From: an uncultured Candidatus Bathyarchaeia archaeon
GTDB taxonomy: Archaea; Thermoproteota; Bathyarchaeia; TCS64
Assembly (NCBI GenBank): GCA_964650675.1
Contig: CAZYUK010000001.1
Coordinates: forward strand, 1-34,394
Reading direction: 5' to 3'
DNA: 34,394 nt
The notes under the pieces are model-generated. The model was given only the letters and a program-made list of their open reading frames with translations. It was not told the DNA's origin and made no database searches. Both the position numbers and the translations under genes were made by a program. Numbering within the stretch: position 1 is the first letter of the stretch; every line of letters begins with the position of its first letter. Below, in pieces: positions 1 through 34,394 of this stretch.

Positions 1-1008
1 CCTCCAGACCTGCTTCCTGCCCCCAAGCTTCCCCCTCTTCGCAGAGGGCCTCCCCTCGACCTCGACGATGTCTAGGGCGAAGTCGACCGTCGGCCCGCCG
101 CTCACCCAGGTCCCCACGCCGAAGGCGTCCGCCCCCGCCTCGCCCAGCGCCCTCACGCTATCCTCGTCTAGGCCGCCGGAGACGAATATCTTAACCCCCC
201 TGAAGCCCCGGATGTCCAGCTCCCACCTTACCTCCTGGATTATCCTGGCGAAGTCTCCTCGCCTGGAGCCAGGCGTGTCGAGCCTCACCGCCTGAAGACG
301 GTCGCCGAGAGCCTCCGCCGCCATTATCGCCTCAGTCTTCTCGTCGAAGTAGGTGTCGACTAGTGCGGTCCTCGGGGTCCCCTCGGGCATGACCTCGTCG
401 TACGCCTTCCAGGCGGCGACCTGATCGCCGAATGTGACTATCAGCGCGTGGGGCATCGTGCCCATGGCAGGCGCACCAACGATCTCCGCGCCGAGGATGC
501 TGGAGACGCCATCCATGCCCCCTATGTAGGCCGCCCTGTCGAAGGCGGGGGTCACGGCCGGGTGGACCCGCCTCATCCCGAATGAGACGACCTGCCTGTC
601 GCCGGCCGCGACCTTCACGTAGGCCGCCCTGCTCGCGACCCCGGTCTCGTGGCAGATGAAGCCGAGGAGGGGGGTCTCGTACTCGCAGAAGCCGCCGTAG
701 GCGCCCTCCACAGTCATCACAGGCACCCTCACCCCAGCTGGGTCGTATGGGCCGAAGAGGCTCCCCTCAGGCATCGAATAGACGTCGACGGGCAGCCCCT
801 CCAGCAGCCTGGCGACCTCCTCAACCCCGCACAGGACCCCCCACTGCTTGCCGTCGGGCAGCGGGCCGGTGGTCACCTCTGCGAAGACCCTCACACCCTC
901 CTTGCCCTTAGCCTCGAGGACCCTTTTCGTCCTGTCGAAGTAGATGTCCGTCGTCCTGCCACGCTTGATCTCGTCGGCCGTGGCGACGTAGAAATCCCTC
1001 TTATTCAT
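1..1008 (-). CDS. pncB: nicotinate phosphoribosyltransferase (archaeal type), partial; C-terminus runs off the window start
   Basis: My own minus-strand translation from ATG 1008..1006 gives MNKRDFYVATADEIKRGRTTDIYFDRTKRVLEAKGKEG... The frame is checked at both ends and appears open to position 1 (...VEGRPSAKRGKLGGRKQVWR). It is absent from the ORF track because its stop lies off-window. ATGA start/stop overlap with pncA. Confidence 0.75.
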   Translation of the reverse strand, partial: MNKRDFYVATADEIKRGRTTDIYFDRTKRVLEAKGKEGVRVFAEVTTGPLPDGKQWGVLCGVEEVARLLEGLPVDVYSMPEGSLFGPYDPAGVRVPVMTVEGAYGGFCEYETPLLGFICHETGVASRAAYVKVAAGDRQVVSFGMRRVHPAVTPAFDRAAYIGGMDGVSSILGAEIVGAPAMGTMPHALIVTFGDQVAAWKAYDEVMPEGTPRTALVDTYFDEKTEAIMAAEALGDRLQAVRLDTPGSRRGDFARIIQEVRWELDIRGFRGVKIFVSGGLDEDSVRALGEAGADAFGVGTWVSGGPTVDFALDIVEVEGRPSAKRGKLGGRKQVWR

Positions 1009-1559
1009 ACCCTGAACCCCTTCCTGATTATCTCCGATGAGGTGGTGATCTCGGCGCCGTGCATCTCCCTCATGTAAGCGAGGGCCTGCTCCTGGAGTTG
1101 GTCGCTCACCGCCTCGACGCAGTCGCAGGGCACCACGACCTTGTAGCCCCTGAAGAAGGCGTCGGCCGCCGTGTGCTGGACGCAGATGTTGGTGACCAGG
1201 CCTGTCAAAATCAACGCGTCGACGCCGAGCCCCCTCAGCAGGCCGTTGAGCCTGGTCGAGTAGAAGCAGCTGTACCTCTTCTTCGTGAGGTGGTGGTCGC
1301 CCCTGACCAGCCTCAGCGCTTCAACGACCTCGGCGCCCCAGGTGCCCGCCACTGCGTGGGGCCTCCAGACCCTGAACTCCGCGTCGTCCACGCCGTGGGC
1401 GTCCGTGACGTATATCACGGGTATGCCGGCGTCTCTGGCCATGTTGAGTAGCCCACTGACCCTGGGGACCATCGCCTCGGCCCTCGGCCCCCCGTAGGCG
1501 CCCGAGACGAAGTCGTTGATCATGTCGATGACGACGACCGCTGCCCCCGTGGAGATCAC
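1005..1559 (-). CDS. pncA: nicotinamidase / isochorismatase-family hydrolase
   Basis: ORF 1005..1673(-). Catalytic-triad contexts are present: VVVIDMINDF (Asp), KKRYSCFY (Lys), LTGLVTNICVQHTA (Cys). The first 38 codons of the long ORF are Cys/Trp/His-rich and cover the divergent promoter, so I start at in-frame GTG 1559; ATG 1523 is the alternative. A palindromic TATA-like CCTATATTAGG sits at 1588-1598. Adjacency to pncB supports a NAD-salvage role. Confidence 0.75.
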   Translation of the reverse strand: MISTGAAVVVIDMINDFVSGAYGGPRAEAMVPRVSGLLNMARDAGIPVIYVTDAHGVDDAEFRVWRPHAVAGTWGAEVVEALRLVRGDHHLTKKRYSCFYSTRLNGLLRGLGVDALILTGLVTNICVQHTAADAFFRGYKVVVPCDCVEAVSDQLQEQALAYMREMHGAEITTSSEIIRKGFRV

Positions 1560-1721
1560 CGATCCGAGATGAAAGTGGAGCCCTGTGCCTAATATAGGTT
1601 GAATGGTTGGAGGACGAATGCACGAGGCACACCAGCATCCATGAAGAGCGCCCCGGCAAGCGGCCCATTTCATGCCCGGAACACACCATTTTCAGCTCCG
1701 CATCGGGGCTCCGACGTTTGG

Positions 1722-1733
1722 AAAACCTTTATA
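1722..1733 (+). promoter_or_regulatory. BRE/TATA-like box AAAACCTTTATA upstream of rpl13
   Basis: The same AAACCTTT(T)WWA pattern recurs upstream of both ilvB copies (7585, 11053), and a related CCTTTTAC box sits upstream of the 7323 gene. It lies about 65 nt before ATG 1797 and about 25 nt before the alternative ATG 1755. Confidence 0.35.
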
Positions 1734-1796
1734 CGCATAGACGCTCTGATTGGGATGCTATCAGCGGACATAGACTATCAAGGGATCGGACCACAG

Positions 1797-2231
1797 ATGA
1801 GCGCCAAGACCGTGATCGACGCAGACGGACTAATCCTCGGAAGGATGGCGAGCATAGTGGCAAGGCGGCTACTCGCGGGCGAGACCATAGAGCTCGTGAA
1901 CGCCCAGGGCGCCGTGATCTCGGGCAAGAAGGTGAACATCGTCGACGAGCACAAGGAGTTCATCTCGGTCGGCGGCCACAGGAAGGGACCGATCCACTTC
2001 AGGATGCCTAACGCCATAGTGAGCAGGACCATAAGGGGCATGCTCCCATACAGGAAGCCGACCGGGCGCGACGCCTACAAGAGGCTCACGGTCCACATAG
2101 GCGTCCCAGAGGAGCTCGAAGGCGCCGAGAGGCAGAGCATCGCCGAGGCCCACGTCGGCAGGCTCAACCACAGGTACGTCACGGTCGGCGAAGTCGCCGA
2201 GCAGATAGGCTGGAATAGGAGGGGGGTGTAG
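1797..2231 (+). CDS. rpl13: 50S ribosomal protein uL13
   Basis: MSAKTVIDADGLILGRMASIVARRLLAGETIELVNAQ... is a typical archaeal L13 N-terminus. The long ORF (TTG 1599) adds 66 non-homologous residues and is rejected. ATG 1755 is a possible leaderless alternative start. Confidence 0.93.
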   Translation: MSAKTVIDADGLILGRMASIVARRLLAGETIELVNAQGAVISGKKVNIVDEHKEFISVGGHRKGPIHFRMPNAIVSRTIRGMLPYRKPTGRDAYKRLTVHIGVPEELEGAERQSIAEAHVGRLNHRYVTVGEVAEQIGWNRRGV

Positions 2232-2235
2232 CGGG

Positions 2236-2646
2236 TTGTCGACGAAGAAGAGGCCGACGATGGCGACCGGGAAGAGGAAGACGGCCAAGGCTAGGGTGGC
2301 CGTCACCGACGGCAAGGGAAGGATCAGGGTAAACAACGTCCCCATCCACCTGTACCAGCCGAAGGAGGCCCGAGAGAAGATCATGGAACCGATCATGCTG
2401 TCCGGCGAGTACGCGGACAAGGTCGATGTCTCCATCCGGGTTGCGGGCGGGGGAGCCCTCAGCCAGGCGGAGGCGGCAAGGATGGGCCTCGCCCAGGGGC
2501 TCGTGAAGCACACCAAGAGCAAGAGGCTCAGGTCCACATTCATAGAGTACGACAGGAACATGCTCAGCGGCGACGACAGGCGCAAGGAGCCGAAGAAGTT
2601 CGGCGGCCCAAGCGCCCGCACCCGGAAGCAGAAGAGCTACAGGTAG
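2236..2646 (+). CDS. rps9: 30S ribosomal protein uS9
   Basis: GKRKTAKARVAV...GGGALSQAEAARMGLAQGLV...RRKEPKKFGGPSARTRKQKSYR has the canonical S9 C-terminus. The start is TTG 2236; ATG 2260 is the alternative. Confidence 0.93.
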   Translation: MSTKKRPTMATGKRKTAKARVAVTDGKGRIRVNNVPIHLYQPKEAREKIMEPIMLSGEYADKVDVSIRVAGGGALSQAEAARMGLAQGLVKHTKSKRLRSTFIEYDRNMLSGDDRRKEPKKFGGPSARTRKQKSYR

Positions 2647-2655
2647 GATCACACG

Positions 2656-2976
2656 ATGCCACGGATGATCTCGCCGATGGTCAGCAGGCAGAAGCCACGG
2701 GAGGGACGCGGATTCTCCCTCGGCGAACTCAGGAAGGCAAACCTGACCGCTGGGGAGGCAAAGATCCGAGGGGTACCCTTCGACGCCCGCAGGAAGTCGA
2801 CCCACGAGGAGAACGTCCAGATCCTCAAGGAGTGGTACGGGGACGCTAAGGAGAACAAGTTCAGGGTCCCCAAGCCGTTCCAGTTCTCAAAGGGGCGGAG
2901 GGGCAGGACGAGCAGAGGCCTAACCAGCGCCGGCAGAAAGTCGAGAGGCCTCGTCAGGGGCAAGAAGCGGGATTAG
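2656..2976 (+). CDS. rpl13e: 50S ribosomal protein eL13 (L13e)
   Basis: The core REGRGFSLGELRKANLTAGEAKIRGVPFDARRKSTHEENVQILKEW matches the eL13 signature (GRGFSL.EL..AG....A...GI.VD.RR....E.N...L). The C-terminal tail is basic. Confidence 0.75.
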   Translation: MPRMISPMVSRQKPREGRGFSLGELRKANLTAGEAKIRGVPFDARRKSTHEENVQILKEWYGDAKENKFRVPKPFQFSKGRRGRTSRGLTSAGRKSRGLVRGKKRD

Positions 2977-3038
2977 CCACCCTCAATGAGGCACAGCCGC
3001 CCGAAACGGCTTTCAGCAAAGAACTGCATCCATCTTCG

Positions 3039-3446
3039 ATGGACAGGAGAGTCGACGTCGTAGCCCTCATCGTCTCGGAGGGAGACCGGGTTCTGGTCGA
3101 GAGGCGGAGACCCGACAGGAGGATCGATCCCGGCAAGGTCACGATCCCTGGCGGCCACGTCGAGGAGGGCGAGACGTTCGAGGAGGCGTGCAGGAGGGAG
3201 CTCAGGGAGGAGCTCGGCTTGGAGTGCGCCAGACTCAGATACCTGACCACGTACCTCCACGAGACGCCGGTCGAGGACCAAGTGACAAGGTACTACGTAT
3301 GCGAGGACTGGACTGGAAGACTTGAGCCCACCGAGGCAGCCGAGGTATTCTTCATCGGAAGAGAAGAAACTGGAATGCTCGACTTCGAGATAGACAGAAA
3401 GGCACTGGACGAATTCTACCGGGATAAAGAGATGAGGAAGGGTTGA
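3039..3446 (+). CDS. Nudix (MutT-family) hydrolase
   Basis: Nudix box GGHVEEGETFEEACRRELREELGL fits GX5EX7REUXEEXGU. Confidence 0.85.
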   Translation: MDRRVDVVALIVSEGDRVLVERRRPDRRIDPGKVTIPGGHVEEGETFEEACRRELREELGLECARLRYLTTYLHETPVEDQVTRYYVCEDWTGRLEPTEAAEVFFIGREETGMLDFEIDRKALDEFYRDKEMRKG

Positions 3447-3451
3447 GAGCC

Positions 3452-4612
3452 TTACCTCACGGTCTTCAGCGCCCTCTCTATCCGGTCCATCGCCTCGTTG
3501 AGTATCTGCTCGCTCGTGGCGATCGTCATCCTGAGGTGCCTCTCCCCCCCGGGACCGAACTCCGTGCCTATGCCTAGGCTCACCTTCGCCTTCTCGAAGA
3601 TCAGTTTGTATAGCTCGTCCGTTGTCATGTCGACGTCGAACTTCGGGAAGAAGAGGTAGGTTCCCTGGAGCTCGGGCACCGTGACGCCGCCCATCTCCTC
3701 GAACCTCTTGTAGCAGATGCCCCTGATGCGGTGGAGGTGCTTCATCATGTCCCTCTTCCAGTAGTCGCTGTGCGGGTCGAGAGTCGGCATCGCCGCCGCG
3801 TATGATAGGGTCGTGGAGCCCCTCATGATGCCCTGGCCCAGCTTCCTCAGGTTGTCCATCATCTTCATGTTGGTCGCCGCCAGGTAGCCTATCCTGAGGC
3901 CCGCGATCCCCCACGTCTTGCTGAAGCCCCAGCTCGTCATCGTCAGGTCGGCTATCTCGGGGCCGAGGCTGGCGAGGGTGATGTGCTTGTAGTCGTCGAA
4001 GACGATGTCCTCCCAGAGCTCGTCCACCATCACAGTTATCCTGTGGTCGACTGCGACGTCTGCGATCCCCTTCAGCTCCTCCCTGCTCATCACCCTCCCG
4101 CAGGGGTTGTGGGGGTTGCAGACGAAGATCAGCTTCGTCCTCCCAGTTATCTGCTCCTTAAGCCTCTCAATATCGAGCCTGTAGCCCTCGTCCATGTGGA
4201 GCCTCCAGTAGATCGGCTTGGTGTTCGTCACGTTGACGGCGTTGTAGAACGGGTTGTACATCGGGTCGGTGACCACGACCTCGTCACCCTCCTTACACGC
4301 GTACTTTACTGCAAGCCACATCGCGGGGTTAACACCGAGCGTGACCATCACGTTGTCCTTGGTAACGTCGAGGCCATTCACCCTCTTGACCTTCTCCGCC
4401 ATCCTCTCCCGCACCTGCGTGTCAAAGCCGTAGTAGAGGTCCTCGTCCTGAACGGCGTTTATCAGCGCCTTCTTGATGAAGGGGGCCGTCGGGAAGTCCG
4501 GGTCCGCGAGCCACATGGGGATCACATCGGGTGGATCACGGTGCCACTTCTCACCCGGCGCCGCCAGCATCCCCTCGACGCTCGCTGAGTTGAAGATATC
4601 CTCGTTGTACAT
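3452..4612 (-). CDS. PLP-dependent aminotransferase, class I/II (MalY/PatB-like)
   Basis: CNPHNPCGRVMSREEL plus the PLP-lysine context SWGFSKTWGIAGLRIGY. Size is 386 aa. Substrate cannot be assigned. Confidence 0.8.
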   Translation of the reverse strand: MYNEDIFNSASVEGMLAAPGEKWHRDPPDVIPMWLADPDFPTAPFIKKALINAVQDEDLYYGFDTQVRERMAEKVKRVNGLDVTKDNVMVTLGVNPAMWLAVKYACKEGDEVVVTDPMYNPFYNAVNVTNTKPIYWRLHMDEGYRLDIERLKEQITGRTKLIFVCNPHNPCGRVMSREELKGIADVAVDHRITVMVDELWEDIVFDDYKHITLASLGPEIADLTMTSWGFSKTWGIAGLRIGYLAATNMKMMDNLRKLGQGIMRGSTTLSYAAAMPTLDPHSDYWKRDMMKHLHRIRGICYKRFEEMGGVTVPELQGTYLFFPKFDVDMTTDELYKLIFEKAKVSLGIGTEFGPGGERHLRMTIATSEQILNEAMDRIERALKTVR

Positions 4613-4754
4613 CTCCTGCCACCTACACGGCTGATAGGGAAGCCACGAGGGCTAATAACATTTCTGGGGGTCGAGATGGAGGCGCAGAGCACATCGCGGC
4701 GCCTCCGATCGATAATGATATATGGGTATTGGCTGACCTCATGGGAGAAAAGGT

Positions 4755-5018
4755 ATGAAGATTCTACTGTACTTCGATTGGACTGGGACCAGGAAGGAGC
4801 TGAAGGAGCATGACATCAAACTTCGGCAGTCGTGCAAGGACACCGGAGTCGAGTATAATGGGCTGTTCGGCTCGATGAACCAGAAGTGGAACTTCGTCTG
4901 GCTCTTCGACGCAAAGAGCTACGACCACTTCATGGAGATGACGCACGGGGTTCCGCGCCCAATGCAGATGACCCACTACATCACGGAGCTCCTCATACCG
5001 ATCAAGCTCCCGGAGTAG
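4755..5018 (+). CDS. hypothetical small protein (87 aa)
   Basis: Clean ORF with GGAGA-like SD 8 nt upstream and TATA-like GATAATGATATAT at about 4711. No recognisable motif. Confidence 0.45.
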   Translation: MKILLYFDWTGTRKELKEHDIKLRQSCKDTGVEYNGLFGSMNQKWNFVWLFDAKSYDHFMEMTHGVPRPMQMTHYITELLIPIKLPE

Positions 5019-5025
5019 GGGCACG

Positions 5026-5931
5026 TTAGACGAGCCTGGCCCCATCGTCGTCGATGCCCGTCACAACGGCCTCGTGGCCTAGGGCGGCCTCTTCGAGGAT
5101 GGACGCGAGTCCGGGTGCATCTTTCTCGTCGACGAGGGAGAAGACCACCTCGCCGAACATCGCCATCGTCGTGGCATACCCTTCGCTCGCGGCGGCGCCC
5201 ATGGCCTTCCTCATCCTCGGTGTTATCAGGCCGACGTTCTCAGAGAACCGCCTAGAGAGCCCCATGAACCTGGAGGGGGTGAGCTCCACCGCCAACTCGT
5301 CGACGAACCTCTCCCCCAGCTCGTTTATCCTCCTCCTCAGGTCCGGCTTGGAGAGGGCTTCTCTGGTCGGTATCGGGGCGAGGTAGAGGTAGACGACCCT
5401 GAGGCCCCCCGTGTCTGTGTACCTGACCGCCTCCCCCACGCCTGGTGCCCCGGGTTTGACTAGGACGCCGAAGCCGCCGTTCAAAGCGGCGAAGACGCTG
5501 CCGAGGCCAGTACCGCACTCGATCTCCGCGACGTGGGCGACCTGCGCGGCCTCTACCTTGCTCAAGCCTACGCCGGCGGCTTCGTTCAGAGCCAGGGCGA
5601 GGCTGAGGGCACCGCCGCCGCTGCTCCCGAAGCCCGCGCCGAGGGGCGTCTCCAGGTTGACCTCGACAACGATCCTTAGCGGCCGTTTGATGATTGGCCT
5701 GAACTTCTCTAGGACCCTCTCGGAGACGAAGGCGGCCCCCGTCCTTCTACCATTCATACTGATGACGTGGCTGTAGGCGTCGGAGGGCTCGACGGCCACT
5801 CTCGTATAGACACCGAGGTCAAGGCTGACGCCTGAGCCCCTCGCGCCCTTCCTGAGGGGGTCCGGGCTCTCGTCGCATATCTGGAAGAGGCCTGTGAGGT
5901 GGCCGGGGGCGAAGACCGTGGCTTCCTTCAT
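5026..5931 (-). CDS. GHMP-family kinase, probable pantoate kinase (archaeal CoA pathway, COG1829)
   Basis: GHMP motif PLGAGFGSSGGGALSLALALNEA. The N-terminus FAPGHLTGLF and AHVAEIECGTGLGSVFAALNGGFGVLVKPGAPGVG resemble the archaeal pantoate kinase family as I remember it. Confidence 0.65.
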   Translation of the reverse strand: MKEATVFAPGHLTGLFQICDESPDPLRKGARGSGVSLDLGVYTRVAVEPSDAYSHVISMNGRRTGAAFVSERVLEKFRPIIKRPLRIVVEVNLETPLGAGFGSSGGGALSLALALNEAAGVGLSKVEAAQVAHVAEIECGTGLGSVFAALNGGFGVLVKPGAPGVGEAVRYTDTGGLRVVYLYLAPIPTREALSKPDLRRRINELGERFVDELAVELTPSRFMGLSRRFSENVGLITPRMRKAMGAAASEGYATTMAMFGEVVFSLVDEKDAPGLASILEEAALGHEAVVTGIDDDGARLV

Positions 5932-6003
5932 CGTTCCTACGTCTATTCCCCGATTGGCTGGTTGGATAAGGGTTATGCTACGAGCCGTCAGAGAAAATTG
6001 AGG

Positions 6004-7242
6004 TCAAAGCCCCTTGTAGTTGAAGGGCTTCGACGGGTCGGCGACGGGCGCCTTCACCTCGAAGAGGTCTGTGTACTTGAGCCCCGAGCCCGTGTTGAAG
6101 AGTACGACCCGCTCGTCCTTGTCGACCTCGCCGTCTGCGACCATGTGCCTGAGCGCCGAGAGGGTGGCCGCGCCCTCAGGGCAAGGGAAAAGGCCCTCGT
6201 TCCTCGCCATCAGGCCGACATCTGCCATGATCTCCTCGTCTGTGACAGCGAGCGCCGTCCCCCCGCTCTCCCTCACCGCCCTGAGGATTAGGAAGTCGCC
6301 CAGCGCCTTGGGCACCCTCAGGCCGGCCGCGACCGTGCTCGCGTTCTCGAAGAATTCGGACTCCTCCTTCCCCTCGGCGTAGGCCTTCGCGATGGGGGAG
6401 CAGCCCTCCGCCTGGACGGAGACCATCCTGGGGCGCTCGCTGCCAATCCAGCCCATTTTCTCGAGCTCGTCGAAGACCTTCCACATCCCGATGATGCCTG
6501 TGCCGCCGCCTGTCGGATAGACGATCACGTCCGGGAGAACCCAGTCGAACTGCTCCGCGACCTCGAGCCCCATCGTCTTCTTCCCCTCGACCCTGTATGG
6601 CTCGCCGAGGGTGGCCACGTTGAACCAGCTCATCTCACTGTTCCCGTCCCTGACCAGCTTCCCCGCGTCTGAGATGAGACCCTTCACCAGCACCACCCTC
6701 GCGCCGACCACCTCTGACTCGACGGCGTTCACCTTCGGGGCGTCCTCTGGCATGAAGACGTAGACCTCCATGCCGGCGCGTGCGCCGTAGGCGGCCATCG
6801 CCCCCGCGGCGTTCCCTGCCGAGGGCATCGCCACGCGCCTTATGCCGAGCTCCTTGGCCTTGCTTATGGCCGCCGATAGTCCACGCGCCTTGAACGAGCC
6901 CGTGGGGATTATACCCTCGTCCTTGATCCAAAGGTCCTTCACGCCGACGACCCCGCCGAGCCGGGATGCTCTGGTCAGCGGCGTCCAACCCTCGCCGAGG
7001 GAGACAATGTTGCCTCTCTTCCTGACGGGCATGAGCTCGAAGTACCTCCACATAGATGAGACACGGCCGACGAGCTCCCGCTTCGTGACAGCCTCCCTCA
7101 CCCCCTCGAGGTCGTAGCGGACGAAAAGCGGCTTGCCACACTTCCTGCATACCGTTTGGATCCGGTCGGCTTCGTGACGCTCGCCACACCGGGAGCATTC
7201 GAGGTGTGTGACGTGGCTCAAATCCATCAACAAGGATACCAT
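6004..7242 (-). CDS. thrC: threonine synthase
   Basis: N-terminal zinc-ribbon-like CSRCG...CRKCG, PLP-lysine context PTGSFKARGLSAAIS, and a fold-type II PLP enzyme length. Alternative start ATG 7227. Confidence 0.88.
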   Translation of the reverse strand: MVSLLMDLSHVTHLECSRCGERHEADRIQTVCRKCGKPLFVRYDLEGVREAVTKRELVGRVSSMWRYFELMPVRKRGNIVSLGEGWTPLTRASRLGGVVGVKDLWIKDEGIIPTGSFKARGLSAAISKAKELGIRRVAMPSAGNAAGAMAAYGARAGMEVYVFMPEDAPKVNAVESEVVGARVVLVKGLISDAGKLVRDGNSEMSWFNVATLGEPYRVEGKKTMGLEVAEQFDWVLPDVIVYPTGGGTGIIGMWKVFDELEKMGWIGSERPRMVSVQAEGCSPIAKAYAEGKEESEFFENASTVAAGLRVPKALGDFLILRAVRESGGTALAVTDEEIMADVGLMARNEGLFPCPEGAATLSALRHMVADGEVDKDERVVLFNTGSGLKYTDLFEVKAPVADPSKPFNYKGL

Positions 7243-7322
7243 GCGGCGGGTTCAGGTTAAAACTACCGTTGCCACAGACGCGAACGGGGAATCCTTTTAC
7301 GGTGCTGCGGTTAGATTAAACC

Positions 7323-7586
7323 ATGGCTGAAGCCTTGGTGAAGGTTGGAACCGTAGCCCATTACTTCGGGAAGATAGGGGTCGCCGTGGTCGAGGTCACC
7401 GCGCCCCTCAAGGTCGGAGACAGGATCACGGTGAGGGGGTTGAAGACGAGTCTAGACCAGACGGTCGAGTCGATGGAGGTCGACCACAAGAGCGTCACCA
7501 CCGCGAAGAAGGGGGATTCCATCGGACTGAAGGTCAACGGCTACGTCAGAGAAGGGGACGCGGTATACATATTAGCCGTCCAGTAA
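7323..7586 (+). CDS. small EF-Tu domain-II-like beta-barrel protein (87 aa)
   Basis: VGTVAHYFGKIGVAVVEVTAPLKVGDRITVRG...KGDSIGLKV...EGDAVY resembles the translation-factor domain II barrel. TATA-like CCTTTTAC lies about 27 nt upstream, which suggests a leaderless mRNA. Confidence 0.55.
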   Translation: MAEALVKVGTVAHYFGKIGVAVVEVTAPLKVGDRITVRGLKTSLDQTVESMEVDHKSVTTAKKGDSIGLKVNGYVREGDAVYILAVQ

Positions 7587-7596
7587 ACCTTTTAAA
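7585..7596 (+). promoter_or_regulatory. BRE/TATA-like box AAACCTTTTAAA for ilvB copy 1 operon
   Basis: Matches the box at 11053-11064. It lies 58 nt upstream of the conserved leader module. Confidence 0.4.
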
Positions 7597-7631
7597 CCCT
7601 GACTCCGCTCTTTCCCCTACACGCCTGTTCG

Positions 7632-7711
7632 GGGATAGACAAATGGGGTATCGTTTTGTCGAGGCCCCCGCTGAGGGGGAAGCGTAAATGGGGAATTGTT
7701 TTATTAGATAA
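7632..7711 (+). promoter_or_regulatory. conserved ilvB leader module, copy 1 (mini-ORFs 7643-7687 and 7688-7711; hairpin CCCCC 7665-7669 / GGGGG 7675-7679)
   Basis: Aligns with 11102-11180 at near-identical length: GGATAGACAAATGGGGTATCGTTTTGTCGAGGCCCCCGCTGAGGGGGAAGCGTAAATGGGGAATTGTTTTATTAGATAA. Confidence 0.6.
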
Positions 7712-7821
7712 ACCACTCAGGGCAAGGACCCGCTTCAGCGATTCATGGCTGGTAACGCCATTCAATGAAGGGTCGGTAGCTGAGGATATGCTCCGTGCTG
7801 TGAGCCGGGAGGCGACGCCGC

Positions 7822-9516
7822 ATGGTTGAGATGTCAGGGGCGGGTGCCCTCTGGACGGCTCTGAAGAAGGAGGGGGTCAGCCACGTCTTCGGGCTGCCCG
7901 GGGGCTCGGTGATCCCCCTGTGCGACGAGCTCCTGGGATTCGACCTCCGGTTCATCCTCGCCCGCCACGAGCAGGGCGCCGCCCACATGGCCGACGGCTA
8001 CGCGAGGGCGAGCGGCCGAGTAGGCGTCTGCCTCGCCACATCGGGGCCCGGCGCGACGAACCTGGTGACCGGGATCGCGACGGCGAACATGGACTCCTCC
8101 GCGGTAGTCGCCTTCACCGGGCAGGTGAATAGGGCCGTGATCGGCTCGGACGCCTTCCAGGAGGTGGACATAATCGGCTGCTCGGCTTCGGTCACGAAGT
8201 ACAATATGCAGGTGAGGAGGGCGTGTGAGATCCCCGCGGCGGTGAAGGCGGCCTTCCATATCGCGTCAACGGGCCGCAGGGGTGCCGTCCTCGTCGACCT
8301 GCCGAAGGACGTCACGATAGATGTCGAGGAGATGGTTTTCCCAGAGACCGTGCATTTCCGTGGCTACAAGGTGGAGCCAGCACCCGACCAGAGGGAGCTC
8401 GACGTAGCTGCGGCGCTGCTCGCGAAGGCGCAGAGGCCTGTGATCGTGGCCGGCGGAGGCGTCATCAACGCGGGCGCCTCGAGGCAGCTCGTCGCGCTGT
8501 CAGAGTACCTCATGGCGCCGACGGCGACCACCCTAATGGGTAAGGGAGCCTTCCCCGCCGATCACCCTCTCAGCCTAGGCATGTGCGGCATGCACGGCAC
8601 CGTGGCCGCCAACAACCTCGTACCCGAGGCGGATGTCCTTCTGATAGTCGGAGCCAGGCTCAGCGACAGGACCACCGGCGCCGTTAAGAGCTTCGCGCCG
8701 AACGCCAAGGTGATCCACGTCGACATCGATAAGACCGAGGTGGATAAGAACGTCGAGACGAGGATGAGGGTCGTCGGCGACGCCGGCCTCGCCCTCAGCG
8801 GGCTGCTGGAGCGGGTCGGGAAGCTGAGGTCCAAGGCGGGCAAGGACTCCATCTGGCATAGGAAATTGGCGGAGCTGCGTTGCGCCTCGAACGGGAAGAA
8901 CGGGAACGGTGCAAAGGAGGGCTACCTCAGGGCGCCTGATGTCATCAAAGCGCTCAGAAAGGTTCTGCCGAGGAACGCGATAGTCACCACGGAGGTGGGG
9001 CAGAACCAGATGTGGGCCGCCCTCCACTACGACGCCTATGAACCAAGAACCTTCTTCACGAGCGGCGGCCTGGGCACGATGGGCTGGGGCTTCCCCGCGG
9101 CGATAGGAGCCAAGACGGCCCGACCGGATGTGCCCGTCGTCGACATCGCAGGGGACGGGAGCTTCGGCATGACCGAGAACAGCATGGCGACGAGCGTCGA
9201 GGAGGAGATACCCGTCGTCGTCGTTGTGCTTAACAACCAGATGCTCGGCATGGTGGCGCAGTGGCAGCGTCTCTTCTACGACCACAGGTACTCCGCGGTG
9301 AATCTGAGGGGGAACCCAGACTTCATCAAGCTCGCTGAGGCGTACGGCGCGGAAGGCGTGAGGGTGGAGACCCTAGAGGGGTTCGAGGCCGCGGTCAGGA
9401 GGGCCATCGTCAGCGAGGTCTCCACGGTCATAGACGTCCCCATAGACCCGGAGGAGAACGTTTACCCCATCGTACCACCGGGGATGGGGCTCAAGGATGC
9501 GCTGCTGGAGGTGTGA
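7822..9516 (+). CDS. ilvB: acetolactate synthase (AHAS) large subunit, copy 1
   Basis: ThDP-enzyme motifs: HEQGAAHMADGYARASGRVGVCLATSGPGATNLVTG, LGMCGMHG, and the ThDP-binding GDGSFGMTENSMATSVEEEIPVVVVVLNN. Followed by the small subunit. ATG 7831 is an alternative start. Confidence 0.92.
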   Translation: MVEMSGAGALWTALKKEGVSHVFGLPGGSVIPLCDELLGFDLRFILARHEQGAAHMADGYARASGRVGVCLATSGPGATNLVTGIATANMDSSAVVAFTGQVNRAVIGSDAFQEVDIIGCSASVTKYNMQVRRACEIPAAVKAAFHIASTGRRGAVLVDLPKDVTIDVEEMVFPETVHFRGYKVEPAPDQRELDVAAALLAKAQRPVIVAGGGVINAGASRQLVALSEYLMAPTATTLMGKGAFPADHPLSLGMCGMHGTVAANNLVPEADVLLIVGARLSDRTTGAVKSFAPNAKVIHVDIDKTEVDKNVETRMRVVGDAGLALSGLLERVGKLRSKAGKDSIWHRKLAELRCASNGKNGNGAKEGYLRAPDVIKALRKVLPRNAIVTTEVGQNQMWAALHYDAYEPRTFFTSGGLGTMGWGFPAAIGAKTARPDVPVVDIAGDGSFGMTENSMATSVEEEIPVVVVVLNNQMLGMVAQWQRLFYDHRYSAVNLRGNPDFIKLAEAYGAEGVRVETLEGFEAAVRRAIVSEVSTVIDVPIDPEENVYPIVPPGMGLKDALLEV

Positions 9517-9519
9517 GGA

Positions 9520-10029
9520 ATGAGCGAGCTACACACGATAGCGTTCATAGTCGAGAACAAGCCCGGAGTCCTCTTCAACATCTCAAACATGTTCAGGAAG
9601 AAGAACTTCAACATCCACAGCATCAGCGTGGGCGCAATCCCGAACGCGGAGGTCGTCAGGATAACGATAGTGGTCCAAGCCGACGCCCGCGGCGTCTACC
9701 AGGTGGTTGAGCAGCTCGACAAGATGGTGGACGTCGTCGAGGTGAAGCGCCTTGACCCGATGAGGATCGTGAGGAGGGAGCTCGCTCTCGTGAAGCTCAC
9801 CACGGCGGACCCGTGGGCGAGGGAGGAGGCCCTCACCTGCGTCAACGACTACCACGGCCTCATCCTGAACATAGACCCGGACACCCTGATAGCTGAGGTG
9901 ACCGGGGACTCGGACGAGATAGACGCCTTCCTCGAGAAGGTGAAGCCGATAGGCATCATCGAGTTCTCGAGGACGGGCATCACTGCCCTGGAGAAGGGGC
10001 GGCTCAGGCTAGAGAGAGGTGAAACATGA
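9520..10029 (+). CDS. ilvN: acetolactate synthase small (regulatory) subunit, copy 1
   Basis: ACT-domain N-terminus [34 protein letters not shown]. At 169 aa it is a long-form small subunit. Confidence 0.9.
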
Positions 10030-11015
10030 TGGTGAAGGTGTACCACGACGAGGACATAGACGAGAAGGTCCTCAGAGGAAAGAAGGTTGCCGTCATAGGA
10101 TACGGCAGCCAGGGAAGGGCTCAGGCCCTAAACATGTACGACTCGGGTGTCGACGTCGTCGTCGGCCTCAGACCGGGCAGATCATGGGAGAAGGCGGAGG
10201 CGGACGGCCTCAAAGTGATGACCGTCATCGACGCCGCGCGGGCGGCGGACATCGTGTTGATGCTCGTCCCGGACATGGCGCAGCCCGTCGTCTATGGCGA
10301 GGAGGTGGCGCTGGCCCTCAGGAAGGGAAAGACCCTGCAGTTCGCCCATGGCTTCAACATCCACTTCGACGTGATCAAACCGCCGAAGGATGTCGATGTC
10401 ATCATGGTGGCGCCGAAGAGCCCGGGCCCGGAGATGCGCCGCCAGTACGAGGCGGGCTTCGGCGTACCTGCCCTCGTCGCCGTCCAGCAGGACGCCTCCG
10501 GGAAGGCGCTGAAGACCGCCCTTGCCATCGCGAAGGCCCTGGGATCTGGGCGAGCCGGCGTCATCGAGACCAGTTTCAAGAACGAGACGGAGAGCGACCT
10601 CTTCGGGGAGCAGGCCGTCCTATGCGGGGGCGTTGACCAGCTCATCAGGAGGGGCTTCAGGGTCCTCACGGAGGCGGGGTATCCGCCTGAGCTCGCCTAC
10701 TTCGAAGTCTGCAACGAGCTGAAGCTCATCGTCGACCTCATCTACAAGTCGGGTCTCGGCGGGATGTACAGGGCGGTCTCAGACACGGCGAAGTATGGTG
10801 GCATGATAGTTGGGCCGAAGATCGTCGACGACCGCGTCGAGGAGAACATGAGGAGGGCGCTGAAGGAGGTCCAGAGCGGCGAGTTCGCCAAGCAGTGGAT
10901 CGCGGAATACGCGGCCGGCTCAAAGGAGTTCAGGCGCCTCATGGACGAGTGCGACGCCCTCGAGATCGAGAGGGTCGGCAAGCAGGTCCGGAGGATGTCT
11001 GGGCTCGAAAAATAG
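10026..11015 (+). CDS. ilvC: ketol-acid reductoisomerase
   Basis: Rossmann motif [31 protein letters not shown], then FAHGFNIHF and [16 protein letters not shown]. Start overlaps the ilvN stop (ATGA). Confidence 0.93.
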
Positions 11016-11052
11016 CCCTCATCCGGCCGACCACTTATCAGGCTCGCCTCAC

Positions 11053-11064
11053 AAACCTTTTTAT
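11053..11064 (+). promoter_or_regulatory. BRE/TATA-like box AAACCTTTTTAT for ilvB copy 2 operon
   Basis: Paralogous to 7585-7596 and 59 nt upstream of the conserved leader module. The T5 run could also serve as an ilvC terminator. Confidence 0.4.
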
Positions 11065-11101
11065 GCGGAGTCACGGTGGTTTAGGTTACAGCCATTTAGG
11101 A

Positions 11102-11180
11102 AGGATGGATAATGGGGTATTGCTTTGTCGAGCCCCCTAGAAAGGGGGAGAGATGAATGGGGAATCGTATTCTCAGCTGA
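11102..11180 (+). promoter_or_regulatory. conserved ilvB leader module, copy 2 (mini-ORFs 11112-11156 and 11157-11180; hairpin CCCCC 11133-11137 / GGGGG 11144-11148)
   Basis: AGGATGGATAATGGGGTATTGCTTTGTCGAGCCCCCTAGAAAGGGGGAGAGATGAATGGGGAATCGTATTCTCAGCTGA aligns with 7632-7711. Confidence 0.6.
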
Positions 11181-11249
11181 CAGATTCCCGCAAGTGACCA
11201 AGGTCTCCGGATCATCCGGATTCGACGTTGATGTGCTCTGCGATGGGGG

Positions 11250-12944
11250 GTGGTTTCCATGCCTGAGATGACCGGCGCAGAGGCCTACGTGAAGGCCCTT
11301 GAGATAGAGGGCGTCGAGTACATCTTCGGCGTCACGGGGGCGGCCATAATGCCAATCTGCGACGAGCTCCTCAAGTCGAACATCCGGTATGTCGGGGGCG
11401 CACACGAGCAGGGATCCGCTCACATGGCGGACGGCTACGCCAGGGCGTCTGGGAGGGTCGGCGTCGTCCAGGCGACGAGCGGCCCGGGCGCCACAAACAT
11501 CGTCACCGGGATGGCAACGGCTCAGCTAGACTCCTCACCCGTCGTCGCCTTCACGGGACAGGTGCCAAAGGGCATGGTTGGCACGGACGCCTTCCAGGAG
11601 GTCGACATCATCGGAGTCACCGCCTCCGTGACCAAGCACAATATACAGGTGATGGAGGCGGCTGAGGTGCCACACGCCGTGAAGGCGGCGTTCTACATCG
11701 CCTCGACGGGGAGGAGGGGCGCCGTGCTCGTAGACCTGCCGAAGGACGTTCAGACCGACAAGGCCGAGATGGTCTTCCCCGAGAAGGTAGAGTTCCGCGG
11801 CTACCACCCGAACATCGAGCCGAGCCCGAACGAGATCCACTGGGCCGCTACGCTGCTCGCCAAGGCGAGGAGGCCAGTGATCATAGCGGGCGGCGGGGTC
11901 ATAGCCTCCGGGGCGTCGCAGGAGCTGGTGAGCCTCGCCGAGATGATCCAGGCGCCCGTCGCGCATAGCCTCATGGGGAAGGGCTCCATGCCGAGCGACC
12001 ATCCCCTAAGCCTCGGCCTCTGCGGCATGCATGGCAGGTACGAGGCGAATAAGATCGTGCCAGAGGCGGACGTTTTGCTCATTGTGGGCGCAAGGCTCAG
12101 CGACAGAACTACCGGATCCATCGACGGCTTCGCCCCAAACGCCAGGATAATCCACATCGACTTGGACAGAAGCGAGATAGACAAGAACGTCGATTCCATA
12201 ACCCGCGTCGTGGGAGACGCCAAGCTCGCCCTTCGCGGGATAATGGAGAAGATCGCTCTCCAGAAGATCAATGGCAATAGGGATGAGACGATCATCAAAA
12301 AGATCGAGGAGTTCCGAGCTCAAACATCTGAGCTGAGGTCGGATTCGCCTCTACCCGGCCCAGAGGTGATTAGGGCGATAAGGAGGGCGATGCCCAGGGA
12401 TAGCATAGCAGTCACAGACGTAGGCCAGCACCAGATGTGGGCAGCTCAGCACTACGACGTCTACGGGCCAGGAACATTCTTCACATCCGGCGGACTTGGC
12501 ACGATGGGGTGGGGGACGCCGGCCGCCATAGGCGCCAAAGCCGCGAGGGGAGACCTGCCTGTGCTAAACATATCCGGCGACGGCAGCTTCGCCATGACAG
12601 AGAACAACCTCGCCATAGCTGTAGACGAAGGCTTCCCGATCACTATCGTCATCTTGAACAACCATATGCTCGGGATGGTTGCCCAGTGGCAGCGCCTCTT
12701 CTACGATCACAGGTACTCCGCCGTCAACAGACCGATCTACCCGGACTTCGCCAAGTTAGCAGAGTCCTACGGCGCTGAAGGCGTCTACGTAGACTCGATC
12801 CAGGGACTCGAGGCGGCGCTCAGAAGGGCAGTGGGAAGCGACTACACCACAGTCATAGACGTCCCCATAGACCCTGAGGAGAACGTGTACCCAATGGTCC
12901 CGCCCGGCATGGGGCTCAAGGACATCCTGCTCGGAGATGACTGA
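11250..12944 (+). CDS. ilvB: acetolactate synthase (AHAS) large subunit, copy 2
   Basis: Colinear with copy 1 across the full length, with the same ThDP motifs and a near-identical C-terminus VIDVPIDPEENVYPMVPPGMGLKD. The start is GTG 11250; ATG 11259, preceded by GGTGG, is equally plausible. Confidence 0.9.
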   Translation: MVSMPEMTGAEAYVKALEIEGVEYIFGVTGAAIMPICDELLKSNIRYVGGAHEQGSAHMADGYARASGRVGVVQATSGPGATNIVTGMATAQLDSSPVVAFTGQVPKGMVGTDAFQEVDIIGVTASVTKHNIQVMEAAEVPHAVKAAFYIASTGRRGAVLVDLPKDVQTDKAEMVFPEKVEFRGYHPNIEPSPNEIHWAATLLAKARRPVIIAGGGVIASGASQELVSLAEMIQAPVAHSLMGKGSMPSDHPLSLGLCGMHGRYEANKIVPEADVLLIVGARLSDRTTGSIDGFAPNARIIHIDLDRSEIDKNVDSITRVVGDAKLALRGIMEKIALQKINGNRDETIIKKIEEFRAQTSELRSDSPLPGPEVIRAIRRAMPRDSIAVTDVGQHQMWAAQHYDVYGPGTFFTSGGLGTMGWGTPAAIGAKAARGDLPVLNISGDGSFAMTENNLAIAVDEGFPITIVILNNHMLGMVAQWQRLFYDHRYSAVNRPIYPDFAKLAESYGAEGVYVDSIQGLEAALRRAVGSDYTTVIDVPIDPEENVYPMVPPGMGLKDILLGDD

Positions 12945-13440
12945 GATGACGCTTCAGGTGGTATCCTTCCTCGTAGAGAACAAGCCGGGCGTCCTCTTCA
13001 AGGTCTCCAACCTCTTCAGGCGCCGCGGCTACAACATCCAGGGGATAACCGTGGGCACGATAGAGGGTACAGGCCTCAGCCGCATGACGGTCACGGTCGA
13101 GGCGGACAGCCGCGTCCTCAACCAGATACTTGAGCAGCTCGACAAGATGGTGGAGGTTGTAAAGGTCAAGAGGCTCGATCCCATCCGCGCCGTGAGCAGG
13201 GAGCTCCTCCTCGTGAAGCTGAGGACGGCGGACCCCATGGCGAGGCAGGAGGTCCTTGGCTACATCAACGCCTACCACGGCCTCATCCTCGATGTCGAGC
13301 CGGACATTCTGATAGCCGAGGTTACGGGGGCACCTGAGGAGATAGATGAGTTTCTCAGGGACATCAGGCCCATAGGCGTCGAGGAGATGAGCCGCACAGG
13401 CGCTACCGCCCTCGAGAGAGGAACGATGAAACTCGCCTGA
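12937..13440 (+). CDS. ilvN: acetolactate synthase small (regulatory) subunit, copy 2
   Basis: [33 protein letters not shown] is colinear with copy 1. Alternative start ATG 12946. Confidence 0.88.
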   Translation: MTEMTLQVVSFLVENKPGVLFKVSNLFRRRGYNIQGITVGTIEGTGLSRMTVTVEADSRVLNQILEQLDKMVEVVKVKRLDPIRAVSRELLLVKLRTADPMARQEVLGYINAYHGLILDVEPDILIAEVTGAPEEIDEFLRDIRPIGVEEMSRTGATALERGTMKLA

Positions 13441-13521
13441 CCCCCACAATACCGATTTGATCTGGCGAGAAAGGACTCAGGTAGACCGTGGCGAACATGA
13501 ACAACTTGAAACAAATGATTG

Positions 13522-13527
13522 AAAAAA
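13522..13527 (-). terminator. T6 tract downstream of tfb
   Basis: A6 on the plus strand equals TTTTTT on the minus strand, 20 nt past the tfb stop. Oligo-T is the usual archaeal termination signal. Confidence 0.3.
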
Positions 13528-13546
13528 TCGATTCGTCGTTTCCAGG

Positions 13547-14452
13547 CTACCTTCCGAGGTCAACACCTAAGCTGCGTACCCGATTCCTGAGGGTGACCTC
13601 CGAGGTCCCAGCCGCGTGGGCCACGTCCTTCTGCGTCCTCTTCTCCTTGTTCTCGAAGCAGGCTAGATACAGCGCGGCGGCGGCTACGCCCCCAGGATAT
13701 TTCCCGGCCAGCCCCTTGTGCTTCCTCGCCGACACGAGGATATCGACCGCACGCTGCTCGGTTCTCCTCGCGACGCCCAGCTTGGATGCTATGTTGGTGA
13801 TGAACTTCGCCGAGTCATCTACGGGCATCCTGAGGTCGAGCTCCTTCACGAGGATCCTGTATACCCTGGCCACCTCGAGGTATTTCCTCGTGCTTACCTT
13901 GGCTATGTTCCTCAGGGAGCGGGGAATCCCGTTCAGGCGGCAGACGGCGTATATGCTCGCGGCGACGAAGGCCTCTATGGACCTGCCCCTGATCAGGTCC
14001 TTGTCAAGGGCCTTACGGTAGATCTGGGCCGCCTGCGACTTGGCCGTCTCTGAGAGATGGATCAGCGTCGCCACCCTATCCACCTCCGGCATGGCGATAC
14101 TTAGATTCCGAGCCTGGGTGTCGTTGATCTTTGACTTGTGATCGTATCTCCTGAGCCTGTTCATCTTGCCCAGGGTTGCCACATCGAGGGGCTTGCCGGC
14201 ACCGTCCTTCAGGCCCCTGAAGTTCGTCGAAAGTCCCCTGTCAAACAACATGGGGGTTATCTGCGCGCCCGTCCTTGCCCTGTCGTTCCTCTCGGTCAGT
14301 GTGAAGGCCCTCCACTCCGGACCTGTGTCAAGCACGCCTTCGGAGACGACGAAGCCGCATTCGGCGCAGACCTCCTCGCCTGCCTCTGGATCATTAATCA
14401 GATTCGTCCCACCGCAGTTGGAGCAGACCAATGTCCCAACTCCACGATCCAA
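13547..14452 (-). CDS. tfb: transcription initiation factor IIB (TFB)
   Basis: N-terminal zinc ribbon CSNCGG...CAECG, B-reader/linker region PEWRAF...ERNDRARTG, and two cyclin-like repeats. Confidence 0.93.
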   Translation of the reverse strand: MDRGVGTLVCSNCGGTNLINDPEAGEEVCAECGFVVSEGVLDTGPEWRAFTLTERNDRARTGAQITPMLFDRGLSTNFRGLKDGAGKPLDVATLGKMNRLRRYDHKSKINDTQARNLSIAMPEVDRVATLIHLSETAKSQAAQIYRKALDKDLIRGRSIEAFVAASIYAVCRLNGIPRSLRNIAKVSTRKYLEVARVYRILVKELDLRMPVDDSAKFITNIASKLGVARRTEQRAVDILVSARKHKGLAGKYPGGVAAAALYLACFENKEKRTQKDVAHAAGTSEVTLRNRVRSLGVDLGR

Positions 14453-14469
14453 TTTTTTTCACTCCTCTA

Positions 14470-14748
14470 CTATTGCCACCGATTGCCATTCGGGAGCATC
14501 TGGGGCTCAAATGATGAAGATCCATCCTCTCCCCTCTTCGCCGATTTCACAGACCCCGGCTTCATGGTTACGAATATAGAGCCGCCGCGGTCGAGGTGAA
14601 GGAAGAACTCCTCGAAGTCGATGCCACGGGTCTCCCTCACCTCCACATCATCCTCATCCTCTCCTAGGTAATAGACGACAAGCTGGGTGTCTTGCCAGAT
14701 TACTGTAGGCCACATCCGATCCTTAGCCTTAATGATGAGCCTCCTCAT
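14470..14748 (-). CDS. hypothetical protein (92 aa) immediately upstream of tfb
   Basis: ORF 14470..14766(-). I prefer ATG 14748 over TTG 14766. Codon usage looks coding, and it ends 17 nt before the tfb start. No motif recognised. Confidence 0.4.
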   Translation of the reverse strand: MRRLIIKAKDRMWPTVIWQDTQLVVYYLGEDEDDVEVRETRGIDFEEFFLHLDRGGSIFVTMKPGSVKSAKRGEDGSSSFEPQMLPNGNRWQ

Positions 14749-14959
14749 GTTCCCGCACCATATCAAGAGTTTGTCACCTTGACCTCAAAATGATGAGTAT
14801 GTAACAAATGTTCGAGCAGATGATATGTAACGTATTGACGTGCAATTCATAAGATCGCCGATCACGGCCTCTAATCGGGTGAAAAAGCAGCAGAGATTAT
14901 GCTTGATACCAAATTTCAATAGGTATTTATACATCAACTTTGAGATAATATTGAACAGT

Positions 14960-15591
14960 ATGCTTCTCGAAGAGGAACTTAGGACATTTTTCGATGGGAT
15001 GAAACCGTCAGACCATGCACTGCTGTTTTATGATTCTCAGGAAAGCAAGCATAGAATCCTATACAATTATCTCAAGGATGGCTTGGAGAAGGGGAAGGGC
15101 ATTGTGTATGTCTGCTCGGAGGAGAAGCCGGGGCAGATCCGAAGGGGCCTCAGAGGCTTCGGCATAGATGTAGAGCCTAACGAGCGGTCCGGGAACCTCA
15201 TCATCAAGAATTTCGACGAGTGGTACATAGAGGACGGCAGGGTCGAGATACTGAAGATCATCAACCATGGAACGAGGCGTACTACAGGTTCAATGAGAAG
15301 GGGTTGGGGATGCGTGTAGCCGGCGAGACTTCCTGCTTCTTCCGGCAGAACAAGGTCAGGGAACTGCTGAGGTACGAGTACGCCCTCCACAGGGTAGTCT
15401 CCACCCCGATAGAGGTGCTCTGCGCCTATGACATACAGACCATCATCAAGACAGGCTACACGGACATGATCATGCCCCTAGTCAGGGCCCATGGCAAGGC
15501 GATCTTCACATCCCGAGAGGGCAGTGTCGTCATCGAGCCAGAGTCCGTCGAGGATACGGATGTGGAGAAGCTGTTGGAGATCGAGATCTAA
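14960..15591 (+). pseudogene. MEDS-domain (DcmR-like sensory domain) protein, interrupted by a 1-nt frameshift
   Basis: Two overlapping ORFs (14840..15319 and 15220..15591). Together they give one colinear MEDS-like sequence: HALLFYDSQESKHRILYNYLKDGLEKGKGIVYV...IINH | WNEAYYRFNEKGLGMRVAGE...VLCAYD. The frames join if one base is added at CATGG (about 15268). The real start is likely ATG 14960, with TTTATA about 30 nt upstream. Confidence 0.6.
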
Positions 15592-15666
15592 CCAGATTTA
15601 TTTTAGATATTTGGCGCCATCCTACTCATTTATTAGTCTTCACCCACATCCACTTCCTGATCCCTG

Positions 15667-16704
15667 ATGTGCCAACTGGTCGGCTATGTAGGTGACAGGC
15701 CGATTGCCCCGCTGATCCTGAAGGCCCTCGAGCTGCAGGAGCCCTACTTCGGAGCCCACGCCACGGGCATCGGCGTCGTAGACGATGGGAAGCTTCGCGT
15801 CATCAAGGGGAGCGGCCACGTGGCAAAGGTCAAGAGGACGACTAGGATATCCGATTTGAAGGGGACGACCGGGATAGGCCACAGCAGGTACAGCAGCCTC
15901 GCCAGGGAGGACCCACGCTTCGACACGGCCGCCATGGCCCACCCGTTCACCAACGACGAAGAGACCATCGCTCTGATGCACAACGGCAACATCACCAACT
16001 TCAAGGAGCACTGGGCCAGGCTGAGGGGAAGCCACAAGTTCAAGTCCTACAACCCGGACATCGATTGGATCACGGACAGCGAGGTCGCGGTCCACATGGT
16101 GAGCGAAGCCGTCGCCGTGGGTGAAGGCTTCGAGGAGGCTCTCAAGGATGTCATGCCAAGGTGTGCAGGAAACGTTCTCTTATGCGTCGTTAGCCAGGAG
16201 GAGCCCGAGACCATCTACCTCGCCAACAGGCATCAGCCATGCTACGTCGGCTTGGGTGAGGACGAGGTTATGTGGTGCAGCTCTAGGATCGGCCTCGAGC
16301 CTCTCGAGGGGGAGCTGAATAGGATTTACCAGTCGCCGAAGAACAGCCTCATGAAGCTCACGAGGGGGAAGGTAAAGACGATGGTCCTCGACCCCGACTG
16401 GAAGGTGCCTGAGTTGAAGCTGGACAAGGAATTCCTCAAGGAGGCGATCGTGAACATCCTCTCCTACGGCGACTCGGACTTCGCGGACCTCAAGGACGCC
16501 CTCAATCATAACCTCCTCGCGAGGGCTTACAGCAAGAGTCAGGACGAATGGGCTGAGATGAGGAGGAACGGCGTCGACATCGTCAACCCATACATAGAGA
16601 CGCTGAACGAACTCATCGAGGAGGGGAGGATCAGGCAGAGGATAGACCCGAGGCTTGAGGGGGGCACACTGAACACGCCGAGGTTCGCCTATTCTCTCGC
16701 GTGA
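15667..16704 (+). CDS. class-II (Ntn) glutamine amidotransferase domain protein, GlmS-N-like, with an uncharacterised C-terminal region
   Basis: Starts MCQLVGYVGDRP, giving the Cys nucleophile after Met removal. GIGHSRYSS, LMHNGNITNF and TDSEVAVHMV parallel the GlmS/PurF glutaminase domain. No SIS or PRTase domain follows. Confidence 0.7.
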   Translation: MCQLVGYVGDRPIAPLILKALELQEPYFGAHATGIGVVDDGKLRVIKGSGHVAKVKRTTRISDLKGTTGIGHSRYSSLAREDPRFDTAAMAHPFTNDEETIALMHNGNITNFKEHWARLRGSHKFKSYNPDIDWITDSEVAVHMVSEAVAVGEGFEEALKDVMPRCAGNVLLCVVSQEEPETIYLANRHQPCYVGLGEDEVMWCSSRIGLEPLEGELNRIYQSPKNSLMKLTRGKVKTMVLDPDWKVPELKLDKEFLKEAIVNILSYGDSDFADLKDALNHNLLARAYSKSQDEWAEMRRNGVDIVNPYIETLNELIEEGRIRQRIDPRLEGGTLNTPRFAYSLA

Positions 16705-16753
16705 TCTCCCAGCCCAGCTTCTTCAGATTCAAGGCCTGCAATTCAACTATCTG

Positions 16754-17091
16754 CTATAGTGTGCCGTATTTTTCGTAGACCTGCTTGAGCAGGGCACCGG
16801 CGACGAGCTCCTTCCTGGTGACCTTCTCGCTGTTCGCCCTCTCCATGCCTCTCCTCACAGCCTCCTCGGCTGCGGCCCCGGGGACAACGACCACGCCATC
16901 GATGTCGCCGAAGACCATGTCGCCGGGCTCGACGTTCACTCCGCCGCATTCTATCTTGCAATCGTAGTTGACTGCGATGCACCCCCCCTTCGATGAGATG
17001 GGCCTGGCGCCGGCCGCGAAGACCGGGAACCTCATCTCCTCAATCTGCCGTCTAGGACATCTGAGAGTATGCAGGAGGAGAGCCTCTCCAT
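16754..17091 (-). pseudogene. RraA-like / HMG-aldolase-family gene remnant with internal deletion
   Basis: The 93-aa ORF 16754..17035 is only the C-terminal part (MRFPVFAAGARP...CGGVNVEPGDMVFGDIDGVVVVP). A 19-codon ORF at 17091..17032 (MERLSSCILSDVLDGRLRR*) looks like the family N-terminus, in another frame, and abuts it via ATGA. The middle of the protein is missing. Confidence 0.55.
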
Positions 17092-17310
17092 GATAATTTC
17101 GTAGGGGACCGGCCTCATGCTAATAAAGGTCAACCCCTTGAGCCGCTTTCCCTGCTAGGCATTTAACATCATCCTCGAGGCACGGAGATACGGAGGGGCA
17201 GGAGAAGAGGCTGTCATTGGCTACAGGAAAATTAATGGAGCCCGAAAGCTCTATAAGTGCTCAAAAGATGCCTACGCCTATTAGGCTCAATTACCTAGCC
17301 GGTGTGGACG

Positions 17311-20139
17311 ATGGAGAGTAAACAGTGGCACGCGAAAAGCGTTGAAGATACGCTGAGGGACCTTAACGCCAACGAGAACGGCTTGACCTCGGAAGAGGTA
17401 GAGGCTAGGAGGAAGACCTACGGCTATAACGAGTTGAAGGAGAAGAAGCGGAGAACCGCGCTGCAGATGTTCCTCGGGGAATTCAAGGACATCTTCATCC
17501 TCCTGCTCCTCGCCGCCACGGTGTTATCCGCCGGAATAGGATATTACGAATCTATAGGGACGGGGAAGGGTTTCCTCGAGACCTACACGGATACCATAAC
17601 AATAACGATCATAGTTGTCCTAGTCGCGGTATCCGGTTTCGTCCAAGAGTACCGGGCTGAGAAGGCGATCGAGGCCTTGAAGAAGCTGACGGCGCCAAAG
17701 GCACGCGTCATACGGGACGGCAGGGAGACGATGATACCTGCCAGGGAGGTCGTGCCAGGTGACATGTTGGTCCTCGAGGCCGGTGACACAGTCCCCGCTG
17801 ATGCACGAGTCTTACAGGCTATCGAGTTGAAATCGGATGAGGCCATCCTGACCGGCGAATCCACGCCGGTGAACAAGTCCTTGGATATCGTTAGCCCCGA
17901 CGCGGCCGTCGCCGAGAGGAAAGACATGCTCTTCATGGCAACCCACACGATCTATGGCAGGGGCAAGGCCATCGTCACCTCCATCGGGATGGGCACGGAG
18001 TTCGGGAGAATCGCGGAACTTGTGCAGGAAGCTGAGGAGGAGGAGACCCCGCTTCAGAGGAAGCTGGACAGGTTTGCTAAAAAAATAGCCTACGGGGTAA
18101 TTGCTCTCGCGGCGGTTATTTTCGTCCTCGAACTCTTCGCTGAAGGATTAGGAATAAAGGCGTTTATCGACGCCTTCATGATTTCGATATCCCTGGCCAT
18201 ATCGGTCGTGCCCGAAGGGCTACCAGCGATAGTGACCATCACACTCGCCCTAGGGGCACGGGAGTTTGCGAGACGCCACGCCATCATAAGAAAATTATCT
18301 TCCACCGAGAGCCTTGGAGCCACCACCGTAATCTGTTCCGATAAGACAGGGACCTTAACTAAAGGGGAAATGACTGTACGACGAATATACGATGGGAAAT
18401 TCGTCGATGTCACCGGAGTAGGCTACGAGCCCAAAGGCGAGTTCAAGGTAGGTAACGAACCCATTAACCCCCTAGAAACCCCTGACCTTTCCCTGACGCT
18501 CACCATAGGCAGCCTATGCAATAATGCTAAACTGGAAAAGGACAATGGTAGCTGGCATATCATCGGTGACCCAACGGAGGGGGCCTTAATCGTCACCGCG
18601 GTCAAGGCCGGATTGGAATTAGGCGAACTCGAGAAACGGTATCCCCGCATCGGCGAAATTCCCTTTACCTCCGAAAAGAAACGGATGACCACGATCCATT
18701 CGAGTTCGGACGGAGGCAAAATCGCCTTCATGAAGGGGGCTCCGGAAATCGTTCTAGAGCTTTCCACCAACATCTTCGAGAATGGCGAAGAGAGGCAACT
18801 GACCGGATCTAAACGTGGGGAGCTCCTCGATATCAACGAGAAGTTGGCGTCCGAAGCCCTTCGTCTTCTCGGGATGGCCTACAAGAAACTGCCGAGCGGT
18901 CTAAAAGAATTCCGGGAGGAAAACATCGAGAAGGGCATGGTCTTCGTCGGTTTGGAGGGTATGATCGATCCGCCTCGAGAGGAGGCGATAGAGGCGAATA
19001 GAAAGTGTGAGCAGGCCGGAATAAAGACGGTCATGATCACTGGAGACCATAAACTAACCGCCACAGCCGTCGCCAAGGAAATTGGCATGATGAAGGAAGA
19101 CAGCACAGTCCTGACCGGTGTCGAGTTAGACCAGATGAGCGATGAGGAGTTTCAGGAGAAGGTGGAGAAGGTAGCTGTGTACGCACGTGTGTCGCCTGAA
19201 CACAAACTGCGCATAGTGGGGGCGTGGAAGAAGAGGGGGCAGATCGTCGCGATGACCGGCGACGGGGTGAACGACGCCCCGGCCGTCAAGAGCGCCGACA
19301 TAGGCATATCCATGGGCATCTCCGGCACAGACGTGACGCGGGAGGCCTCGGACATGGTTTTGACGGATGACAACTTCGCCACGATCGTCAGGGCGGTCGA
19401 GGAGGGCAGGGTCATCTACGACAACATCCGCAAATATGCGCGATTCCTCATATCATGCAACTTCGACGAGGTCCTCGTCATCGGCTCGTTCGCGCTGTTG
19501 GCGGGGCTCGCCGGGGCCGGAGGGGAGGTGCTCTTCCCCGTGCCCCTGCTGCCGGCAATGCTGCTATGGATAAACTTGGTCACGGACGGCGCGCCCGCCG
19601 TTTCCCTCGCACTCGACCCTCCGGAGGAGGATGTGATGAAACGCCGTCCGCGCAAATCCGGAGAGGGCATACTGCACGGCATGACCGCATTCATAATAGT
19701 ATCGTTTATTCTGCAGTCTGCAGGTACAATACTCCTGTTCGCCTTAAATTACTACATATTCCCGACTCATCCCTGGGGCTGGCCGAACGGGCCATTCATT
19801 GAGGCAAATCGGATACTCACCTTAGACGAAGCCAGGACAACCGCCTTCGTCCAGGCAACCCTGTTCGAGCTGTTCGTCGTCTGGAACTGTCGATCGGAGA
19901 AACGCAGTGTTTGGAGGATGGGGCGGGACGCCTTCAAAAACAAATGGTTCGTCATAGCCGAAATTGTGTCCATAGGCACCACCTTGGCTATACCCTACAT
20001 CCCGATAACTGCGTCCATGTTCCACCTAGTTCCACTAACCTCACTCGATCTAGCGCAGGTCATATTGGTGGCAAGCTGGGCCCTGTTCTTCGTGCTTCCG
20101 GAGAATCTCATGGACAAGAAGATTTGGCGCTGGGAATAG
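17311..20139 (+). CDS. P-type cation-transporting ATPase, P2A (Ca2+-ATPase-like)
   Basis: CSDKTGTLT, TGDHKLTA and TGDGVNDAPAVK. TM4 has VVPEGLPAIVT and TM6 has WINLVTDGAPAVSLALDPPEEDVM, as in SERCA-type pumps. The ORF opens at GTG 17302; ATG 17311 is preferred. Confidence 0.88.
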   Translation: MESKQWHAKSVEDTLRDLNANENGLTSEEVEARRKTYGYNELKEKKRRTALQMFLGEFKDIFILLLLAATVLSAGIGYYESIGTGKGFLETYTDTITITIIVVLVAVSGFVQEYRAEKAIEALKKLTAPKARVIRDGRETMIPAREVVPGDMLVLEAGDTVPADARVLQAIELKSDEAILTGESTPVNKSLDIVSPDAAVAERKDMLFMATHTIYGRGKAIVTSIGMGTEFGRIAELVQEAEEEETPLQRKLDRFAKKIAYGVIALAAVIFVLELFAEGLGIKAFIDAFMISISLAISVVPEGLPAIVTITLALGAREFARRHAIIRKLSSTESLGATTVICSDKTGTLTKGEMTVRRIYDGKFVDVTGVGYEPKGEFKVGNEPINPLETPDLSLTLTIGSLCNNAKLEKDNGSWHIIGDPTEGALIVTAVKAGLELGELEKRYPRIGEIPFTSEKKRMTTIHSSSDGGKIAFMKGAPEIVLELSTNIFENGEERQLTGSKRGELLDINEKLASEALRLLGMAYKKLPSGLKEFREENIEKGMVFVGLEGMIDPPREEAIEANRKCEQAGIKTVMITGDHKLTATAVAKEIGMMKEDSTVLTGVELDQMSDEEFQEKVEKVAVYARVSPEHKLRIVGAWKKRGQIVAMTGDGVNDAPAVKSADIGISMGISGTDVTREASDMVLTDDNFATIVRAVEEGRVIYDNIRKYARFLISCNFDEVLVIGSFALLAGLAGAGGEVLFPVPLLPAMLLWINLVTDGAPAVSLALDPPEEDVMKRRPRKSGEGILHGMTAFIIVSFILQSAGTILLFALNYYIFPTHPWGWPNGPFIEANRILTLDEARTTAFVQATLFELFVVWNCRSEKRSVWRMGRDAFKNKWFVIAEIVSIGTTLAIPYIPITASMFHLVPLTSLDLAQVILVASWALFFVLPENLMDKKIWRWE

Positions 20140-20157
20140 AGGCATGGTGGAACAAAG

Positions 20158-20361
20158 ATGAGGAAATCTGATAAGGTCTGGATTGTTGCATTTATGTTGT
20201 TTTGGCTGTCGTTCATTGTAACCTTCCTTGTCGATTACCTTGGCATCATCGAGACTAGCAACATAGGATACGTGGAGACGATCTGGATTTCATGGCTGGT
20301 GTGGACGGCGGGGCTAGGTATAGCTCTGGTGATCATCGCATCCTTCGTCATAAAAGAATGA
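20158..20361 (+). CDS. small membrane protein (67 aa, two predicted TM helices)
   Basis: GGTGG SD 8 nt upstream of the ATG, 18 nt after the ATPase stop. Two hydrophobic stretches: VWIVAFMLFWLSFIVTFLV and IWISWLVWTAGLGIALVIIASFV. Confidence 0.5.
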   Translation: MRKSDKVWIVAFMLFWLSFIVTFLVDYLGIIETSNIGYVETIWISWLVWTAGLGIALVIIASFVIKE

Positions 20362-20386
20362 GGCCACGGCGGGCACGGCCCTGCAT

Positions 20387-23002
20387 TCACCTCTCGCCGA
20401 CGTACTTACAGGCCTCAATCCAGATCGTTGCGATGACCGAGGCAGCGACCACAGTGGCCCAGTCAATCAAGTTCAGCGCCGAGACCTTGACTAGGCCCTG
20501 CAGGAAGGGGACGTAGATGACGGCCAGCAGGAGACCTATGGCGGAGAGTGCCCAGAGGACCATCACCCTGTTAGAGAGAATTCCGCGTTTTAGCAATGGC
20601 TCCTTCTCCGACCGCCTCACGAAGGCGAGCAGTATGTGGCTAACGATCCAAGCCGAGAATGCGACAGTTTGAGCGTAGACGAGGTCACCACTCCGGTAAT
20701 ACACGGTTAGGTAGCAGAAGCTTACAGCCACGAATAGGCTTATGGCGCTGGCGAAGATCACCATGAGGGTCCCTCTGTCTAAGAACTTCGCTGAGGGGTC
20801 CCTGGGCGGCCTGGTCATCAAGTCCGGCTCGAATCCCTCGGCGACGAAGCCGCTCGACGCGGCCAAGTCCATGAACATCTCGAGCAATATGATCTGTATC
20901 GGGGCGAATGGCAGAGGCACGTTGAGAATTATTGGGAGAGTGAATATCAAAACAAGTGCCACCTTAACGGCGAGGTAGTACTTGACCCCCTTCCGGAGAT
21001 TGTCAAATATCTTCCGCCCCTCACGAACCGCGCTGCCTATGCTGACGAAGTTGTCGTCTGTGAGAACGATGTCCGCGGCCTCCTTCGCCGCATCCGTCCC
21101 CCTCACACCCATGGCGATCCCGATCGCTGCCTCCTTCAGGGCTGGCGCGTCGTTCACGCCGTCCCCAGTGACGGCCACGACCTGATTGGCCTCCTTCAGG
21201 ATCCTCACTATCCGGAGCTTGTGCTCTGGCGTGATTCGCGCGAATACGCTCGTCGTCTTCAGGGCCTCACCCAGCTCGGCATCGCTCATCTCGGATACCC
21301 TTGGCCCAATTAGAACCGATTCTGACTCGATGCCGACCTGGGCAGCTACCGCCTTCGCCGTCTCGGGATGGTCCCCCGTGAGCATGATCACCCGGATCCC
21401 CGCGCCTCTGCACATCTTAACCACATCGGAGACCTCCTTCCTGGGTGGATCGATGAAGCCGATGAACCCTACGAAGATCATTTCGCTCACCTGCTCCTCG
21501 TCGATGTCTGCATTTCGCACATCCTTGTAGGCGACCCCGATCGACCGTTCGCCCATCTGGGTTATCCTGTCAAGCGCGTCATCCGCCTGAGCCCGATCCG
21601 ATGATCTTAAGGCTACTACCTTCCTACCCATCAGAATCTTCGACGACTTGGCCAACACGGCCTCGGGCGCTCCGCTGGTGTAGACGCGAAGCCTGCCCCC
21701 CTCATCGTAGAAGTAGGACGCGGTCTTGCTCCTCAAGTCGAAGCTGAGCTCACTCACAAGGGTTCTCTTCGCCAACTCATCCAGGTTTAGGCCAGACTTC
21801 TCCGCTGAGTCGACCAGGGCGGCGCCCATCGGGTTCACGCCGCGGAGCCGTTCGCTTAAGAGCGTCGTTTGAGCCCTTGTTGCCATAATGGCCATCTCAA
21901 GCTTCTCTCGCATTGATGGTTCCGTGGTCAACTCTGATAGCTTGCCATCCGAGTATACGTGACCCAGCTTCATTGTGCTCTCGGTTATGGTGCCCGTCTT
22001 GTCTGTGCATATTACTGTGACGCTGCCCAGCGTCTCCGAAGCCCTCAGGCGCTTGACCAGGGCGCCACGTCTGCTGAGGGCATACGTACCCACAGCCAGC
22101 ACCATGGTGATTATGATTGGCAGCTCCTCTGGGATGACAGCGAAGGACAGCGACAGGCCGGTGAGGATCATCGTCTGCAGCGGCTGGCCCCTCAAGTAGC
22201 CGAGGGCTGGGATCGAGACGCTGAAGAACAGCGCAATCCACACCAATGTCCCGGAGAGCTGCTCCATCGCCTCCTGGAGCGGGGTCTCCTCCTCCTCGGC
22301 CTCCTCTGTCAGCGTCGCTATGTGTCCAAGCTCCGTGTTGCGGCCGGTGGCGGTGACGATCGCGACGCCTTCGCCCTGGACGATGAGGGTCCCGGACAGA
22401 ACCATGTTTGTCAGGTCCATGATCTGAGCCCCGCTGGGTAATGTGGCTTCCACGGTTTTCTGCACGGGGAATGACTCACCCGTCAGACTCGACTCATCTA
22501 GTTGGAGGCCATAAGATCTGTACAACCTGGAGTCGGCTGGGATCCTCTCACCTACGCTGAGGGGTAGGACATCGCCGGGGACAAGCTCGGCTGAGTCGAC
22601 CTCGCTGACCTTACCATCCCTGAGCACAAGCGGCATCGGCTCGGTCAGCTCCCTCAGCGACTCTATCCCCCGCTCAGCCTTCCACTCGTTGTAGACCTCG
22701 CTTAAGACGAGGACGGCGATCACCGTGAAGATCGTCGCGGCGTCGAGTATGCTGCCCCAGATGCTGTAGAGTACACCGACGCCTATCAGCAGGAGGATCA
22801 TTGGCTCTCTGGACTCTTCCTTTAGCGCTGACCAGAATGTCTCCTTCTCCGCCTCGCCCAGTGCATTCTTACCATACTTCTCGAGCCTATTTTTCGCCTC
22901 AGGCGACGTGAGACCCTTATCCGGGTCGGTTCCAAGCTCCCTAATCAAATCATCAATTCCTATGGTAGCAGCTCTAGCGGTCTCTGAGGTTTCTGTCATC
23001 AC
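20387..23002 (-). CDS. P-type cation-transporting ATPase (P2-like, divergent ion-site motifs)
   Basis: CTDKTGTIT, LTGDHPETA and TGDGVNDAPALKEA. TM4 is VIPEELPIIIT and TM6 is LLEMFMDLAASSGF, so neither PEGLP nor NLVTDG is present. An AT-rich TATA region lies at 23044-23060 upstream. Confidence 0.88.
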   Translation of the reverse strand: MMTETSETARAATIGIDDLIRELGTDPDKGLTSPEAKNRLEKYGKNALGEAEKETFWSALKEESREPMILLLIGVGVLYSIWGSILDAATIFTVIAVLVLSEVYNEWKAERGIESLRELTEPMPLVLRDGKVSEVDSAELVPGDVLPLSVGERIPADSRLYRSYGLQLDESSLTGESFPVQKTVEATLPSGAQIMDLTNMVLSGTLIVQGEGVAIVTATGRNTELGHIATLTEEAEEEETPLQEAMEQLSGTLVWIALFFSVSIPALGYLRGQPLQTMILTGLSLSFAVIPEELPIIITMVLAVGTYALSRRGALVKRLRASETLGSVTVICTDKTGTITESTMKLGHVYSDGKLSELTTEPSMREKLEMAIMATRAQTTLLSERLRGVNPMGAALVDSAEKSGLNLDELAKRTLVSELSFDLRSKTASYFYDEGGRLRVYTSGAPEAVLAKSSKILMGRKVVALRSSDRAQADDALDRITQMGERSIGVAYKDVRNADIDEEQVSEMIFVGFIGFIDPPRKEVSDVVKMCRGAGIRVIMLTGDHPETAKAVAAQVGIESESVLIGPRVSEMSDAELGEALKTTSVFARITPEHKLRIVRILKEANQVVAVTGDGVNDAPALKEAAIGIAMGVRGTDAAKEAADIVLTDDNFVSIGSAVREGRKIFDNLRKGVKYYLAVKVALVLIFTLPIILNVPLPFAPIQIILLEMFMDLAASSGFVAEGFEPDLMTRPPRDPSAKFLDRGTLMVIFASAISLFVAVSFCYLTVYYRSGDLVYAQTVAFSAWIVSHILLAFVRRSEKEPLLKRGILSNRVMVLWALSAIGLLLAVIYVPFLQGLVKVSALNLIDWATVVAASVIATIWIEACKYVGER

Positions 23003-23111
23003 GGAATCAGCTCCGGCATATGTTAGCCCTTACTTCATATTTGTTTTTATAATAATTTTTCCTTGATATCACACGCGAGTCGCGCACGAGCTTTGGTCAT
23101 ATATACTTGTT

Positions 23112-24401
23112 TCATCGTCGAGAGCGGGTGTAGGCTTCCCTGTATGAGTTTAATATTTTTTCAATATCCTTCTCCGTATGCGCCAAGCCTGTGAATGCGA
23201 AGTGGCCTGGCAGCTTGAAGACCCCACTGTTTATCAGATCCAGATCATTTCTGAAGAGCCTCGCCCTGTCTGCCTTCATGAACTCTCTCAAGTTCCGATA
23301 TGGTCTATCTATGAAGTGAGCTTCCCATACCGAAAATTTGCCAACCACTTGGACAGGGATCTTTACATCTTCAACTATCCCCCTCAGCCCTGCCCTGATC
23401 CTCTCAGCCGTGCCATTGATGTGTCGGTACACCTCGCCTTCATGCCTGTCTAGGTACTCTAATGTAGCGATGCCGACCGAGGCCGTGAAGGGGTTCCCGC
23501 AGAACGTGCCACTTTGATAGACCCGCTCCCCTACTTTGCCGCCGTGGGTAGGCGATACAAACTCCATGATGTCCCCCCTACCACCGTAGGCTCCTACGGG
23601 AGCCCCGCCCCCTATCACCTTCCCAAGCAGGGTTATATCCGGCCTGACTCCGAGGTAGCCTTGTGCGCAGCTCATATTACCCCAACGGAAACCGACCATC
23701 ACCTCATCGAATATCAGAGGTATGTCGTTGTCGGCGGTGACCTCCCTGATCGCCTTCAGGTACTCCCTATCAGGCTCGACGAAGCCGAGGCCTGTGCCCG
23801 AGATGGGCTCCATCAACACGCAGGCGAGCTCATCGGCGTGCCTCTCGATCTGCCTCACGGCCGAGTCGACGTCGTTCCAAGGGACTATCACAAAGTCTTC
23901 AATGATGTGACCCAGGCCGAGGGAGTGTGGCACCGGGACCGGCTCTTTGGATGGGCCATCGAACTCTGATGTACTCGCCAAAGACCAGTCAGAGGTCCCA
24001 TGGTAGGATCCCTCGGGTTTGCATACCTTGCTCCGCCCCGTGTAACCCCTCGCCAACCTAACAGCATAGGTGACGGCCTCGGAGCCAGAGTTAACGAATC
24101 GGATCTTCTCTATTGATGGAACATGCTTGGCGATGATCTTCGCCCACCGATACAGCGTTTCGGGTGGTGCGCCATACTGTATTCCCCTCTCCTTTGCTTC
24201 CTCGAGCGTCTCCTGGACCTTAGGATGGTTGTGGCCGAGGATCATCGGTCCGTAGCCACAGTGAACATCGATGTACTCCAGCCCGTCCACATCCCAGAGC
24301 CTGGCCCCCTTCGCCTTTGCGAAGTACAGCGGGAAGGGCTTCCTGAACTGGCCGTACGCCGAGACTCCACCAGGAAGATACTTCGAGGCTTCGAGCCACA
24401 T
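23112..24401 (-). CDS. class-III PLP aminotransferase (glutamate-1-semialdehyde aminomutase-like)
   Basis: YLPGGVS, FVNSGSEAVTYAVRLARGYTG, and DEVMVGFRWG...PDITLLGKVIGGGAPVGAYGG with the PLP lysine in GK. It lies 76 nt downstream of phnX on the same strand. Confidence 0.8.
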   Translation of the reverse strand: MWLEASKYLPGGVSAYGQFRKPFPLYFAKAKGARLWDVDGLEYIDVHCGYGPMILGHNHPKVQETLEEAKERGIQYGAPPETLYRWAKIIAKHVPSIEKIRFVNSGSEAVTYAVRLARGYTGRSKVCKPEGSYHGTSDWSLASTSEFDGPSKEPVPVPHSLGLGHIIEDFVIVPWNDVDSAVRQIERHADELACVLMEPISGTGLGFVEPDREYLKAIREVTADNDIPLIFDEVMVGFRWGNMSCAQGYLGVRPDITLLGKVIGGGAPVGAYGGRGDIMEFVSPTHGGKVGERVYQSGTFCGNPFTASVGIATLEYLDRHEGEVYRHINGTAERIRAGLRGIVEDVKIPVQVVGKFSVWEAHFIDRPYRNLREFMKADRARLFRNDLDLINSGVFKLPGHFAFTGLAHTEKDIEKILNSYREAYTRSRR

Positions 24402-24477
24402 CTTACGGGACTTCGGGTGTAGCCTCTTATACTCGTCCTCGGGATCGTAGACTGATATTTCTTGACACCTGCTTCGC

Positions 24478-25326
24478 TTAGGGCGCCTCGCCCCTCCTCA
24501 GCCTCTCCTCGATCCTCTCAACGATTGATGGCAGCTGAGAGATGCCCTCGATGACATAGTGGGCTCCGGCCCGCCGAAGCTTATCGTCAGCCTCAGCGAT
24601 CATTGACCTCAGCTTTGGCGCCGGCGTGTCCCTGATCTCCTCCTCATCGAGCCCCACAAGCGTCCCCGTCTTCGAGATGCCCACCGCCCATGTTCCGACG
24701 TTGAGGCCCTCCTCTACACCGACGACCGTGTCATCTACCTTCACGACCGCCGCCGGTGGATACACATCCGTCTCCATCATGTTCCTCATCACCATCCACG
24801 GGCTTGGCCTCCCAGCCGGAACATCATCTGAACAGAACGTCGCGTCCGGCCTGTAACCTTGCTTCGTGGCCTCCTCTAAATTGATCTCTGAGGCTTCTCT
24901 GAAGTACCCCGTTGTTGATCCGATCTTCACGCCCTTCCTTCGAATACGCTCTACTGCCTCAACGGTTCCAGAAATCAGCTTAGAGTAGCGACGGATCACC
25001 TCCAATTGGACGGGCTTGAACAAGTTTTCGAACATGTCCTCGACGTCGGTATCCGTCCATTCTCTTCCGTATTTTTCCTTCCACTTATTTTGTACATCGG
25101 GGTACCATTCAAAGATGCATTTTATGTGATCCCTCTTGTGTCTCCCCATGGGCCCTCTGGCTTGCTCCATGGAGATATCGATACCCTTTCTCCTGAATAC
25201 CTCAATAAACGCTACAGTAGGTGCATAGCATCCATAATCTACTGTTACACCGGCCCAATCGAGAACGACCAGCCTCACGGGGCCCTTGTATCTCCTATTA
25301 TATTCTAAATATTGAGTTAGTTCCAT
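24478..25326 (-). CDS. phnX: phosphonoacetaldehyde hydrolase (phosphonatase)
   Basis: HAD nucleophile context VLDWAGVTVDYGCYAP, Schiff-base lysine context ARGPMGRHKRDH, KIGSTTGY, DDVPAGRPSPWM and KVDDTVVGVEEG. All are colinear with bacterial PhnX as I remember it. Confidence 0.8.
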   Translation of the reverse strand: MELTQYLEYNRRYKGPVRLVVLDWAGVTVDYGCYAPTVAFIEVFRRKGIDISMEQARGPMGRHKRDHIKCIFEWYPDVQNKWKEKYGREWTDTDVEDMFENLFKPVQLEVIRRYSKLISGTVEAVERIRRKGVKIGSTTGYFREASEINLEEATKQGYRPDATFCSDDVPAGRPSPWMVMRNMMETDVYPPAAVVKVDDTVVGVEEGLNVGTWAVGISKTGTLVGLDEEEIRDTPAPKLRSMIAEADDKLRRAGAHYVIEGISQLPSIVERIEERLRRGEAP

Positions 25327-25424
25327 CGGAGAATCGCTTCATTGAAAAAAGAAGAATGACTTTAATAACCTTTACCGGACAAGGTTGCCCCTTCCTCCAA
25401 CGCCTTTAGGCTAATGTTGTAGAT

Positions 25425-25501
25425 TGGCGGGTCCGGAGGGATTCGAACCCTCGGCCAACGGCTTAAGAGGCCGCCGCTCTGCCTTGCTGAGCTACGAACC
25501 C
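25425..25501 (-). tRNA. tRNA-Lys (anticodon CUU), CCA encoded
   Basis: Minus-strand sequence GGGTTCGTAGCTCAGCAAGGCAGAGCGGCGGCCTCTTAAGCCGTTGGCCGAGGGTTCGAATCCCTCCGGACCCGCCA folds as a 77-nt cloverleaf: 7-bp acceptor stem (one GU), D stem GCTC/GAGC, anticodon loop CTCTTAA, T loop TTCGAAT. TTTAAAT box about 34 nt upstream. Confidence 0.93.
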
Positions 25502-25563
25502 ACTCGCCAACACTCATACAGGAGTCAAAATTTAAATGTTTCAGCCACTGTTGATAGGCGCCT

Positions 25564-25568
25564 AAAAA
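25564..25568 (-). terminator. T5 tract directly after the rpl18e stop
   Basis: Minus strand reads TAA-TTTTTAGG. This is a candidate end of the rps13-rpl18e operon transcript. Confidence 0.3.
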
Positions 25569-25916
25569 TTATTTTAGTATCTTCACCTTGGAGGCGTCGA
25601 CGCCCTCCGTGAGCAGCTGGGTAAGACTCTTCACCTCGCCCTTCGATGAGAGTATCTTTTGCCTCGCCAAACCCGAGAAGTCGAAGGCAGCCACCGTAAC
25701 AGGATGAGTGAGGCTGCCTGAGGCGAGGACCTTGCCGGGTACGGCGACGATTTCTCCCTCCCTCGTATTCCTCTCGATCGTGCTCAGGTTAACGGCGGCC
25801 CTGTTCCTCTTCGACCCCTCCAACTCCTCCGCCAGCGCGGCCCAGATGGGCTTCCCCGTCCTCTTCGCTGCTGTTTTCAGCTCCTTAATCGTCTTAAGTA
25901 ACTCAGGGTTCCTCAA
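25569..25916 (-). CDS. rpl18e: 50S ribosomal protein eL18 (L18e)
   Basis: NPELLKTIKELKTAAKRTGKPIWAALAEEL...VNLSTIERNT...VAVPGKVLASGSLTHPVTVAAFDFS is typical L18e. The track ORF (to 26054) would overlap rpoD by 150 nt. I start at in-frame TTG 25916, preceded by GGAGG about 8 nt upstream, which gives a 14-nt overlap with the rpoD end. Confidence 0.85.
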   Translation of the reverse strand: MRNPELLKTIKELKTAAKRTGKPIWAALAEELEGSKRNRAAVNLSTIERNTREGEIVAVPGKVLASGSLTHPVTVAAFDFSGLARQKILSSKGEVKSLTQLLTEGVDASKVKILK

Positions 25917-26844
25917 AAGGTGGTCCTCCCTCCTCCTCTCCCTCGCCTTCCTCCTCCTCGTCGAAGTCGCCAGTGCCCACGGCGTACAGCTTGCGGCCGA
26001 CCTCCTGAGGGGCCTCGAAGTCGAGTATCTCCTCGTGCACCTCGCCCCCGTCAAGCTTCTTGGTGAGCTCCACGAGCTTCTCCTCCAGGATCTTCACCGC
26101 CTCGGCGACTATCCGCTCAGGCTTCAGGGCGCCGGTCGACTCGACCGTGAAAGCGAACTCGTTCTCCTTCATATGTTCCCTGAGGGAGCCCTCGCCGAGG
26201 AGTTGCTTGCATGAATCGGTTCTGTTAAAGGACTGGACATCCACGACCCTGATCTTGGTGGCGCTGACTGGGATCACTGCCCTGGGACAATCCGTAGCGC
26301 ATGCCTTAATGAGCGCCTTATCAGTCGACGTGATTTCGGCTACATTCTGGTAGATTGCCATAGATACGGGCGACCATTTGGAGTTGATCTTCCCCCTGCC
26401 CAGCTGGGCGTACGCCTCGAACCTGATTGCCTGCCCGGGCGCCAACTTCGCCAACGGGATGTACTGGCTGACCGGCGTCGTCCCCGGATCAGCGGAGACG
26501 ATGTCGCCCGAGTACACGACCCGGCTCCCGGCTCCCGCCTTGATGTCCAGGGTGAGGGCCACCCTGCACTTCGGGCATCCGAGCTCCGCGCCGCAGTCAC
26601 ACCTCTCCGGCAGGACGTAGTGGTCTAGGTCCGTCTTCAGCGGCACCATGCCTATCCTGTGGGCCAGGACCTCGTCGGGGACCACGGAGGAGTTGTCGAA
26701 GTAGAAGATGTCGTCTATGGCCATGGTCGGCACCTCGGCTATCATCGTGCGCCTGAGCGCGTTGGCCAGAGCCACGTCGCACTCCTCGACGACGAACCTG
26801 ATGACCTCGTCGCTTACGCCAAGCACGTTGACCTTCAAATCCAT
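25903..26844 (-). CDS. rpoD: DNA-directed RNA polymerase subunit D (Rpo3), with an acidic C-terminal extension
   Basis: LANALRRTMIAEVPTMAIDD, the Cys cluster CDCGAELGCPKC, and the position after rps11. The C-terminal ~50 aa, ending DFDEEEEGEGEEEGGPPFEEP, lie beyond the usual end. Confidence 0.9.
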   Translation of the reverse strand: MDLKVNVLGVSDEVIRFVVEECDVALANALRRTMIAEVPTMAIDDIFYFDNSSVVPDEVLAHRIGMVPLKTDLDHYVLPERCDCGAELGCPKCRVALTLDIKAGAGSRVVYSGDIVSADPGTTPVSQYIPLAKLAPGQAIRFEAYAQLGRGKINSKWSPVSMAIYQNVAEITSTDKALIKACATDCPRAVIPVSATKIRVVDVQSFNRTDSCKQLLGEGSLREHMKENEFAFTVESTGALKPERIVAEAVKILEEKLVELTKKLDGGEVHEEILDFEAPQEVGRKLYAVGTGDFDEEEEGEGEEEGGPPFEEP

Positions 26845-26857
26845 CCCAACCGAACGC

Positions 26858-27250
26858 CTAGGGCCTTCTGCCTCTCCTTCCGCCGGGCTTCCTCGTGCCG
26901 TCGTGGGGTGTCGGGGTGGTCTCCTCTATCCTGCCGATCCTGAAGCCGCTCCTTGCCAGGATGCGGATGGCGGCCTGTGCCCCTGGCCCCGGGGTCTTCG
27001 ACCCGCTTCCCCCGGGCGCCCTGACCTTGATGTGGATGGCGTTCACGCCCTTGTCCCTGCCCCAGTCGGCGATCTGCTGAGCAGCCTTCATCGCCGCGTA
27101 TGGGCTCGGCTTGAGCCTGTCCGCCTTGACGAACATGCCCCCCGTGGCGAAGCCGAGGGTCTCGGCGCCCGTCGCATCCGTCATGTGGATGATCGTGTTG
27201 TTGAAGCTGCTATAGATGTGGACTATAGCCCATTTCTCTTCACCGCTCAA
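26858..27250 (-). CDS. rps11: 30S ribosomal protein uS11
   Basis: [24 protein letters not shown]...[45 protein letters not shown]. Confidence 0.95.
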
Positions 27251-27794
27251 CCTTCACTCCTCCAGCTGCTTCCTCTACCGCCATCGCCCTGCGGAGCGGG
27301 TGATCCTTGGAGGCGTACGGGCTCGAGGCCGCGTAGTCCAGCGTCCTCTCATCGTCTATCCTGACGTGGTAGCTCGGCGCGGTCACCTTCCTGCCATCGA
27401 TCGAAATGTGGCCGTGTACTATCAGCTGCCTCGCCTGGAAGAAGCCCCTGGCGAGCCCCCTCCTGACTATGTATGTCTGGAGCCTCCTTTCGAGGAGATC
27501 CTCGATGCTCAGGGTGAGGACGTCCTCAGGGGTTCCGTTGGGCCCCACAAGCCCCATCTTGTTGAGCTTGTCCATGAGCTCCTTCTGCCTGACGGCCCTC
27601 TCCTCGGCGCCCAGGGAGAGGATACCCCTCGCCCTCCGCCGGAGCTCGCTGAGCTCGGTCTTGAGGCGCCAGAGCTCACGCTTGTTGCGGAGACCGTAGC
27701 CCCCTATCAGCTTCAGCTCCTCCATCAGGTTCTCTGTGTCGTAGGGGCGCTGCGGGGTCGTGTACTTCTTGTGCTTCCTCTTAGGATCTCCCAT
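27240..27794 (-). CDS. rps4: 30S ribosomal protein uS4
   Basis: [19 protein letters not shown]...[10 protein letters not shown]... plus an S4 RNA-binding domain ([32 protein letters not shown]). Confidence 0.95.
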
Positions 27795-27805
27795 CTACAA
27801 GCCCT

Positions 27806-28303
27806 CTAATCCCTTTGCTGCTCCTGCTGTGCCTGCGCCTGCTGCTGTGCCTGAAGCTGCTGCTTCTTGCTGACGCCCACGCTCCGTCCCTTCCTGGCGG
27901 TGGTCTTCGTGTGCTGTCCGCGAACCTTTATCCCCCTCGCGTGGCGTTCACCCTTCCAGCTCCGGGTCTCCCTCATCAGCTCTATATCCTCCTTGAGCCT
28001 GAAACCGAGGTCGGACCCCAGGAGGTGGATATCTTCCCCTGTCATCGGGTCCTTCCGCCTGTTGAGTATCCACTTCGGGAGACCGCTCTTGACCGGGTCC
28101 TTGAGGGCCTCATCAAGCCTCTTGACATCCGCGTCCGATAGGCTTCCAAGCCTGGTCGTTGCGTCGATCTCCGAGGCCTTCGTTATCGAGAGTGCGAGCC
28201 TTATGCCGACCCCCTTTATGTCGCAGAGGGCGTATGGGACCGTCTTCGTGCCGTCTAGGTTGGTGCCTTGCAGTCTCACTATGTAGTTGAATTCCCTTGA
28301 CAC
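27806..28303 (-). CDS. rps13: 30S ribosomal protein uS13, with a Gln/Ala-rich C-terminal tail
   Basis: IVRLQGTNLDGTKTVPYALCDIKGVGIRLA...RSWKGERHARGIKVRGQHTKTTARKG. GTG start 28303 with GGGAGA SD. The tail is KKQQLQAQQQAQAQQEQQRD. Confidence 0.93.
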   Translation of the reverse strand: MSREFNYIVRLQGTNLDGTKTVPYALCDIKGVGIRLALSITKASEIDATTRLGSLSDADVKRLDEALKDPVKSGLPKWILNRRKDPMTGEDIHLLGSDLGFRLKEDIELMRETRSWKGERHARGIKVRGQHTKTTARKGRSVGVSKKQQLQAQQQAQAQQEQQRD

Positions 28304-28459
28304 GCGGAAATCTCCCAGCAGTGTGTAGCGGTAAAGGATAAAAACATTATTAAAATGTTACTATTAGCCCCTGCTTCGATATCCGAACCGAATAAAAATT
28401 GGGATTGTTCTCCAGACAGCCACCTTGAGTGGGCGGATGCCCTCTCACGCCTCACCGAC

Positions 28460-29542
28460 TTAAATCGTGGTGCCTGCTGGGCCGATCCTGACGTTGCCGT
28501 TGCTCGTAGAGACATCGATGACCAATTTCACTGCGAAGGAGTCGTAGCCGGTGGTCTGAGCCGACTTATCCGTGTTTGTGTTCCTCGAGTAGCTGAGGTT
28601 CGGTAGGTCGAAGGTCACGACGCCGTTGCTTGTCCTGGCGGCGACCCTGTAGCCTGCGGAGGAGGGCGTGCTTATGTTCACGGCGCCGTTCGAGGTTGAC
28701 AGATCGTAGCTTCCGCTGACGGAGCCCGTGATTGCTAAGGATATGGGGCCGTTGCTGGTCGAAACATCCATGACCCTCGCATCAACACGGCCCTCAACCC
28801 CGCCGTTTGAGGTGCTGCCCGTGATGGTGTCGGCGGACACGTTCGTGAACGTGAACCTGCCATTGGAGGTGAGGAGGCTTATCGTCCCCCCGTTCAGTAT
28901 TTCGGTTAGGGTTATGTAGCCGTTGCTGGACGCCAGGTTCAAGTCGATCCTTGAAGATGAGGGCAGCTTGACTGTGACCTCCACGCTATACGGTGGATTA
29001 GGTGTGCTCGGGTAGTCGTAGGTGAGGATGAGCTGCTGTTTTCCCCCGACGACGTCCTTGTTCATGGAGATCGTCATCCTCGCTAGGTTCTGGTCAGCCT
29101 CGTTCTGGGAGAAGCCCCTCGCCTTGACGACCGCGGTGACCTCGTACTCGTTCCTATCCCAGGTGGAGACGGTGACGGGGCCGTTTATGTTATCGACCCT
29201 GAAGTAGACGCCGGGCTCCGTGGACGCGCCTGTGAACGTCTTGATGTCCTGGGCTGTGTAGGGCCCCCAGCCTCCGGTGCCTGAAAAGCTGGATATGAAG
29301 GAGAAGCCCTGGGTCATGAAGAGAGCTATGACCAGGCCGCCCGCTATGGAGCCGCCGAGCCTGTTGAATGGAGAACCTGGACTGATCCATCTCATTAATC
29401 CGGATAGAATCACCCCAGCCCCGAGGATTATGAACAACCATGCCATCGTGTTCTGGCTTAGGTCTACGGAGCTGAAGATGTACCACCCGACGCCTATGCC
29501 GAGGAGAACCCCGCCGAACCAAAGCGCCGAAGATTCTCTCAT
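28460..29542 (-). CDS. membrane-anchored DUF4097 ('toastrack'/putative adhesin) repeat protein
   Basis: N-terminal hydrophobic helices, then repeated beta-solenoid-like units carrying (S/T)SNG: LASSNGYITL, LTSNGRFTF, STSNGGVEG, STSNGPISL, STSNGAVNI, RTSNGVVTF, STSNGNVRI. The track ORF starts at TTG 29569; ATG 29542 is preferred. Confidence 0.7.
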   Translation of the reverse strand: MRESSALWFGGVLLGIGVGWYIFSSVDLSQNTMAWLFIILGAGVILSGLMRWISPGSPFNRLGGSIAGGLVIALFMTQGFSFISSFSGTGGWGPYTAQDIKTFTGASTEPGVYFRVDNINGPVTVSTWDRNEYEVTAVVKARGFSQNEADQNLARMTISMNKDVVGGKQQLILTYDYPSTPNPPYSVEVTVKLPSSSRIDLNLASSNGYITLTEILNGGTISLLTSNGRFTFTNVSADTITGSTSNGGVEGRVDARVMDVSTSNGPISLAITGSVSGSYDLSTSNGAVNISTPSSAGYRVAARTSNGVVTFDLPNLSYSRNTNTDKSAQTTGYDSFAVKLVIDVSTSNGNVRIGPAGTTI

Positions 29543-29741
29543 TCCGTTATCACACGCCCTCTTTACCAACGTCCGAGATAAAAGGATTGATTTTTCATGG
29601 GAGCAGGATTATCGGAGCCAGAGGCGTTGTCGAAGGGGGTTTTCTAGAACAGCTCCTGGCTCCTGTTGATGATCTCCCATTTTGTCTATATCCTGTTGAT
29701 GTGACTGGGCACACAGTGAGGCGGTTACTTTAGATCTCCAG

Positions 29742-29987
29742 CTAGCTCCTGTTTATCGATTCGCCGTATGTGATCAATGTTATGGTGCTCTTCACGTTGT
29801 CAAGGCGCCTGATGTGGTTAAAGACTGTCTCCTTCACCTTATCCATCGTGTCGGCCTCTATCTCAACTATCACATCGTAGATGCCGTAAAGGGAGTAGAT
29901 CGCCTTGATCTCCTTGACGCCGCTCAGGGCCTTCGTCACCTCGGCCTCCTTGCCGAGCTCGGTGTTAAGCAGGACGTATGCCTTCAA
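29742..29987 (-). CDS. stand-alone Lrp/AsnC ligand-binding (RAM) domain protein, no HTH
   Basis: 81 aa. MKAYVLLNTELGKEAEVTKALSGVKEIKAIYSLYGIYDVIVEIEADTMDKVKETVF..I..L..V..T.T matches the RAM-domain beta-alpha-beta-beta-alpha-beta pattern. Confidence 0.7.
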   Translation of the reverse strand: MKAYVLLNTELGKEAEVTKALSGVKEIKAIYSLYGIYDVIVEIEADTMDKVKETVFNHIRRLDNVKSTITLITYGESINRS

Positions 29988-30144
29988 TTCCGGTTCAGGT
30001 TTGAACTATGGGCTCCAGCCTTATATTTATTCACCATATTAGATGCTTGGCGCCGCATTTCCTGTGTTTTAGGACACCGATTCTCCCATCCTCGTTGGGA
30101 TCATGCCCTTTCTGTCTTGTCATCAGGCTTTCTGCGGTTATTGA

Positions 30145-30972
30145 TCAGGTAAATGATCTAAGCCTCTCAAATATACTCTCAAGGCTTCGGAGGGGCAGCC
30201 TGGCTACCCATGCTTCCGCCTCCCTTCCGATCTCCAATCTCTCAACATATTTCTTAGCGGCGCGCTTGGTTGAGGGTGTGCCATGCTCCGAGTGAGCACC
30301 TATCACGGCATCCACCAGCGCATTCTTCAGCTTCTTGTCACCCCTCAAAATGACGCCCCTCATTATCGCCCCGGCCGGCGAGGAGACCCGCCTAGGCCTC
30401 AGAGTCAATAGGCTGGTGGACGTATCAGGCTCCGGATAATAGGCGGAGGGCGGAACCTGCTCGACGAGTCTCACATCGAAGAAGAGGTTCGATGCAAACG
30501 TGAGTCTGCTGTACTCCGCCTCCTCCTCTTCCGCCAACAGGATTCGGGCGAAAGAAGACGAGACCAGTATCGACGCAGCCTTGAATCTCTTCCTCATGAG
30601 CCTCTGGATGAGAGCCTCCGAGATGCTATAAGGGAGGTTGGAGACGACCTTATCGAATTCTGGGAGCTCGACGATCAACGCGTCACCCTCGATGACCTCT
30701 ACGTTTCTAAGGTCTCCCAGCCTCTCCCTCAGGATCGGAAGAAACTTGGGGTTCTTCTCTATGGCGTAGACCTTTAGTGCCCTCTCGGCGAGGTACAGTG
30801 TGATGTTTCCTGCGCCTGCCCCGACCTCAAGAACGGTATCGTTTGCGCCCACCTCAGCGGCGTCGATCATACGCCTGATGAGGTCGGCGTCGACGATGTG
30901 CTGTTCATCCCTCGAGGGGTCCGCCGTGACGCCGAATCTACGTAGAAGCCCTAAGGTCTCTTCCCTGAGCAT
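30145..30972 (-). CDS. rsmA: 16S rRNA (adenine1518/1519-N6)-dimethyltransferase (KsgA/Dim1)
   Basis: SAM motif VLEVGAGAGNITLYL and catalytic VVSNLPYSISEALI. Starting at ATG 30972 avoids the 41-nt overlap with the upstream gene that the 31023 start would create. Confidence 0.85.
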   Translation of the reverse strand: MLREETLGLLRRFGVTADPSRDEQHIVDADLIRRMIDAAEVGANDTVLEVGAGAGNITLYLAERALKVYAIEKNPKFLPILRERLGDLRNVEVIEGDALIVELPEFDKVVSNLPYSISEALIQRLMRKRFKAASILVSSSFARILLAEEEEAEYSRLTFASNLFFDVRLVEQVPPSAYYPEPDTSTSLLTLRPRRVSSPAGAIMRGVILRGDKKLKNALVDAVIGAHSEHGTPSTKRAAKKYVERLEIGREAEAWVARLPLRSLESIFERLRSFT

Positions 30973-30982
30973 CCCACAACCC

Positions 30983-31732
30983 CTAGAGTAGGTAGCGTGG
31001 CTCGCCCTTGACAGAGTTGACAAGCTCGAGGGCCGCCTCGACGTTCTTATCGACGCCTTCGATCATCAGCCTCACACTGCCCTCGGCGCCTGCGACGCCG
31101 CCGGCCGCGTACAGGGTCGCGTAGACTCCGGCAAGCACCTCGAGGGCTTCGATCTCGGTGACTATGATGCCGGTTATCGGCCACATCCTTGGACCCTCGT
31201 AGTCCTCCTCCATGGCGAGTAGGTGGAGGTCGTTGATATCCTCGTAGACCAGCTTCTCCAGGCCAACCGGTATTACGAGGTTTATCTGCTTTCCAATTAT
31301 GCCGCCGAGGACTGCTCCAACCGTTCCTCCCTTCGGGTCACCTATCAAGACGCCCGCTACTTGATCGACGTAGTCTAGGGCGTTGGCTCCCTTGATGTAG
31401 ACGTCCCCCTTCTTCATCTGCTCTATCGCGGTGAACCTGTTGAGCTCCTTCGCTATCTTGCCGTTCCTGAAAACGACGTCGGGGATAGTCTCCCCCTGTG
31501 GCGTCGCATGTTTCTCCGGAACATCGGGCGTGGTTATGCCACTCCTGTACCGCCTCTTATCGATCCTCTCCCCAGTCAGCTCCTCGAGGACGTAGGAGTT
31601 TGTGGTGCCAGTCGCCACGACGACTGTGCCTTCCCTCATAGCCCTCTGTACCTCGGGCAAGGCGGCGACGCCCTTAGCTATCAGCCGCTTGGACTCCGCC
31701 ACGGTCAGGACGACCTGCCTCTTCATAATCAT
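30983..31732 (-). CDS. conserved hypothetical protein (249 aa)
   Basis: Clean ORF with coding-like composition. The stretch DVYIKGANALDYVDQVAGVLIGDPKGGTVG...LVIPVGLEKLV is weakly reminiscent of LUD/YkgG-type domains. That resemblance is not good enough to assign a function. Confidence 0.5.
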   Translation of the reverse strand: MIMKRQVVLTVAESKRLIAKGVAALPEVQRAMREGTVVVATGTTNSYVLEELTGERIDKRRYRSGITTPDVPEKHATPQGETIPDVVFRNGKIAKELNRFTAIEQMKKGDVYIKGANALDYVDQVAGVLIGDPKGGTVGAVLGGIIGKQINLVIPVGLEKLVYEDINDLHLLAMEEDYEGPRMWPITGIIVTEIEALEVLAGVYATLYAAGGVAGAEGSVRLMIEGVDKNVEAALELVNSVKGEPRYLL

Positions 31733-31803
31733 CGGGAGTGAATAGGATGGGGCGTGGTTAAAAAGGGGGCGGCGCCATAAGAACCCCTAATATTGGCATT
31801 TGG

Positions 31804-32958
31804 GTGAGTATTACGGATATGCCCAAGGCTCCTGAGGACCCTCTTGCGAGAATCACGAAGACCCTCTCGGATTGGGATTCATCCCTTAGTGATCCCGGTT
31901 CGAGTCAGCGGAGCCTGCTCATGCGGCTCCTCGAAGGTTACGCCAAAACTGAGTATGGGGAGACTCACTCTGCCGCCTCCGTCGAATCCATAGAAGAATA
32001 CAGACGAAGTTTCCCAGTTGTCAGGTACGACGAGGTCGAGCCTTGGTTCATGAGGGTCAGGGATGAGGGCTACAGGGTCTTCCTCCCCGAGGAGCCTCTC
32101 ACCTGGGTCATGACGAGGGGGACGACGGGCAGGTCGAAGGTCATACCGGTGACGTCGAGGCATCTCCAGGACATAGTAAGGTGCGGCTCCAGAGCCGTCC
32201 TTAACTTCAGCATGAGGCATGGGGGACTGGAGCTGCTCGCCGGCGGCGTCCTCAACCTCCAGTTCCCCTCCAACACCGAGACGATGAAGATTGGCGATCG
32301 TGACGTCGTGTACGGCTTCAGCTCAGGCACCTACGCGAGACTGAACCCGATGATGGCGGGACTCAGCCTCGTGCCGAGGCAGGAGGAGATAGACTCCCTG
32401 AAAACGGGGTTGACGGAGGACGACTGGGAGCAGCGCTACGAGTACATCTACGGGAAGGCCAAGGACAGGGAGATCGTAAGCATAATAGGGGTGGCGCCTG
32501 TCCAGACCGGCTTCGCCAGATACCTGAAGAGGAGGCACGGCGTCTACCCGAAGGAGCTCTGGCGATTGAAGGTCGTCTACAGCACGAGCGTCGCGAAGAT
32601 ACAGACGAGATACGCACCTAGGCTGAGGATGATGTACGGCGATGTTCCCGTCGTCGAGATGTACACGGCCACGGAGGGCGCCTTCGGCCAGCAGAGGGAT
32701 GATCTGCCATACATAATGCCCAACTATGACGCCTACTTCTTCGAGGCGAAGACGGGGGACGGTGTCAAGATGCTATCCGAGTTGAGGCGCGGTGAATGGG
32801 GTCGCCTCATCGTCTCGACGAGCATCCTGCCGAGGTACGAGATAGGCGACCTCGTCGAGGCGATGGGTAAGAACTATTTCAGGGTCTTCGGGCGGGACCG
32901 ACCGGAGGTCGTCCTAGAGCACCTGTTATACAGGGCGCTGTACCGATGGTTCCTCTAG
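31804..32958 (+). CDS. GH3-family-like adenylate-forming enzyme, apparently lacking the C-terminal subdomain
   Basis: P-loop-like VMTRGTTGRSKVIPVT, YSTS, and EMYTATEGAFGQQ. It ends about 20 aa after the hinge-like FRVFGRDRPEVV. GTG 31804 or ATG 31819 as start. Confidence 0.6.
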   Translation: MSITDMPKAPEDPLARITKTLSDWDSSLSDPGSSQRSLLMRLLEGYAKTEYGETHSAASVESIEEYRRSFPVVRYDEVEPWFMRVRDEGYRVFLPEEPLTWVMTRGTTGRSKVIPVTSRHLQDIVRCGSRAVLNFSMRHGGLELLAGGVLNLQFPSNTETMKIGDRDVVYGFSSGTYARLNPMMAGLSLVPRQEEIDSLKTGLTEDDWEQRYEYIYGKAKDREIVSIIGVAPVQTGFARYLKRRHGVYPKELWRLKVVYSTSVAKIQTRYAPRLRMMYGDVPVVEMYTATEGAFGQQRDDLPYIMPNYDAYFFEAKTGDGVKMLSELRRGEWGRLIVSTSILPRYEIGDLVEAMGKNYFRVFGRDRPEVVLEHLLYRALYRWFL

Positions 32959-33482
32959 GGACGAGGGCTCTTCCCTCTCTGCGTGAAGCCTGAGAGGATT
33001 ATGTAGACGCCGACGATTATGAAGATGACCGCCCACCAGTTACTTATCCCATATATCTCGCCGGCGCCGAAGAGAGCAATGATTGCACCCCCGATGACGT
33101 AACCCACCGCCGCACGCCAGCTGCTCGTCCTGACATAGGCCATGAGGCCACGTAGGATAAGTATCGCCCCGACGCCGAGCACGAAATACTGCCACCAGTT
33201 TACCCATGTTATGTAGCCGTAGTCCCTGATGAGGAATGAGACGCCGAGCCAGAGTAGGATCAGCCCGCCCGTGAGGGCGCCGAGGGCCCTGTCCTCATGC
33301 TCGCCCTTCTCGGATTTCTCACCCTTCTCAGACTTTTCCTCCTTCTCGCCCTTCTCAGACTTTTCCTCCTTCTCGTCGTGGCGCTTGTAGATCGGCCTCC
33401 CGACCTTCAATGGCGCTTGGCATTGAGGGCAGTAGACATCGTCTTCCTTGACCTCTTTCCCGCATCTAGGACAATAGGGCAT
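32955..33482 (-). CDS. zinc-ribbon membrane protein with an EKSEKG-repeat linker
   Basis: CPRCG...CPQCQ zinc ribbon, then the charged repeat DEKEEKSEKGEKEEKSEKGEKSEKGEHED, then about four hydrophobic helices. Confidence 0.65.
   Translation of the reverse strand: MPYCPRCGKEVKEDDVYCPQCQAPLKVGRPIYKRHDEKEEKSEKGEKEEKSEKGEKSEKGEHEDRALGALTGGLILLWLGVSFLIRDYGYITWVNWWQYFVLGVGAILILRGLMAYVRTSSWRAAVGYVIGGAIIALFGAGEIYGISNWWAVIFIIVGVYIILSGFTQRGKSPRP
33322..33375. repeat. perfect 27-bp tandem duplication (x2) inside the zinc-ribbon gene
   Basis: CCCTTCTCAGACTTTTCCTCCTTCTCG occurs at 33322-33348 and again at 33349-33375. A degenerate third unit lies just upstream (about 33295-33321). In-frame, at 9 codons per unit. 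Confidence 0.9.
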
Positions 33483-33550
33483 GACACAATTCCCTTCTTG
33501 CGGTAGAAAGGAACAATCGTCCTTTTAAAAAAGGTTCCTAAAACACTATT

Positions 33551-34394
33551 TCAAGCCAAGTCTTTCTGAGCCCTTATCAGAGCTAAGAGAGCGGTCCCCA
33601 TCAAGATCAAGCTGGAAAGCGCGATCCACCCGGAGTCGTATGAGGCAGTAGTATCTCTGACATAGCCGAGGAGCAACGGCAGAGTCAAAGCACCGACGGA
33701 CGCGAAAGTATTGTTAATGCCAGAAGTAGCGCCCGCTGACTCAACGCCGAAGAGTTTGGGTATTATCGTGAAAGCCGGGCTCCTCACGAAGTTGATCAGC
33801 CACCCGAGCATGAAGGAGGCGAAGTAGATTGGGGCCCCGGCTGGACCCAGCGTTATCAGCCACAAAATATTCATCGCCAGGAGGCCGAATGAAACGAGAA
33901 GCACGGTCTTCTCCCCGACCCTATCTGAAAGGACGCCACCGAGGGGATTCGAGACCATTCCGGCGAAGTTGAAAAGCGAAATCGCGACACCGGCCATGAC
34001 GAGGCCGAAGCCGTACTCCTCCTTCAACATAAGCGGCAGCCAGGCTATGAAAGTGTAATACGAGCCGAGCCTGATGAACTGTACGAATGAAAGCGCCCAG
34101 AAAGATGGGATCCTTAGAGGACTCCAGAAGCCGCTCCTGAAGGCTGGCACCGTCTTCTCCCTGTCACTCAAAGTGACAAACATCATCGCCGCCGCGATGA
34201 GACCTACGGCTCCTAAGACCATCATCGAGAGCCTCCAGCCTATGAATAGGCAGAGGAACGGGGTCGCCCACGTGGCCACGACCAAGCCGAGGCTTCCGCC
34301 CACATTGAGTAATCCAAGCGCCGTTCCCCTTTCGCCCTCCCTAAACCTGCTAGCTATGAGGCGGACGCCGGGGACGAATACGCCTGCGCCCAGG
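33551..34394 (-). CDS. MFS transporter, partial; N-terminus runs off the window end
   Basis: Multiple TM helices and the inter-helix motif NPLGGVLSDRVGEK (MFS motif-A-like). The frame remains open upstream of the M at 34303 through to 34394. Confidence 0.75.
   Translation of the reverse strand, partial: LGAGVFVPGVRLIASRFREGERGTALGLLNVGGSLGLVVATWATPFLCLFIGWRLSMMVLGAVGLIAAAMMFVTLSDREKTVPAFRSGFWSPLRIPSFWALSFVQFIRLGSYYTFIAWLPLMLKEEYGFGLVMAGVAISLFNFAGMVSNPLGGVLSDRVGEKTVLLVSFGLLAMNILWLITLGPAGAPIYFASFMLGWLINFVRSPAFTIIPKLFGVESAGATSGINNTFASVGALTLPLLLGYVRDTTASYDSGWIALSSLILMGTALLALIRAQKDLA

Follow-up and report, generated by a model that had tools for sequence, protein, structure and literature searches.

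A slow codon in the ribosomal A site drives the +1 shifts of prfB, antizyme and Ty as well as "hungry codon" frameshifting (PMC5009743). In the last of these, described in starved E. coli by Gallant and co-workers, aminoacyl-tRNA is limiting, the A site is left empty, and the P-site tRNA can move by one base; the effect is known solely as an error or in engineered reporters, and of starvation-specific trans-frame proteins "no examples are known" (PMC5009743). Bacterial ilv and leu leaders (ivbL, ilvL, leuL, and the Corynebacterium ilvB-II uORF; PMC10272879) are translated, carry runs of codons for the pathway's own products, read the supply of charged tRNA, and control transcription termination via alternative hairpins. 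The only frameshift demonstrated in archaea as of 2021 was that of Saccharolobus solfataricus fucA1, a split gene expressed through a −1 shift on A-AAA-AAT (PMC8211752).

Here, we analyze a 34,394-nt stretch of DNA from an uncultured Bathyarchaeia archaeon (the window), in which two ilvB operons are each preceded by a repeated mini-ORF module, together with related loci. An earlier note on this DNA knew of no established ilv leader, attenuator, or riboswitch in archaea, and we found no archaeal ilv/leu leader in Rfam or in the literature searched. Rfam 15 gave no match in the window at the gathering score, only unrelated families (E ~ 1.5) for positions 7500–11400 at E ≤ 10, and no relevant match at 10 related loci. 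Literature searches for archaeal branched-chain leaders and for frameshifting in leuA/cimA gave nothing pertinent.

Like prfB, the leader has a brief ORF0 that begins at a start codon of its own and soon ends in a stop, and its functional frame would be +1 and lacks a start. A G-rich SD-like stretch lies just upstream in both (AGGGGGUAUCUUUGAC in E. coli prfB, AUGGGGUAUCGUUUUGUC here), and, as in prfB, a slow A-site codon would drive the shift and the amount of a decoding factor would set expression. However, the slow codon would be a sense codon for Ile, Val, or Leu rather than a stop, the P-site codon UUU rather than CUU, with poorer re-pairing, and the SD-like element, whose role is putative, lies 2–6 nt away rather than exactly 3 nt. 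ORF0 has just 6–14 codons, the host is an archaeon, and before ilvB the shift would yield a coupling leader ORF in place of the enzyme. Antizyme (OAZ) shares with the proposed leader a metabolite-sensing +1 shift within a feedback loop on a biosynthetic pathway, and the RNA structure found a few nucleotides past the A-site codon in some leaders would be antizyme-like. Antizyme, however, is eukaryotic, senses polyamines directly and at a stop codon, and is itself an inhibitor, whereas the leader would sense aminoacyl-tRNA with the opposite sign of feedback. With the bacterial ilv/leu leaders, the module shares codons for the pathway's own products, multivalent before acetolactate synthase (Val, then Ile/Leu), and, as proposed, the reading of charged-tRNA supply; it differs from them in its one sensor codon per mini-ORF, the lack of a terminator, and a strict +1 phase link. 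The synthase gene described below would, like fucA1, be a split archaeal gene expressed through recoding, but the fucA1 shift is in mid-gene and is not an amino-acid sensor.

The mini-ORF module in the window

The module precedes both an ilvB-ilvN-ilvC operon (copy 1) and an ilvB-ilvN operon (copy 2; Table 1), whose IlvB proteins, judged by eye in the earlier note to be about two-thirds identical, share 64% identity when computed. As that note described, copy 1 consists of ATGGGGTATCGTTTTGTCGAGGCCCCCGCTGAGGGGGAAGCGTAA joined to ATGGGGAATTGTTTTATTAGATAA (7643–7711) and copy 2 of ATGGGGTATTGCTTTGTCGAGCCCCCTAGAAAGGGGGAGAGATGA joined to ATGGGGAATCGTATTCTCAGCTGA (11112–11180), both measure 45 + 24 nt, the stop codon of the first mini-ORF directly abuts the next ATG, and AAACCTTTTWWA boxes lie 58–59 nt upstream. 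The box of the ilvB1 leader recurs before copy 2 and in three related leaders (L081, L083, and L084). When the two window leaders were compared, they aligned over the module and little outside it. The 15-mer ATGGGGWATYGYWTT has four exact copies in the window; with up to two mismatches there are five matches against 0.36 expected, a number reached in 0 of 100 shuffles. The fifth match (7284–7298) is a promoter-like box and was rejected as a module. UUU, not UUC, is retained despite the 57–60% GC of the window leader. The module of mini-ORF 1a is kept in seven relatives (L001, L081, L083, L091, L212, L216, and L220), and the mini-ORF 2b variant in the copy-2 leaders of L081, L091, L212, and L084.

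Table 1. Positions of the leader elements and operon genes in the window
Feature	Position	Strand	Details
BRE/TATA-like box, ilvB1 leader promoter (AAACCTTTTAAA)	7585–7596	+	
SD-like GGGGAT	7631–7636	+	6 nt before mini-ORF 1a ATG
Mini-ORF 1a (MGYRFVEAPAEGEA, stop)	7643–7687	+	proposed shift site UUU GUC (Phe-Val), 7655–7660
Open +1-frame leader ORF, 62 codons	7644–7829	+	spans both modules; TGA 7827–7829, 5 nt inside ilvB1
Hairpin CCCCC-GCUGA-GGGGG	7665–7679	+	inside mini-ORF 1a; −13.4 kcal/mol, z −1.6
Mini-ORF 1b (MGNCFIR, stop)	7688–7711	+	proposed shift site UUU AUU (Phe-Ile), 7700–7705
ilvB copy 1, acetolactate synthase large subunit	7822–9516	+	TIGR00118, 720 bits
ilvN	9520–10029	+	after ilvB copy 1
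ilvC	10026–11015	+	after ilvB copy 1
BRE/TATA-like box, ilvB2 leader promoter (AAACCTTTTTAT)	11053–11064	+	
Mini-ORF 2a (MGYCFVEPPRKGER, stop)	11112–11156	+	proposed shift site UUU GUC, 11124–11129
Open +1-frame leader ORF, 52 codons	11113–11271	+	TAA directly before; TGA 11269–11271, in ilvB2 start region
Hairpin CCCCCU/AGGGGG	11133–11138/11143–11148	+	inside mini-ORF 2a; −15.8 kcal/mol, z −4.05
Mini-ORF 2b (MGNRILS, stop)	11157–11180	+	variant: AUU CUC (Ile-Leu), 11169–11174, replaces UUU AUY
ilvB copy 2	11259–12944	+	homologous start ATG 11259; longest ORF from GTG 11250
ilvN	12937–13440	+	after ilvB copy 2

The mini-ORFs look translated, as had been suggested: in every module an SD-like box stands 6–12 nt before the ATG, the ATG never varies, and a stop follows in frame, the make-up of a short leader ORF of the translated type. 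Among 69 synthase leaders (see below), the initiation signals fit frame 0, with RAGGGA at −12 to −7, the counterpart of GGGGAT in the window, and AA at −2/−1. The SD-like pairing between module and 16S tail is modest (duplexes of −4.7 to −10.7 kcal/mol; background −3.5 ± 2.6). The same 69 leaders have an A/T-rich block at −51 to −39 from the mini-ORF ATG, and we predict a transcription start ~ 20–25 nt upstream of that ATG.

The C5/G5 hairpins reported in the earlier note fold in both copies. The 3′ arm of the first, GAGGGGG, is the SD of mini-ORF 1b, 9 nt before its ATG at 7688. Eight different complementary stem sequences occupy the hairpin position among the 12 dual-module leaders, which argues that the hairpin is real; stems are reported per sequence, as a MAFFT alignment of the dual modules leaves non-homologous hairpin arms out of register. 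The hairpin lies 2–4 nt past the A-site codon in most of these 12 ilvB leaders; in L091-1 and L220 it sits at that codon or inside it.

Reading frames in ilvB and synthase leaders

The ~ 230-nt leaders had been taken for non-coding, but each module opens into a +1-frame ORF whose stop overlaps the ilvB start. In the ilvB1 leader, frames 0 and +2 stop 113–150 nt before ilvB, and the probability by shuffling that the +1 frame is open is 0.085. We gathered 18 related ilvB leaders from Bathyarchaeia by IlvB protein identity alone, so that the set is unbiased for the motif. The module was present in 18/18, against the absence from orthologous leaders that the earlier note had named as speaking against its proposal. 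In all 18, the +1 frame is open for 36–77 codons from the module and its first stop falls between −23 and +10 of the ilvB start, in 11 of them at +5, where ATG-NNT-GAG contains a TGA; the other two frames end 25–191 nt upstream. For single leaders, the shuffling probability was 0.015–0.2, and its product over 11 diverged, fully open leaders was ~ 3e-13, which is overstated as the leaders are homologous. Their downstream sequences no longer align despite this homology. Four of the +1 ORFs (L090, L091-1, L212-1, and L220) contain no ATG, GTG, or TTG at all. In L091-1 and L220, both modules are fused into one frame-0 ORF, and frame 0 therefore appears to be read across modules; the module repeats are spaced by 45, 42, or 39, each divisible by three.

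The core of the module, an SD followed by ATG GGG NAU YGY UUU, one branched-chain codon, and an early stop, is also found at the head of a LeuA/CimA-family synthase gene at 128 further loci (16 from genomes and 112 unique from metagenomes). The 5′ end of this gene, rather than ilvB, is its main home, and the ilvB leaders look like relics of it. The ilvB2 leader ORF after module 2b (RFPQVTKV...DVLCDGG) resembles the synthase N-terminus RFPEKIRVFDTTLRDGEQ, which suggests such an origin. The core is specific: all 175 module matches in the 1.65 Mb examined fall in ilvB or synthase contexts. NCBIfam fails to separate CimA from LeuA for the synthase, and we infer the assignment from paralogue similarity and neighborhood. 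At one locus (L155), no leu genes adjoin the synthase.

From the mini-ORF ATG to the D of the catalytic motif DTTLRDGEQ, nine distances occur (40, 43, 46, 49, 52, 55, 58, 61, and 85 nt). With the search gap left free, all 128 leaders have a distance of 1 mod 3, and relative to the mini-ORF the synthase is in the +1 frame throughout. No canonical start lies between the catalytic motif and the preceding in-frame stop in 53 of 112 metagenomic and 7 of 10 genomic Bathyarchaeia leaders. Starts in the remainder are dispersed and their positions not conserved; 59/112 hold some in-frame ATG, GTG, or TTG, mostly in the presumed 5′UTR, whose use is possible. Whatever the mechanism, gene callers find no synthase start in about half of the Bathyarchaeia leaders examined; the synthase would therefore be truncated, mis-started, or called a pseudogene, and estimates of Ile/Leu pathway completeness in this abundant sediment lineage would in turn be wrong. 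The Candidatus Bathyarchaeum tardum M17C-01 enrichment (L010) carries the module, and a related module is present in the cultured methanogen Methanoculleus frigidifontis FWC-SCC1 (L058); Methanoculleus and Methanothrix probably carry a related version of the proposed sensor. These versions have their own ATG or GTG in the +1 frame at +5, so frameshifting would not be obligatory there.

Each mini-ORF has one or two branched-chain codons, fixed at codon 6 and sometimes 7. The other codons are for Gly, Tyr/Asn/Asp, Cys/Arg, and Phe, and there are no runs of regulatory codons. Codon 6 follows the pathway: the putative citramalate synthase has Ile there, a LeuA-like paralogue Leu. It is Ile in 108 of 112 synthase leaders (ATC in 59, ATT in 49; never ATA or Val), and four have UUU_UUA (Leu), a perfect UUU_U slip. 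The enzymes of these four are closer to the paralogue that lacks the motif and lies after a leuB-like gene (55–59% vs 43–50% identity). In ilvB leaders, Val or Ile in the first module is followed by Ile/Leu, and Val is confined to the first module of dual leaders (7/12).

Position-wise variation in the synthase leaders points to where the frame would change. The 3-periodicity of the +1 frame begins at position 19; position 16 is an invariant A, though the search left it unconstrained and the +1 frame would make it a Leu wobble, and position 18 is C or U in about equal shares, which is synonymous in frame 0 only. These three features suggest that reading stays in frame 0 up to and including codon 6 and is in the +1 frame from there on. 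At module positions 7 and 10, however, the variation is like that of +1-frame wobbles (Gly-Ile-Ala/Val-Leu), the AU of positions 8–9 never changes, and NAC does not occur as codon 3. This pattern is left unexplained by a shift at UUU and hints that the +1 frame may be read from further upstream; such reading may arise by a shift at GGG_N or from a near-cognate AUH start.

The conservation had been presented on the ground that neutral DNA of this age should not align. That argument alone does not prove a structured RNA, and what is conserved is mostly coding or recoding signal. The broader proposal of a conserved cis-regulatory leader is supported by these comparisons.

A candidate hungry-codon frameshift

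We tentatively favor a programmed +1 ribosomal frameshift that senses starvation and is coupled to translation of ilvB, a reading to which we give a little less than an even chance. The sequences show the anatomy of ORFs and frames, its conservation, and the agreement of codon identity with pathway; from these we infer that the ribosome slips, where it does so, that aminoacyl-tRNA governs the slip, and that ilvB is coupled to it. A ribosome would initiate in frame 0 at the SD-led mini-ORF ATG and read M-G-(Y/N/D)-(C/R)-F, after which, with UUU in the P site, one branched-chain codon must be decoded: Val GUC in modules a, Ile AUU in 1b, Ile-Leu AUU CUC in 2b, and Ile AUY in the synthase leaders. 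When charged tRNA is plentiful, the codon would be read and translation would stop a few codons on with no downstream product. In the dual leaders, ribosomes would re-start at the abutting second ATG, its SD freed from the hairpin, and the second mini-ORF would act as a second test for a different amino acid. When charged tRNA is scarce, the A site would stay empty, the peptidyl-tRNA(Phe) would shift by +1, and translation would continue in the +1 frame. At synthase loci, this frame is the LeuA/CimA-family enzyme itself; in the window, it would be the 52–62-codon leader ORF that stops on the ilvB start, so that ilvB would be translated by termination–reinitiation coupling. Among the options offered in the earlier note, a translation-coupled attenuator comes closest to this proposal, except that coupling appears to work through a change of reading frame.

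Several features fit the frameshift poorly. After a +1 slip on UUU_A/G, tRNA(Phe) would re-pair at two of three positions, and perfectly only in UUU_UUA. The second module of copy 2 (11157–11180) is conserved and has AUU_CUC without UUU, which counts against a UUU slip, and ilvB has its own SD, which counts against a need for coupling. One sensor codon would give a weak signal compared with classical leaders, and ribosomes shifted at module a must still decode, in the +1 frame and while starved, the Ile-Val-Leu codons of module b. A search for a downstream stimulatory structure found none in 111 synthase leaders (mean z −0.5). We also considered translational bypass from UUU to a +1-frame UUY at positions 26–28 and rejected it since ilvB leaders lack the landing codon; in the synthase leaders, that UUY is conserved, and a hop would be possible there.

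If the frameshift reading is right, for which the chances fall just short of even, the first enzymes of branched-chain amino-acid synthesis in Bathyarchaeia, namely the synthase without its own start codon and, via the coupled leader ORF, two acetolactate synthases, would be produced only upon a +1 slip at UUU-Ile/Val/Leu in a 6–14-codon mini-ORF for want of the matching charged tRNA, and the leader would be the first natural amino-acid sensor to work by hungry-codon +1 frameshifting. It would likewise be the first case of programmed +1 frameshifting in a cellular gene of an archaeon, would join a leader peptide that reads charged tRNA to a regulatory +1 frameshift (RF2, antizyme) in a new combination, and would supply the example that the 2016 frameshifting review called missing.

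Alternative readings

The mini-ORF could instead be an ordinary competing or sensing uORF, with the +1 frame entered independently and without frameshifting, from a near-cognate codon such as the conserved AUH at positions 8–10 or from scattered UUG/GUG codons. Position 10 is C, U, or A and never G, as for a deliberately weak AUH start, positions 5–16 vary like the +1 codons Gly-Ile-Ala/Val-Leu, and the methanogen homologues have a +1-frame ATG or GTG at +5; GUC as codon 6 also creates a +1 UUG 7 nt after GGGG (7656 and 11125). Yet the sole SD-like box suits the frame-0 ATG, whereas the AUH lies 1 nt past GGGG and 15–21 nt from the real SD. A free Leu wobble would leave the invariant A16 unaccounted for, four ilvB leader ORFs and 53/112 synthase genes have no canonical start, and a stall at codon 6 would cover the AUH and repress under starvation, which is the wrong sign. 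We therefore consider independent entry unlikely, while giving it real weight.

A +1 shift on the G run (AUG GGG N to GGN) immediately following initiation, at a set ratio or constitutively, would yield M-G-I-(A/V)-L-S... and leave the rest of the mini-ORF as a by-product. This would account for the +1-like variation at positions 7 and 10; Bathyarchaeia never depart from ATGGGG, the slip would be perfect where N7 is G (L008 and L010), and the resulting N-terminus MGIALS matches M-R-G-I-A-L-F of Methanothrix. However, Methanoculleus, Methanothrix, and L084 copy 2 lack the G run and keep the rest of the module; the would-be hungry codon NAU is not a branched-chain codon, and the invariant UUU and A16, the C/U at position 18, and the match of Ile, Leu, or Val to the pathway go unexplained. 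A shift on the G run is in our view decidedly unlikely.

Classical leader-peptide attenuation, in which a stall at branched-chain codons remodels the G4/C5/G5/G4 hairpins to cause termination or expose an SD and the open +1 frame is a relic, appears improbable. Attenuation by uORFs is common for bacterial ilvB genes (PMC10272879). For the C5 tract, both the GGGG before it and the G5 after it are possible partners, and the SD of the second mini-ORF is held in a hairpin. But the leaders have one hairpin only and no U run, that is, no terminator/antiterminator pair or U-tract terminator, and at synthase loci the mini-ORF overlaps the enzyme frame and leaves no room for one, so that an attenuator of this classical kind, one way to read the earlier note, is not supported. 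The 111 synthase leaders have no significant structure, whole-leader folding of the window leaders is no better than shuffles (z −0.64 and −0.09), and no significant structure masking the ilvB SD or ATG was found in 10 leaders. A relic ORF, moreover, would not stay open and in phase up to the ilvB start in 18 non-aligning leaders. C-G, U-G, and U-A at module positions 10 and 20 of three ilvB leaders first hinted at a further stem; C10 meets A20 in 24/66 synthase leaders, and this pairing was rejected.

The paired operator of the earlier note, with the direct repeat ATGGGGWATYGYWTT as a site for a transcription regulator (e.g., Lrp/TrmB-type) that acts as a roadblock, is highly improbable: the motif is directly repeated 42–45 bp apart on the same strand close to the promoter, and relatives have a TrmB-family gene and TFB close to the operon, but the motif begins ~ 50 nt past the TATA-like box, ~ 25–95 nt downstream of the predicted transcription start, is single at most loci, always comes with an ATG, an in-frame stop, and an SD, is repeated at spacings that are multiples of 3 (45, 42, 39) rather than a helical repeat, and varies at codon-like positions only, in strict phase to the downstream gene.

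The leader module and its contexts

In the window, the ilvBNC and ilvBN operons, whose IlvB proteins are 64% identical, are each preceded by a module of two back-to-back mini-ORFs. The module core comprises a Shine-Dalgarno (SD) sequence, ATG GGG NAU YGY UUU, one branched-chain codon and an early stop. A C5-loop-G5 hairpin lies within the first ORF of both modules and a AAACCTTTTWWA box 58-59 nt 5' of each, exactly as the earlier note had described. Good alignment of the two leaders is confined to the module. The 15-mer ATGGGGWATYGYWTT has four exact occurrences in the window and, with up to two mismatches, matches five times versus 0.36 expected by chance. The fifth, a near-match, is a promoter-like AATCCTTTTAC box ~30 nt before an 87-aa ORF that is weakly similar to EF-Tu/EF-1alpha domain 2 and is also conserved, in the same position, in the related locus L081.

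The source organism belongs to Bathyarchaeia: its nearest IlvB relatives in genomes are from Bathyarchaeia MAGs (72% and 70%), and metagenomic relatives reach 94%. We gathered orthologous ilvB loci by the IlvB protein alone, so that the sample of 18 distinct leaders is unbiased for the motif. The module was present in all 18, bearing out its proposed conservation upstream of ilvB, with two back-to-back copies in 12 (spacing 45, 42 or 39 nt) and a single copy in six. The module is not specific to ilvB, however: in other Bathyarchaeia a LeuA/CimA-family synthase gene precedes ilvB and carries the same core at its 5' end, ~45-50 nt 3' of a TATA-like box. Methanothrix (L025, L064, L074) and Methanoculleus (L041 and L058, the latter from the cultured isolate Methanoculleus frigidifontis FWC-SCC1) have a cognate version ~40-85 nt before the catalytic motif DTTLRDGEQ (e.g. 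ATGAGGGATTGTTTTATTTGGTGA), with mini-ORFs MRDCFIW, MSDRFIC and MNAWDRFIW, each ending in a stop. A metagenome scan requiring the module core and DTTLRDG, but placing no constraint on the spacer or on module positions 7, 10-12, 16 and 18, returned at least 120 loci, with 112 unique leaders among the matches listed. Across the 1.65 Mb of sequence examined, every one of the 175 module matches lay in an ilvB-leader or synthase context.

The ilvB leaders look like relics of a synthase 5' end, since that of locus L014 retains a decayed synthase N-terminus (KIFDTILKDGEQ) and the text after the second module of window copy 2 (RFPQVTKV...DVLCDGG) resembles RFPEKIRVFDTTLRDGEQ.

Positions of leader modules and other features
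Sequence	Feature	Position (strand)	Remark
Window	Module copy 1 (mini-ORFs 1a, 1b)	7643-7711	45-nt ORF then 24-nt ORF, stop abutting next ATG; sequence reading
Window	Module copy 2 (mini-ORFs 2a, 2b)	11112-11180	45-nt ORF then 24-nt ORF, stop abutting next ATG; sequence reading
Window	+1 ORF, leader 1	7644-7829	
Window	+1 ORF, leader 2	11113-11271	TAA directly before ORF
Window	Fifth near-match to 15-mer	7284-7298	
Window	Small ORF	7323-7586	
Window	TFB (TFIIB) gene	13547-14452 (-)	
Window	P-type cation ATPase genes, convergent pair	17302-20139 (+); 20387-23002 (-)	
L091	Fused modules	4825-4890	
L220	Fused modules	2811-2879	
L090	Extra upstream mini-ORF	4826-4869	
L155	UUU_UUA leader	3530-3607 (-)	
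L155	GTG of longest canonical synthase ORF	3513	Downstream of DTTLRDGEQ
L171	UUU_UUA leader	3043-3123	
L007; L012; L013; L016	Second LeuA/CimA-family paralogue, after leuB-like gene	8199; 9157; 9159; 9159	Without module; ordinary ATG start

Reading frames downstream of the module

The mini-ORF ATG and the D codon of DTTLRDGEQ are separated by one of nine distances (40, 43, 46, 49, 52, 55, 58, 61 and 85 nt), and the separation was 1 mod 3 in 128/128 synthase leaders (16 genomic and 112 metagenomic among the matches listed). No canonical start was found between the upstream in-frame stop and the catalytic motif in 7/10 genomic Bathyarchaeia loci or in 53 of the 112 listed metagenomic leaders; where such starts are present in either set, their position is not conserved. 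The sole conserved initiation signals in synthase leaders, RAGGGA at -12 to -7 and AA at -2/-1, serve the frame-0 ATG.

The ilvB leaders, too, appear to be coding in the +1 frame, not non-coding as in the earlier note, whose interpretation of the module is partly supported. Relative to the mini-ORF ATG, this frame is open from the module to the ilvB start region in 18/18 leaders, where its first stop lies between -23 and +10 relative to the ilvB start. In 11 of 18 that stop is the TGA within ATG-NNT-GAG. Frames 0 and +2 end 25-191 nt upstream. Dinucleotide shuffles gave each leader a chance of 0.015-0.2 of being open. For 11 diverged, fully open leaders, hand multiplication gave a joint chance of ~3e-13, a figure made too strong by the leaders' shared ancestry, although downstream they no longer align. 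The 18 +1 ORFs have no conserved start codon, and ATG, GTG and TTG are all absent from those of L090, L091-1, L212-1 and L220.

In L091 and L220 fusion of the two modules has produced a single frame-0 ORF (MGYRFIRPRMAECTGYCFIKK, where the second ATG is changed to ACG, and MGYRFIHPRMEGRYMGYRFIRR, respectively, each then a stop), which has two putative sensor sites. L090 has an extra Leu/Val-rich mini-ORF (MSCLLFVSLEDEF, then a stop) in a different frame, whose stop overlaps the module ATG (UAAUG); it resembles a classical leader peptide added ahead of the module.

Codon 6 and the site of the frame change

In a position-wise profile of 69 equal-length synthase leaders, 3-periodicity of the +1 frame starts at position 19; position 16 is an invariant A, although it was free in the search and would serve as a Leu wobble position if read in the +1 frame, and position 18 is C/U at ~50/50, synonymous in frame 0 only. 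Reading therefore appears to remain in frame 0 up to and including codon 6 and to be in the +1 frame from the base that follows, which would place the switch at UUU (codon 5) and codon 6.

The identity of codon 6, the proposed sensor, matches the pathway as judged from these leaders. Acetolactate synthase serves Val, Ile and Leu, and citramalate synthase isoleucine only. Codon 6 is Ile in 108/112 listed synthase leaders (ATC 59, ATT 49; never ATA, never Val), and the remaining 4/112, including those of L155 and L171, have UUU_UUA (Leu), which permits a perfect UUU_U +1 slip. Enzymes of the UUU_UUA leaders are 55-59% identical to the module-less leuB-adjacent paralogue versus 43-50% to the Ile group; the CimA or LeuA assignments are putative, as NCBIfam cannot separate the two. 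Val as codon 6 is restricted to dual ilvB leaders, where it is found in the first module of 7/12; the second has Ile or Ile-Leu.

In 12/12 dual leaders a hairpin folds downstream of codon 6 in the first mini-ORF (z-scores -0.4 to -4.1). Most of these hairpins begin 2-4 nt past this codon; those of L091-1 and L220 begin at the codon or inside it. The eight different stems are all complementary (CCCCC/GGGGG, CCCCCU/AGGGGG, GCCGCC/GGUGGC, CCCC/GGGG, GCCUCC/GGAGGC, UCCCU/AGGGA, UAUCCG/CGGAUG and UCCAUC/GAUGGA), and the 3' arm constitutes the SD for the second mini-ORF, whose ATG lies 7-10 nt further downstream. Since 111 synthase leaders showed no comparable structure, the hairpin would more likely make the second mini-ORF depend on translation of the first than act as a general shift stimulator.

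A candidate frameshift leader and its alternatives

We propose that a ribosome initiating at the mini-ORF ATG would hold UUU in the P site and await Val-, Ile- or Leu-tRNA. With charged tRNA the codon would be read and the ribosome would terminate in the mini-ORF; in dual leaders it could then restart at the abutting second ATG, a second test. Were the A site left empty, the peptidyl-tRNA would move +1 and translation would enter the synthase or, in the window, follow the leader ORF and terminate at its stop on the ilvB start codon; translation of ilvB would in this way be coupled to the frameshift.

We hold this starvation-sensing +1 frameshift tentatively, with slightly less than even confidence, because several misfits keep rivals alive. 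After a +1 slip at UUU re-pairing is only 2/3, UUU_UUA excepted, and window module 2b (MGNRILS) and its conserved counterparts have AUU_CUC. The methanogen versions, L058 excepted, have their own +1-frame ATG or GTG at +5. An SD of its own precedes ilvB, and a search for structure masking it found none. Variation at module positions 7 and 10 resembles that of +1-frame wobble positions, positions 8-9 do not vary, and NAC never occurs as codon 3. This pattern points to SD-like pairing by the module, for which support is weak, to an earlier shift at GGG_N or to a near-cognate AUH start of the +1 frame. A transcription attenuator of the bacterial type, the uORF-driven mechanism of bacterial ilvB leaders (PMC10272879), is unlikely, as the module has neither a run of regulatory codons nor a terminator/antiterminator pair, two features that define this class.

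The module has, as far as its sequence indicates, the structure that defines a +1 recoding site, and the proposed leader shares its logic with prfB, antizyme and 'hungry codon' frameshifting. A 2016 review knew of no natural use of the latter for starvation-specific products (PMC5009743), and a 2021 review lists one demonstrated archaeal frameshift, a -1 shift (PMC8211752). No Rfam family matches the module.

In the window, the TFB gene directly follows the second acetolactate synthase operon; L081 and L087 share this synteny, followed by a large TrmB-domain gene. The window also has the two convergent P-type cation ATPase genes, and in L155 a P-type ATPase gene adjoins the synthase gene.

Follow-up and report, generated by a model that had tools for sequence, protein, structure and literature searches.

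Leaders of branched-chain amino acid operons in Bathyarchaeia as candidate +1-frameshift sensors of aminoacyl-tRNA

In an uncultured Candidatus Bathyarchaeia archaeon, two operons that each begin with a large-subunit gene of AHAS, the enzyme common to all three branched-chain pathways, are preceded by leaders in which one 18-nt motif occurs twice. Are these repeats binding sites, as a reading made from the sequence alone had suggested, or are they translated? We addressed this question in the window, that is, the whole 34,394-nt stretch of DNA that was analysed, in the assembly to which it belongs and in related genomes. The upstream operon, ilvB1-ilvN1-ilvC, occupies 7822-11015 behind leader 1 (7587..7829). 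The downstream operon, ilvB2-ilvN2, spans 11259..13440, with ilvB2 running from ATG 11259 or 11268 to 12944 and ilvN2 lying at 12937-13440; all features lie on the plus strand. Both large subunits exceed the cut-off of NCBIfam TIGR00118 (699.9 bits against 538 for ilvB2, which Pfam also identifies).

Inspection of the sequence bore out the four copies of the motif, letter for letter, as ATGGGGTATCGTTTTGTC at 7643, ATGGGGAATTGTTTTATT at 7688, ATGGGGTATTGCTTTGTC at 11112 and ATGGGGAATCGTATTCTC at 11157, together with their spacing of exactly 45 nt within each of the two leaders. With at most one mismatch, ATGGGGWATYGYWTT matched four times in the window, against 0.01 matches expected from 100 dinucleotide shuffles, and five times in the entire 1.83-Mb assembly. 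The fifth copy, at C19:8873, lies about 150 nt upstream of valS, identified as valine-tRNA ligase by NCBIfam NF009687 (947.6 bits against a cut-off of 738). The motif is not a product of base composition, because the codons that it uses are rare in this genome: TTT accounts for 7% of the codons for Phe, TAT for 17% of those for Tyr, ATT for 6% of those for Ile, and CGY for 19% of those for Arg. It was not found in the IleRS and LeuRS leaders of the same genome. The IleRS gene (G000 C2, ~19000-19200, minus strand) has a leader of about 120 nt past its TATA box, which holds a second TATA-like box (CATTTTTAAGG) and a small ORF, and the leader of the LeuRS gene (C30) is short and plain.

Beyond this genome, the motif with one mismatch was present in 34 of 41 relatives, with a reversed-pattern control that gave nearly zero matches. 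The exact degenerate pattern occurred in 178 of 401 genomes of the class, against about 20 control matches overall; by family, it was found in 69/70 genomes of the family to which the window belongs and in 62/104 and 18/25 genomes of two other large families. Public contigs with matches, complete genomes among them, are nearly all labelled Candidatus Bathyarchaeota or Bathyarchaeia. A MAG labelled Candidatus Krumholzibacteriaceae bacterium has two contigs with a Bathyarchaeia-type CimA-like site of the kind described below (DATKWN010000127.1 and DATKWN010000001.1; L159 and L221), probably as a result of mis-binning. Copies with ACC, AGC, GGC, TAC, TAT, TTT or TGC as the sixth codon of the motif were set aside as chance matches; none of them has TATA and SD elements upstream or is fused to a gene, and their +1 frames contain stops.

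Leader 2 begins with a BRE/TATA-like box, AAACCTTTTTATGC, at 11053..11066; in the leaders of relatives, similar boxes (ctttttat or cttttata) precede the ATG of the mini-ORF by 40-55 nt. Transcription of leader 2 would start near 11088. An SD-like element, GGAAGGATGG, at 11099..11108 precedes mini-ORF 1 (11112..11156), which encodes MGYCFVEPPRKGER in 14 codons and stops at TGA 11154. This SD reads GGAGGATGGAAC-ATG in 14 of 16 same-genus leaders, and the 16S 3' end in same-genus genomes is ...GGATCACCTCCT. Mini-ORF 1 includes an SD-like GGGGU at 11114-11118 and a putative shift site, UUU-GUC, at 11124-11129, whose second triplet is the candidate sensor, codon 6 (Val, 11127-11129). Four nucleotides past this codon begins the hairpin CCCCCT-AGAA-AGGGGG (11133..11148), whose 3' arm, with the next bases (GGGGGAGAG), forms the SD of mini-ORF 2. 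The latter (MGNRILS, stop TGA; 11157..11180) follows immediately after the stop of mini-ORF 1 and has a putative shift site of its own, AUU-CUC, at 11169-11174, with codon 6 (Leu, 11172-11174) as sensor. A helix between GGGAATC (11160-11166) and GATTCCC (11183-11189), obtained both with RNAalifold on 16 ilvB2-type leaders and in a single-sequence fold, encloses the shift site of this second unit (11160..11189).

The +1 frame of both units is a common path, 11128..11271, that is free of stops until TGA 11269-11271. This TGA overlaps ATG 11268 (as ATGA) and lies 10 nt after ATG 11259. Within the path, the hairpin TCCGGA-TCA-TCCGGA that had been pointed out earlier was confirmed at 11206..11220; an alignment read by eye has a hairpin of the form GGATC-NNN-GATCC, with compensatory variants, at this position in 13-14 of 16 same-genus leaders. 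Leader 1 is built alike, with a TATA box near 7587-7598, mini-ORF 1 at 7643-7687 (codon 6 GTC, Val), mini-ORF 2 at 7688-7711 (codon 6 ATT, Ile) and a +1 path that ends at TGA 7827-7829, overlapping the ilvB1 start (ATG at 7822). The window thus pairs Val with Ile in leader 1 and Val with Leu in leader 2. Rfam returned tRNA only, and no match to either leader, when the whole window was searched at gathering thresholds and 7500-11400 at E-values up to 10.

The anatomy of the unit was read from 83 loci of 36 relatives and the three leaders of the window's own genome, 129 units in all. A TATA-like box and an SD-like element (GGAGGATGG, GAGGG or GTGAT) precede every unit. The start codon is ATG in 120 units and GTG in 9, and the consensus is ATG GGG UAU YGY UUU NNY, where most Leu units have AAU in place of UAU. 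In frame 0 a stop is reached at nt 18-52; in tandem leaders, this stop abuts the next ATG or lies 3 nt away from it. For this reason the spacing of tandem units across relatives, where one genome has three consecutive units, is 45 nt or sometimes 42 nt, both multiples of three. The earlier view that nucleotides rather than the peptide are conserved was upheld: since YGY alternates between Arg and Cys, the constraint is on RNA and not on the peptide, and TAT likewise alternates with AAT. The observation that the mini-peptides are not enriched in Ile, Leu and Val codons stood in part. There are indeed no runs of such codons, and we agree that this is no classical multi-codon ilv attenuator; what had been missed is that position 6 of every unit, and one such codon per unit, is Val, Ile or Leu.

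The identity of codon 6 matches the downstream gene across the 36 relatives and in every gene class. ValRS leaders have GTC or GTT (Val) in 14/14 cases. Leaders of LeuA/CimA-family synthases (TIGR02090, above cut-off) have ATT or ATC (Ile) in 12/12, and ATY also occurs in 27 further synthase loci from ten families and in 80/80 of a still wider set, for which ATY was part of the search pattern. For a threonine-dehydratase-like PLP enzyme that scores just below the NCBIfam cut-off, the leaders have two units, ATC then ATT, in 6/6. Those of AHAS, finally, combine codons as [GTC, CTY], [ATC, ATT], [GTC, ATT] or [GTC, CTC, ATT]. In unit 1 of leader 1 (7658-7660) the window has GTC (Val), against ATC (Ile) in the closest relative (G004) and most of the genus; a single-base change has apparently reprogrammed the sensor of the ilvB1-ilvN1-ilvC operon.

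The triplet before codon 6, which would occupy the P site, follows a rule of its own, being TTT before G or A and ATT before C in 127 of 129 units; accordingly, AUU is the P-site codon in 16/17 Leu units. Upon a slip by one base, UUU-G would re-pair as UUG and UUU-A as UUA, each keeping two of three pairs with tRNA-Phe, and AUU-C as UUC. The use of AUU before C can be understood as avoidance, because UUU-C would give a perfectly cognate UUC. The GGGGU that lies five nucleotides before the P-site codon has the potential for 5 bp with the anti-SD of same-genus 16S rRNA (...CACCUCCU-3'). Among the Val and Leu codons of the genome, GUC and CUC are the most frequent, and they should therefore be slow only when the amino acid in question is scarce.

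We counted stops from codon 6 to the first possible start of the main ORF in 79 leaders and found at least one stop in frame 0 of 79/79 and in frame +2 of 78/79 leaders, against 2/79 for frame +1. One of the two exceptions has its stop 4 nt before the ATG; in the other (G012) the stop blocks unit 1 only, and the path from unit 2 is open. Among 38 non-redundant leaders (less than 15% of 8-mers in common), 37 are open in +1, with a joint shuffle probability of ~1e-38; this value and the counts overstate independence, as the leaders are related. The asymmetry between frames is plain. An explanation of the variable nt 7, 10 and 13 of the motif by coding in the +1 frame already at that point (WGIAL) was considered and dropped, because in several leaders a stop in +1 stands directly upstream, and because nt 12 is variable as well.

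The +1 path ends on the main start, which its stop overlaps or abuts. At ilvB starts the junction takes the form ggagg-N9-ATGGTTGAgATG or ggagg..ATGCCTGAGATGA, according to ilvB type, and at the start of the threonine-dehydratase-like gene TTGGCTGA; at valS the +1 stop is part of ATGA or lies 11-23 nt inside the gene. In the dehydratase-like (ilvA-type) leaders a TGA stands directly before the path, and several paths have no ATG, GTG or TTG at all. Many +1 paths are thus closed to ordinary initiation, given the TGA just before them and the absence of start codons within. In a genome of another family, the locus L102 (G025:C43, reverse strand, 1886) has ilvB directly downstream of a CimA-like gene with a putative frameshift site. 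This ilvB has its own single Ile unit with a hairpin and a +1 stop, TAG, that overlaps ATGGTTAGGATG; the geometry of the junction is that of the window.

The strongest case for reading in +1 comes from the CimA-like gene, in which the mini-ORF is joined to the enzyme itself. A collection-wide pattern that left the gap free (22-52 nt, any frame) matched at least 120 species genomes, with complete genomes among the matches, and 80 loci were read. In all 80 Bathyarchaeia species so read, the catalytic motif of the N-terminus, DTTLRDGEQ, is encoded in +1 relative to the mini-ORF, at distances of 46, 49, 52, 55 or 58 nt. Frame +1 has no stop in any of the 80 loci, and frame 0 ends at nt 18-48. Canonical in-frame starts occur between the ATG and DTTLRDGEQ in 7/80 and upstream of the ATG in 21/80, which leaves at least 52/80 with none. 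In a family that lacks the motif, the homolog has an SD, an ATG and ten codons before FDTTLRDGEQ, a normal start. NCBIfam profiles do not separate CimA from LeuA for the fused gene, and its probable identity as CimA rather than LeuA is based on codon 6, which is Ile, and on the occurrence of another paralog.

No frameshift-type CimA-like gene was found in the 88%-complete assembly that contains the window; C315, the one CimA/LeuA homolog of this assembly, is a paralog that starts normally. We found no real CimA/LeuA homolog in four other families without the motif (f26, f29, f12 and f27), represented by one genome each (G079, G103, G040 and G089, 92-99% complete), which suggests auxotrophy for branched-chain amino acids in these lineages.

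We propose that leader 2 (11053-11271) is a translated sensor of aminoacyl-tRNA with two modules, in which a hungry codon triggers a +1 frameshift that couples the ribosome to the main gene; we put the probability of this reading at about 0.7. Ribosomes would initiate at ATG 11112, decode MGYCF and wait, with the P site occupied by UUU (Phe, 11124-11126), until Val-tRNA arrives at GUC 11127-11129. With Val-tRNA present, they would read mini-ORF 1 through to TGA 11154 and begin again at the adjoining ATG 11157, where mini-ORF 2 would apply a second test, for Leu-tRNA at CUC 11172-11174 with AUU 11169-11171 in the P site. At a hungry A site the peptidyl-tRNA would instead re-pair one base downstream (UUU-G to UUG, AUU-C to UUC), and the shifted ribosome would follow the open +1 frame, which both units have in common because they are 45 nt apart, to TGA 11269-11271 on top of the ilvB2 start. 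From there ribosomes would be handed to ilvB2-ilvN2 by termination-reinitiation, which the position of this TGA, overlapping one candidate start and 10 nt after the other, would favour. A translated leader may in addition shield the transcript from termination. Output of ilvB2-ilvN2 would then rise as the charging of valine or leucine tRNA falls.

This proposal builds on what comparison of the sequences has established, namely the modules, the match of codon 6 to the gene, the selectively open +1 frame and the end of that frame at the main start. From these we infer that the shift takes place, that starvation raises it, an induction suggested by the match between codon 6 and gene, and how ilvB is activated. 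We know of no archaeon in which +1 frameshifting has been demonstrated. With some reserve, we also favour a wider reading, to be taken as one joint statement, in which Bathyarchaeia use a modular switch made of a launch pad, AUG GGG UAU YGY UUU, and one A-site sense codon, such that scarcity of the aminoacyl-tRNA would cause a +1 frameshift and turn on the matching gene. In this scheme, the ancestral form may be the CimA-like fusion, which occurs in many families of the class, and one family would have copied the module to ilvB, where tandem units would act as an OR gate, and to valS and ilvA.

Predicted RNA structure differs between types of unit. Non-terminal and valS units have a GC-rich hairpin that begins 3-6 nt after codon 6, with a mean MFE over the 27-nt segment of -10.8 kcal/mol (z -2.9) and -11.1 kcal/mol (z -2.3), respectively. 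Its 5' arm exists in 22 distinct versions across these units, which indicates covariation. The hairpin was not found in terminal units (-2.0 kcal/mol) or CimA-type units (-3.0 kcal/mol), with z near 0 for both, and it is therefore not required for the shift itself. The 3' arm runs into the SD of the following unit, and the hairpin may therefore gate reinitiation. RNAalifold on three leader classes gave only this hairpin and local helices; neither these alignments nor single folds of both window leaders contained a conserved U-tract terminator, mutually exclusive hairpins or a conserved helix that masks the main SD. In the single fold, the G-rich SD of ilvB2 is partly paired (P unpaired 0.21). 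Main ORFs have a good SD of their own (GGAGG), and their expression may not depend wholly on the shift.

Could the leaders work in another way? Conservation at the nucleotide level (YGY), fixed spacing and two sites per leader are what one would expect of paired operators for an Lrp-type regulator or of sites for an RNA-binding protein, and it was in these terms that the sequence-only reading had cast them. The motif, however, is asymmetric, without dyad symmetry, and always lies on the sense strand, at least 20-30 nt downstream of the TATA box. Its spacing of 45 or 42 nt equals the mini-ORF with its stop, a multiple of 3, and one triplet varies with gene function. Since the open +1 frame and the fused CimA-like genes would also be left unaccounted for, we regard such sites as extremely improbable, and a trans-acting factor that assists the shift as possible. 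Nearly negligible is a T-box-like RNA in which uncharged tRNA would pair with the variable triplet as specifier codon. A triplet that fits the amino acid of the gene, in a conserved context and usually followed by a purine, would suit such an RNA; yet Rfam gave no match even at E-values up to 10, a unit has just 45 nt and no acceptor-binding bulge, and the element comes with a start codon, an SD and an in-frame stop. The reading-frame evidence would not be explained by a T-box either.

Three further alternatives accept that the leader is translated. A pause at codon 6 might remodel the RNA and thereby relieve termination or SD masking with no change of frame, the parts involved being the hairpin after codon 6 and, in valS, UUUGUCC / GGACAAG / GUCCGCG. 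The covarying hairpins of non-terminal and valS units, possible alternative pairings in valS leaders and a single-codon sensor equipped with SD and start codon all agree with attenuation by stalling. We nevertheless consider it distinctly unlikely: it explains neither why only +1 is free of stops up to the main start, nor why the +1 stop sits on the start codon, nor how CimA-like genes without a start codon come to be fused in +1, and there is no conserved terminator-like U-tract after the hairpins, which terminal and CimA-type units lack altogether. Direct initiation in +1 at a non-canonical codon (UUG at the shift site of Val units, or AUY at nt 8-10), with the AUG mini-ORF as a competing decoy, is conceivable for Val units alone, where UUG lies 6 nt past the SD-like GGGGU. 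Ile and Leu units have UUA or UUC there, and AUY at nt 8-10 leaves a gap of 1 nt to GGGG and of 14-19 nt to the upstream SD. As the match of codon 6 to the gene, the conserved early 0-frame stop and an AUG or GUG exactly five codons upstream in all 129 units (120 ATG and 9 GTG) would remain unexplained, we judge initiation of this kind very improbable. The +1 shift might, finally, be real but constitutive, setting a low translation rate by a fixed ratio with no sensing of aminoacyl-tRNA; what the frame evidence proves is reading of the +1 frame, and regulation of the shift does not follow from it. This, too, is unlikely, given that codon 6 follows the amino acid of the gene in every class and that tandem units with different codons precede the shared AHAS, two features for which a fixed-ratio device has no need.

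The regulated +1 shift that we prefer resembles several known systems in part. The bacterial prfB gene for release factor 2 is autoregulated through a +1 programmed frameshift site, AGG GGG UAU CUU UGA C. There as here, decoding speed would report the abundance of the regulated function, an SD-like G-run and then UAU lie upstream of the shift site, and the product, in the case of the CimA-like gene, could be obtained only after the shift. In contrast to prfB, where RF2 reads a UGA stop in the A site, the putative A-site codon here is a sense codon (GTY, ATY or CTY) for an aminoacyl-tRNA, and the SD-like element is separated from the P-site codon by 5 nt rather than 3 nt. The event would also take place at codons 5/6 of a separate mini-ORF, in modular tandem units and in an archaeon; the +1 path of ilvB, valS and ilvA ends, unfused, at the main start; and the genes concerned are those of AHAS, ValRS, a CimA-like synthase and a threonine-dehydratase-like enzyme instead of RF2. 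We regard the logic proposed for the leaders as analogous to that of prfB-type sites and the leaders as not a member of this class.

Hungry-codon frameshifting was reportedly described by Gallant and Lindsley as a laboratory phenomenon on E. coli reporters, and the +1 shift of yeast Ty1 at CUU-AGG-C relies on a constitutively rare tRNA. Common to both and to the mechanism proposed here is a vacant A site under limiting aminoacyl-tRNA, at which the P-site tRNA slips by +1. No natural hungry-codon frameshifting has been known to yield a starvation-specific product (Atkins et al. 2016, PMC5009743). Like the leaders of E. coli ilvBN and ilvGMEDA and the uORF of Corynebacterium ilvB (PMC10272879), the leaders studied here would sense charged tRNA at Val, Ile or Leu codons of a translated leader ORF. 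They differ from such leader-peptide attenuators in having one sensor codon per unit rather than runs, in the absence of a detectable terminator/antiterminator pair, and in a read-out that would consist in a change of frame and not in stall-driven RNA remodelling. Among archaea, the -1 shift in fucA1 of Saccharolobus solfataricus was the only frameshift reported up to 2021 (PMC8211752). It, too, is an archaeal programmed frameshift needed for a full-length enzyme, but it is a -1 shift on the heptamer A-AAA-AAT with no known regulatory logic. The literature that we searched contained nothing relevant on frameshifting in Bathyarchaeota or tied to branched-chain amino acid genes, and we found in it no precedent or counterpart for control of the type described.

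If the proposal is true, it would fill a gap in the recoding literature with a natural use of hungry-codon frameshifting, and would provide the first natural amino-acid-sensing frameshift, the first +1 programmed frameshift in Archaea and the first described archaeal counterpart of bacterial attenuation and T-box control of amino-acid genes. It would also mean that gene callers mis-start or truncate the CimA-like gene across Bathyarchaeia, and that a frameshift-aware model is needed for annotation and for metabolic reconstructions of how this lineage, abundant in sediments, makes isoleucine. That a single codon would act as sensor suggests a simple, reprogrammable translational sensor for synthetic biology.

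Two further features deserve mention. The valS leaders (G000 C19:8950-8970, L001 ~4951-4971, and relatives) have a conserved GCGGACA and, behind it, a TATA-like box with the sequence GGTTTTAAGG, GATTATAAGC or AATATAAGC, some 60-70 nt upstream of where valS starts. An additional promoter at this point could provide basal expression of the essential synthetase independently of the frameshift leader. The genome (G000) also harbours a second repeat family of about 45 nt, without a match in Rfam, in which GTGC-AAAAAA-N-GTAGGGGGGTA(T/C)C is followed by a hairpin (for example, CTCTGAATGG...CCATTCGGA). Some of its copies have GGGGTATCGTTT in common with the frameshift motif. A binding site common to both through GGGGTATCG(TTT) was considered and rejected; other copies read GGGGGTACC, and the overlap is therefore probably due to chance. 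The repeats of this second family, often in tandem about 160 nt apart, lie on C60 (three copies), on C71, C104, C114 and C231 (two each), on C49, C66 and C150, and in loci L290-L294.
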